Assembly (NCBI GenBank): GCA_051313645.2
Contig: JBNRSN020000001.1
Coordinates: 80,166,001 to 80,230,000, forward strand
Direction of reading: 5' to 3'
DNA: 64,000 nt
From: Centroscyllium fabricii
Lineage: Eukaryota
A program made the position numbers and the translations under genes. Under the pieces are notes generated by a model that was not told the DNA's origin, searched no databases, and saw only the letters and a program-made list of their open reading frames with translations. Position 1 is the stretch's first letter, and each line of letters begins with the position of its first letter. Below are positions 1 through 64,000 of the stretch, piece after piece.

Positions 1-1097
1 GAGGGAAAGCGGTGAGTGAGGAGGACATAAAAAACCTGCAAAGGGACATAGACAGGCTAGGTGAGTGGGCAAAGATTTGGCAGATGGAATATAATGTTGG
101 AAAGTGTGAGGTTATGTACTTTGGCAAAAAAAAATCAGGGAGCAGATTATTATCTGAATGGAGAGAAACTTCAAAGTTCTAAAGTGCAAAGGGATCTGGG
201 GGTCCTGGTGGATGAAACACAAACGGTTAGTATACAGGTACAGCGAGTGATCCGGAAGGCCAATAAAATCTTGGCCTTTATTGCATGGGGGATGGAGTAT
301 AAAAACAGGGAAGTTCTGCTATAGTTATACAGGGGATTGGTGAGGCCACATCTGGAATACTGTGTACAGTTTTGGTTTCCATATTTGAGAAAGGATATAC
401 TTGCTCTCAAGGCAGTTCAGAGAAGATTCACTCAGTTGATTCTGGAGATGAGGGGGTTGACTTATGAGGAAAGGTTGAGTAGGTTGGGCCTCTACTCATT
501 GGAGTGCAGAAGAGTGAGAGGCGATCTTATCGAAACATATAAGATTGTGAGGGGGCTTGATCGGGTGGATGCGGTGAAGATGTTTCCACTGATGGGTGAG
601 ACTAGAACTAGGGGGCATAATCTGAGAATAAGGGGCTGCCCTTTCAAAACGGAGATGAGAAGAAACTTCTTCACTCAGAGGGTAGTAGGGCTGTGGAATT
701 TGCTGCCCCAGAGAGCTGTGGAAGCTACTACTTTGAATAAATTTAAAACAGAGATAGACAGTTTTTTCCTGGAAGTAAAGGGAATTAGGGGTTATGGTGA
801 GCGGGCAGGTAAGTGGACGTGAGGCTCGGTTCAGATTGGCCATGTGATCTCCTGGACAAGTTTCGATCGCCTAGATGGGTCGGAGAGGAATTTCCCAGAT
901 TTTTTCTCCCAAATTGGCCACTGGGTTTTTGTCTGGTTTTTCGCCTCTCCCGGTAGATCGCATGGGTTCGGGCGGGATGGAGAGTGAAAGTAGATGTGAG
1001 GTTAATATCAGATCAGCCATGATCTTGTTGAATGGCGGAGCAGGCTCGAGGGGCCGATTGGCCTACTCCTGCTCCTATTTCTTATGTTCTTATGTTC
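1..1097 (+). mobile_element. CR1/HER1-type LINE 3' fragment (ORF2 C-terminus plus 3' UTR), decayed
   Basis: The ORFs 61..324 and 337..822 read RDLGVLV...LVRPHLEYCVQFW...RGDLIETYKI...RTRGH...FFTQRVV, the CR1 ORF2 C-terminus. It ends in a GATCAGCCATGAT...CTCCTGCTCCT tail and (TTATGTTC)n. Confidence 0.92.
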
Positions 1098-1209
1098 TAA
1101 TAAGAGGGAGGAGCTGAATTAAATCAGTATTTGTAGGGAAATGGTGGTTGGGAAATTGACGGGATTGAAGGCTGATAAACTGCCGGGGCCTGATAATCTA
1201 TATCGTCAA

Positions 1210-1467
1210 AAACATAGAAACATAGAAGATAGGAGCAGGAGTAGGCCATTCAGCCCTTCGAGCCTGCTCCGTCATTCAATGAGATCATGGCTGATCATCC
1301 AAACCCAGTACCCTGTCCCTGCCTTGTCCCCATATCCCTCGATCCCTATCGAGCCTGCATGGGGAGAATGTGCAAACTCCACACAGATAGTACCCGAGGC
1401 TGGATTTGAACCCGGGTCTCTAGTGCTGTAAGGCAACAGTGCTAACCACTATGCCACCGTGCCGCCC
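1210..1467 (-). mobile_element. HE1-type V-SINE, internally deleted
   Basis: The minus strand has a tRNA-like head (GGGCGGCACGGTGGCATAGTGGTTAGC...GGTTCAAATCC), the start of the V-domain, and a CR1-derived tail ending in (TATGTTTC)n. Confidence 0.85.
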
Positions 1468-1574
1468 TAACGTCAGAGGTTTTGTCAGCCTGGACCGTCA
1501 CCCTATATATCCAAGTTGGCCACTTTCTATTGTTATTGCCAAATGGGTATTCGTGCAACTTACGCCTTAACACA

Positions 1575-1735
1575 GAATCACACAGCACAGGAGGAGGCCA
1601 TTCGGCCCATCTTTGAAAGAGCTCTCCAATTAGTCCCACTCCCCCCCCCACTCTTTCCCAATAGCCCTGAAAGGTTTTCATTTATAAGTATTTATCCAAT
1701 CCCCTTTAGAAAGTTACTGTTTGAATCTACTTCTA
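1575..1735 (-). mobile_element. CR1/HER1 LINE extreme 3' fragment
   Basis: Same GATGGGCCGAATGGCCTCCTCCTGTGCTG tail as the copies near 18290, 39960, 42890 and 48560. Confidence 0.75.
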
Positions 1736-2302
1736 TCATGAGCCATCCTGAAGACAGGTGGCAGCAGAGTACATCACCTCCCAAAGAAAGCTGTCACCAC
1801 CTGAAGCTCATTCGGGGACTCGTTGTCTAGAGTACTTAAACCCTGTCTCTCTAGGACTTAGTGTTTAGTCTTGAACTCATGGACACTCTACTGCTTGTTA
1901 GTACTTTTGGCTTATGTGCTATGTTTAGTTTGAGCATTGTCTCTGTTATTTTGCTTTGTGTTTTCATGTACCGTGTAAGCAGTGGCTACTGAGCCTCTGC
2001 TTGTCTTCTCGAGTAAAGTCCGACTTAGAACACTTACCTGCCGTGTGGTCTCTTCAAGTGGGTCCGGATACCCTGGGGAACCGTGTCAGCTTCAGGCAGT
2101 TAATTCCGGATCATATTTTCCTTTACTTTATACATTATTAATGTCAAGCAGATGGTTCAGATTTCTCAACGTTTTTTAAAATATAGGCATTATTTTGCTT
2201 GATTCCCGTCCTACAGAATTTTATCAATGATTCCTTATTGGTGGTGGTCGGAACCCAGCAAAGTTCCCCTGAAGGTTATGTCACCTTGTTGTCTCCTAAG
2301 TA

Positions 2303-2408
2303 AGAGTTCTGACGAAGGGTCATTGACCTGAAACGTGGACTCGGTTTCTCTCTCCACAGATGCTGCCTGACCCGTTGAGTGTTTCCAGCATTTTCTGTTT
2401 TTATTTCA
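2303..2408 (+). mobile_element. Penelope-like element terminal fragment with degenerate hammerhead motif
   Basis: CTGACGA-AGGGTC-ATT-GACCT-GAAAC followed by CCACAGATGCTGCCTGACC...TTCCAGCATTTTCTG. Related sequence occurs at 3140-3275, 27190-27325 and 33350-33595. Confidence 0.6.
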
Positions 2409-3365
2409 AAGTCCTGCTTTGGTCTCTCGAGGACCACAGAACAGAAGAAATTTCACCCAGGGGCTTTGTTAACTGTAAGATTATCAAATACTTCTGCTAC
2501 ACTGACTTCAAAATTCTCTAAGGTCTTGCATTACACAAAATGGATAGCAGATCATTTTAGAAAATATTAACTTAGCATTTCAACTATTTTAACTTAAACT
2601 TCCCCACCAATTTAACTTTCGGAGTTTGAAATTAAGGCCCTTGGGGCTAGAAATTCATCTCCACAGCGGCACTCTGTGGCGCCATGAAATGGTGATAAAA
2701 TGGCGGCTGCCGCTCTTTTGCCAGCTGGTGGTGGGTCCCGCCGACAATGTGCCACCATATTTGTCTCCCCCTTTGCGCTGCCGGTAACTGGAGGTGCCCT
2801 GGAAAAAATAATAGCGGCGTGGTGATGTCAAACGGTGTGCAACGGCGACTTAACATCACCAACGCGAACTTCAACCCTAGTGCTCAATTCAGCTTTGGGT
2901 CCCACGCACGCCGGGTTAACCCGCCGTGCAAGCAGGCTGACAGTGGTGATGGCTGCAGCTCTTAAAGGGACACACACATCATTCAGGTAAGTTTGAATTT
3001 AAGGGTTTGGACTGTTTTAAAATGTTTTTTTATTGAAGTGGTGGCTGGCTGCAATAGATATGAAAAGTTTTTTAAGTGTGTAGGGAGTGCTGCTGGATGC
3101 TTGCAAGGGCTTGGATGGTAAATGAAGACCCTGTGAGAAGACAGAACATGCTGCGAAGACTCAGCAGGTCATGCAACGTCTGTGGAGGGAAAAAGAGAGT
3201 TCATGTCTCAGGTGGAGATGCTACCTGACCAACTGAGTATTTCCAGCATTTCTGCTGACATTTCACATTTCCAGCAGAAGGAAGAGGAAGACGCAGAAGA
3301 GGAAGAATAAGACGGAAGGATGCATCCCAGACAGTCCCTTTGTGGCCGGGATATCCGGGATGGGG

Positions 3366-4808
3366 GGTAGAGAAAAAGCAGGGAATTATAGACCAGTAAG
3401 CCTTACATCAGTAGTAGGCAAAATGCTAGAGTCCATTATTAAGGATGTAATAGCGGAGCACTTGACAAATAGGGACGGGATCGGACAGAGTCAACATGGA
3501 TTTACAAAAGGTAAATCGTGCTTGACTAATCTATTGGAATTCTTTGAGGAAGTAACAGGTAAAATAGATGCGGGAGAGCCAGTAGATGTGGTGTACCTTG
3601 ACTTCCAGAAAGCCTTCGATAAGGTCCCACATAAAAGATTAGCATGCAAAATCAAGGCTCATGGGATTGGGGGCAAAGTATTGACGTGGTTAGAGAACTG
3701 GCTGGCAGATAGAAAACAGAGAGTTGGAACAAACGGCTCATTTTCTGAGTGGCAGGTGGTGACTAGTGGGGTGCCGCAGGGATCTGTCCTGGGACCCCAG
3801 CTGTTCACAATATATATATTAATGATCTGGACCAGGGAATTGGATGCAACATCTCCAAATTTGCAGATGACACTAAACTAGGAGGGGTGGGGGGGCTCTG
3901 AAGAGGATGTCAGGAAGCTCCAGTGCGATTTGGACAAGTTGGGGGAATGGGCGGATACATGGCAAATGCACTATAATGTGGATAAATGTGAGGTTATCCA
4001 CTTTGGGGGCAAAAACAGGAGGGCAGACTATTATTTAAATGGCAATAAATTGGGAGATGTGGAAGTGCAGAGATACCTGGGTGTTCTTGTGCACCAGTCA
4101 CTGAGGGCGAGCATGCAGGTGCAACAGGCGGTTAAGAAGGCATATGATATGTTGGCCTTCATATCAAGAGGGTTCGAGTATAGGAATAAGGATACCTTAC
4201 TACAGCTGTACAAGGCACAGGTGAGACCACACCTTGAGTATTGTGTACAGTTTTGGTCACCTCATCTGAGGAAGGATGTTCTAGCCATGGAAGGAGTGCA
4301 GCGGCGATTCACCAGGATGATACCTGGAATGGCAGGAATGACCTACGAGGAGAAATTGTGTAGTTTGGGCTTGTACTCGCTGGAGTTTAGAAGATTGAGA
4401 GGGGATCTCATCGAAACATATAAAATTCTGACAGGCCTGGACAGGTTAAATTCAGAAAGAATGTTTCCAATGGCGGGGGAGTCCAGAACCAGGGGCCACA
4501 GTCTAACGATAAGGGGTAAACCATTTAGGACAGATATGAGGAAGAATTTCTTCACCCAGAGAGTGGTGAGCCTGTGGAATTCCTTGCCACAGAGGGCAGT
4601 GGAGGCCAGTTCATTAAATATATTTAAGAGGGAATTGGATACATTTCTTCAGGCTAAAGGGATTAAGGATTATGGAGAGAAGGCGGGGACAGGGTACTGA
4701 ACTTGAAAGATCAGCCAAAGATCAGCCATGATCTCATTGAATGGCGGAGCAGGCTCGAAGGGCCGAATGGCCTACTCCTGCTCCTATCTTCTATGTTTCT
4801 ATGTTTCT
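3366..4808 (+). mobile_element. CR1 LINE, 5'-truncated, RT domain to 3' tail
   Basis: NYRPVSLTS, QHGF, YLDFQKAFDKV and GVPQGSVLGP motifs, with a frameshift near 3815 before FADD. The ORF ends GEKAGTGY* and is followed by a (TATGTTTC)n tail. Confidence 0.95.
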
Positions 4809-5187
4809 ATCTGCGGTCCCATTGGCTGGGCAGGCTGCATTTCTTGGGTGTGTGACTGAGGAAGGCACAAGGGTGGAGTTGTGGTGAGGGCAGGAACACA
4901 AGAGGTACGTGTGAGAAGGAGGATAACGTATGAAGATACCAGCCTCTTGTATCCTTTCAGCCCCACCGCAGGCCAAGGGCTCAACCATGCCACCGCCAAG
5001 AATGGCCTGCACCGTCTCCTCCAAGGGGGTGAGATGAAGCTAGAAATGGGAGGTGTGCCTCGTCATTGGTGCAGATTATTCATAGGTGAGTGATTGGTGG
5101 TCGTGCATTGAGCAGTGTGCGAGGTTAGTGGCGCTGTTGATAGGAGACGGCTTTTGAAGATGCATTCACTGACCTTGACCAGTGGTC

Positions 5188-5473
5188 TGTGATGCACAAT
5201 CAATTACAACCAGTCGATGGTTTGATGCAACCGAGGCTTTTATTAGCTTAGAACTGTTACCACAGGTCTAGGCGATCTTCACGGTTACAGTGAAAGCGAA
5301 AGAGTGTGCATGCAGCTTTATACCCAGGTTCGGGGGTGGAGCCTGGAAGGGAAGCTGGGGAGCTGAGTCCTCCCAGACAGGAAGTCGCAAACTATATACA
5401 GGCACTGTAATTACAAGGAGGAGACACAAGGGGGAGACATTATACAATATATACAATATGGTGGTTTACCACA
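5188..5473 (-). mobile_element. Probable solo LTR (286 bp)
   Basis: TGTGAT...ACCACA ends. The minus strand has TATAAA (~5317-5322) upstream of AATAAA (~5240-5245). The segment is absent from the paralogous Harbinger copy at ~28250. The TSD is not clean. Confidence 0.55.
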
Positions 5474-5479
5474 TCCTGG

Positions 5480-5691
5480 GATGATGAAGCTTCTTTGGGC
5501 ACTGGAGTCAGGTGGTGGTGGCAACACTGCTGGCAGTGACGGCTTCGGTGATCTGGTCCAACATCCTTCTTTCCGGAGGGCCTCCTGGCCCCTGTGGGTA
5601 GAGGGCCGCTCTTGCAGTATTGACCCCCGGCACAAAGCCGGAGTGCTGCGTGTGAGACCCTCGGTGCCCCTTCCCTGGTGTGCTGAGCCAT
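5480..5691 (-). pseudogene. Harbinger Myb/SANT-like DNA-binding protein remnant
   Basis: Frameshifted MAQ..REGAPR.S.AAL...LYPQGARRPS...LDQITEAVTASSVA...WLQC-type sequence, resembling Harbinger ORF1 (NAIF1/MSANTD-like). Confidence 0.6.
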
Positions 5692-6181
5692 TTGTGTTAG
5701 TGCTGAAGCACGTTTCCCATGTGTTGAGGTTAGGAAGGTAATTCAGCTTTAACAGCTGAATATTCACATTTGGAACCTCTTTTAAATGTTGAATATTTCT
5801 TAAAAGACAGAAAAGGCTGAAAAATGTATTGATTCACTGCATTTTATTTTGTATTGACTCAGTGTGCATGGTCCCTTTAATTCTCAGACGTCTTCATTGC
5901 CCACAATTCCCTGCGGGCTCCACAGCTTCGCTCCCATTGGCTGTGGAAAGCTGCAATGCCGGACCTGGGCAGGAACTTTGTCCCAGATCCTCCAGGGACA
6001 CCACCAGGAGGGGGTTACACAGAAAGTGAGCGCTGCGCCACCTATCTCCACGTCCCCCAGACCAATTTCACTTGCTTAGCGTTGTGGCCATTTCCAGCGG
6101 CCATTAACTGCAGTTGCCAGGCACACTGGCGACTTTGCTGGCCAACACAAATTTTTCCTCCATTGACTCTTTTAAAGTTAT

Positions 6182-7332
6182 GGGGGGAGAAATTCGGTAA
6201 CGTTCCGTTTGGGGCGCTACCCTCGGTGGGTCGCTACTTTTAGCGCCCAGATAACGTTCGCGCCGCTCCTCCGGAAATTGGGTTTTAGCGCCCCAAGTAG
6301 GAGGCGGGGCACTACTGCAGGCGCTCCCCCTCGTTCTTTAGGCGCTACGACTCAATTTTGCTCGCTGTGGGTCACTGCGCCACGCTCTACAGAGTGCCTC
6401 GCCGTGGTACTACAGGACTTCCTCCCCTAATTACACGGGAGTGGCCTAGCATGGCTCGGGCCGCAGCCCTGTTGGGCCGCCGGGGATCGCAATGCCGCCA
6501 AAGGAGCCCGGCACTCGAGGGAAGTGCCGAGCTGACGGAGCACAGCCAGCACTCCGCGGCGGGGGGGGATATCGGGGAAGGCCAGGGACGGCAGAGGGGG
6601 CAGGTGCTGGCAGTCGGCCAGCAAGAAAAATGGCCGCCCGGCACCCCTTCCTTTAAATAGCGCTCTCCCTGCTGCAAACACGCACCCCTGACCCTGTCGT
6701 GGGCAGCGTCAGGCGGTACGGCACCGGACGCGACTGAAGTTCGCGGCCGGGGTGCAAACAGGGTGCTGTGCACGGTGATGATATTATCGCTGGCAGCACA
6801 GCGCTACCGGTTACCACCCCCGCCAGCGCCCCACTGAATATCGGGTGGCACAGTGGCTAGCACTGTTGCTTCACAGCACTGGAGACCCGGGTTCAAATCC
6901 GGCCTCGGGTACTATCTGTGTGGAGTTTGCACATTCTCCCCGTGTCTGCGTGGGTTTCCTCCGGGTGCTCCGGGTTCCTCCCACAGTCCAAAGATGTGCG
7001 GGTTAGGTTGATTGGCCAGGATAAATTGACCCTTGGTGTTAGGGGGATTGAATATGTGGGGTTACAGGGATAGTGTGGGATATGTGTCGGTGTAGGCTCG
7101 ATAGGGATCGAGGGATATGGGGACAAGGCAGGGACACGATACTGGGTTTGGATGATCAGCCATGATCTCATTGAATGGCGGAGTAGGCTCGAAGGGCCGA
7201 ATGGCCGACTCCTGCTCCTATCTTCTATGTTTCTATGTTTCTAACGCGGGAGGTGCCAGCCCAGGCTTGCACCCCATTAGCAGCCCTCTTATGGTGCGAA
7301 CGGGAGGCGAAAGCAACCAGATTTTTCCCCCC
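6182..7332. mobile_element. GC-rich Harbinger-like MITE with a nested SINE
   Basis: TIRs GGGGGGAGAAATTCGGT and ACCAGATTTTTCCCCCC. An inverted paralogue lies at ~9510-10238. Confidence 0.65.
6843..7243 (+). mobile_element. HE1-type V-SINE, near full length, CR1 (TATGTTTC)n tail
   Basis: tRNA-like A/B boxes, V-domain GTGTGGAGTTTGCACATTCTCCCCGTG...CCTCCCACA, and a LINE-derived tail. Confidence 0.9.
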
Positions 7333-7342
7333 ATGCTATCTA

Positions 7343-8035
7343 AGGGGAGAAATTCACTATTGTCCCGTCTGAGGTACTGATTTTTGAAAGTCTGAAAAGT
7401 TATCAGCAGGCGATAACGATTTCAAACTTTTGAAAAATTCACAGTTTGCACTCCCGGAAGGAAATGGAGCGTAAATCAAGCCCTCCACTTCCTTGGAGCC
7501 AATCGTCAGCAGGCGGAGTGGAGACTTCAGCAGTGTTGCACACTGGGCCGTGCAGCGCCGCCGCATTCAAAGGCTCCTTCTCCCCCTTAAAGGGAATGGC
7601 CATCACTGCAGGCTCTGCGATACCTGGACCACCAAGGCAGCCGGGATCCCGCGCGATCCACCCAGCACTGAAGCAAAGCGCCGGGCTGATCAGTAGCGGG
7701 CAAGAGCCCGCGAAAAAAACTGGTACAGGAAAGGTGAGTTTTTTTTCCCACGTTCCTCGGCCACCTCACCTTTGATCGTCGCCTCCGATGCGGCCGGCTG
7801 CCCAGTGCTCGCCTCCCGCAGCTGTTGATGTTTTCGACCAGCACTGCTGCAGGGGGCGGAAGTCAATTTCAGGTCCGAGGCGATGCGTGCGGTGATGACA
7901 CCACGATCTCCGGGCGAAGGAGAGCGAGGCGCAACGCTTTAGCGCAGCCGCAAAACTCCCGCCGAATTTAGTGGGAGTCGATGTCAGCGTCGCGCTCGGT
8001 CACAAAACCCCGCAAAGGCACCCAAGTTCACCCCC
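7343..8035. mobile_element. Second GC-rich Harbinger-like MITE
   Basis: Ends GGGGAGAAATT and AAGTTCACCCCC; CpG-rich non-coding interior. Confidence 0.45.
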
Positions 8036-8493
8036 AATGAGTGTTTTCATATTGTGTTTAACATTTTGTCCTATATTAGGGACATCTTGCACCATAACTA
8101 CCTCATTAGCATGTAAACACACTTTTACATTCCTCCCAAGCTTGTCTTTCCCCCTATAATGTTATACGTAGTTTGTTTATCTTTCTTATTCCCATTTCAA
8201 GTTCCTTTATTTTGCTGACACCACCTTTTCCACAGGGGTCTGTCTCCTCCCTCAGTAACTCCTAGCTGAAAGGTTAAACATTAAGAAAATGATGCTTAAA
8301 ATTGATGAAAAAACCTGCAGTCTTTAACATTTGGATGATGAGTAAAAACCATTGCTTGATGTGGTTTCAGACATCCAATCAAGCCCTCAGTTCAATTTGT
8401 TCCTTGGCTCTGGATGTACTCCGATTGCAGTGATCTGTGTCGTAAAGTGTACCAGCTGGGTAAGATTCTAGTTTACATAAAGAGATGACATAC

Positions 8494-9505
8494 ACTAGGC
8501 TTCTACTCCCCAGAATATAGAAGATTAAGGGCTGATCGAATCGAGGTGTTTAAGATGATTAAAGGAGTTGATGGGGTCGAAAGAGAGAAACTGTTTCCTC
8601 TGGTGGGGGGAGTCCAGAACAAGGGGGCAGAACCTTCAAATTAGAGCCAGGCCGTTCAGGGGTGATGTCAGGAAGCACTTCCTCACACAAAGGTGGGGGG
8701 GGGGAATCTGGAACTCTCTCCCCCAAAAAGCAGCAGATGCATTTTGGTAGAAGGCACAGGGAGAGGCAATATTCACTTAATGGCACAGTTTTAAAGAGTG
8801 TTCAGGGACAGAGGGACCTGGGAGTTAATGTGCATCGGTCCCTGAAGGTGGCAGGGCATATTGAGAGAGTGGTTAACAAAGCATATGGGATCTTGGACTT
8901 CATAAATAGAGGTATTGAGTACAAAAGTAGAGAAGTTATGCTGAACCTTTATAAAGCGCTGGTTAGGCCACAACTGGAGTCTTGTGTCCAGTTCTGGTCA
9001 CCACACTTTAGGAAGGATGTGAAGGCCCTTGAGAGGGTGCAGAGGAGATTTACCAGAATGGTTCCGGGGATGGGGGATCTTAGCTATAGGGACAGGTTGG
9101 AGAAGCTGGATTTGTTTTCATTGGAGCAAAGGAGGTTGAGGGGGGGATTTGATCGAGGTGTACAAGATTATGACGGGTTTGGATAGGCTAGACGGGGAAA
9201 GGCTGTTCCCACTAGTTGATGGTGCAAGGACTAGGGGACCCAGATTTAAGGTTTTGGGCAAAAGATACAGGGGGGATGTGAGGAAAAACCTTTTTTACGC
9301 AGCGAGTGGTGAGGACCTGGAACTCGCTGCTGACGGAAGTGGTGGAAGCGGAGACACTCAATGTTTTCAAGAGGAGACTGGATAGGCACTTGAGAGAAAT
9401 AAACTTGCAGGGCTACGGCGATAGAGCGGGGGAATGGGACTGACTGGATTGCTCTACAGAGAGCCGGCATAGACTCAATGGGCCGAATGGCCTCCTTCTG
9501 TGCCG
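8494..9505 (+). mobile_element. Two tandem CR1/HER1 3' fragments
   Basis: ORFs 8568..8750, 8662..9186 and 9149..9385 encode CR1 ORF2 C-terminal motifs. The tail is ATGGGCCGAATGGCCTCCTTCTGTG. Confidence 0.9.
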
Positions 9506-9509
9506 TTAG

Positions 9510-10238
9510 GACTCAATGGGGAAAAGAGGGCGGCTAATGGGGCGCAGGCCAGGCCTGGCGCCTCCCATGATATTCAGTGGGGCGCTGGCATGTGCGGTAG
9601 TCGGTAGCACCCCACGGCTCGACGCCGCCAGGGATGACATCATCGGAGTGCGCAGCGCCCCGTTCACGCCCAGGCCACGAAATTGAGTCGCGTCCGCTGC
9701 CATACCACCTGGGACTGCCTATGATAGCTTCAGGCTGTCGTACCTGCAGCGGGGGAGCGCTACTTAAAGGCGGGGGGGGTGCCGGGCGGCCATTTTCCTT
9801 GCTGGCCGACTGCCGGCACCTGCCCCCTCTGCCGTCCCCGGCCTCCCCCGATGCACCCCCCCGCGGAGTGCTGGCTCTGCTCCGTGAGCCCGGCACTTCC
9901 CTCAAGTGCCGGGCTCCTTTGGCGGCATTGCGATCCCCGGTGGTCCAACGGGGCTCCAGCCCGAGCTGCGCTAGGCCACTCCCCTTTTTATCAGGGGAGG
10001 AAGGCCGGCAGTACTGCGGCGCGGCACTCTGCGTAGCGTGGCGCAGCGACCCACAGCTCCGGATATTCATTTGCAGCGCCTCAAGAACGAGGTCGGGTGC
10101 CTGCAGTATCGCCCAACCTCCTACTTTGGGCGCTACAACCGAATTTCCCAAGGAACGGCGCAAGCGTTAGGCGGGCGCTAAAAGTAGCGCACCGCCGAGG
10201 TTAGCGCCCAAAAATGGGCGCCACCCAATTTTTCCCCC
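9510..10238. mobile_element. GC-rich Harbinger-like MITE, inverted paralogue of 6182-7332
   Basis: Reverse complement of 6182-6840, with terminal CCAATTTTTCCCCC. Confidence 0.65.
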
Positions 10239-10252
10239 TTTGACTTCTGACT

Positions 10253-10557
10253 CATGGAATCCCTACAGTGCAGATAGAGGCCATTTCGGCCCATCGAGCC
10301 TGCACCGGCACATATCCCACCCTATCCCCGTAACCCCACATATTCAATCCCCCCAACACTAAGGGTCAATTTATCCTGGCCAATCAACCTAACCCGCACA
10401 TCTTTGGACTGTGGGAGGAAACCGGAGCACCCGGAGGAAACCCACGCAGACACGGGGAGAATGTGCAAACTCCACACAGATAGTCACCCGAGGCCGGATT
10501 TGAACCCGGGTCTCCAGTGCTGTGAGGCAACAGTGCTAACCACTATGCCATGGTGCC
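10253..10557 (-). mobile_element. HE1-type V-SINE with short HER1-type tail
   Basis: tRNA head, V-domain, and tail GATGGGCCGAAATGGCCTCTATCTGCACTGTAGGGATTCCATGA. Confidence 0.88.
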
Positions 10558-11701
10558 AAGGCGGGTGGATGGAGTTAAGATACAGATCAGCTATGATTTC
10601 ATTGAATGGCTCGAGGGGCTGAATGACCTCCTCCTGTTCCTGTGTTACTTGTTGACTCCCGAGTAGGAGCTAGTGTTTTCAATTGCGCTTGGCGTGGCAA
10701 CTGCGGTCAAGGGGCGCACTGTCATTCAGACCCTACTTGTTTAAATTGGTAGTCAACCATTATTTAAAAATATTTACCTGTTTGTTAAAAAGCGAGCTTA
10801 CCCTTGACTGTGAAGCCAAGCTGGGCTGTGAAGATAAAGCATCGATGAATTGATGCTGTGGAAGTGTTTCAAACAGCGGAATCAACTTGCAGCTTGCTCA
10901 GTGGCACAGTGAGCCAATATGCTGCCTGGTGCAGGTTGAAAACTTTACTTCGAGTTGTCTGCATTGCTCAGCAGGTGATTTGACCTTGCACACTCTATAC
11001 AGTGCTCTGAATGTTAACATTAAACACAACAAACATAGGAACATGTCATTTACACAGTTTTGTCACACTGGACTTGTAAGAGAATATATTGGTTGCAGGA
11101 ACAGTATGCATTTGGTTGCTCAAGATAGTTTGTCAGCAACCCTTGAGGTCCAATTGGTTTGTAGAAAATCAAGATACATGGAGAGGGATCTTGCTGGGTT
11201 GGAGTGTTACTTTTGTGGGATTTGTGTTTTTAGCTTGTGGGTCCCATTTTGAATTAACTCTTACCTTTTGGGAGGGATGAACTGGATCATGTGGGCTTCG
11301 TAAATGGGATCCTGGCATATCCAGAGCTCCAGGTGGCGTCTGTACATGTCCCCTACTGAATTCCACATAGGAATATAGAAAATGGAGGAGACCATTCAGC
11401 CCCTTGAGCCTCTTCCGCCATGCAATGAGATTATGGCTGATTCGTCCTCACTGCTCAGTAAAAAGACTGGAGTCTTAAATCAAGCCTAAAAACCCAAGCT
11501 GATTGGCGTTACACTTAAAGGCTGGACCAATGTCGGTTACAGTCTAATCGAAACTCATGATTACCACAAGCATTTTTCACTACTGAAAGGGGAGGTTCAT
11601 TGATGCTGCAGCCCCTCGTTCTCAGCATCGTTGGCTGTGCAGCTTCCTCAACCACCATAAGAAGAAGGACAAGGAGAAGGAACACTTATTTACAAATCCT
11701 C

Positions 11702-11865
11702 ATGGCAGATCGCCGCCCCAGGGAGAGAGCCCGCAGGTTTTCCCATGAAGCTTTGGAGGCATTGGTTTTAGTGCTGGAGAGAAGGCGGGCGGTCCTGTAC
11801 CCACCAACTGGCAGGAGGCCTTCGCCACAAGTCTGCTGCACTATGTAGAGGGAGGTGGCACACCA
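11702..11865 (+). pseudogene. Harbinger Myb/SANT-like ORF remnant
   Basis: MADRRPRERARRFSHEALEALVLVLERRRAVLYPPTGRRP...*REVA. Confidence 0.6.
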
Positions 11866-12104
11866 CATCATGGCCCGCCAATCTGGAAGCCTGATTGTCC
11901 GGCTGCCTCCTCCTTCCCTCCTGTTCCTCATGTTCTTCCTCCTCATCTTCGTGCTCCTCCCTCTGCACACATGTCCCCATCTTTCTCGCTGCCCACATTG
12001 TCTACGCTCCCTCTGTTGTAGATCCTAGAGGGCGAGGTGACATGCCAGTACAGCCCCCATTAATCTTACCAAGTGTTGCAATTTGAATCTTTAAAGATTT
12101 ACAC

Positions 12105-12612
12105 ATAACGGATGGCTCCTTAATGACAAAGGCTACCCCCTGAAGAAGTGGCTAATGACGCCGATCAAGAGGCCAGCTAACGAAGCTGAAGAGCGCTACA
12201 ACGCCAGCCTCACTTTGACCATGTCCATCATAGACCAAACCATTGGGTTGTTGAAGATGTGCTCCTGTTGCCTTGACCAATCAGGTGGAGCCCTGAGTAT
12301 ATACCATACAGGGTCTCCAGAATGGTTGTGGTCTGCTGTACACTGCACACCATCGCACAGCGTTGTGGCTTGCAGTTTCCTGATGAGCAAGTGGCTCAGT
12401 TCCAGCCCTCCTCTGATGAGGATGAGGAGGAGGAGGTGGACGAGGAGGCTGAGAAGGAGGACGATCTGGAGGAGGATGAGGAGGAGGTGGAGCAGGAGGA
12501 AGAGGAGGAGGAGGTCAGAGTGCCGGTGTATCGACCAGCGGCAGTGGCAGCACGCGAGCACATGGCTGCCCGGGATGCAAGGGATGAACTTATCCCGACC
12601 AGATTTGCATAG
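12105..12612 (+). pseudogene. Harbinger (HARBI1-like, DDE_Tnp_4) transposase 3' remnant
   Basis: [18 protein letters not shown]...EERYN...[11 protein letters not shown]...LDQSGGAL...CCTLH, followed by an acidic tail. Confidence 0.85.
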
Positions 12613-12845
12613 GTTGCCCAAGTTGGCACATGTCCTTGGCTCCATCCTAAGACATCATTGACAATGGACATGACTCTCTGGCCTCCTTTCACTCAGGCCA
12701 CGAACCTGACAACGCAAGTGTGCCGGAGCCCGCAATGCAGAGCTGCCTAAGGTGAAAGAACAGATGCCATAACGCCAACATTTTGGCATCAAATCATTTT
12801 AATGCTTTCCAACAGGGATGGCATTTCATCAATACACAGAAACAT

Positions 12846-13031
12846 TCACCCAATCTGCACACAGCTTATATCCCTTGCCAGCTGGACCCACACAACCTTG
12901 GTTTCTTTGGGACGCCTCTTCCTCTGAGATGAGTGGAAGAGCACCTCTATGCTAGCTGTCACCCCCTCAAACAACATTTGCAGCGCCTCATCCGAGAGTC
13001 TCGGGGAGACCCTTGCCTTGGAATTGGACAT
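12846..13031 (-). pseudogene. Harbinger Myb/SANT-like ORF remnant, convergent with the transposase
   Basis: MSNSKARVSPRLSDEALQMLFEGV....EVLF...TKVVWVQLARDIS. Confidence 0.65.
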
Positions 13032-13612
13032 GTTGGGTGCGATTTTCTGATGTCAGAGGAGGTGGGTTTGGAGGCGGGAAAATCAGATTCACTGAGGTCG
13101 GGTTCGGAACCCGCCTCCATGAGATTTTGCTAGTGCCGGTTTTGGAGGTCGGGAAATGGTCCTGTCCCCAGCTGGCCATTCGATACTTGTCATCATTAAA
13201 TGCTCGTTAAGGGCCTCGCTAAGCCTGTTTTGAGAGGCCCTCATGATTTTCTGAGGATTTCGGCGTGCTCTACGCACCTCCTGAACCACGCCAGGTAAAC
13301 CTGGTGGGTTGGCTTGTGGGTGGCCTCCTCACCGCTGCAGGTCTAACGAGACATTGTTTATTGCAGCAAGGATTACTTGCAGGCGCCAGACCTTGGCTTT
13401 AAAAGGTCTCTGAGCACTTTTAGAAGGCCTTCCGAAGTCGGAGGTGCTGCAGCTTGAATCCATCAACTGTGGGACCTCCTTGGAAGACCCTCTCTCCGCT
13501 TGCAATGAGCGCTTCCCCAAAGGAGACATCTGCAAGCAGCAATGGAACCATTTGTTTTCTTTCTGCATGGACCTCAGATGAGGATGAGGACCACCTAGGG
13601 CAGCAGCAGAAC

Positions 13613-13837
13613 CAGGCAGCTCAGGAGCAACACCAGCAGGAACCCCAACCTCCTGCTCAGGCAGCTCAGGAGCAACACCAGCAGGAACCCCAACCTCCTG
13701 CTCAGGCAGCTCAGGAACAACACCAGCAGGAACCCCAACCTCCTGCTCAGGCAACTCAGGAACAACACCAGCAGGAGCCACAACCTCCTGCTCAGGCAGC
13801 TCAGGAGCAACACCAGCAGGAGCCCCAACCTCCTGCT
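13613..13837 (+). repeat. 45-bp tandem repeat x5 (QAAQEQHQQEPQPPA)
   Basis: Unit CAGGCAGCTCAGGAGCAACACCAGCAGGAACCCCAACCTCCTGCT, visible directly. Confidence 0.95.
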
Positions 13838-14587
13838 CAGCCACCTGATGCTGCACAGGGCAGAAGGCACCAGTGCATCGAGGCACCTCGCCGCAGTAGA
13901 TACCCCTGACAGAGGGTTTACAGACAAAGGACGAACTACCTTAACATGAGTGAGCAGCAGTGCCAAAGGATGCTGAGACTTACACGAGATTGTCTGAGGG
14001 GCCCGCGGCCTGCTGCAGCAAGACTTGGTGCCCAGAGGAACGGGTGGCGACCCCTTACCAGTGGCTGTCAAAGTCACCACCGAACTCAACTTCTTTGCCT
14101 CAGGCTCCTTCCGGGGTTCATCAGCAGACATTAGCGACATCTCCCAATCGGCTGCCCACAGTTGCATCACATGTGTTACGGATGCCCTTTTTGCTAAGAC
14201 CCACAATTACATCCAGTTGACAAGGGATCAAGCAAGTATAACTGCCCATTCGGTTGGATTTGCAAATATGGCAGTCATGCCATTGGTGCAGGGCATCATA
14301 GACTGCACACATGTTGCCCTTAGGGCACCCTATTACAATCCAGCTATCTTTGTCAACCGCAAGGGCTTCCACTCCCTCAACGTTCAGCTGGTGGTCTTGC
14401 ATGTTTGCGTCAAGTTCTGTGGAAGTTGCCAAGACTCTTTCATCCTGCGGCACTCTAATGTTCCTCTGCTTTTCAATCCACCAAACAACTTAACAGATGG
14501 CTCCTTGGTGACAAAGGCTACCCCCTGAAGAAGTGGCTAATGACGCTGATCAGGAGGCCAGCTAACGAGGCTGACGAGCGCTACAAC

Positions 14588-14755
14588 AATGATGGCACCG
14601 GAGAATGGCTGACGTCTTGCGGGCTCGTGTGTGCCGGGCAGCTTAATGTCCTTGTTGTGTGGTTGTTGCGCGGTGCGTTCGGATCGCAAATAAGCATTTC
14701 ACTGTCTAGATTGTATTTAGTACATGTGACAATAAAATTGAACTTGAACTTGAAC
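14588..14755 (+). mobile_element. Short retroposed insertion (SINE or LINE 3' end) in the transposase
   Basis: It interrupts CGCTACAAC|GCCAGCC, which is intact at 12195-12210, and ends CATGTGACAATAAAA(TTGAAC)3. Confidence 0.75.
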
Positions 14756-15320
14756 GCCAGCCACACTTCAACCAGGTCCATCATAGAGCAAACCATTGGG
14801 TTCTTGAAGATGCGCTTCCGTTACCTTGTGGAGCCCTGGAGTATACACCATACAGGGTCTCCAGAATGGTCGTGGTCTGCTGTACACTGCACAACATCAC
14901 ACAGCGTCATGGCTTGCAGCTTCCTGATGAGCAAGCGGCTCAGTTCCAGCCCTCCTCAGATGAGGACGAGGATTAGGAGGTGGAGGAGGGTCTGGAGGAG
15001 GAGAAGGAGTAGGAGGAGGTCAGAGCGCCGGTCTATCGACCAGCAGCAGCGGCAGCACAGGAGCACAACTGCCCGGGGTGCAAGGGATGAACTTATCCTG
15101 GCCAAATTTGCATGGGTTGCCCAAGTTGGCACATGTCCTTGGCTCCACCCGAGGACATCATTGACAATGGACATGACTCTCTGGCCTCCTTTCACTCAGG
15201 CCACCAACCTGACAACGCAAGTGTGGCGCTGCCTAAGGCGAAAGAACAAATGGCATAACAGCAACATTTTGGCTTCAGATCATTTTAATGCTTTCCAACA
15301 GGGATGGCATTTCATCGATA

Positions 15321-15770
15321 CAGGTTGAGCACTGTTAATCCGGCACGGTCGGGACCAGGACCATGGCAAATTTTTGAAAACGCCGAATGATTGAAGTTCG
15401 GCGAGCGCATGCGCAGACCATTCAAAATGGCCGCCGTGAAATTTTTCAATGGTCTGCGCATGCGCTCGCCGAGAGGCCCGGGAATGCGCAGCCAAGCATG
15501 ACGTCCATATTGCGCATGCACAGACCAATCGGAGAGGCCCGGGCATGCGCAGCCATCCGCGGTGGCCATTTTGCGCATGCGCAGGGCAGTCGGACAGAGG
15601 CCTGGGCATGCGCAGCCAAGCGCGGCGGCCGTTTTGCACATGCGCAGACCGGTCGTGCAGAGGCCTGGGCATGCGCAGCCAAGCGCGGCGGCCGTTTTGA
15701 GCATGCGTGCACCAGTCGGCCAGATTCGTGCCGGACGTTTGAAGTTGCCGGACAAACGGTGCTCAACCTG
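15321..15770. mobile_element. Tigger/pogo-like MITE
   Basis: TIRs CAGGTTGAGCACTGTTAATCCGG and CCGGACAAACGGTGCTCAACCTG, inserted after TA. The empty site is visible in the paralogue at ~12830. It has internal ~63-bp repeats. Confidence 0.8.
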
Positions 15771-15779
15771 CACACATAA

Positions 15780-15972
15780 ACAGTCTCCCAATCTGCACAC
15801 AGATCTGCAGCTTATATCCCTTGCCAGCTGTACCCACAGAGGTTTCTTTGGGAGGCCTCTTTCTCCCAGATGAGTGGAAAAGCACCTCCATGCTCGCTGT
15901 CACTCCCTCAAACAACTTATGCAGCGCCTCATCCGAGAGCCTCAGGGAGCCCTTGCCTTGGAATTGGACATA
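15780..15972 (-). pseudogene. Harbinger Myb/SANT-like remnant, paralogue of 12846-13031
   Basis: LRLSDEALHKLFEGVTASMEVLFHSSGRKRPPKET. Confidence 0.65.
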
Positions 15973-16274
15973 GTGGTTTCTCAAAATATGTTGCAGGTGG
16001 TGCAGCATAGGCAGAAATCCTGTAGAATGAGCCATGAGAGAAAGAAGCCATAAAATCAGACTGGAAAAGTGCTGTCAACAGAGGCGAGTTTCAGTCCCAA
16101 AACACTAATTGACCAAGGGCATCCCACACCTCTGAAATAAAGTGGCCAATCATGGGAAAAATCACTTTTTTTTAAACTATCGGTGGATGCGGGTTTCAAA
16201 CCCACCCAAACCGAAACCCGCCTCCATCTCGCCTCCAGTGGGAAAATCGCCCCCCACATTACAGGAAAGGAAAG

Positions 16275-17205
16275 AGGACAGAGGAGATTTATGAGGATGT
16301 TGCCAGGACTAGAGAATTTTATTTATTGGGAAAGATTGTAGAGGCTGGGGTTGTTTTCTTTGGAGCAGAGGAGGCTGAGGGGAGAGCTGATTGAGGTTAT
16401 AAAATGATGAGGGGCCTGGATAGAGTGGATAGGAAGGAGCGATTTCCCTTAGCAGAGAGGTCAATAACCAGGGGGCAGAGATTTAAAGTAACTGGTCGGA
16501 GGTTTAGAGGGGAGTCGAGGAGAAATGTTTTCACTCAGAGGATGGTGGGGGTCTGGAACTCACTGCCTGAAAGGGTGGGAGAGGCAGAAACCCTCATCAC
16601 ATTTAAACAGTACTTGGAAATGCACTTGAAGCGCTGTAACCTACAGGGCTACGGACCAAGTGCTGGAAAGTGAGATTAGGCTGGAGAGCTCTTTGTCGGC
16701 CGACACGGACGCGATGGACCGAATGGCCTCCTTCTGTGCCATAAACTTCTATGATTCTTTGATTCTATGAGGAGAGATTGAGTAGAATTGGCCTATATTG
16801 CTTGGAGTTTAGAAGAATGTGAGGTCATCTAATTGAAACGTATACATTTTTTAGGGGGCTTGACAGGGTCGATGCTGAGAGGTTGTTTCCCCTGGCTGGA
16901 GAGTCTAGAACCAGGGGTCACAGTCTCTGAATAAGTGGTCGGCCATTTAGGACTCAGATGAGGAGAAATTTCTTCACTCGGAGGGCGGTGAATCTTTGGA
17001 ATTCTCTACCCCAGAGGACTGTGGAGGCTCAGTCGTTGAGTATATTCAAGATCAAGATTGATAGATTTTTGGACTCTCGGGGAATTGAGGGATATGGGGA
17101 TCGGGCGGGAAAGTGGGGTTGAGGTCGAAGATCAGCCATGATCTCATTGAATGGCGGAGCAGGCTCGAGGGGCTGAATAGCCGACTCCTACTCCTATTTG
17201 TTATG
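16275..17205 (+). mobile_element. Two tandem CR1 3' fragments
   Basis: ORF2 C-terminal motifs in each. One ends in a (ATTCTATG)n tail at ~16770 and the other in a GATCAGCCATGATC tail at ~17130-17205. Confidence 0.88.
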
Positions 17206-17368
17206 ATCTTATAAATGGTATCCATGCACAGATTACTGACTTTGTTGCAAATACGGAAGAAGAGTGTGCACTTCAAAGCTATCTCAGTGTTATGTTCTCA
17301 GCCAGGCATCGAGCGGAGGGGATAATGAGTAAAGATCCAGTGGCATTCTGGGTTAAAGCACCAACATA

Positions 17369-18252
17369 GGGGTCAATTTTCCTCAAGGTGTGGGGAATTG
17401 GTGGGTTTCCCGCTGATCACGCTTTCTGAAGGGTGTGGGAGCCCCACACAAATTTGGCTCAATTGGCCAATTAAATCCCTGTGTGTGGGAAGCCCCTGCC
17501 AATTGATTGATTTAAGATAGAAAGCCGGTGGGGTTCCCACTGTGTAACCAGAGCCCATGATTGACAGCTCTAACTAGTCTGGTCTGTTTCTTTCTGTTGT
17601 TTCAGTGGATTGTGATGTCACAATCCATTGTCAACAGAAGCTAACCGCAAGTCGATGATTGACAGCTCTAACTAGTCTGGTCTGTTTCTTTCTGTTGTTT
17701 CAGTGCATTGTGATATATCAATCCACTGTCAACAGAAACTAACTGCAAGTCGATGATTGACAGCTCTAAGTCGTTTGTTTCACTGGCAGGCTCCTGACAT
17801 CTATAACGCCTATCTATCAATCACTAGAAAGCAGCTGGAAGGTAAGTTTTTGAAAGGTTTTTCCCCACTAATCATGGGCACCCTAGGGAGACAGTTAGAC
17901 CGCCAGCATGCTGGAGGCCAGGAAGCCATTCTGCTACAGGTGCTTCAATGCCTTGAAGGTGAAAGTCAGCAAACCAAATATGTCCCCGTTAGGTTTCACT
18001 GGCAGGGTTTCCAGATGGTGGGTTTTGCGTGGAAAAAGGCTTAAAATTGCATACCAGTTAAGGGTCCCTAATGAGTCGAACGACCATCCCCGCCGATGCC
18101 GGGTGGGACTGAAGCGGACCGATCGGACGCGCCGGGCTGAAACTGACAAGCTGGCAGGAAACTGGTGGGAGGGGTTGTGACCCCCCGTTTTTACGATTTT
18201 CCCTCCCCGGCTGCTGAAAAAGCCGCCTGTCGGCTTCAGGAAAATTGACCCC
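17369..18252. mobile_element. Harbinger-like MITE with internal ~99-bp tandem duplication
   Basis: Perfect TIR GGGGTCAATTTTCCT / AGGAAAATTGACCCC. The duplication lies at ~17558-17770. Relatives are at 24030-24905 and 41355-42155. Confidence 0.8.
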
Positions 18253-18282
18253 AAAGAGTTCATGGTGACATAAAGCATCATA

Positions 18283-18665
18283 CAGCATAGAGGGAGGCCA
18301 TTTGGCCCATCGTGCCTGTGCCGGCTCTTTGAAAGATTCTCTCCAATTAGTCCCACTCCCCCCTGCTCTTTCCCCAGAATCCTGCACATTTTTCTCATCA
18401 AGTATTTCACCAATTCTCTTTAGAAAGTTACTATTGAATCTGCTTCCACCGCCCTTTCAGGCAGCGCATTCCAGATCACAACAACTCGCGCAAAAAACAT
18501 TCTCCTCATCTCCCCTCTGGTTCTTTTGCCAGTCACCTTTAATCTGTGTCCTCTGGTGACCGACCCTCCCGCCACTGGAAACAGCTTCTCCTTTATCTGC
18601 TTTTTCAAAATCCTTTATAATTTTTAACAGCTCTAGTAAATCTTCCCATAACCTTCTCTGCTCTA
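18283..18665 (-). mobile_element. CR1/HER1 3' fragment
   Basis: KLFPVAGGSVTRGHRLK...IWNALPERAVEADSI plus the HER1 tail. Confidence 0.85.
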
Positions 18666-19410
18666 ATGTCTCAGATTTTTAATTTCCCTCATTACTGTGA
18701 ATTATCATATTTCAGAGCAATGAAACCAGTGATAGAAGCCAGCCATTCAAAGTCAAAATGTTAATATGATAAATTCAGACAATGTGACTTAATTTGCAGT
18801 TGTATATTTTTATTTCAGTGGTGTCAGAATCCCTTTAGCCGTTATAAATTGTTATTTCGAACACCAGCAGGTCTCCGGTGGGATTGTTCACGGTGAAGTC
18901 AAATCTTATGCTGTTGTTGCAATGACAGGAGGGTCATACCATGCCATTGAAAGAAAGAAATCAGGAACTTGCATTTTTATAGCGCCTTTCACGATTTCAG
19001 GGCATTCCAAAGCGCTTTTAAAGTATAGTCACTGTTGTAATGTAGGAAACGCAGCAGACAATTTGTGCACAGCAAGCTCCCACAAACAGCATTGTGACAG
19101 TGACTCGATAATATTGGGCTCCTTTGCACCTCCCGTTAGCACCTCCGAGGGGCGCTAACGGGGTGCAAATGAGTTTACTTCCAGGCACAGCGATATCAAT
19201 GCCTCCCGCTAAATTCAACAGTAGTTTTGCGGCGGCGGTAAGACATTGCACCTAGATCTCCTGCGCCCAGAGATCGTGACGTCATTGCCAGATCTATTCC
19301 AGCCACCACATCAAGCTTGCACTGACTGCTGGGAGACAAGGGTTATCTGCTCTCCACCTGGTTCAGGACTCCCCTCCACACCCCCAACACTCCTGGCCAG
19401 CAATCGTATA

Positions 19411-20159
19411 GGCCCAGAAATTAGCCTTGGAGCCTTCCTGCGAGTGCAAGGCTCCAAGGTACACTTACCCTGCACTTCTGCCGTTTTGCAATTATGGGAT
19501 GTGAAATCCCGAGTTGTACAGCTGCTGCAAGCTCCAGGCGCCGTGATGAGGCAACTGAACGGCGTAGTTAGTGGGAGATCTCGTGCGGGACCATGTGATC
19601 TGCAGGGAGCCAATCAATGGAAGCAATCCTCCATTCATAACTTACACGGGGAAATCTGTGTAAGTTATGAAAAGGAAGAGCTTCAAAATACATCTAAACA
19701 CAAAAATAAAATTTAAAAAACACCACATTTTTTAACAATACTCTAACTAACATAAAGTACCTATTTTAAAGAAAAAAGTTAAAATTTAGAAAAAAAAATT
19801 AACATTTTTAACTGGCCTAAAAGAATACTTACCTGTCTTTAAAGTTAAAAAAATTAAAACCCTGTAAAAACAATACTTAAATTGAATAAAATAAAGACTT
19901 ACCTGCTAAAAATGGGTGGTTACGGCTGATATTTTTAAGTGTAAAATCTTCCATACCCCGATAAAAAACTCGGAATAAAAATCGGAAGTGCACGGTGCAC
20001 CTCCTGGTGCGCAGGCGAATGCGATCCAGCTCGCGATCCCCCGCTGGACGCCTTCAGAATTGCAGGTAGCAGCGGGAAACGGCTGACCCTGCAATTCGGA
20101 ACGCGGGTGCGCGAATACCCGGCTCCAAAACCTCCCGCGCTCATCGGGATTTTTGGCCC
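19411..20159. mobile_element. Harbinger-like MITE with AT-rich core
   Basis: Ends GGCCCAGAAATT and ATTTTTGGCCC. Paralogues are at 34377-39554 and 43014-43770. Confidence 0.7.
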
Positions 20160-20460
20160 AAAATGAGAGCCAGGCTGCCACCAGGAACATCGTTCAGCAG
20201 ACCATTGGAGTGCTCAAGCAACGGGTCCGCTCCCTTGACCGCTCTGCTGCATGCTGAAAAACGTCGCCATCATGAGGGCCCAGCCATTGCCACCCGGCAT
20301 AGCCGCACCTCTTCAGGAGGAGGAAGATGATGATGAGGAGGAGGAGCAGGAAGAAGAGGAGCAGGAGGAACAGGAGGACGAACAGCAGTGACGTAGGAGG
20401 CAGCCACTCAATCGGTGTTCTGCAGGGTCGGTCCGTGACCGCCTCATCAGACTTCATTTC
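20160..20460 (+). pseudogene. Harbinger transposase C-terminal remnant
   Basis: NESQAATRNIVQQTIGVLKQRVRSLDRS followed by a GAG-rich acidic tail. Confidence 0.6.
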
Positions 20461-20644
20461 CAGTGACTTTGAGTCCTTGTTCTGGTTGCTGAGCACATCG
20501 CCACCATTCCATCACTTTGTGATTTCATACCACACCCTAGAACTGAGACATGAGACACAGCACCAAATCTGCAACATTCCAGTGATAAATTTATCAACAT
20601 TCAGTGAACATATATATAAACAACAATATTAACTAATCACCAAT

Positions 20645-21620
20645 TAAATATTGGGAAGACCAAAGCCATTGTTTTCAGTCCCACATCGTTACCTCTGGTG
20701 TCCCCCGAGGATCTATCCTTGCCCCCCTCCTATTTCTCATCTTCATGTTGCCCCTTGGCGACATCATCCAAAATCACAATGTCAGTTTCCACTTGTTCGC
20801 TGACGACACCCAGTTCTACCTCACCACCTCTTCTCTCGACCCCTCCATGTTCTCTAAATTGTCAGACTGCTCGTCCGACATACAGTTCTGGATGAGCAGA
20901 AATTTGTTCCAATTAAATGTTAGGAAAACCGAAGCCATTGTTTTCAAAGCCACTGACTCCACCCCTCTCCCAAACATCTGTCTGAGGCTGAACCACACTG
21001 TTCGCAACCATGGCATCATATTTGACCCTGAAATGAGCTTCTGACCTCATATCCGCAGCATAACTAAGACCGCCTACTTCCACCTCCGTAACATCGCCCG
21101 TCTCCGCCCTTGCCTCAGCTCATCCGCTGCTGAAACCCTCGTCCATGCCTTTGTTACCTCGAGACTTGACTATTCCAACACACTCCTGACTGGCCTCCCA
21201 CATTCCACCCTACGTAAACTTGAGGTGATCCAAAACGCGACTGCCCGTGTCCTAACTCGCACCAAGTCCAATTCACCCATCACCCCTGTGCTCGCTGACC
21301 TACCCCCTCCCTATCTCTGTAATCTCCTCCAGCCCCACAACCTCCCGAGATATCTGCGCTCCTCTAATTCTGCCCTCTTGAGCATCCCTGATTATAATCG
21401 CTCCACCATTGGTGGCCGTGCCTTCTGTTGCCTGGGCTCTGAGATTACCGCCCTAAACCTCTCACCTTAAAACCTACCTCTTTGACCAGGCTTTTGGTCA
21501 CCTGTCCTAATTTCTCCTTATGTGGCTCGGTGTCAAATTTTTTGTCTTTTGAATACTCCTGTGAAGCGCCTTGGGACATTTGACTATTTTAAAGGCGCTA
21601 TATAAAAACACGTTGTTGTT
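20645..21620 (+). mobile_element. L2-clade LINE 3' fragment
   Basis: SGVP.GS, FADDTQ, KTEAIVF, HAFVTSRLDYSN and IQNA motifs, with tail GTGAAGCGCCTTGGGAC...AAAGGCGCTATATAAA(TTG)n. Confidence 0.88.
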
Positions 21621-21646
21621 GCACTGGGATTGTCAGGCTAGAGCAA

Positions 21647-21963
21647 GGGTGGCACGGTGGCACAGTGGTTAGCATTGTTGCCTTACAGCACTAGAGACCC
21701 GGGTTCAAATCCGGCCTCGGGTACTATCTGTTTAGAGTTTGCACATTCTCCCTGTGTCTGCGTGGGTTTCCTCCGGGTGCCCCGGTTTCCTCCCACAGTC
21801 CAAAGATGTGCGGGTTAGGTTGATTGGCCAGGATAAATTGACCCTTAGTGTTAGGGGGATTGAATATGTGGGGTTACGGGGATAGGGTGGGATATGTGTC
21901 GGTGCAGGCTCGATGGGCCGAAATGGCCTCCATCTGCACTGTAGGGATTCCATGATTCTATGA
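21647..21963 (+). mobile_element. HE1-type V-SINE nested in a SacSINE1-like DeuSINE fragment
   Basis: Full head, V-domain and short tail. The flanks (21620-21646 and 21964-22020) are DeuSINE 5' sequence on the minus strand. Confidence 0.88.
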
Positions 21964-22595
21964 AGACTTGAACCCACAACCTTCTGACCCAGGGGCGAGT
22001 GTGCTACCCACTGAGCCACAGGTGACACAATTGATACAGATCGATTTTGGAGGGAAGCTCGCTTAAAAGCTTCTGGCTGCAACTCATTCTGAAAGGAAAA
22101 GACAGACCTGCATTTCTGTAGCGCCTATCACAAACTCAGGGCGTCCCAAAGCGCTTCACAGCCAATGAAGGACTTTTTGAAATGTGGTCACTGTTGTAAC
22201 GTGGGAAACGCGGCAGCCAATTTGCGCACAGCAAGCTCCCACAAACAGCAACGCTTATAGTGACCAGATTAAAACCGCACCCAGCAAAAACAGGTCTCTA
22301 GTCGGCCCCTGATTGTCGGTTTCAGGCTGGAGGCTGGATCTGTGGGTCGGAAGCCATCGGCATTTGACAATAGTTTTGCTTCTTTAACAAAGGTCGATGT
22401 TTGCGTGTGCATTGGCACTTTCCCAGAAAGAAATTCACTCTTGGGATGTGGGCAGAGCTGGCAAGGCCAGCATTTATTGCCCATCTCCAGTTCTCCTAAA
22501 AAGCAGTTTTGGCACAACTGAGTGGATCACCAGACCACTTCAGAGGGAGGTTAAGAGGGTCAACCACATGGGTGCGGGACTGGAGTCACCTGTAA

Positions 22596-22965
22596 GGACG
22601 ACACGGTGGCGCAGTGGTTAGCACTGCTGCTTCGCAATAAGGAGCTCCTGGGTTCGAATCCTGCTTGGCCCCGGGACCGCTCTGCGTGGAGTTTGCATGT
22701 TCTCCCCGTGTTCGTGTGGGTTTCCTCCGGGTACTCCGGTTTCCTCCCACCATCCAAAGACATGCAGGTTAGCTGAATTGGAGATACTAAAAATTGCCCA
22801 TGAGTATGTGTGTGAGATATAGTTCTTAGAGTTGGGGGTGTCGGGGGATATGGGGAGTCGGTAGGAGTGAGGTGCTGGGTTTGGATGATCAGCCATGATC
22901 TCATCAAAATGGCGGAGCAGGCTCGAAGGGCCGAATCTCCTACTCCTATCTTCTGTGTTTCTGTG
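22596..22965 (+). mobile_element. V-SINE variant with CR1 tail
   Basis: GTGGCGCAGTGGTTAGC A-box, GGTTCGAATCC B-box, V-domain and GATCAGCCATGATC tail. Confidence 0.85.
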
Positions 22966-23579
22966 TAGGCCCAGACCGGATAGGACAGCAGGTTCCTTCC
23001 CTAATAACTGATATAAAAATGATTGCATTTTAAAACGCTTGTGTTCTGATCTGGTTCTCGTGTTCCCCTGTTTGCCAGTAATCCTAAATGCCTTAAGTTG
23101 GACTGTTTCCTGTTCAGTAGATTTTCTAAAATAATTGATATGCTTTCCTGTCGTTGATTTAGTGCAATTTCTTTGTTTTAAATGAAAACATAATGTACAA
23201 AGCGTTTTTCAAAGAGGATTTTGGACTTTGGATTTGCAATCGTGAATGGATTTGATTGTTATAGAACTCCACTGTTAATCTTGTATATATAATTATCCAG
23301 GCAGAGTTACCTCAAGGCAAAAGAAAATGAGTTCTTGCCTTTTCACATTGTGACTTTCATGATTCGACTGAAGAAAATAACTTGGCCATCAAATAGTCTT
23401 TTAATGAATAAAACGTTGTTCATTAAAGCACTTTTTAATCATGCTTAAGGTGTAGGCTGTGCTTTAGTATATCCGTTCTGAAGAGTTGCATCTAGCCCCG
23501 GGTTCGATGCTCATAAATCAATGTCCAGGTATTTTACTTGAACTATAAAAGTATGAATATTAGAATCAGTTTGCCATAA

Positions 23580-23970
23580 GAAAGAATGAACTTGCATTTC
23601 TATAGCGCCTTTCACAGGCATCCAATAGCGCTTTACAGCCAAGTAAATACTTCTGAAGTGTAGTCACTGTTGTAATGTGGGAAACATGGCAGACAATTTG
23701 CGCACAGCAAGATCCCAAAAACAGCAATGTGATAATGACCAGATAATGTTGTTGGGTTGAGGGATCAATATTGGCCAGGACACTGGGGAAAATTCCCCAG
23801 CTCTTCTTCAAAATAGTGCCGTGGGATCTTTTATGGCCACCTGAGAGAGCAGACGACGCCTCGTTTTAATGTCTCATCCGAAAGACGGCACCTCCGACAG
23901 TGCAGCATTCCCTCAGTACCACACTGGGTGTGTCAGTCTAGATTACGGCTCAAGTCTCTGGAGTGGGATG
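23580..23970 (-). mobile_element. SacSINE1-like DeuSINE
   Basis: Deu-domain (GCTGCACTGTCGGAGGTGCCGTCTTTCGGATGAGAC...AAAGATCCCACGGCACTATTTTGAAGAAGAG) plus an L2-type tail. Further fragments at ~18965-19100, 22100-22270, 29135-29340, 31470-31615 and 49800-49892. Confidence 0.8.
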
Positions 23971-24029
23971 AAGATGTAATCTTCAGACATATAGTTTCAT
24001 ACCAATGCTTGAGACAAGTCCTGACAGTT

Positions 24030-24905
24030 CAGGCAGAATTTTCCTCGGGCCGTGAGGCAGGTTTCTGGGTGGGACGGCAGCGAAAATAGCTAAAACAGGG
24101 GTCCATGACCCCCCCCCCCCGCCGCCTTCCCACCCGCTTGTCAATTTCACCTGGCGGGTCCGGTCAGCTCGCCTCAGTTCTGCCCGGCATCGGCGGGGAT
24201 GCTCGTTAAGCTCATTAAGGGCCCTTAATTGGCATCGGTAATGCGATTTTAAGGGCCCCTTGCTACTTTCACCCTCTTCCCACCCAGAACCCGCCTGGTG
24301 GGAACACCGCCGTTGAAAGCTGGCGGGCACCCAATCGGCTGGGTGACTGCCACCTTCAAGGCATGGGAACCAGCAGCCATACAGCAGCTTGCTAGCCTCC
24401 ACCATGCTGGAGGTGTAACTGGCACCCAAGGGTGCCAAACCTCAGTGCCCAAAGAACTTAAAATCACTTACCTGCAGCTGCGTTCCACTCAGTCACAGAC
24501 ATCGCGCTGCGAGCTGTGTCTGTGAAGCAAGCTGTCAATCACCCAGGGGATCAGTTTCCGTTTATATTCCACTGAAACCACAAACAAACAGAGACAGCCT
24601 AGTTAAAGCTATCACTCTTAGATTTGTGGTCTCATCTGTTTACATAGCATTGTGACATCATAATGCCCTGAAACCACAAAAAGAGAAACAGCAAGCCAAT
24701 CAGTACAGCTGCCAATCAAAGGCTCTGCTGCAGACACAGGTCAAAGCCTGCCCAGTTTCCAGGCAAAATCCGTCAATTGCTAGGATCTTTGCACACTCTG
24801 GGAATTAATTGGCCAATTAAGCCAAAATTGCTTGGTGATTCCACACCCTTCAAAAAGCGGGAAGACAGAGTGATCAGTGGGGATCCCATCCATTTTCCAC
24901 ACCTT
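24030..24905. mobile_element. Harbinger-like MITE, inverted relative of 17369-18252
   Basis: Shared blocks in reverse complement, including GGCATCGGCGGGGATG, AATTGGCCAATT and CACACCCTTCA. Confidence 0.65.
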
Positions 24906-25094
24906 CATGTTTATTTACCGTCCAAAGTTAATCCTTGTCTTTGACACATACATGTTATATAACTAGTGTGATTTTTTATATAGCTTGGCTGTTCCCAAAC
25001 AGTAGGGTAAAATGCATTTGTAAATGTTGAGGTAAAGGGAATGGGTAACACAATTCCAATTTTAATTTAAACATCCTTGGTTTGAATTTCTAGG

Positions 25095-26110
25095 CTTGAC
25101 TATTCCAACGCTCCCCTGGCCGGCCTCCCATCTTGCACCCTACGTAAACTTGAGCTCATCCAAAACACTGCTGCCCCCGTGTCCTAACTCACACCCAGTC
25201 CCATTCACCCATCATCCCCTGTGCTCACTGCCCCGTGTCCTAACTCACACCCAGTCCCATTCACCCATCACCCCCTGTGCTCACTGCCCAGTGTCCTAAC
25301 TCACACCGAGTCCTGTTCACCCATCACCCCCTGTGCTCACTGCCCCGTGTCCTAACTTGCACCCAGTCCCGTTCACCCATCACCCCCTGTGCTCACTGCC
25401 CCATGTCCTAACTCGCACCAAGTCCCGTTCACCCATCACCCCCTGTGCTCACTGCCCCGTGTCCTAACTCACACCCAGTCCCGTTCACCCATAACCCCCG
25501 TGCTCGCTGCCCCGTGTCCTAACTCACACCCACTCCCGTTCACCCATCACCCCCTGTGCTCACTGCCCTGTGTCCTAACTCACACCCAGTCCCGTTCGCC
25601 CCTTACCCTCCATGTTCACTGCCCCGTGTCCTAACTCGCACCGAATCCCGTTCACCCATCACCCCCTGTGCTCGCTGACCTACATTGGCTCCCGGTTAAG
25701 CAATGCCTCAATTTCAAAACTCTCATCCTTGTTTTCAAATTCCTCCATGGCCTCGCCCCTCCCCTATCTCTGTAATCTCCTCCAGCCCCACAATTCCCTG
25801 AGAAATTTGCGCTCCTCTAATTCTGGCATCTTGCCCATCCCCGATTTCCATCGCTCCACCATTGGTGGCCGTGCTTTCAGCTGCCTGGGCCCCAAGCTCT
25901 GGAATTCCATCCCTAAACCTCTCCATCTCTCTCTCCTCCTTTACGACGCTCCATAAAACCGACCTCTTTGACCAAGCTTTTGGTCAACTGTCCTAATATC
26001 TCCTTATGCGGCTCGGTGTCAAATTTTTTGTCTTACAATACTCCTGTGAAACGCCTTGGGACGTTTTACTACGTTAAAGGTGCTATATAAATACAAGTTG
26101 TTATTGTTGT
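25095..26110 (+). mobile_element. L2 LINE 3' fragment containing a minisatellite
   Basis: RLDYSNA...IQN...PITPVL..LHWLP reading, with an L2 tail at 26040-26110. Confidence 0.85.
25172..25676 (+). repeat. 56-bp minisatellite, about 9 copies
   Basis: Unit TGCCCCGTGTCCTAACTCACACCCAGTCCCGTTCACCCATCACCCCCTGTGCTCAC, starting at 25229, 25285, 25341, 25397, 25453 and onward. Confidence 0.95.
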
Positions 26111-26683
26111 AGAATTTGCTGAACTGATCCTCGTGCATTACAGAAAGGCTGAACAAAGAGCACTCACCAACTCGAATGCTTTCTGCTTTCTTCATCCAGC
26201 TTCATTCATTTATTACAGCGTGGCACCAGAATATTATTTTAAAAAGTCAAATTAAACTGCAGCCGCAAAATGCGTGATGTTTTGTGACAAGTGTTAATTT
26301 AATTCACACCGTCCCCTGTACTCTCGCATCCTGTGTGTAGCATTTTAATTTTTGCAAAGCCCGGAAAGGGTCTGGAGAATGAATGGCATGACACTGTGTG
26401 GGTGGGATGACAGTAAATGCTTCAGTCAAAGATTTACTGAATATAATTTGCTAGATGTTGGGTTGTAAGAAAAATAAAAGGTAGCAATTTTATATAAAAA
26501 TGTATTTGAAAAGTCCAACATTATAAATCGATAGCACACAGCGTTTGAACAGCAGTCAGTACATCCTTATAGAAATGTGACTGTGCACCAAACCCAACTT
26601 CGAAAGTCATAGCCCACAAATTGGGCTTCATACCACCACAATTTACCGCCGCAATCCTGGAAACAAAATGGCGGCCGTGCTCT

Positions 26684-26884
26684 AACATAGAAACATAGAA
26701 GATAGGAGCAGGAGTAGGCCATTCGGCCCTTCGAGCCTGCTCCACCATTCAATGAGATCATGGCTGATCATTCAAACCCAGTACCCTGTCCCTGCCTTGT
26801 CCCCATATCCCTCGATCCCTATCGAACCTGCACCGACACATATCCCACCCTATCCCCGCAACCCCACATATTCAATTCCCCTAA
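26684..26884 (-). mobile_element. 5'-truncated HE1-type SINE
   Basis: Tail and 3' body match the 48938-49344 copy. Confidence 0.8.
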
Positions 26885-26889
26885 CGCCC

Positions 26890-28470
26890 ATCTCTGGCGC
26901 AGGACTCGGCAGCCGCCATTTTGGTGAGGGCCTCAGTGGCCCCGGACATGCAAGTATGGAGAACGCTCTGCGAACTTCGACCCTAGCGTTGAGTTTAGCG
27001 TTGGCTCCTAAGCTCGCTCTGAAAAGCGAGCGTGCAGCAGGCCGACAGAGACGCGGTCAGCACTTCTTAAAGGGGCACACACATCTTTCAGGTAAATTTG
27101 CATTTAAGGTTTTGGACTGAATTCTTTAGAATTTATTGAAGTGGTGGATGCTTACAAGGCCTCGGATGGTAAAGGCAGGCCTCTGAGAAGACAGAAAATT
27201 CTGAAAATACTCAGCAGGTCAAGCAGCATCCGTGGAGAGAGAAATAGAGTTCACATCTCAGGTCGAGATGCTACCTGACCTGCTGAGTATTTCCAGCATT
27301 TTATGCTTTTATTTCAGATTTCCAGCATTCGCTCGCAGAGGAAAGAGGAAGACGCAGAAGAGGAGGAAGCGGAAGGAAGATGAAACCCAGACAGCCCCGT
27401 TCTGGCTGGGCTAACCGGGATGGAATTATCCGTCTATGGTACCAGTGAACGCAACCCAACTTCCCCTTTCAACATTAGTCCCACATCTCACCTTCCCTCT
27501 GTTACTGACCATCACAGCGTCCTATTGGCCACGAAGCTGAAATAAAAGCCACCACAAAGCAAACTTGCCAATCCAACTTTATATATCTATCCATCGAACA
27601 TGACATCAAGGAATCAACTCATCGCCCCTATGCATTCCCTTAGTAACTGATTTGTGTGGGTGCCTTTGCCTATCCTACTGAGGTCACGCAGTGCCACCCC
27701 AGCGGCTGCAGCATGGCAGGCGGAAGGCTGCTGACTTTCAGTGAGGGACACTGCAAATGGCCTTGCAGGTCGACCTTGAGGAGCTGGTGGCTGGGAATGT
27801 GAAATTGAGTAACGGTGTTTCTTCTTCTTCGCTCTCCTCTCCCTCTTCTTGGTCAATCACTGGCTGGGCAGGCTGCATTTCCTGGGTGTGTGAAATGAGG
27901 AAGGCACAAGGGTGGGGTTGTGGTGAGGGGAGGACGGGAAAGCAAGAGGTGTATGTGAGAAGGAGGATAATGTATACGGATACCAGCATCTTGTATCCAT
28001 TCTGCCCCGCCGCTGGCCAAGGGCTCAGCCATGTCCCTGCCAATACTGGCCAGCACCGTCTCCTCCAAGGGGGTGAAGTGAAGCTAGGAATGGGAGGTGT
28101 GCCTCATGTTTGGTACAGATTTTTGTTGGGTGAGTGAATGGGGGTCGGGGGGGGGGGGCGGGTGTTGTGTATTGAGAAGTGTTCGAAGCTAGTGGTGTAG
28201 TTGGTAGGAGACGGCTTTTGAAGATGCATTCACTGACCTTGACCACTGGTCTGAGGTCATGAAGCTTCTTTAGGCACTGGAGCCAGGTGGTGGGGGCGAC
28301 ACTGTTGGCAGTGACACCCTCGGTGATCTGGTCCCAGATTGTTCTTTCTGGAGGGCCTCCTGGCCCCTGTGGGTAGAGGACCTCTCTTGTAGTGTTGACC
28401 CCTTGCACAAAGCTGGAGTGCTGCATGCGAGAGCCTGGGTGCCCCTTCCCTGGCTTGCTGAGCCATTTAG
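26890..28470. mobile_element. Harbinger-derived element with Myb/SANT remnant, paralogue of 2643-6160
   Basis: The minus strand at 28236-28466 reads VQGVNTTREVLYPQG...IWDQITEGVTANSVAPTTWLQCLKKLHDL. Confidence 0.7.
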
Positions 28471-29122
28471 AAACATAGAAAATAGGTGCAGGAGTAGACC
28501 ATTCGGTCCTTTGAGCCTGCACCGCCATTTAATGCATTTATGGCTGAACATGCTACCTCAGTACCCCATTCCTGCTTTCTCGCCATACCCCTTGATCCCC
28601 CTAGTTGTGAGTATTATATCTAATTCCCTTTTGAATATATTTAGCGAACTGGCCTCAACAACCTTCTGTGGCAGAGAATTCCACAGATTCACCACTCTCT
28701 GGGTGAAGAAGTTCCTCCTCATCTCAGTCTTAAATAGCCTCCCCTTTATCCTTAGACTGTGACCCCTGGTTCTAGTCTTCCCTAACATTGGAAACATTCT
28801 GCCCACATCTAACTTGTCTAAACCAGTCAGGATTTTAAACGTCTCTATAAGATCCCCCCTCATTCTTCCGAACTCCAGAGGATACAAGTTCAGTTGATCC
28901 AAACTTTCTTGATATGTCAGTCCGGCCATCCCAGGAATCAATCTAGTGAACCTTCGCTGCACTCCCTCAATAGCAAGAATGTCCTTCCTCAAGTTAGGAG
29001 ACCAAAACTGCACACAATACTCCAGGTGTGGCCTCACCAAGGCCCTGTACAACTGTAGCATCACCTCCCTACTCCTGTACTCAAATCCCCTCGCTTTGAA
29101 GGCCAACATGCCATTTGCTTTC
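28470..29122 (-). mobile_element. CR1 3' fragment
   Basis: ORF 28558..29157, KKANGMLAF...GEKAGMGY*, plus tail. Confidence 0.93.
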
Positions 29123-29365
29123 TTGAGTTTGTGTAATATGAGTTCTCCCAGGGCCAATATTTATCCCTCAACCAACACCTAAAAAACAGGTGATCTGGTC
29201 ATTATCATGTTGCTGTGTGTGGGATCTTGGTGTGTGCAAATTGGTTGCCGCGTGACTACACTTCAGAAGTGTTTCATTGGCTGTAAAGCACTTTGGGACG
29301 TCCTGAGGTCATGAAACACGCTGTAGAAATGTCAGAAGATCTTTCTTTCTTTCTAACTGCTTTTG

Positions 29366-29659
29366 CAGGTTGAGCCCCATTAATCCGGCACGGTCGGGAC
29401 CAGGCGCATGCCGGACAAGTGAAAACTCTGAACAATTGAAGCTTCGGCGAGCGCACGCGCAGAGCATTCAAAATGGCCGCCGGCCATCGCGTCGGCCATT
29501 TTGAATGGTCTGCGCATGCGCTCATCATTCAGGGAGGCCCGGGCATGCGCAGCTAAGCGCGGCGGCCATTTCGCGCATGCGCAGACCAGTCGGCCGGATT
29601 CGTTCCGGACGACTGAAGTTAGTGGGTTACCGGTGTCCGGATTAACGGTGCTCAACCTG
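29366..29659. mobile_element. Tigger/pogo-like MITE, shorter relative of 15321-15770
   Basis: TIRs CAGGTTGAGCCCCATTAATCCGG and CCGGATTAACGGTGCTCAACCTG. Confidence 0.8.
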
Positions 29660-30259
29660 CATAAGAATTCCTTTCACCATAAGCAGTGATTAGAAAAGTA
29701 CCACTGAGACAGTAAATAGGAAACGTAAGAACTCCCAACAGTCGATGTAAAGTTACAAGTTCAGAGCTGATACTGTACTGATAATTAAAGCATTCAGTTG
29801 ACTGTTTGTTCTGCAGGAAGGACACAATAACCAGAGAACAATAACAAAGGCTGTTTTACACATACATTAGCTAAGCAGTTAGGCAGATATTGTTTTGTGG
29901 AAATGGGGAAGAGACTGTAAATTTGGAATACAGAGGGAAATACAGCCATGGTGCAACATCTGTCTAACTTTACTCTTCTGCAAAGGTGCTGCAGGGTAGA
30001 TTTGGAACAGGCAGTTGGTCAATTTAGTAATCAGCCCAAAATGGTGCTGGGAAGTGGCTCTGCTCAAAATATACAGAGTGTCTATTTTTAAAAATTTGTT
30101 TATGGGATGTGGGGATCACTGGTGAGACCAGCATTTATTGCCCATCCCTAATAGCCCTTGAGAAGGTGGTGGTGAGCCGCTGTGTCAGCAAATGTGTTGT
30201 AAGAGGGGCGGGACTTTTGGCAGGACTCACAGCAAACACTCTATTTTACAGCAGAGTCT

Positions 30260-30800
30260 ATTTAAACAGCGCACTACAGCAAACAGTCTACAGAGTCTAT
30301 TTAAGCAGAGCCTCTATGAACTACAGCAAACAGAACTCATCACCAAAACTACAGCAAAGTCTCCCGATAAAAGCAGGGCTATTTCTCCAGAAAAGTGCAG
30401 TGAGCAGACCAAATGCGGGAAAATGGGATTAGAATAGATTGGGATTGATGGGCGGCACGGACGCGATGGGCCAAAGGGCCTCTTTCTGTGCTATATTACT
30501 CTATGACTCTATGATTCTATGACTCTATGATAGTTATATTTAAGCAGCGCACTACAGCAAACAGTCTACAGAGTCTATTTAAGCAGAGTCTCGATGAACT
30601 ACAGCAAACAGAACTCATCACCAAAACTACAGCAAAGTCTCCCGATAAAAGCAGGGCTATTTCTCCAGAAAAGTGCAGTGAGCGGACCAAATGCGGGAAA
30701 ATGGGATTAGAATAGACTGGGATTGATGGGCGGCACGGACGTGATAGGCCGAAGGGCCTCTTTCTGTGCTGTATTACTCTATGACTCTATGATAGTTATA
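30260..30800 (+). repeat. Local tandem duplication (~275 bp x2) including a HER1 tail
   Basis: The ORFs at 30192 and 30527 share identical text (QRTTANSLQSLFKQSL...KCGKMGLE). Each unit ends in (ACTCTATG)n. Confidence 0.9.
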
Positions 30801-31889
30801 GAATACAAACTGTGCGTAAAATCGATCCCAATCACTTACAGCAGCGTGGTCTCTGGGTGTGACTGACGGGGGAATTGTCCAATCATCTCTGGTCTGGCCA
30901 AGACTTGTGGTGTCGCTCTGCGCAGCCCAAGGTTTAAGGGATCAATAGACAAAAGTAACAGTCGGATTTGTTTGGCATTAAGCATTACTCTGCCTAATTA
31001 TTTAAATTGCAATTAAATAAATTGTTAAATTAGTGAAAAGTTAATGCTCTGATGAGATTAATAGGATCAACAAAAGAACCCCATCTGGCACTGTTTTCTT
31101 TTGAAAAACCTTGACAAGGTGCGAACAGATTTTAAAGTGATTTAGTTTTCTCCTACCCTCCTCTCCCAAAAAATAGGTGATGATGGAAAGCAATTATTGG
31201 TAATAGCAATATCTTGAAGGCTATAGACTTGGCCCCAGCTGTGAATTATGTGTGATGTGGCAGAGTACCAAGGCAGATAGCATTTTGCACTTGGCACTTT
31301 TTCCCTCGTTGAAACTGATTTAGCACTTATCAAGATAAAATTCTGCGAAACTTGCTGTATTAAATGTAAATCTTTATAAAAGAAAGTTCGGGTCCTCTAA
31401 AACTTTATATGGATGTAAATGGTTTGTTTAAACTATCTGGTTAAACCCCAAATGTTGTATTATCTGGACATTTATCTCATTGCTGTTTGTGGGAGCTTGC
31501 TGTGCGCAAATTGGCTGCTATGGTTTCCCACATTGCAACAGTGACTACATTGGCTGTAAAGCACTTTGGGATGTTCTGAAAACGTGAAAGTTGCTGTAGA
31601 AATGCGAGTTCTTTCATTCTAATCGTTGTCACATCTGAAGTTCCAATTTTTCCAGCTAGCTTTGTCCCTGAAATTGTACAGCACGGTACGAATGTACAAA
31701 CATTTAACGTGTTTGTGGGCTATTTCCTACTCTGGTACCTGTATTTCAAGGCAGAATTAGCCAATAATTGTTTTAAACTGTTTATGCCTGTATTAAAATA
31801 GCAGAGAGAGAAATGTGAGATGAGCACGTTAAGTGTTCGTATGTAATTATTCCTGTGCATCATCTTGCACCCTTTGTTAGCTTGAATGA

Positions 31890-32635
31890 ATCCAAAACTC
31901 TGCTGCCCGTGTCCCAACTCGCACCAAGTCCTGTTCGCCCATCACCCATTGTGTCCGCTGACCTACACTGATTCCCAATCCGGCAACGCCTCGATTTTAA
32001 AATTCTCATTCTGGTGTTCAAACCCTCCATAGCTTCACCCCTCCCTATCTCCGTGAGCTCCTCCAGCCCCACAACCCTCCACAAGCTCTGCGCTCCTCCA
32101 ATTCTGGCCTCTTGTGCGCATCCCCGATTTTAATCGCTCCACCATTGGCAGCCGTACCTTCAGCTGCCTCGGTCCCCGAGCTCTGGAATTCCCTCCATCA
32201 ACCTCTCCGCCCCTCTCTCCTCCTTCAAGAGTCTCCTTAAAACTGACCTCTTTCACCTGTCCTAACATCTCCTTATGTGGCTCGGAGTCAAATTGTGTCT
32301 GATAATTGCTCCTGTGAAGCGCCTTGGGACGTTGTACTATGTTAAACATAGAAACATAGAAACATAGAAGATAGGAGCAGGAGTCGGCCATTCGGCCCTT
32401 CGAGCCTGCTCCGCCATTCAATGAGATCATGGCTGATCATCCAAACCCAGCACCCTGTCCCTGCCCTCTCCCCATATCCCTCTCGAGCCTGCACCGACAC
32501 ATATCCCACCCTATCCCCGTAACCCCACATATTCAATCCCCCTAACACTAAGGGTCAATTTATCATGGCCAATCAACCTAACCCGCACATCTTTGGACTG
32601 TATAAGGCACTGTACAAATGCAAGTTGTTGTTGTT
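31890..32635 (+). mobile_element. L2 3' fragment with a nested truncated HE1 SINE (32345-32601, minus)
   Basis: L2 tail motifs split by the SINE tail and body. Confidence 0.8.
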
Positions 32636-32907
32636 GCAACTTCAAGGCTCTGTGACTATTTCTGTGGGCTTCCAAATGTTCAGTGGATTTTAACATATTG
32701 ACTTGACGGGGTATAATCATGGGCATTAATGAAAATCTTAGGTCCGAAACTCTGATTTCGATCTTTGGCATATTAGAATTATACAGAGTTACATAGAATC
32801 TACAGCACAGAAACAGGCCATTCAGCCCAACCAGTCTATCCACACGACCCTCCTCCCACCCCTCTTAATCTCACCCTATCCGCATAACCTTCCCCCTCAT
32901 GTGTTTA

Positions 32908-33300
32908 TGTCTTCTTCTTGGGCAGTCCCTCGGAATCGAGGATGACTTGCTTCCACATTAAAAATGAGTTCTCAGGTGACTGATGAGTCCAATGTGGGAC
33001 CTACAGTCTCTGTCGCAGGTGGGGCAGATGGTGGTTGAAGGGGCGGGTGGGTGGGGTGCTTGGGTTGACGTGCGCCCCTTGCGCTGCCTGCGCTTGGCTT
33101 CCGCTTGCCCCCGGCAAAGAGACTCGAGGTGTTCGGCGCCTTCCCGGATGCTTCTCCTCCACTTTGTGCGGTCTTGGGCCAGGGATTCCCAGGTGTCGGT
33201 GGGGATGTTGCACTTTTTCAAGGAGGCTTTGAGGGTGTCCTTGAAGCGTTTCCTCTGCCCGCCTGGGGCTCTCTTGCCTTGCCGTGCCGTTGCTCCGAGT
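32908..33300 (-). mobile_element. RTE-clade (BovB-like) LINE 3' fragment
   Basis: GKRAPGGQRKRFKDTLKASLKKC...WESLAQDR..WR...CPTCDRDCRSHIGLISHLRTH*, then a short 3' UTR ending (AAG)n. Confidence 0.9.
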
Positions 33301-33365
33301 AGAGCGCTTGTTTTGGGAAAAACAAGCATTTATGTACGATAGCAAAATCCGGCTGCTGGAAATCT

Positions 33366-33593
33366 GAAATAACAACAGAAAACACTGGAGAAATTCAGCA
33401 GGCCAGGCAGCATCAGTGGAGAGAGGAGCAGAGTTGACGTTTCAGGTCGATGACCTTTCTTCAAAACTTACTTCAAAACTTTTTTCTCCAGTTTTGAAAA
33501 AAAGGTCATCGACCTGAAACGTCAACTCTTGTTCCTCTCTCCACCAATGCTGCCTGGCCTGCTGAGTTTCTCCAGTGTTTTCTGTTGTTATTT
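33366..33593. repeat. Inverted repeat (~100-bp arms) of Penelope-like termini
   Basis: 33367-33468 is the near reverse complement of 33490-33593. Confidence 0.85.
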
Positions 33594-35049
33594 AAGCATT
33601 TATGTAGTTATCCCTGAAATGCATTTTTGCTATTCACCTCAGCTACTCCCTGTGGTGGCCAGTTCCGCATTCTCACCAGAAGGTTATAATGATCAGTGAT
33701 GTTTATTTGACAGATAGATGTTGGTTGTTTCTGACAGCAGTCCCTGGATGTTTGATTTTGGTCAATAAATGACATTTCTACAATACTTGGGTGACTCATT
33801 TTAGTCCCTATCTCTCTGAGCCCCAGTGACAGAAGGCAGGCTCTTTATCTCGCTAAGCTCTTGCTAACCGCAGACTGATTCCATTTTTTACAGACTCTTG
33901 TTTCAGATGTTTTGCTTAAAAGGTCATCAATCACTGTTAATCCTGTCCTGCAAAAAAAAGATTGCACACAAGTACTGGACCCGTTGCCGTCTCCCCGAAG
34001 CAATGTTAATTACCTGAGAAATGTCAGGATGTGAGCAAAGCCAGTCAGACTGAAATTGCCACTAGAACTTTCCATTCAGCCCATGTAGATCCTTTGCAAA
34101 AATATTATATTTCTCACGACTGTACTTTTAAGGCCTAGGTAAGATATTGCATGCCACTTGATTTTCCTGCCTTGCAAATGAATGGAAGGAAAGAATAGTA
34201 TTCTTTACTAGAATGGTACCAGCGATGAGGGTGTTTCCTAGCTGATGGGGTTACAGGGAACTGGCAGGGAAGTGGACGTGAGTCTAAGTTCGGATCAGCC
34301 ATGATCCTATTAAATGGCGGAGCAGGCCCGAGGGGCCGTATGGCCGACTCCTGCTCCTACTTCTTATGTTCTTATTGGCCCAGAAATTGCAGTGGAGCCT
34401 TTCATGCGGGTGCAGTGCTGCTAGTTGCACTTACCCAGCGCATCTGCCGGTTTGCTTTTTTGCACTCAGTCATTCCAGTTAGCCCAGCTTGTCAGAGCTC
34501 CGTGCGAGCTCCCTGGGCAACTGAACGGCGTAATTAGTGCGAGATGGCTTTTGAGACCACGTGATTGGCAGGGAGCCAATCAGTGGAAGCAATCCTCCGT
34601 TCAAAACTTCCACTGAGAAATCTGTGCAAGTTTTGAAAGGAGAGATTACCCAAAAGACATCTAAACTCAAAAATAAAATTTTATAAACACCACATTTTTT
34701 TAACATTACCCCAACTAACATAAATAACCTATTTTAAAGAAAAAATAAAAAATTACAGAAAAATCTTTCATCTTCTAACAGGCCTAAAAAAATACTTACC
34801 TTGTGGCGGCACGCCCACTGGGACACCGAATCCGCCACGGGAACTCCGCGGAGCAGAGCCCCGCTCATCCGGGTGATGCGACGACGTCACCACGTCTGCC
34901 TGCGTGATGACGTCACCAACGGTGGGCAGTTTAAATAAGCTTGTTGCGAGTGGTTCACTCTCTTTCCTGTTTAACTCTTATGCATTAAACAAGTGTTTTC
35001 TCTAGCTCTCTGGCTCACGCGTGGTTTCTAGGCCTTGCTGGCACTACAG

Positions 35050-35061
35050 TGGTGACCCCGA
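35050..35061 (+). promoter_or_regulatory. Primer binding site, tRNA-Trp
   Basis: TGGTGACCCCGA is complementary to the tRNA-Trp 3' end (...UCGGGGUCACCA) and lies 1 nt after the LTR. Confidence 0.85.
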
Positions 35062-35139
35062 ATTGGAACGACTTCCAAAGAAAAAAAGCTGCCGCAGGAT
35101 CAAGGATCACCAGCCAAAGAACATTTTAAAACAGAAAAC

Positions 35140-38100
35140 ATGGCAAGAGCAAGGAACCAAGCTCCACGAACCCAAGGACTTGGCCAGAACTTCGGGCACA
35201 GACTAACTCTACCGGAGTTCTGGGAGCAACGGCCAGCGGCCTGGTTCATGTGCATCAAAACCAGCTGCCGCACACATGGCATCCAGGGGGACGACCGCTA
35301 CGACCTGGTGTTCTCAGCCCTACCGCAATCGACGATCGATCGGATGTGGTCAAAAATACAGCGTGTGCCCACTACAGGCAGGTACGAATCCCTTAAGGCC
35401 GTGCTCATAATTTTTTTTACCCCCTCTCAATTCGAGCGCGACTGCCAGCTCCTTGACCTCCCCGAACTCGGGGACGCAGACCCATCGGACCTTTTAGGTC
35501 AGATGCAAGCGCTCACCGCCAATCCCGCCTCCCTGTTCCGCACCATTTTCCTCCTCAAACTAACCCGCTCCATCAGGCCGGCCTTGGCGGCCCTCGGCCA
35601 GCGGAGCGACGACGAGCTCGCTGAGGAGGCCGACAGGCTCATGGAGGCAGAGCGCACCCGCTCAACCACGTGCGACCCTAACTCCGCATCTATAGAGCGC
35701 AACCAATCGCCCCCCAGGCCTAACTTCATGCCTGAACCTAGGGCCCCGCACCCACCCAGGCAACCGCGTCCCTCTAACACCGGCTGGTGCTACTACCACA
35801 CGCGGTACGATAGTAAAGCGCACCGCTGCGTCCAGCCATGCGCATTTAAGCTACGGCCCACCTCAGCCCCCACTATGTCTGTAGGACACACAGGAGCACT
35901 GCTCTTTGTTACAGACAGCAGCACAGGCCTCCAATTTCTCTGCGACACAGGCGCACAGCACAGCATCGTGCCAGCCTCCCCTGCAGAAACCAAACAAGGC
36001 ACCCGGGGCCCGCCACTCGCAGCGGCCAACGGCTCCAACATCAAAACGTACGGCACCCGCAAGCTCACGATTACGCTTGCAAGCCACACGTACACCTGGG
36101 ACTTTGTCACAGCCCAGGTCACTTCACCCCTCCTCGGAGCAGATTTCCTCTGCGCCTACGGCCTGCTGGTCGATATGACCCGGCGCCGCTTGGTTAACAT
36201 GAATAACAGGTCGACCATCCCATGCTTCACAGGGCCCGCACTCCCGGTCCACGCGGCCGCCCAATGCCGCTCTCGGAACTCCGATGCCTACGGCACACTC
36301 CTAGCAGAGTTCCCCGCCCTAACCAACCCCACGTTCACCGCCCGCTGGGCCAAACACGGGGTAGAGCATTTTATAACTACCACAGGCCCTCCTGTCCATG
36401 CCCATGCCCGCAGGCTCGACCCGGCCAAACAGGAGATCGCGCGCACCGAGTTCCGCACCATGGAGCAACTCGGTATAATCCGCCGCTCCAACAGCCCCTG
36501 GGCCTCTCCTCTCCACATAGCCCCCAAGCCGGGCGGGGGTTGGCGCCCCTGCGGCGACTACCGCCGCCTAAACAACGCCACTACCCCGGATAGGTACCCC
36601 GTACCCCACATCCAGGATTTTTCCGCCAGACTAGCGGGCTGCACGATCTTCTCCAAGATCGACCTGATGCGTGGCTACCACCAGGTTCCGGTGCACCCGG
36701 CGGACATTCCTAAAACGGCCGTTATCACTCCCTTTGGACTCTTCGAGTTTCTCAGGATGCCCTTTGGCCTTAAAAACGCGGCCCAGGCCTTCCAGCGCCT
36801 CATGGACTCGGTCCTACGGGACTTGAAGTTCATTTTCGTCTACTTAGATGACATCCTCGTGGCCAGCACCTCCCCCCAAGAACACCTCCTGCACCTCAGG
36901 ACCCTGTTCCAGCGCCTGGTCGAACACGGCCTAATATTAAGCCCTACCAAGTGTAAATTCGGCCTCCAAACCATTGATTTTCTCGGCCACCGCATTTCCC
37001 AAACCGGGGCCATACCCCTGCCCTCCAAGGTGCAGGCGGTCCAGGAATTTCCCCGCCCGCACTCCATTAAAGGGCTGCAGGAATTTCTGGGGATGGTCAA
37101 TTTTTATAACCGCTTTATCCCGGGAGCAGCCGCTCTCATGGCCCCCTTATACCAGGCCACTCGCGGGCAGTCTAACAAGGCTGCGGTCGAGTGGACGGCC
37201 GACGCCGCCACCGCCTTCACCGCAACTAAAACAGCCCTAGCTAACGCCACCCTCCTAGCCCACCCTAGGCCCAACGCCAGAGTAGCCCTCACCACCGACG
37301 CCTCCGACCACGCGGTCAGGGCCGTATTTGAGCAGTGGACCGGCAACTCGTGGCAGCCCCTGGCCTTTTTCAGCCGGCAACTCCGGCCCCCAGAGGTCAA
37401 GTACAGTGCCTTCGATAGGGAGCTAATCACTCTCCATCTGGCAGTGCGACATTTTCGCTTCCTCCTGGAGGGCCGCCACTTCACAGCCTTCGTCGACCAT
37501 AAGCCACTCACCTTCGCGATGGCTAAGGTTGCCGAACCCTGGTCGGCCAGGCAGCAGTGCCAACTCGCGGCCGTGTCGGAATTTACGACCGACATTCAGC
37601 ATATCTCCGGCCGCGACAACGTGGTCGCTGACTGCCTCTCACGCCCCACCATTAACGCCGCCCAAATGGCGGTCGATTACGCCCAGCTGGCCGCTGACCA
37701 GCTGGCCGACCCCGACCTGCTCAACTCAGCAGCAAATCTCCCCGGCCTCCACTTGGCCAATATCGCACACGGCCCCGCTGCCACCGTTGTCTGCTGCGAC
37801 GTGTCCCTGCCGCAGCCCAGGCCCGTTGACCCCACGCTTGGAGGCGACACATTTTCAAGACCCTCCATGACCTGTCCCACCCCGGCACCCGCGCGTCCAT
37901 TAAACTTATCTCGGCCCGGTTCATATGGCGCGGCCTGCGCAAAGACGTCAGCGCCTGGGCCAACTCCTGCATTGCCTGCCAGCGCTCCAAAGTGCATAAG
38001 CACATCAGGGCACCGCTGGAAACATTTAAAGTGCCGGCCAGACGCTTTGACCACGTCCACATTGATCTCGTCGGGCCACTACCGCCATCCCGGGGCCACA

Positions 38101-38966
38101 CGCACGTAATGACCATGGTCGACCGCAACACTCGCTGGCCAGAAGCAGTCCCCCTCACTGCCACCGGCACCACGGACTTGGCCAGGGCGTTCATCGCCAC
38201 CTGGGTCGCCCGCTTCGGCGTGCCCACCGACATCACCTCCGACAGAGGACCCCAGTTCACGTCAGCACTATGGGCGGCCATCGCCCCCGACCTCGGGGTA
38301 ACCCTACATCGAACCACCGCATACCACCCACAAACTAACGGGCTCTGCGAACGGTTCCACCGCTCAATGAAGGCATCACTGCGAGCCACCCTCAAGGACA
38401 CGTCTTGGACCGACCGTCTCCCATGGGTTCTCCTCGGGCTGCGCTCGGCAGTTAAAGAGGACCTAAATGCCTCGGCAGCAGAACTCGTCTACGGCCAAGC
38501 CCTAACAGTGCCGGGCGAATTTTTAGCAGAACCAAACGCTCCCTGGTCAGCCGACCAGTACCTAAAAGACTTTGCCAACCCGGCACGAGCTTTCCAGCCA
38601 CTACCAGTGGCCCGGCATGGAGAGCCGGCAGCACGAGTGCCGGACGGCATCAAAAAGGCAAAATTCGTGTTCGTCCAGCGTGACGGACACCGATCTCCAC
38701 TACAGCCACCATACGATGGCCCCTATAGAGTGCTTCGGGCGGGAGCTAAAGCTTTCCAGCTTCAAATGGGCAACAGGACAGAAACTGTTACAATAGACCG
38801 GCTCAAGCCGGCACACGTTATAGCGGGCGAGACGACTGTCCCCGCACAACCACCGCAACGCGGACGCCCTCCCGCAACAACACCCGCCCACACTCTACCG
38901 CAGAACCACAAGCAACACACAACACGGGCCGGCCGCATCATCCGGCCACCCCAACGGCTCACATAG
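35140..38966 (+). pseudogene. Gag-Pol polyprotein with one 1-nt frameshift near 37830
   Basis: LPEFW...WF gag start, CYYH-X9-C-X3-C, FLCDTGA, RMPFGL, YLDD, TTDASD, DLVGPLP/SDRG/ERFH and YDGPY. The frameshift splits PVVPHAWRR, which is intact in the 62498..63934 copy. Confidence 0.93.
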
Positions 38967-39579
38967 ACTCTTTTTCTATTCCTCCCGGACGGATTCTGGG
39001 GGGGAGCTGTGTGGCGGCACGCCCACTGGGACACCGAATCCGCCACGGGAACTCCGTGGAGCAGAGCCCCGCTCATCCGAGTGACGCGACGACGTCACCA
39101 CGTCTGCCTGCGTGATGACGTCACCAACGGCGGGCAGTTTAAATAAGCTTGTTGCGAGTGGTTCACTCTCTTTCCTGTTTAACTCTTATGCATTAAACAA
39201 GTGTTTTCTCTAGCTCTCTGGCTCACGCGTGGTTTCTAGGCCTTGCTGGCGCTACAACCTGTCTTTAAAGTTAACAACAATTAAAAACCTGAAAAAACAA
39301 CACTTAAAATCAATAAAATACACACTTACCAGATAAAAACGGGTACTTACGACTCCTTTTTTCCAGCGTACAATCTTCTGCTCTTGGTCCATAGAAAAGC
39401 TTTAAAAAAAAGGAATGACTGAACGCACCCCGTAGTTCGATGATTCCTGCGAGAGCCATCGCAGGAACTCTGCCCCCCCTGCTGGCCGCCACAGGAAAGA
39501 CTGAAGCAGCACCTGAGCTCAAACGTGATATGGGCAGACTGCAATTTCTGGCCCAATATGTTCTTATGTTCAGTTAAGT

Positions 39580-39985
39580 GGCGAGACTGGAGAGGCTGGG
39601 GTTGTTCTCCTTCGAGCAGAGAAGGTTCAGGGGAGATTTGATGAGGTGTTAAAAATTAGAAAGGGTTTTGATAGAGTAAATAAGGAGAAACAGTTTCCAG
39701 CAGCAGGAGGGTGGGTAACCAGAGGACACAGATTTAAGATAAGTGGCCAAAGAGCTGATAGGAGATTAAGCAAATTTTCTTTATGCAGCGAGTTATGATC
39801 TGGAATGCGCTGCCTGAAAGGGCGGTGGAAGCAGATTCAACAGTAACTTTCAAAAGGGAATTGGATAAAAACTGGAAAAGGAGAAATTTGCCGGGCTGTG
39901 GGGAAAGAGCGGGGGGAGTGGGACTAATTGGAGAGAATCTTTCAAAGAGCCGGCACAGGCACCATGGGCCGAATGGCCTCCTCCT
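39580..39985 (+). mobile_element. CR1/HER1 3' fragment
   Basis: QRVMIWNALPERAVEADS plus tail. Confidence 0.85.
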
Positions 39986-41354
39986 GTGCTGCGTGGTTCT
40001 ATGAAAATATGAAAGGTTCTTTAGGGGAAGCATGGTCCTCCATTTCAGATTGTTCTTCCCGCACTCTGCCCAGGCAATGCGTAACACTCAATGAGTAATG
40101 ACGGAAATCCGCCCCCAGCTGATCATGACACCATGACATTTTAACATTGCAAGCATGTTTTTGGCAACTTTTGATCTCAGCCCTTTGCACATTGATGGGC
40201 ACAGTTGGAAATATCCGTCAATAACTTTCAGTCGAAGTCATCTTCTTTTAAATGCAAACTTGCTTGAAATCCTTCATATCGCGTTGCAGCAAAGGCTAGT
40301 TTCCTCACTCTTTGATAAACTAAAAACAGACAAAGCAGATGATGAAATTTAATACAGAATCTCAAGTATGTTATGGAATTAGTCATTCAGAATTGAGGAC
40401 GTTACAAGCAATGTGAAACGTATATTGTTCTTGGGAATGCCATCTTACTTGGAATTGTTACTATATCATGTAATTGGACAGAAATATAACTGTTGGCACC
40501 TGTATGAATGTGTAATTATTCCATCAATATGCATTGACAGCGGTAATTTTTTCCATTCAGTTTAGCTCTTCTCTGAGCTATCTGAAGCATTTATTCCTGT
40601 TAACTTTAGTGTGATGGCACAGATCTATTGTTTTGTAACCTCCTCATGAGCTGTGTAGATCTTGATAAGTGAGATACACCAGGATATTGTAATGCGAGTA
40701 TTATACTTGGCCCTGATGCATTTGTAAAAAGGAAATATATATTTATAAATATACTAGTCACCGGCTCAGAGGCAAGGGTTCCATCTTAGAGCTTGCAGTG
40801 TAGCTGGGTTCCATCCCTGGGTTGTAGTGCCAGATGATTATGCGGTGTAATTTAGTTTTGGAGATAACGCCTCCAGAAGCCGACAGGTTCACGGCAGTGT
40901 TAAGGTTTTCCTGCCCAGCTGTGCTCACCCACTTCAGCACTAAGCACATCATGATTATGGGCTGCAGGATCAAAACCCCTTGTAATTGTTCAGGCTTCAA
41001 GAAATGATCCTATGAGGGAATCAAAATGTAAAGTAGGGTTATTTATAGTTCCAAGCCATGTGACATCTCCCTCCTTTGGACTTAGATTTCTGACTTAGAT
41101 TCGCCATCTTTCAATCAACATTATCATTAAAAGGGGAAATGTTCTGTTGCCAAGATAGTTCAGCAATCAGACAATTATTGCGAAGATGGGTTTCATATAT
41201 TTCAGAATCAAATTGCATTTTGATTGAAGTTTTCAGGATATTAAGGGGAACGGATATGGTAGATCGAGAGAAACTATTTCCGTTGGTTGGGGATTCTAGG
41301 ACTAGGAGGGCAGAGTCTAAAAATTAGAGCCAGACCTTTCAGGAATGAAAATAG

Positions 41355-42155
41355 GGGGAGGATTTTGCCGGAAGGGCGGGAACCTGGCGGGGATTGGTCT
41401 GGGCGGCTTCCGGTCCCACCCACCCAAACAGCTGGGAAGCCCACGCAATTTTAGTTTAATGAGGTTGTTAACTCCCCGTCGGCGGCAGCGGGAGGTAATT
41501 AGGTCAATCGAGTCGGGCTGCAGCGGAGCTGCAAGCACTTTGATTGACAGTTCCAGCACTGGTTGTTGTCAGTTCCCATGGAAACACTCCACTGTGACAT
41601 CACAGTGGAGTGGAGCCAATGGGAAAGGCCAAGTGCTGGTGACTGACAGGTGGGCGGGCGGGCTCAGAATCCCTCACAGCTCGCAGCGGCTGTGAGGAAA
41701 TGTTCAGAACTGAGATTTCTCAGTTTCTGCTAACAGCTGCTGGTGCAGCCAGAACGGAGTTACTTACTCCTCTAAGGTGCTGGAGGCATGCCAAGCATTT
41801 GGCAGCATGTCCTTCACACCTTGAAGGAGAAAGTAATACATTCAGGAACTCACACAACACCAGGTTATAGTCCAACAGTAATAACCAGCGCTGTGCTCCC
41901 GTGGGGTTAGGGCGGCAAACAGGGCAAAATGGCTGAGGGCCCTTAAAATGGCATTAAAGATGCCAATTAAGGGCCCTTAATAAGGTGACAACCCATCCCC
42001 GCCGGCCGGCGGCGGGAAGGTTTCGGGGCGGGCGAAAATGAGAAAGCGGCGGGGATACGGCGGGGGAGGGGGGTGGCGCGGGACCTGCCGGTTACGCTAT
42101 TTTGCCGGCCAGGCCGCCGAAAACCCCGCCTCACGGAGACATGAAAATCCCCCCC
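41355..42155. mobile_element. Harbinger-like MITE inserted in a CR1 fragment (41220-42390), TAG TSD
   Basis: GGGGAGGATTTT and AAAATCCCCCCC ends. Removing the element restores the CR1 sequence GAAAATAGGAAACACTTCTAC. Confidence 0.75.
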
Positions 42156-43013
42156 TAGGAAACACTTCTACACACAAAGTTTGGAACTCTTTTCCGCAAA
42201 CGGCATTTGATGCTGGATCAATTGTTAATTTTAAATCTGAGATTGATAGATTTTTGTTAACCAAAAGGTATTAAGGGATATGGAGCCAATGGCGGGTAGA
42301 TGGAGTTTGGCCGCAGATCAGCCCTGATCTCATTTAATGGTGGGACAGGCTCGAGGGGCTGAATGGCCTCCTCCTGTTCCTATGTTCCTATAATTTGTCA
42401 AGATTCACCATCAGGAACACAAGTTGATGCTTCAAGGATTACCTTCGCTCCAGGATTATTTTATCCTCCAGAAAACTATTTAATGTTCTGGACTTTTTTA
42501 AGTATTTTTAAAGAATTGTCCATTAAACCCAAATGCCTACCTTATGCCTGGGGCTTATAAAAGAGTCACAGATACACTTATGTTATCATTAAACAAGAAG
42601 CAAACTATGCTGTATTAATCAAAGTTGACATTTTTAGCGATAATGTTATTGTAGTTTGAACATGATTAAGTAGAACAGATATGATGGTGAGTTGTAGCAA
42701 AGCATTCTTCATTCGGTGATTTGAATACCTATCTATATCATTCCAATTTGTAGTGTTCATTTATTCAGTTCCAGGGGTTGAAGAATTCATCCATGAATCC
42801 ACATTCCTGAGTAGATGCAGATAGCAAAGGTCAAAGATCAAGAAATTTAGTAACAAATGACTGGTTCACAATTCTAATATCTCAGAATCGCACAGCACAG
42901 GAGGAGGCCATTCGGCCCATCGTGCCTGTGCCGGCTCTTTGAAAGATTCTCTCCAATTAGTCCCACTCCCCCCTGCTCTTTCCCCAGAGCCCGGCAAATG
43001 TTTCCTTTTCAAT

Positions 43014-43770
43014 GGCCCAAAAATTAGGATTGGAGGCTTGGTGCGAGTGCCGGCCTCCAAAGTGCACTTACGGAGTTCACAGGCCTTTCTGAATTTTACT
43101 TACCTGAAATCCCAATCCTCTGGCCTGCTGAGAGGCCGGCGCGCCGCGCTGGGGCTAATGAAAGGCGAAGATAGTGGGAAGCTTCCCGCAGGATCACGTG
43201 GTCCGTGGGGAGCCAATTACTGCAAAGAATGCTCCATTCATAAGTTTGACAGACAAGTTATGGAAAGCTAGACCCCCAAAAATACACTAAACCTTAAAAT
43301 AAATTTTAAAAAACATCACATTTTTTTAAATGACTATCACTAACATAAATTAGCTATTTTAAACAAAAAATAAACATTTTGAAAAAATATTTAACGTTTT
43401 TAACGGGCCTAAAAATAAACTTACCTGTCTTTAAAGTTTAAAAAAATGAAAAACCTGTGGAAAAAAAATGCTTAAATTGAATAAAATAAAGACTTACCTG
43501 ATTAAATCGATTCCTTGCGCTTGAAAAAAGGAGCTGTAAATGTTTCAAGACTTACACTGATAAAAATCTTTGAAAAAAAAAATCGCAATTTCACGGCGCA
43601 CCTCCTGGTGCGCAGGCCAACGCGCTGAGGCTGTCGAACCCCACAGACACTTCACCGGAATTTCCGGTTTCCCGCGCATGCGCGGGGTATGCTGTTTACC
43701 AGCACTTCGGAGGGCCGCACGCGTGAGTACCCGGTCTGTACTCACGCGTTACAGCCCTAATTTCTGGGCC
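43014..43770. mobile_element. Harbinger-like MITE inserted in a minus-strand CR1 fragment (42885-43990)
   Basis: TIRs GGCCCAAAAATTAGG and CCTAATTTCTGGGCC, flanks AAT/AGT, AT-rich core shared with 19411-20159. Confidence 0.78.
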
Positions 43771-45769
43771 AGTATTTATCCAATTCCCCTTTCGAAAGTT
43801 AATATTGAATCTGCTTCCCCCGCCCTTCAGGCAGCGCGTTCCAGATCACAACAACTCGCTGCGTAAAAAAAAATCTTCTCATCTCCCCTCTGGTTCTTTT
43901 GCCGATTAGCTTCAATCTGTGTCCTCTGGTTACCCACCCTCCTGCCACTGGAAACAGTTTCACCATATTTACTCCATGAAAGCCTTTCATATAGTAAAAT
44001 CAGAAATAGAACTATAATTTAAACATGCAACTTGTAAATTAATTTTATTAATGAGAGACAGTTATGCAAACATTTGGTGAATTTCTAATCCTTTGTGATC
44101 CGGAGGTAGAGGAACCACAGCTTCACTACAGCGATGTTGGCTGCAGAAGCAATAAAATTACTTCTGGACTATTTCTCTGCCAGGTAAAGACAGATTTTTT
44201 TTAAAGCATGTAAACCTTTTTAATTAAGAGTAGCTTAAGGTTCATAATACCTAGCTACCGTTCTGGGATTTAACACAGGTAGACCGAAGGTGAGGGACAG
44301 TGACTGGTAGCTGTTCACCCTTCCCCGCTCAATCCCAGAGGAAAAAAACTTTGAGTTGCACAGTTAAATAAATTGACGATTTCTCAAATACATGGCAGTA
44401 CACTTATTCGTCTATAATTTGCTGGAGAACGGAATCTTGTGGCATGTCCTGTTATTTAGGCTTCTTCCCTCACCCTTCAGCTCAAAATTCTTTTTGCCCT
44501 GTATCTCGCTGGGAGTGTGAGCTGATAACGGGGCGGCGATGGCAATGGGGCATCTGGGACCCCGGTGAACGACAGGACCTGCAGTCTGTCTCCTTAACCC
44601 ATGGGATTAAAGGATTGAGAAAGAAACAGAGGAACGACAGAGAAGGAAATCGGGTGAATTTGAGTCAAATCAGGTACAGAGAGAAAAAGGAAAGAAAGAG
44701 AGGGAAAGAAAGATTGGATAAAGAGAGAGAAAGAAAAGACAGAAAGTAAAAGTAAAAAAAAAAAATTAAGTTTAAAATTTTAATTATCTCTAAGAATAAT
44801 TTACTACCTGCAGGAATGAGATTCCACAATTTCAATTGTTCCCTTTCTGGGCCTGAGAAGTTGAGTGGCATCGCAGGAACATAAATCTCCTCACTAAAAG
44901 GGTCCTTACGCTGTTAAGTACCAGCCCTGATTTCCTGCGGTGAGTTTAACGGGTAATTAATGCGCAAATGCAGCAGTTTCCTGAAACTCGCGGGGAGGTT
45001 GAGGGCAAGCTGCAATTTTCGCGAGGCTAATGGGCGGAGCAGCGCAAATCGTCCGGCAACTCGTGGCAATTTGCAAATCACGGAGGAATCTCTCCCTCGT
45101 CACAAGTTGCCGGACGATTCGTTCGTCAATAACGGCGAGTGCCATTAAACCCACCGCTCTTCTGGCAGCAGATTCTAGGCCATTGTTGCATCTAACATGG
45201 CACCAAAGTTGGAGACAAGGTGGGAGGAGCCAGGATCCCTCAGCTTAATCCAATTGCTCTGAAAAAAATATACGTTTTTTTAATGTAGCACAAGATGTGA
45301 ACAAGGTCAAATAATACTTTTAAAAAGGTAATTCTAATCTCGTTAATCTTTTAAAACTGTCCAATATGAACAGTGGAACTGGTGCTGGGTTCGAGATTCG
45401 AGAAGCTGTGTGATGTGTCCTTTGATCAGATTTCTTCTCTTCCTCTGAATTCTTTAATTCTGATCTCTTCTTCTCTGTCCCTTTGGACATAAAATGTGTG
45501 ATATTAAAACCCAGTGATTCACTTTGATTGGAACGTCTTGCAGACTAGAAATTACTTTAATTAAAAATCTACCTTTTAGCCCGAGGAGCTACAGCCATTC
45601 CTGTGAAACTCCTTGAATGCCATTATAAGACATATTGGGGAAAAGGTAAAAATGGGGATGTTACAATTCTCAGGCTGCTTAGTTCTAAATGATAAGTTTG
45701 CAAGTAGGAATGATTGGTCAATAAAAAGATGTTTTGGGCTTTGAAAATCCACAGCCCTTCTGATGTGTT

Positions 45770-46315
45770 ATGCTAGACTTGTATGGAACCTTGGTTAGAC
45801 CACACTCGGAGTACTCTGCACACTTCTGGTCTCCGTGTTATATAAAAGGATGTAAAGGCACTGGAGAAGGTGCAAAAAAGATTTACAAGGATGATACCAG
45901 GACTGAGAGCTTGTAATTATCAGGAAAGACTGAACAGGCGGGGGCTCTTTTCTCTAGAAAAGAGAAGGCTGAGGGGGCGACCTGATCGAGGTCTTTAAAA
46001 TTATGAAGGGGTTCGCTAGGGTAGACGTAGAGAAGATGTTTCCACTTGTCGGGAGACAGGTGGGGAGACTGAAACTAGACATCATTTTAGGGGAATTTAT
46101 AATGGGGAACAAAGAAAAGGCTGACCAATGAAATACATACTTTGGTTCTGGCTTCACAAAGGAGGACACAAATAACCTTTTAGAGATGTCGGGGAACATA
46201 GGGTCTAATGAGAGTGAGGAAAATGAATGAAATCAGTATTTATAGGAAAATGGTATTAGGGAAATTGACGGGATTGAAGGCCGATAAATCCCCAGGGCCG
46301 GATAATCTACATCCT
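45770..46315 (+). mobile_element. Decayed CR1 ORF2 fragments
   Basis: LVRPH.EY and LKADKSPGPDNLHP-like readings. Confidence 0.75.
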
Positions 46316-47396
46316 AGAAACATAGAAACATAGAAGATAGGAGCAGGAGTAGGCCATTCGGCCCCTCGAGCCTGCTCCGCCATTCAATGCGATCATGGCT
46401 GATCATCCAAACTCAGTACCCTGTCCCTGCCTTCTCCCCACATCCCTTGAACCCTTTAGCCTTAAGAAATATATCCAACTCCTTCTTGAATATATTTAAT
46501 GAATTGGCCTCTACTGCCTTCTGTGGTAGAGAATTCCACTGGTTCACCACTCTCTGGGTGAAGAAATTCCTCCTCATCTCTGTTCTAAATGGCTTACCCC
46601 GTATCATTAGACTGTGACCCCTGGTTCTGGACTCCCCCACCATCTGGACCATCCTTCCTGCATCTAGTCTGTCCAGACATGTTAGAATTTTAAAGGTTTC
46701 GATGAGATCCCCTCTCATTCTTCTAAACTCCAATGAGTACAAGCCTAATCGACCCAATCGCTCCTCATACATCATTCCTGCCATCCCAGGTATCAGCCTG
46801 TTGAATCTTCGCTGCACTCCTTCCATGGCAAGAACATTCTTCCTTAGATAAGGTGACCAAAACTGTACACAATACTCAAGATGTGGTATAACTGCAGCAA
46901 GACATCCTTGTTCCTGTACTCAAACCCTCTCACTACGAAGGCCAACATACCATTTGCCTTCTTAACCGCCTGCTGCACCTGCATGCTTGCCTTCAGCGAC
47001 TGGTGCTCAAGGACACCCAGGTCTTGTTGCACTTCCCCTTCTCCTAATCTATTGCCATTCAGGTAATAATCTGCCTTCTTGTTTTTGACACCAAAGTAGA
47101 TAACCTTGCATTTATCCACATTATAGTGCATCTGCCATGCTTCTGCCCAATCACCCAACCTGTCCAAATCATACTGGAGTTTCTCAGCATCCTCCTCACA
47201 GCACACACGCCCACCCAGCTTTGTGTCGTCTGCAATCTTGGAGATATTACATCTAGTTCCCTCGTCTAGATCATTAATGTATATTGTGAATAGTTGGGGT
47301 CCAAGGACTGATCCCTGCAGTACCCCACTAGTCACTGCCTGCCACTCGGAAAAAGACCCGTTTATTCCAACTCTTTGCTTTCTGTCTGCCAACCAG
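46316..47396 (-). mobile_element. CR1 LINE, 5'-truncated
   Basis: ORFs 46844..47431 and 46413..46826 (QGSVLGP, ADDTKL, GEKAGTGY*), with the tail at 46316-46410. Confidence 0.93.
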
Positions 47397-47682
47397 TTCC
47401 CAGCACACACACCAGGTCCCAGCACACACACCAGGTCCTAGCACCCATACCAGGTCCCAGCACCCACACCAGGTCCCAGCACCCACACCAGGTCCCATCA
47501 CACACACCAGGTCCCATCACACACACCAGGTCCCATCACACACACCAGGTGCCAGCACACACACCAGGTCCCAGCACACACACACCAGCTCCCAGCACCC
47601 ACACCAGGTCCCAGCACCCTCACCAGGTCCCAGCACACATACCAGGTCCCAGCACACACACACCAGGTGCCAGCACACACAC
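47397..47682 (+). repeat. ~19-21-bp minisatellite (CCAGGTCCCAGCACACACA)n
   Basis: About 14 imperfect units abutting the CR1 5' truncation point. Confidence 0.92.
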
Positions 47683-48937
47683 CATGGAATTTCCACTCCA
47701 ACAACAACAACTTTTATTTATATTGCGCCTTTACCATAGTAACACGTCCCAAGGAGCTGCACAGGAGTATTTTAAGGGGAAAAAACCTTGACACCGATCC
47801 ACATGAGGATAGATTAGGACAGGTCACCAAAAGCTTGGGCAAAGAGGTCAGTATTAAGGAGCGTCTTAAAGGAGGAGAGAGAGGTAGCGAGGAGGAGTGG
47901 GTTAGACAGGGAATTCCAGAGCTTAGGGCCTTGTTGTTGACTGAAAGGGCGGTGGAAGCAGATTCAATAGTAACTTTCAAAAGGGAATTGGATAAATACT
48001 GGAAAAGGAGAAATGTGCCGGGCTGTGGGGAAAGAGCGGGGGGAGTGGGACTAATTGGAGAGAATCTTTCAAAGAGCCGGCACAGGCACGATGGGCCGAA
48101 TGGCCTCCTCCTGTGCTGTAGGATTGGTTCTGTGAATAGGAGGCCATTATTCCTCTTGTTGGGCAGGTTCCAGGGTAATTTTAATTTAAAACCCTCTTTT
48201 TATTCTGCGGTGGGGTTTATTTGATGTTGTAAAACTGTTTATCAAGCACTTTAAAAGACAGATAAATTAATTCGTTTGGAAGTTCTGTAACAAATAACAT
48301 ATAACTTTGTTCTTTTTGGAATTACAATTGCGTAGATTAAAACAATTTAGATTAGAGAACAGAGTTGAGCAATGATGTCAAATTTTGTCTGGTCCCCAAT
48401 TCTAATGCATTCATAAATTTATTGAATATAATAAGAATTGCACAGATAACCGGGCTTTACCTGTCCGGTTTATTTGTTGCATCAATATCTCTATCGTCAT
48501 TCTTACAACATTGATGCTTCTGACATCCTGCCTCCTATTCATAGAATCCTGCAGCACAGAAGGAGGCCATTCGGCCCATCGTGCCTGTGCCGGCTCTTTG
48601 AAAGATTCTCTCCAATTAGTCCCATTCCCCCTGCTCTTTCCCCAGAGCCCTGCACGTTTTTCTCTTCAAGTATTTCTCCAATTCCCTTTTGAAAGTTTCT
48701 ATTGAATCTGCTTCCCCCGCCCTTTCAGGCAGCGCATTCCAGATCACAACAACTCGCTGCGTAAAAACATTCTCCTCATCTCCCCTCTGGTTCTTTTGCC
48801 GATGATCTTCAATCTGTGTCCTCTGGTTACCGACCCTCCCGCCACTGGAAACAGTTTCTCCGCATTTACTCCATCAAAACCCCTCATGATTTTGAACACC
48901 TCTAGTAAATCTCCCCTTAACCTTCTCTGCTCTAACA

Positions 48938-49344
48938 AGAACATAGAAACATAGAAACATAGAAGATAGGAGCAGGAGTAGGCCATTAGGCCCTTTGAGC
49001 CTGCTCTGCCATTCAATGAGATCATGACTGATCATCCAAACCCAGTACCCTGTCCCTGCCCTCTCCCCACATCCCTCTCGAGCCTGCACCGACACATATC
49101 CCACCCAATCCCCGTAACCCCACATATTCAATCCCACTAACACAAAGGGTCAATTTATCATGGCCAATCAACCTAACCCGCACATCTTTGGACTGTGGGA
49201 GGAAACCGGAGCACCCGGAGGAAACCCACGCAGACACGGGGAGAATGTGCAAACTCCACACAGATAGTACCCGAGGCTGAATTTGAACCCGGGTCTCTAG
49301 TGCTGTGAGGCAACAGTGCTAACCACTATGCCACCGTGCCGCCC
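48938..49344 (-). mobile_element. Full-length HE1-type V-SINE nested in a CR1 fragment (48540-49450)
   Basis: Head GGGCGGCACGGTGGCATAGTGG at 49344, V-domain, and (TATGTTTC)n tail. Confidence 0.92.
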
Positions 49345-49665
49345 ATAACTCCCGCTTCTCCAGTCTCTCCACATAACCGAAGTCCCTCATCCCCTGGCAC
49401 CGTTCCAGTAAATCTCCTCCGCACCCTCTCCAAAGCCTTGGCATCCTCACTGGTGATGGGTAGGGGTGAGAACAGCATTTGCCTATCTCAATGTAACTGG
49501 CAGCAGAACAAGTGTTTAGTACAAAGAATTCTCAAATTCAGCATTAATTATCACTAATTTTGTGACCTTTCCTTTGAGAAGAATTTAAGAGTTATTGTGG
49601 AAATGCAAATATCACACTGGTGCAGCGAGAGCAATTCTCAACTCGAACTTTCGACTGTTTTGCAG

Positions 49666-49776
49666 ATTCCCAGCTCAAGGGCATAGTGACCAGGTTATAT
49701 TGCAGGCAAGGCTTCTACTTGCAAATGAACCCTGATGGAGCTGTCGATGGAACAAAAGATGACAGCACTAATTCCA
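49666..49776 (+). CDS. FGF14: Internal coding exon (exon 2) of fibroblast growth factor 14 (intracellular FGF/FHF family)
   Basis: Acceptor GTTTTGCAG, donor GTAAGT, 111 nt, phase 1-1. It translates (D)[36 protein letters not shown], against FGF14 [37 protein letters not shown] as I recall it. The TKDDSTNS end distinguishes it from FGF11, FGF12 and FGF13. Confidence 0.93.
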
Positions 49777-50107
49777 GTAAGTGTTGACTATATTCAGATC
49801 TCACAGTGACTACATTTTAAGAGTACTTCATTGGCTGTAAAGTGCTTTGGGACCTCCTGAGGCTGTGAAAGGCGCTATAGAAATGCAAGTCTTTCTATAT
49901 TTTGAACTGTCCCTCGTTATAATGCATGAAGGGATTACTGAGGATATTTTAGAACATCCTACTGGAATGAAGAACTCTTCTTGGTTATTCTTTAATCGCT
50001 GTGCTATTACATTTTGGTTTACAAGAGGTAACTTAATGCTAAATCTTAAAATGATGAAATTATTTAAATTGTTTAAAATGAACAGAAAACCTATTGCACA
50101 TTTTGTT

Positions 50108-50233
50108 TTGATGTGGAGGTGCCGGTGTTGGACTGGGGTGGACAATTGTAAGAAGTCACACAACACCAGGTTATAGTCCAACAGTTTTATTTGAAATCAC
50201 AAGCTTTCGGAGCGTTGCTCCTTCCTCAGGTGA
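50108..50233 (-). mobile_element. Penelope-like element terminal fragment
   Basis: Hammerhead motif followed by AATAAA and CTGTTGGACTATAACCTGGTGTTGTG. A piece of the same sequence is at 41848-41878. Confidence 0.7.
50197..50233 (-). ncRNA. Minimal type I hammerhead ribozyme motif
   Basis: TCAC-CTGAGGA-A-GGAGC-AAC-GCTCC-GAAA-GC-TT-GTGA: stem I, CUGANGA, stem II, GAAA, palindromic mini stem III and UH. Confidence 0.75.
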
Positions 50234-50331
50234 GGTTTTGCAGTTGCTTGTCCAGGTCTCAAAGTTCTGAACATTGAAACATGCAATAGTTGAATTTTGG
50301 TGCACTTATAATTCTCTTATAAGGATTAGTT

Positions 50332-50650
50332 GGGCGGCATGGTGGCATAGTGGTTAGCACTGTTGCCTCACAGCGCCAGGGGCCTGGGTTCAAATCTGTC
50401 CTCGGGTGACTATCTGTGTGGAGTTTGCACATTCTCCCCGTGTCTGCGTGGGTTTCCTCTGGGTGCTCCGGTTTCCTCCCACAGTCCAAAGATGTGCGGG
50501 TTAGGTTGATTGGCCATGATAAATTGACCCTTAGTGTTCGGGGGATTAAATATGTGGGGTTACGGGGATAGGGTGGGATATGTGTCGGTGCAGGCTCGAT
50601 GGGCCGAAATGGCCTCTATCTGCACCGTAGGGATTCTATGATTCTATGAA
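50332..50650 (+). mobile_element. Full-length HE1-type V-SINE, short HER1 tail
   Basis: tRNA head, V-domain, (ATTCTATG)n end. Confidence 0.92.
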
Positions 50651-50714
50651 TGTAAAACAAGCACTGCAGTGAAAACATCTTCATTCAATTTGGATATTGG
50701 AGTTAGAGACTTTA

Positions 50715-51348
50715 AAATTGTCATCCTTGTGTTCAAATCCCACCATGGCCTCGCCCCCTCCCTACCTCTGTAATCTCCTCCAGCCCCACAACCGTCCAAC
50801 GGGCCTCTTGTTCATCCCCGATTTTAATCGCTCCACCATTGGCGCCATGCCTTCAGCTGCCTGGGCCCTAAGCTCTGGAATTCCCTCCCTAAACCTCTCC
50901 GCCTCTCTACCACCCTCTTCTCCTTTAAGACGCTCCTTAAAACCTCCCTCTTTGACCCAGCTTTTGGTCACCTGTCATAATATCTCCTTATGTGGCTCGG
51001 TGTCAGATTTTGTTTGATAATCGCGCCTGTGAAGCGCCTCGGGATGTTTTACATAGAAACATAGAAACATAGAAACTAGGAGCAGGAGCAGGCCATTCGG
51101 CCCTTCGAGCCTGCTCCGCCATTCAATGAGATCATGGCTGATCATCCAAACCCAGTACCCCGCCCCTGCCCTCTCCCCATATCCCTCGATCCCTATCGAG
51201 CCTGCATCGACACCCTATCCCCGTAACCCCACATATTCAATCCCCCTAACACTGAGGGTCAATTTATCCTGGCCAATCATCCTAACCCGCACATCTTTGG
51301 ACTTCGTTACTACGTTAAAGGTGCTATATAAATGGAAGTTGTTGTTTC
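50715..51348 (+). mobile_element. L2 3' fragment with a nested truncated HE1 SINE (51051-51303, minus)
   Basis: L2 tail split by the SINE. Confidence 0.8.
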
Positions 51349-51403
51349 ATTGTCAGTTTTACAGCATTCTTTGAACAGTACTCATTGTGATAGTGTAGCG
51401 CTT

Positions 51404-53115
51404 TGTAAGGAGCGTGCGCCGTATATTTTACTGTACGACTTGGGGTCCGTTACTGCCTTGCGCTAGCAGTCCGCTAGGCCTCGCGCAATAACCTCCTCCC
51501 CCGCGAGCGGTTCGAATCGCTCACTCTTTACGGTTCTAGACGCTGGACTTAGGTGCAGGAAGAGAGAGAGAGAGAGAGATATGGATACCGATTGGACTCA
51601 GATATTTTATACTCGAATAAAAGTTTGTAAAGTTGGAAGGTTTTTATTACACCAAGAGATATATTTACAGCAGTCAGGATAAAGGTTTATTACACCAAGA
51701 GATATATTTACAGCAGTTAGGTTGTATTTCATCAGAGTGACACAGTATGATACATCCACAACTGTTTCCCAAACAGATATATATAGGTACATACACAGAT
51801 AACTTATGGGATGGGGAACGCACGGCACAACGTAAATCGGGGCAATGACTCTATAAATACACCCCCTATAAACCACCCTTCCCTCTATTGCCTAGCTATG
51901 TCCAGGTGTGTAGGATCGAGGCACATGCTCACCACTCGGTAATACTCGGGATCTGCTACGAAGTTCCTCGCTTCTTCGGCTGCAGCGTCGGTCGTCACGT
52001 GGCTGTGGAAGATTCGGGAGTCCACTCGTTGTTTTCTCCCTTTGGGCGGCGGTCGCTCCTGCTCGGGCTGGTCCCGGACGGATTCCTCGAGGCTGCTCTA
52101 TCTCCTCGCACCAACCGCACCGTCTCCCTGGCTGAACCGGACCCTGGGGTATGCCGATCCTGCCCTCTCAAGCCGAACTGTAACGGGCTGCTAGCCTGAT
52201 TGTTCTCCCACTCTTCGAATGATGGTTTCTCTCGAGCCAACGGCAACCAGTCTTTTCTAACTCACTCACTTTGAATATTTGCTTCGCTAATGGGCCTCAG
52301 CAACTAACTACCTCACCGGCAATGGTTTTCCGATGCGATACTGCCCTGACCCAACTCTGCTGTCCTGCCAGAGCCTTCACCCTGCTTGCCCTGCGCCCAG
52401 AAAGCTGAACTGGAGTCTTCGAGAAAGACAGCCCACCCAAAGTCACTGCTAGACCTCACCGCTTCAAGAGGTCGCCTCCACGAGTCGATTCCAAGAGCCA
52501 AGAGATTCAAACCCCCCTCCTCCAGGGAGTCCGAGATGAAGAGAGATCGAACTGTGCAATGTCCTGCTAGTTATACCCCAAAGTCGAAATGCCTAATGTC
52601 TTTCCCATTAGAGCCTGTATTGTGTGTGGAAAGCGGTTACTGCACTCCTTTTGTCTAGCCAAGCCTGCCGGTAATAGTTTTGATGGTGGCTCTAACTTCT
52701 CCGGTTAGAGTCCCATTGTTTTCAAGGGTGCTAATCGCTTTCTGCTGGAAGGGTATACAATTTCTGTAGCTGGTTAAACGAGCCAGCTGCTTCGTTTTTG
52801 CAGTTGTTTTGGGTGTTTATTTAAACTGGGTGCATTTCTTTGTCGGGCTAATCGGTTTCTAAAAGGCAGGCTATCCATTTCCAGGTTTAACAGCGCCTTT
52901 ATGTCTGGTTTCTTCGCGGGCTTTTCGAGTTGAGTTTTAGTTTCGGTTTTGCACTATGCCATGTGGTCCGGCGGCCATCTTGGAGGCCCCTTTTCTCTGA
53001 TCAGGCCGCAGCCTGTCTTGTCTGTCATTGTCCAAATAAAAGAAAATGTGTATACTCCATCCTTCGTTTCTGGTCTTTGTGAATCCGATTTAACAGGGAA
53101 TATTGCGACCTTACA
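51404..53115 (-). repeat. 3' LTR (1712 bp)
   Basis: TGTAAGG...CCTTACA terminal inverted repeat; near-identical to 60519-62230. Confidence 0.97.
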
Positions 53116-53127
53116 GTCCCTCCTGTT
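53116..53127 (-). promoter_or_regulatory. Polypurine tract
   Basis: Minus strand AACAGGAGGGAC immediately precedes the 3' LTR. Confidence 0.7.
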
Positions 53128-53952
53128 GATTAGCATAACCCTGCTTAGCGAATCAATTAAGAAAGGTTGAGCAAGATTCCCGATTTTCCACACCTCAACT
53201 CTCCTGGTTACCTAAATTAACTCTTGCCCCATGACACATGCGGTTCCCATTCCCTTTAATCAACCTTGCATTGCCTTTACCCTGGGCAATCGTATATTTA
53301 CACCACCATGTCTTACACCTCCTGGTTCCTTCCACGTCTGCCAGGCCGATGCCTTCGTCTCCACCTGTTCACATCATTTATTAACTTGAAAGACATCACA
53401 CAACCATCCGGAACATATAAACACACACATTTCCCTTCACCAATCCCCCCATTTGTCCCCAAAGTTTGTACAGTGTTCTGGCGGTCTTCTGCAGCCACCA
53501 CCATCGGCTCGCTGGGATCTTCCTATCCCTCAACGGAAGTAAGTCCTTTTACCGATGATAGCGCCGGTCCTGGGTGCGATGGTCTTGATCCGGGGCACAT
53601 AAAACCAAGTCTCTCCACAAGCAGATTCCGACGTGCTGGGATGCTCCATTGGGTCCGTTCCCAGCCGTTCTTACTCCCCGGTGTGGCCCCGGCAGGCCAG
53701 TCCATCTTTGATGCCCGCACACGTCATCAGAATCCCCGCCTCTCTGGGTTCTGTAATCAAACAAAGGGGTTGCCGGCCTCCCAAGAGCGCCTGGCTGTGG
53801 TGAGATGTGCACGCCTCCTGGACAGATCCCATATTACCTAAACACTCCCCTTTACCTTTAACAAAAATACAAACTTAATCGGGCTACTCCCTTGACACTA
53901 CCAAACTTATTTTTTTCATTATATACAGTGCCGCCTCTCCCGGGCGGCCTAC

Positions 53953-56900
53953 CTATCCCCTGTCAGGGTCGTAGTGGGCCGCTCCCCGTGGCGGTGCCTT
54001 GCTGACCCTTCCCTTTGGTTCCCCGCAGCCTGTCGCTGCTTTAGATTCTCCGCAGCCTGGTGCTGCTTGTCGGGGGTGGATAATTATCCTTTTGCGGGGG
54101 CTTTTCCTGTTCCTGAGGGCATATGACGGTTCTGGCCAAGCTTTCCTGGGCGGGGGTACCCTTTCCGATCGACGGAGGGTGCCTTTAGGTACTGCTCCCT
54201 GGGCCGACGAACTGAGGACCGAGCCAGGTTGTGCTGCAGCCTGTGACTCCCTCACAGCTGCCAGCACCAACCCCTCTTCCTCCAGCTTCGCTTCCCAGGA
54301 ACCGAGAGCCCCCTGGGTCGACGACCTGAGGACCGGGCCAGGTCGTGCTACAGCCTGTGACCCCGTCACATCTGTCAGCATCGACGCTCCCTCCTCTCGC
54401 CTCGTCGACGAACTGAAGGCCGGGCCGGATCGTGCTGCAGCCTGTGACTCCTTCACAGCTGCCAGCACCGACCCTCCCTCCTTCAGCTTCGCTTCCCCGG
54501 GACTGGGATCTCTTGCGGCTTCTGACCTCACCTCACCTATCTCCTCAGGTGGTGAGTCTCCGCCCGCTATCCCTACCTCGTCGGCATTTGAGTCGAGAAC
54601 GGAACCCCCGTCCTCCGACCCCTCCTCCTCCCCTGTGATTGACTCTAGCACTGGGTCGCATAGGTCAATCAGGTCCAACCCTTGGTCGGGTTGGCCACTC
54701 GGATCCAACACTTGGTCGTGTTGGTCCATCGGATCCAACACTTGGTCGGGTTGGTCCGGCTCCTCCCCATCTGAATCCCACACAGCACGAGAGACCCTCC
54801 TCTCCTCCATCGGGGCCTCTCCTTTCACGCAGGCTACTTTACCTGCCTGCGCGACCTGTGGTCCTGCACTTGGCTGGGCGTTCCTACTCACAGGGCTTGC
54901 CCCTGTGGTCGACCCCTGCGTGCCCGACTTATACATTTTACATTGGTTTATATGGAACCACTTTGTGCGTCGGGGCACCTTCACCGCATAAACCATGGGG
55001 CTTGCCTTATCTACAATGCTGTAGGGCCCCATGTACAGTGGCTCTAAACTCCCGACCCGGGCATAGTTCCTCACCATGACCAGGTCTCCCACTTCCCATT
55101 CTTGCGTTCTTCGGGGCTCCAGCAACAGCTTGTTCCCCTGATGCTGTCTGCCCATGTTCCCTGCTGCCTGCTCGTGTACTCGCTTTAGGTGCTCGAACAG
55201 ATTTTGGGCAAACCTGTCCTTCTTTACCTCCTCGAGCTGTCCTTCCGTGAGCACCGGAGCTAGTACATGAGTGGGGGTACGCATGGCCCTTCCAGTTATT
55301 AGCTCGTGCGGGGAATATCCCGTACTTTTCGACTGGCTGGCCCTGATCCCCATGAGGATTAAAGGCAGGATCTCCGCCCATTTCTGGGGCGAGCCCATCG
55401 CCTCTTTCCTCAACCGTTCCTTAAGGGTACGGTTCATGCGCTCCACAATTCCTGACGACTGGGGGTTATGCGCTACGTGCCATTTCCCTTCAATGCCTAA
55501 GAGCATGAGGGTGTTCTGCATGACCTGGCCGGTGAAGTGACTCCCCTGGTCGGACTCCACAAAACGGGGAAGTCCCCACCGTGAGAACACCTCCCGGACC
55601 AAAATCCTGGCAGTACCTAAGGCCGTAGCCGTCCTACAGGGGAAAGCTTCTACCCATTTGGAGAACACGTCCACCAGGACGAGACAATATTTATAGCCTC
55701 CCTGGGCGGTGGGTAAGGGCCCTATATAGTCGACTTGGATCGACTGCCACGGTCCCTCCACCCTCCAGACGTGCCCCATCTGCGCTTTCCTTCTTTGGGG
55801 GTCTGGGTTGTTCGCAGCGCACACCAGGCAGCTGGCGCAGAACTCGCGGGCATCTTCCCTGAGTCCCGGCCACCACCCTGCCTGTTCCACCCGTTGCCAC
55901 GTAACCTCTGGCCCGGGGTGCCCTGCTCCTGGACCCTCGTGGGCCAATTGGAGAAATTCCCTCCTGTGCTGCTGCGGCACAACCCACTGTTCCTCCCTGA
56001 ACAACATACCCTCCTTAACGGAGAGGGTCGCCCTATTATATGGGCCCTCTACCTGCTTGTCCTCACTAATAGCTTTGAGGACAGCTTTTAAAACGGGATC
56101 CTGGTTTTGGACCGTTTTGAGATCCAAAGGCAAGGGAACCCTGGGGCGGTTCCCCTCCTTGTCCCGGATCGCTGCCACAGGTCCGGACCCGTAGGGGTCC
56201 CAGAAAGTGCCTTCACGAGCACCCTCCTTGGCCAGCGCATCCGCCCGCTGATTGCCTCCCCCACGTGGTTCCGTGGAAGAGTGAGCCTTCACCTTGTGGA
56301 TGAAGATCTCCCCTTCTTCCCCTACTGCCGCTAGGATCTTCTCCAACAAGGGCTTTACCGTTAATGGCCGCCCGTCCGCGGAAGTGTACCCGCGACGTGA
56401 CCATATGGCCAGATACTCCGTGCACGAGTTGCACGTAAACATACTATCAGAGCAAATTGTGTACGGGGTTGGGAAGATCTCGGGGTGGGTTACCACGTAC
56501 GCCACCGCCGACAGCTCGGCCTGCTGCGCGCTCATGGTGCGGGGAAGCTTAACCGCCAAGGCAATGTCTGCCGTAGGGTCAAAAATCCCGCAGCCCGTGA
56601 GTCGTTCGCCAGCCACCACCGTGCTGGAACCATCAACATAGATCTCGCGACCCGTGGGATGTATCCCGGCTCGCAGACCTATGTTCACCTCCCATACCCA
56701 CTCCACGGAACACCGATGGGTCGTTCCGGGGTACATCAAATTTGCTGCGAGCTTAGGCTCGCACAAACCCTCCACTTTTAAATCCATTTGGGACAACAGA
56801 AGAGTCCAGCGCGCAATTCTCGCGCTGCTCACGGTCCCATCCTTTATCCTCCCATCCAGAAGCATCCTGGTGGGCGTGTGGTGGGTGAGGAGAGTAATGG

Positions 56901-58593
56901 GAGAGGTTCCCGTGAAGATTAATGATCTCTTCACGGCCCAATGCGTGGCTAAGAGATGCCGTTCGCAGTTGGAGAACCCCCTCTCTACCTCCGTGAGTAC
57001 CCTTGAGGAATACACCACCGGTCGCAGCTTGCCGTGCCGCTCTTGGAGCAGCACCGCGCTCAAGCTGTCCTCGCCGGCTGCTACCTCCAGGGAAAACTCC
57101 TTCCCCCCCTCTATGGCCCCCAGGGCTGGCGCGGTTTGCAAGTCCCTTTTCAACTTTTCAAACGCCGCCTGGCAGCCCTCATCCATTGACCACCCAACTC
57201 CCTTATGTAAGAGTCGGAGCAGCGGAGCTGCTGTGGCTGCATAGTCCTCTATGAAGTCTCTGCAATAGCCGGTCAATCCCAAAAAGGACCTCACACCCTT
57301 TACGGTGGTCGGGATCGGTAGCTCCTGTACCGACTCCCTTCTGGCCTTATCTATGGCCCTTTCCCCCGCGCGGATGGTCAGACCCAGAAATTTTACTTCT
57401 GTCTGGCCAATCCGTGCCTTCTTCGGGTTTATTTTAAAACCCTTCCTAGCCAGTAATTCCAGCAGCTCGCCTAGCAATGGCAAGTGCTCATCCCTCGTGT
57501 CCGTGAACAGGAGTAAGTCGTCCACATACTGCACTATTTGATTGGGCTGACTAAACTCCTTTAAACTCCCTGCCATACATTGGTGGAAAATACTGGGGCT
57601 GTTGTGGAAGCCTTGCGGCAAACAATTCCACGTGTACTGCTGCCCTTTAAACGTAAAGGCAAACTTGTACTGATCCTCCCTCCGCAGCGGGATGGACCAA
57701 AACCCGTTGGAAATATCCAACACCGTAAACACCGTGGCGGAAGCGGGGATGCTCCCGATCAGGTCGGCAACTGCTGCCACCGTGGGCGCGCAGGCGGGGA
57801 TGTTACTGTTGAGGACCCGATAATCCACCGTGGCTCTCCATGAGTTGTCTGGCTTCCGTACGGGCCACAACGGAGAGTTCACATGGGTGGCTATCGGCCT
57901 CAACACGCCCTGCCGCACCAGTGAAGACATCGCTGTCTCCAGATCGGACTCCGCTTCCTTAGGGAAGTTATACTGTTTCTGGGGTCGGGACATGGGATCC
58001 CCCTGTACGCTAACCTCAAACCCTAAGACCCTCCCGCAATCGTGCTTGTGGGTCGCAAAGGCGTTTATATTACACGTTACGGCCGCCTGCATGTCGGCCG
58101 GAACCCCTTTGGACAAACTATCGAGGTCGTAACCTCCGGACGGCTTCATGGTGCATAGGGTCCCCTTCTCTTCTTCCTCCCCTATGACCACAACTTCACC
58201 TCTTCCACTTTCGGCTGCCCATAAACAGTGGTTCCTTAAGTCGATCATGATCCCGTGTGCTCCCAGAAAATCTGCTCCTACTATACCTCTGCCACCTCCT
58301 TCTTCCCATTTCAGTAGGATGCACTCCCAAGTGGTGTGGAGCGCTCCTAACTGAATGGAGAGTGGCCTAGAGCGCGCGCCCCCCTGTTCCTTGCCCGTAA
58401 ACCCTGCCAATGCAAAAGGGACTCCGGTGGACATTGGGGAATTAAACGGCTTCTCTGTATGGATCACGGTGCATGAGGCCCCCGTATCCAACAGATAATT
58501 CCCCTCCTGTCTCTCCACCTCCATTTCCACCAGAGGTCTCCTCCATGCATCATAACGGAGCGGACACAGGTAAATGGGCAGCGCGGGTCTTAG
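53953..58593 (-). CDS. pol: Pol: protease, RT, RNase H-like tether, RNase H, integrase with GPY/F, long C-terminal extension
   Basis: LLDTGAS; LPQGFHNSP; YVDDLL; degenerate RH; YVDGSS/AELSA/SDS/GNQRAD; HHCC, DYIGPLP, SDQG, VERMN; YMGPY. The frame is open from the codon right after the gag stop. Confidence 0.95.
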   Translation of the reverse strand, partial: LRPALPIYLCPLRYDAWRRPLVEMEVERQEGNYLLDTGASCTVIHTEKPFNSPMSTGVPFALAGFTGKEQGGARSRPLSIQLGALHTTWECILLKWEEGGGRGIVGADFLGAHGIMIDLRNHCLWAAESGRGEVVVIGEEEEKGTLCTMKPSGGYDLDSLSKGVPADMQAAVTCNINAFATHKHDCGRVLGFEVSVQGDPMSRPQKQYNFPKEAESDLETAMSSLVRQGVLRPIATHVNSPLWPVRKPDNSWRATVDYRVLNSNIPACAPTVAAVADLIGSIPASATVFTVLDISNGFWSIPLRREDQYKFAFTFKGQQYTWNCLPQGFHNSPSIFHQCMAGSLKEFSQPNQIVQYVDDLLLFTDTRDEHLPLLGELLELLARKGFKINPKKARIGQTEVKFLGLTIRAGERAIDKARRESVQELPIPTTVKGVRSFLGLTGYCRDFIEDYAATAAPLLRLLHKGVGWSMDEGCQAAFEKLKRDLQTAPALGAIEGGKEFSLEVAAGEDSLSAVLLQERHGKLRPVVYSSRVLTEVERGFSNCERHLLATHWAVKRSLIFTGTSPITLLTHHTPTRMLLDGRIKDGTVSSARIARWTLLLSQMDLKVEGLCEPKLAANLMYPGTTHRCSVEWVWEVNIGLRAGIHPTGREIYVDGSSTVVAGERLTGCGIFDPTADIALAVKLPRTMSAQQAELSAVAYVVTHPEIFPTPYTICSDSMFTCNSCTEYLAIWSRRGYTSADGRPLTVKPLLEKILAAVGEEGEIFIHKVKAHSSTEPRGGGNQRADALAKEGAREGTFWDPYGSGPVAAIRDKEGNRPRVPLPLDLKTVQNQDPVLKAVLKAISEDKQVEGPYNRATLSVKEGMLFREEQWVVPQQHRREFLQLAHEGPGAGHPGPEVTWQRVEQAGWWPGLREDAREFCASCLVCAANNPDPQRRKAQMGHVWRVEGPWQSIQVDYIGPLPTAQGGYKYCLVLVDVFSKWVEAFPCRTATALGTARILVREVFSRWGLPRFVESDQGSHFTGQVMQNTLMLLGIEGKWHVAHNPQSSGIVERMNRTLKERLRKEAMGSPQKWAEILPLILMGIRASQSKSTGYSPHELITGRAMRTPTHVLAPVLTEGQLEEVKKDRFAQNLFEHLKRVHEQAAGNMGRQHQGNKLLLEPRRTQEWEVGDLVMVRNYARVGSLEPLYMGPYSIVDKASPMVYAVKVPRRTKWFHINQCKMYKSGTQGSTTGASPVSRNAQPSAGPQVAQAGKVACVKGEAPMEERRVSRAVWDSDGEEPDQPDQVLDPMDQHDQVLDPSGQPDQGLDLIDLCDPVLESITGEEEGSEDGGSVLDSNADEVGIAGGDSPPEEIGEVRSEAARDPSPGEAKLKEGGSVLAAVKESQAAARSGPAFSSSTRREEGASMLTDVTGSQAVARPGPVLRSSTQGALGSWEAKLEEEGLVLAAVRESQAAAQPGSVLSSSAQGAVPKGTLRRSERVPPPRKAWPEPSYALRNRKSPRKRIIIHPRQAAPGCGESKAATGCGEPKGRVSKAPPRGAAHYDPDRG

Positions 58594-60516
58594 TCATTGG
58601 GTTTCCACGTGAGGGGCTGCGGTGCCTGCGGAACCGGTGGCCACCGCTGCCTTCCCCTGGGAAGCCATATACAACTTCATGGCCCCCAGCGTGGACTCAA
58701 TCGTCTCGGGACTTAAGGTTGCCCCGGCACCTCCTGTGGGAGCGGGTGCTCGGGTTGGGGCTACCTTCCCCTGGGAAGTCATATAAAACTTCATGGCTTC
58801 CAGCATGGACTCAATTGTTTCGGGACTTAGAGTGGCGCCGGCACCTCCTGTGGGAGTGGGTGCTCGGGCTGGGGCTGCGGGAGCTCTTTCCTTGACCTCC
58901 CTCCACGGGGCTCTACAGTCTCTGCGCCAGTGGCCTGCCTTCCCGCATCTATGACATGTAGACTGCCCCGGGTTGCCCCCCTCCTGATACCACTCTCTCT
59001 GCGCTGGGGCGTTTGCGTTAGTCGCATACACCTTCCCCTTATCGCAATGCATCACCGAACTTCTGGTATTTTTGTACCCAACCGTGAGTCGGTTGAGGAC
59101 CGTCTCCTCTGTGGTTAGAGCATCGGTGGGGTCAAACCACACCTTCGCCTGCTCTCTAACGGCGGGTAGGCTGTTGGCAACGATACACCGGAGCCACTGG
59201 GCTCTCCCGGCATCGCGCAGAACAGCCCGTGCAGGTACATCTGGGCAGCTGCGCTGATACACAGGCCACAGCCTCCCGGCGAAAACCCGTGGGGGTTCTC
59301 CCTCCATCTGCACGGTCCTACCCAGCCTTACAAACGGACCTTCATCGTCCATCCCTAATATTTCTAGGACCTCGTCCCGCAGGTCGTTATAACAATTCTC
59401 CCCCCTTTTGCTCTCGTCGGAGAGACACTGAAGGATAGAGCTATCCAACGAGAAAAGCAACATCCTGGCTTGCTCCCCTTCGTCACAGCCGTTAATTGCT
59501 GCGGCCTGTTCGACCTCCCTAAAATGCAGGGACGGATCGCCTGCTGCGGACAGCTTCTTGAAATGCCCTATCATACTCCTTATCTGTTGCGAGCTATGGG
59601 GCACTATAACCTCATTCAGGACGGGCCCGGGATCCCCAGCCGCAGTGTCGGGACCCCGCCTCGTCTCTCGAACCGGACACATGGGTGCCGGGTCTGGATT
59701 CCCCACTTTGGGAACCTTTGCCGCCACCTCCTCTCTGTCCCCTTTCTCCCATGCTTGCGTATAGTGGGGTGATCGCGCGGGGAGCGCGGGGGCTGGTGCC
59801 TCCGGCGCCCTCCTCCTTAACTTTGGCTTCGGGGGTTCCTGAGCTACCTTTACCTCACCCACCGATGGGTCGATGAGGCACACCAGACCATTTGACTTGT
59901 TCAGGGCCTCCCTGAGGTCCTGAATCTCCTTTAAACAGGCGCTATGATCGGCGTCCTCATATTTGGCCTCGAGGGACATTTTGTATGCTGCCCTCATCCC
60001 CAGTAAATCCTCCTCCTGTGCCTTCAATTGGCCACTTAGGCGGACGCACCTTTCCCTGAGCTTCCCTTCACTTGACATGGCCTCTACGACTTGTCTTTCT
60101 AGGAGCTCAACCCTAGCTTCGTGGCGGTTGGTCTTCACCTGGCGCTCATTATTTAGAGCCTCTAGCGCGGTGATTAACCGCTGCCCCCCTGAGACCTTTT
60201 CCTCCACTTCTAAGACCAACCCTTTTATCTGCGCGGTCTGCGCCGCAATCACCTGGTCCGAAAGCTGGACCTGCCTTTTATAACACATAAGCCATACGGC
60301 TTTCTCTACGGCCTTTTTATGCCCCTTGCTACCCGTCCAACGGATAGCTGCATCCAGTGGGCGTTTGTCTGCCAACAGGTCCCCAATCCACTGCTTTGTC
60401 AAATTAACTTTGCTGAATACATAATCAGCAATCCTTTCCTCCATTACGCTTCTTTTATTCAAAGCTGAGTCCAATAGATCTCTCTCCTGCTGCCAGCGTC
60501 CTGCCGCGGTCGCCAT
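58594..60516 (-). CDS. gag: Gag (640 aa): coiled-coil N-terminus, capsid-like region, single CCHC knuckle
   Basis: CHRCGKAGHWRRDC zinc knuckle; position between PBS and pol. Confidence 0.92.
   Translation of the reverse strand: MATAAGRWQQERDLLDSALNKRSVMEERIADYVFSKVNLTKQWIGDLLADKRPLDAAIRWTGSKGHKKAVEKAVWLMCYKRQVQLSDQVIAAQTAQIKGLVLEVEEKVSGGQRLITALEALNNERQVKTNRHEARVELLERQVVEAMSSEGKLRERCVRLSGQLKAQEEDLLGMRAAYKMSLEAKYEDADHSACLKEIQDLREALNKSNGLVCLIDPSVGEVKVAQEPPKPKLRRRAPEAPAPALPARSPHYTQAWEKGDREEVAAKVPKVGNPDPAPMCPVRETRRGPDTAAGDPGPVLNEVIVPHSSQQIRSMIGHFKKLSAAGDPSLHFREVEQAAAINGCDEGEQARMLLFSLDSSILQCLSDESKRGENCYNDLRDEVLEILGMDDEGPFVRLGRTVQMEGEPPRVFAGRLWPVYQRSCPDVPARAVLRDAGRAQWLRCIVANSLPAVREQAKVWFDPTDALTTEETVLNRLTVGYKNTRSSVMHCDKGKVYATNANAPAQREWYQEGGNPGQSTCHRCGKAGHWRRDCRAPWREVKERAPAAPARAPTPTGGAGATLSPETIESMLEAMKFYMTSQGKVAPTRAPAPTGGAGATLSPETIESTLGAMKLYMASQGKAAVATGSAGTAAPHVETQ
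60498..60515 (-). promoter_or_regulatory. Primer binding site, tRNA-Arg(TCG)
   Basis: The plus strand GTCCTGCCGCGGTCGCCA equals the 18-nt 3' end of vertebrate tRNA-Arg-TCG as I recall it. It lies 3 nt from the 5' LTR. Confidence 0.85.
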
Positions 60517-60518
60517 TC

Positions 60519-62230
60519 TGTAAGGAGCGTGCGCCGTATATTTTACTGTACGACTTGGGGTCCGTTACTGCCTTGCGCTAGCAGTCCGCTAGGCCTCGCG
60601 CAATAACCTCCTCCCCCGCGAGCGGTTCGAATCGCTCACTCTTTACGGTTCTAGACGTTGGACTTAGGTGCAGGAAGAGAGAGAGAGAGAGAGATATGGA
60701 TACCGATTGGACTCAGATATTTTATACTCGAATAAAAGTTTGTAAAGTTGGAAGGTTTTTATTACACCAAGAGATATATTTACAGCAGTCAGGATAAAGG
60801 TTTATTACACCAAGAGATATATTTACAGCAGTTAGGTTGTATTTCATCAGAGTGACACAGTATGATACATCCACAACTGTTTCCCAAACAGATATATATA
60901 GGTACATACACAGATAACTTATGGGATGGGGAACGCACGGCACAACGTAAATCGGGGCAATGACTCTATAAATACACCCCCTATAAACCACCCTTCCCTC
61001 TATTGCCTAGCTATGTCCAGGTGTGTAGGATCGAGGCACATGCTCACCACTCGGTAATACTCGGGATCTGCTACAAAGTTCCTCGCTTCTTCGGCTGCAG
61101 CGTCGGTCGTCACGTGGCTGTGGAAGATTCGGGAGTCCACTCGTTGTTTTCTCCCTTTGGGCGGCGGTCGCTCCTGCTCGGGCTGGTCCCGGACGGATTC
61201 CTCGAGGCTGCTCTATCTCCTCGCACCAACCGCACCGTCTCCCTGGCTGAACCGGACCCTGGGGTATGCCGATCCTGCCCTCTCAAGCCGAACTGTAACG
61301 GGCTGCTAGCCTGATTGTTCTCCCACTCTTCGAATGATGGTTTCTCTCGAGCCAACGGCAACCAGTCTTTTCTAACTCACTCACTTTGAATATTTGCTTC
61401 GCTAATGGGCCTCAGCAACTAACTACCTCACCGGCAATGGTTTTCCGATGCGATACTGCCCTGACCCAACTCTGCTGTCCTGCCAGAGCCTTCACCCTGC
61501 TTGCCCTGCGCCCAGAAAGCTGAACTGGAGTCTTCGAGAAAGACAGCCCACCCAAAGTCACTGCTAGACCTCACCGCTTCAAGAGGTCGCCTCCACGAGT
61601 CGATTCCAAGAGCCAAGAGATTCAAACCCCCCTCCTCCAGGGAGTCCAAGATGAAGAGAGATCGAACTGTGCAATGTCCTGCTAGTTATACCCCAAAGTC
61701 GAAATGCCTAATGTCTTTCCCATTAGAGCCTGTATTGTGTGTGGAAAGCGGTTACTGCACTCCTTTTGTCTAGCCAAGCCTGCCGGTAATAGTTTTGATG
61801 GTGGCTCTAACTTCTCCGGTTAGAGTCCCATTGTTTTCAAGGGTGCTAATCGCTTTCTGCTGGAAGGGTATACAATTTCTGTAGCTGGTTAAACGAGCCA
61901 GCTGCTTCGTTTTTGCAGTTGTTTTGGGTGTTTATTTAAACTGGGTGCATTTCTTTGTCGGGCTAATCGGTTTCTAAAAGGCAGGCTATCCATTTCCAGG
62001 TTTAACAGCGCCTTTATGTCTGGTTTCTTCGCAGGCTTTTCGAGTTGAGTTTTAGTTTCGGTTTTGCACTATGCCATGTGGTCCGGCGGCCATCTTGGAG
62101 GCCCCTTTTCTCTGATCAGGCCGCAGCCTGTCTTGTCTGTCATTGTCCAAATAAAAGAAAATGTGTATACTCCATCCTTCGTTTCTGGTCTTTGTGAATC
62201 CGATTTAACAGGGAATATTGCGACCTTACA
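60519..62230 (-). repeat. 5' LTR (1712 bp)
   Basis: Direct repeat of 51404-53115, followed on the minus strand by the PBS. Confidence 0.97.
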
Positions 62231-62234
62231 GCTT

Positions 62235-64000
62235 GCAGGACCCAAGAACCACACAGGAGCCGGAGAGACAGATAACACTTGTTTAATTAACACTACATAG
62301 CAAGAAAGAGACTGAACCACGAGGAGCAGGCTTATTTAAACTGCCCGCCTAGTGACCTCATCACACCGAGAGACGTGGTGATGTCATCGCGTCACCCGGT
62401 GGGCGGGGCTATGCCCCGCAGCATTCCCAAGGCGGATTCGCCAGCCGGCGTACCGCCACACAGCTCCCCCCAGAATCCGTCCGAGAGGAAAAAGAGTCTA
62501 TGTGAGGCGTTGTGGTGGCCGTAAGATGCGGCTGGCACATGTCGTGCATTGCTCCTGGTTCTGCGGTGGAGTGTGGGCGGGTGTTGGTGCGGGAGGGCGT
62601 CCGCGTTGAGGTGGTTGGGCGGGGACTGTCACGTCGCCCGCTATTACGTGTGCCGGTTTCAGCCGGTCGATTGAGATAGTTTCTGTCCGATTGCCCAGCT
62701 GTAGCTGAAAAGCTTTGGATCCCGCCCGAAGCACTCTGTAGGGGCCGTCATAAGGCGGCCGTAGAGGTGAACGGTGGGCATCGTGCCGGACAAACACGTA
62801 CTTTGCGTGCTTGATGCTGTCCGGTACACGTGCCGCCGGCTCTCCGTGCCGGGCCACCGGTAAGGGTGTGAACGCTCGTGCCGGGTTGGCAAAGTCCTTG
62901 AGGAACTGGTCGGCCGACCAGGGAGCGTTTGATTCAGCGAGGAACTCGCCCGGCACTCTTAAAGTCTGGCCGTAGACGAGTTCCGCTGCTGAGGCGTGCA
63001 AATCTTCTTTGGCCGCCGAGCGTACCCAAGGAAGACGGTCTGTCCATGATGCCTCTTTGAGGCAGGCCCGCAGGGATGCTTTCATGGAGTGGTGGAACCT
63101 TTCGCAGAGCCCGTTAGCTTGTGGGTGGTACGCGGTGGTTTGATGCAGGGTCACCCCGAGGTCGCGGGCGATGGCCGCCCATAGTGCCGACGTAAATTGG
63201 GGACCTCTGTCCGACGTGATGTCGGTGGGCACGCCGAAACGGGCGACCCAAGTGGCGATGGACGCCCTGGCCAAGTCCGTGGTGTTGGTAGCAACCAGGG
63301 GGACTGCTTCTGGCCAGCGAGTGTTGCGGTCGACCATGGTCATGACGTGTGTGTGACCCCGGGATGGCGGCAGTGGTCCGACGAGATCGACGTGGACGTG
63401 GTCGAAGCGTCTGGCTGGCACGGTAAATGTTTCCAGCGGGGCTTTAATGTGCTTGTGCACTTTGGCCCGCTGGCAGGCAATGCAGGCGTTGGTCCAGGCG
63501 CGGACGTCTTTGCGTAGGCCGCGCCACACGAAACGGGCCGAAATTAGTTTAATGGAGGCGCGGGTGCCGGGGTGGGACAGGCCATGGAGGGTCTTGAAAA
63601 TGTGCCGCCTCCATGCGTGGGGGACGACGGGTCTGGTCTGCGGTAATGATACGTCGCAGCAGACTACGGTGGCCGCGGGGCCATGTGCGATGTTGGCCAA
63701 GCGTAGGCCAGGGAGGTTTTCTGCTGGGTCGAGCAGGTCTGGGTCTGCCAGCTGGTCCGCTGCCAGCTTGGCGTAGTCGACCGCCATTTGGGTGGCATTA
63801 ATTGTGGGACGTGACAGGCAGTCAGCAACCACGTTGTCGCGGCCGGAGATGTGTTGGATGTCGGTAGTGAACTCCGACACGGCTGCGAGTTGGCGCTGCT
63901 GCCTGGCCGACCAGGGTTCAGCGATCTTAGCCATTGCAAATATGAGCGGCTTATGATCGACGAAAGCTGTGAAGGGACGGCCCTCCAGGAGGAAGTGAAA
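62235..64000 (-). mobile_element. Second CsRn1-like Gypsy element: RNase H end, integrase, PPT and 3' LTR (62235-62460, last 10 bp at 51394-51403)
   Basis: ORF 62498..63934 is highly similar to the 37519-38966 region. PPT CTGGGGGGAGCTG precedes an LTR starting TGTGGCGG. The element continues past the window edge. Confidence 0.93.

Follow-up and report, generated by a model that had tools for sequence, protein, structure and literature searches.

In gammaretroviruses and epsilonretroviruses such as MoMLV and WDSV, pol lies in the frame of gag, and one in-frame stop separates the zinc knuckle from the protease DTG (PMC13517186). These viruses use UAG, in MoMLV within a type III context that needs an H-type pseudoknot, and retroviral readthrough has been verified by experiment in gammaretroviruses only (PMC13517186). 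In-frame gag-UGA-pol junctions, for which readthrough has been inferred, are described from the aquatic retroviruses SSSV (UGAAGA) and ZFERV (UGACGA), from an ERV of the toad Rhinella marina (UGAAGU) (PMC13517186) and from XtERV-S (gag-TGA-pol; PMC8278194). In alphaviruses the hexanucleotide UGACUA has been shown to be leaky (PMC13517186); a 2026 review lists it for alpha- and triatoviruses only. In human genes, readthrough at UGA-CUAG is about 1.5–17%, and altering the G of CUAG in OPRL1 lowered it by more than half.

We analyzed a 64,000-nucleotide stretch of Centroscyllium fabricii DNA (the window), which carries an endogenous retrovirus on its minus strand with the following parts:

60519..62230, minus strand: 5' LTR of 1712 nt with TG...CA ends, from comparison with the 3' LTR
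60498..60515, minus strand: primer-binding site beginning TGGCG, 3 nt past the 5' LTR and overlapping the first gag ATG (60516)
58594..60516, minus strand: gag ORF, 640 codons from the first ATG, with a zf-CCHC domain match
53953..58593, minus strand: pol ORF, 1546 codons without internal stops, from domain matches
53116..53952, minus strand: 3' region ending in a short purine tract, from the ORF list
51404..53115, minus strand: 3' LTR, from the LTR comparison

The two LTRs differ by four mismatches, all of them transitions (0.23% divergence), and a 4-bp target-site duplication (AAGC) is present at both ends of the element. The primer-binding site probably matches the 3' end of a vertebrate tRNA-Arg(UCG). 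Gag, whose stop-to-stop span is 60564–58594, has a helical N-terminal region, a CCHC zinc knuckle and a 114-nt duplication at its C-terminal end, while pol encodes in order a protease (DTG), RT (YVDD), a tether RNase H, a second RNase H, an integrase (H2C2, rve, SH3-like) and a low-complexity C-terminal tail. The LTRs, the primer-binding site and the gag-PR-RT-tether-RNase H-IN order of a Retroviridae-type ERV are all present. No env ORF lies between pol and the 3' LTR of this copy (no sense ORF of at least 100 codons), probably through secondary loss. The element is best explained as a young, env-less endogenous retrovirus from a deep-branching grade of dual-RNase H retroviruses; a scan of viral contigs and metagenome contigs found no related locus in either set.

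The junction between gag and pol resembles that of gamma- and epsilonretroviruses in layout and differs from it in sequence:

58591..58596, minus strand: gag stop UGA with the 3' codon CUA, forming the hexanucleotide UGACUA (type II readthrough in the classification of PMC13517186)

Re-reading confirmed the minus-strand sequence given by the initial annotation, GAA ACC CAA TGA CTA AGA CCC, with the gag stop at 58596–58594 in frame with pol. This TGA, at the Gag/protease boundary, is the sole in-frame stop over 2,186 gag and pol codons. The initial annotation had also called UGA-CUA a leaky context, as opposed to the UAG of gamma- and epsilonretroviruses; the leakiness (in alphaviruses and human genes) and the contrast both stand, with the qualification that UGA junctions were already known in other retroviruses. 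The nucleotides right after the UGA are CUAA, compared to the stronger CUAG. Because CTA makes up only 20 of the 2,186 codons (0.9%), and CTA or CGG together 43 (2.0%), a 3' CUA would rarely be expected after a random nonsense change.

We consider it quite likely, judging from sequence comparison, that the junction directs programmed UGA readthrough to make Gag-Pol. Most ribosomes on the genomic RNA would terminate at the UGA and release Gag, and a minority would place an amino acid there and proceed into pol, since termination is inefficient at a UGA with C as the next base (here CUA). The protease would then excise itself from Gag-Pol, and the rarity of readthrough would set a high Gag to Pol ratio. 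Occasional passage of the UGA is the most likely course because related copies keep the stop. We infer the readthrough, its efficiency, the inserted residue, the processing by the protease and any role of a stem.

Related copies were compared in four sequence runs, three of which cover the junction (X1, X16 and X20) and one of which lies outside it (X18); X1 is possibly from the same species as the window, and X20 may be an RNA run, read here for its sequence and not as evidence of expression. The comparison rests on 40 of 144 difference rows and 18 of 65 loose ends, the latter read on the presumption that local alignments finish on matches. One intact contig (X16, record 12) covers 58462–58762 with two differences, at 58717 and 58720; both fall outside the hexamer, so TGACTA is unchanged there. 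Loose ends in X1 (six records) and X16 (one record) reveal a subfamily in which the final 5–6 gag codons are changed and the aligned part crosses the stop. Those in X20 (two records) reveal another, which has 12 of 30 junction nucleotides in common with the window, nine of them in one run over CAA-TGA-C whose register was confirmed, and reads UGA-CAU. The type II hexanucleotide (UGACUA/UGACGG) was therefore found in the window and in X16 record 12 but not in this X20 subfamily, so that UGA-C is the invariant part and CUA is not; the +4 base was C in every copy read. In the copies read, the check suggested initially, conservation of TGACTA, comes out positive for its first four letters. Further afield, three of four members of a skate Gag cluster finish at the same residue (…ATGSPGARGALDIPQ vs …ATGSAGTAAPHVETQ), and a Rhinoraja longicauda protein is 60% identical to the window's Gag. 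On the rows listed, the stop appears to be conserved among diverged relatives, and with 40 of 144 difference rows read, a minority of copies may have a sense codon at the junction. In a coelacanth gene model (P0007), a Gag-like part continues unbroken into protease.

The start of pol bears on how Pol could be made:

58525..58593, minus strand: 23 open codons that lead from the stop to the first ATG and encode WRRPLV of the protease N terminus, from translation and protease alignment

The 21 codons initially counted up to the pol start are indeed open, although they run up to a GTG at 58530, and no in-frame ATG appears until codon 24 (58524), within the protease. WRRPLV aligns with WKRPLV of HIV-1 protease, in agreement with the earlier reading of its RP as a protease N-terminal motif. 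If pol is begun at the first ATG, this element is lost, and the Pfam RVP score is 15.5 bits compared to 24.2 bits with the upstream codons (cut-off 20.7). Because protease coding precedes the first ATG, Pol requires a bypass of the stop. Among the pol-side differences shown, 16 of 17 are synonymous, including both of those ahead of the first ATG, and by this measure coding constraint extends beyond the stop. Close Pol relatives are mostly annotated from an internal Met. A single-sequence AlphaFold model of the protease was too poor to be of use (pLDDT of 32).

An alternative is that the UGA is a real, conserved gag terminator and that Pol is translated by reinitiation or from its own mRNA, produced by splicing or internal initiation, comparable to foamy viruses and partly to Tca2. 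A conserved stop is just as compatible with this, but C as the +4 base in every copy read is left unexplained. Spumaviruses do start pol separately (PMC8278194), and Tca2 is reported to have a cryptic promoter inside its junction, which alone gave no readthrough in a yeast reporter; in the element, however, no ATG lies ahead of the protease core, and the first one drops the conserved protease motif. A pyrimidine-rich stretch does follow the stop, yet a crude scan of 58800–58401 for acceptors (YAG after at least 11 of 15 pyrimidines) returned only two sites, one ahead of the stop (58772) and one past the catalytic DTG (58405). We regard a separately made Pol as rather improbable.

A nonsense mutation that arose in this copy or a non-autonomous subfamily, for example by CpG decay, is largely refuted and very improbable. 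Distant relatives do include a fused frame, since two of ten published lokiretrovirus junctions carry a sense codon in this position, and stop conservation was read from the 40 difference rows given above. However, apart from the stop this copy shows no decay (CpG observed/expected of 0.71; no further stop in gag and pol), subfamilies with diverged flanks keep the stop, as does the skate Gag that ends at the same residue at 60% identity, and changes in pol stay biased to synonymous ones. With these results and a protease that begins upstream of the first ATG, the initial reading of programmed readthrough rather than nonsense mutation is supported. Least probable of all is a bypass by frameshift, hop or selenocysteine insertion: frameshifting beside UGA and selenocysteine decoding exist elsewhere, but pol is in the gag frame, the other two frames have four and three stops within 300 nt past the junction, no slippery heptamer (X XXY YYZ) was found in the 204 nt upstream and the element (51400–62240) had no Rfam match at E ≤ 1.

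For programmed readthrough, a downstream RNA structure is of interest, as the 3' stimulatory stem of a type II signal begins ~8–12 nt past the stop. The stimulatory fold sought in the downstream 150 nt was unremarkable (z = -0.73), and no local hairpin was found from the stop onward in windows of 50–150 nt (z = +0.67 to -0.87; the 70-nt window ranked 106 of 185). Longer folding gave one candidate:

58375..58585, minus strand: predicted extended stem, in which +9 to ~+62 after the stop pairs with ~+169 to +219

Most of its pairs have p > 0.9 (z = -3.4), though it emerges only when ~230 nt are folded and is unexceptional inside the element (rank 17 of 55 windows). Eight variants fall in the 230-nt region, of which two disrupt predicted pairs and none is compensatory, so no covariation support was seen among them. 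On this model, the extended stem 8 nt past the stop may tune readthrough.

To place the element, we built RT trees from 74 rows (leaving out 13 near-duplicates and rows without the RT start) and later from 37 hand-picked rows, with a reference set that excludes foamy, ERV-L and class II sequences. The element's RT sides with retroviruses, not Ty3/gypsy, and falls outside the class I (gamma/epsilon) group; the junction is UGA, not UAG. Dual RNase H and 'NYNRIN-like' names first suggested a lokiretrovirus; this identity was rejected, as the RT plus tether tree parts the element from lokiretroviruses (100/99; AU test, p = 0.003). The lokiretrovirus anchors were P0014, P0167, P0171 and P0191, identified by clustering and by visual reading of the supplement of PMC7947760. 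The best-scoring named virus was snakehead retrovirus (SnRV; 371 bits, P0158, recognized as SnRV RT via a matching labelled stretch), compared with up to 325 bits for lokiretrovirus-like rows and 266 bits for WEHV-1. A clade with SnRV was absent from the RT tree, yet the AU test did not reject it (p = 0.07).

SnRV has the junction UAGGGC (PMC13517186) and an env, unlike the env-less element with UGACUA; SnRV-like ERVs do occur in one cartilaginous fish, the elephant shark (CmiERV lineage I). SSSV, ZFERV and the Rhinella marina ERV share the in-frame gag-UGA-pol arrangement, but none of their hexamers equals UGACUA, and XtERV-S has YIDD, dUTPase and env without a zinc knuckle, compared to YVDD and a zinc knuckle here. 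Tca2 of Candida albicans also has an in-frame gag-UGA-pol but belongs to a different family (Ty1/copia). Lokiretroviruses share the dual RNase H but have a paramyxovirus-like (Mononegavirales-like) env, and were found in none of six chondrichthyan genomes (Wang and Han 2021). In the supplement of PMC7947760, seven of ten readable lokiretrovirus junctions are in-frame TGA-CTA as read by eye, one further junction being ambiguous; the main text does not mention UGA-CUA junctions, and a DTG-codon search of the supplement gave mostly chance matches.

Retroviral stop readthrough is already known; here it would act through an alphavirus-style (type II) signal. We suggest, tentatively, that UGA-CUA readthrough is widespread and old in the deepest retrovirus branches, common to lokiretroviruses and this little-described env-less lineage of cartilaginous fish; it may be older than the solutions by UAG with pseudoknot and by frameshift, and may be tuned by the extended stem. 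If true, the element and the lokiretrovirus junctions would represent a second signal class for retroviral recoding, with a bearing on how the ancestral retrovirus fixed its Gag to Pol ratio. Annotation pipelines may label such elements broken or shorten their protease. The closest parallel in signal comes from alphaviruses, unrelated RNA viruses whose stem-loop has experimental support, whereas the element's stem is predicted: at their nsP3-nsP4 opal codon, where sense-codon variants also occur, the identical UGACUA hexamer governs extension into the polymerase (PMC13517186).

Programmed readthrough of the UGA that ends gag is the best explanation, and a likely one, for the gag-pol junction of the young endogenous retrovirus on the minus strand (62230-51404). 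Reading that strand and its ORFs confirmed that gag ends in an in-frame TGA (58596-58594, within GAA ACC CAA TGA CTA AGA CCC) ahead of an open pol. Upstream, gag comprises 640 codons from its first ATG (60516) and carries a CCHC knuckle; downstream, pol shares its frame and is open for 1546 codons, encoding protease, RT, a tether RNase H, a second RNase H and integrase. The 21-codon stretch said to lead to the pol start is indeed open, but it ends at a GTG, the first ATG being codon 24. The element is flanked by a 4-bp target-site duplication, its LTRs show 4 differences, all transitions, and no env-sized ORF was found within it.

Features of the element
62230-60519 and 53115-51404, minus strand: LTRs, unusually long (1712 nt each)
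60516-60498, minus strand: first gag ATG, overlapping the primer-binding site right behind the LTR
58863-58636, minus strand: 114-nt tandem duplication near the gag C terminus (88/100 nt identical)
54900-53953, minus strand: ~300 open in-frame codons after integrase, acidic, Ser/Ala-rich and repeated, with no Pfam match

TATA-like and AATAAA motifs in the LTRs are confined to approximately positions 1330-1510. Skate Gag proteins begin at the matching site (MATTKGHWQQ versus MATAAGRWQQ), with an open stretch to the next Met of the same length (24 codons), and have one copy of the segment duplicated in the element. The window also contains other repeats, including many dispersed SINE/LINE-like sequences over the remainder.

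Other repeats in the window
34802-39256, plus strand: separate Ty3/gypsy element with ~250-nt LTRs (98% identical), gag-PR-RT fused and a frame break ahead of integrase
62500-64000, minus strand: 3' part of a second copy of this gypsy family (82-89% identical), whose end lies ~0.15-0.25 kb upstream of the retroviral 5' LTR
13568-13891: tandem array of 45-nt units
25104-25736: tandem array of 56-nt units
47354-47697: tandem array of 19-nt units

The initial annotation had recognized an RP motif of the protease N terminus behind the stop. This was borne out: WRRPLV (residues 17-22 after the stop) aligns with WKRPLV of HIV-1 protease as well as with the segment containing 'RP' in related proteases, and the Pfam RVP score fell from 24.2 to 15.5 bits when the 23 codons between the stop and the first ATG were removed. 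Because this motif precedes the first ATG, the two other frames are closed past the junction and no slippery heptamer was found near it, a complete protease needs either translation continuous with gag or a splice. A crude scan located no such splice. Separate translation of Pol is an unlikely reading.

A nonsense mutation is much less likely again, since the junction UGA is the single in-frame stop in 2186 gag and pol codons (0.9% of them CTA) and is kept in diverged subfamilies. Among 24 public contig runs listed, 17 contain at least half of the sampled words and 4 were compared with the element, one of which (X18) lacks coverage of the junction. One X16 contig crosses it with 2 differences, both away from the stop. 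A subfamily with changed last gag codons (PSEATK or PPEVTK versus PHVETQ) is represented by loose ends in 6 X1 records and 1 X16 record, and in it the alignment continues through the stop; loose ends in X20 (2 records) represent a more distant subfamily with CAA-TGA-C in register, then CAT CAG. Conservation of TGACTA thus holds for UGA-C but not for CUA, which CAT replaces in the X20 subfamily. No stop-codon differences occurred among the 40 of 144 difference rows listed, so rare sense-codon copies may exist; among the same 40, 16/17 pol-side and 15/23 gag-side differences were synonymous. Scoring 8000 candidates yielded one Gag homologue, from the skate Rhinoraja longicauda (60% identity), which points to a cartilaginous fish as the probable host. 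At the protein level, three of four members of the skate cluster end Gag at the residue matching the element's; the fourth is truncated earlier. The junction UGA is a real, conserved feature. Some other recoding event is the least likely explanation, given the closed frames and the missing heptamer. The retained stop, together with protease sequence ahead of the first ATG, favours programmed UGA readthrough, as originally proposed.

The description of UGA-CUA as a leaky context matches the type II hexamer UGACUA, which excerpts of PMC13517186 list for alphaviruses and triatoviruses, with a conditionally required downstream structure and at least ~1.3% readthrough for UGACUAG. Human UGA-CUAG genes show ~1.5% to 17% (PMC9841425, in part), whereas the element continues CUAA. 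The suggested fold of the downstream 150 nt was not unusual. A 230-nt fold predicted an extended stem (+9 to +219, most pair probabilities >0.9, z -3.4), its window ranking 17/55 within the element; among 8 variants in the region, 5 fall at unpaired positions, 1 preserves a pair, 2 disrupt pairs and 0 are compensatory. The stem is a candidate stimulatory structure only. Separately, a strong local hairpin is predicted within protease-coding sequence at 225-295 nt past the stop (58368-58299, minus strand; z -4.06, 0/200 shuffles as strong, overlapping window ranked 4/185), with one variant keeping a pair and one in the loop.

Pol is closest to proteins of coelacanth, frogs and turtle that are unnamed or called 'NYNRIN-like', and the top-scoring named virus is homologue P0158, identified as snakehead retrovirus (SnRV) by its match to a labelled RT stretch. 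In a 37-row RT and tether tree, whose references exclude foamy, ERV-L and class II, a 100/99 branch places the element with the retroviruses, where it joins an unresolved basal grade lying outside class I, and a 74-row quick tree gave a consistent result. Lokiretrovirus identity was the first reading, and that grouping was rejected (AU p 0.003). Grouping the basal grade with SnRV, a group named after the tree was seen, was not rejected (AU p 0.07).

Most of the lokiretrovirus junctions read are similar. Ten of 24 entries in Dataset S1 of the PMC7947760 supplement were read by eye at the DNA level: 7/10 have in-frame TGA-CTA, 1/10 is ambiguous and 2/10 have a sense codon before CTA.

Lokiretrovirus junctions in the entries read
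Loki-Bsp, -Ofa, -Pyo, -Sau, -Dcl, -Lro, -Cne: TGA-CTA gag end in frame with pol
Loki-Tfu: ambiguous base at the junction
Loki-Pfl, Loki-Str: sense codon ahead of the corresponding CTA

The pol frame of Loki-Bsp is kept until an apparent 1-nt slip ~40 codons past the junction. In the portion of the supplement text covered, 4/4 matches to TGACTAGG are gag ends; several of the remaining 14 entries carry a fused gag-pol annotation, and two are without a junction. Searched in full, the main text contains the terms readthrough, stop codon and frameshift 0 times. A literature search thin on subscription papers, Repbase notes and supplements turned up no description of a gag-pol junction with UGA-CUA in retroviruses or lokiretroviruses.

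Gag-pol readthrough is established in MoMLV (PMC8310308, in part), whose 8-nt spacer equals that before our candidate stem (PMC13517186). The same source, in the part covering these viruses, gives UGA junctions for SSSV, ZFERV and toad ERV, as in the element but with hexamers other than UGACUA, and UAG for SnRV. XtERV-S likewise has gag-TGA-pol, with suppression inferred (excerpt of PMC8278194), while Tca2 urges caution, its junction having failed in a reporter (excerpt of PMC2194720). The readthrough strategy is already known; what differs here is the signal class and the lineage.
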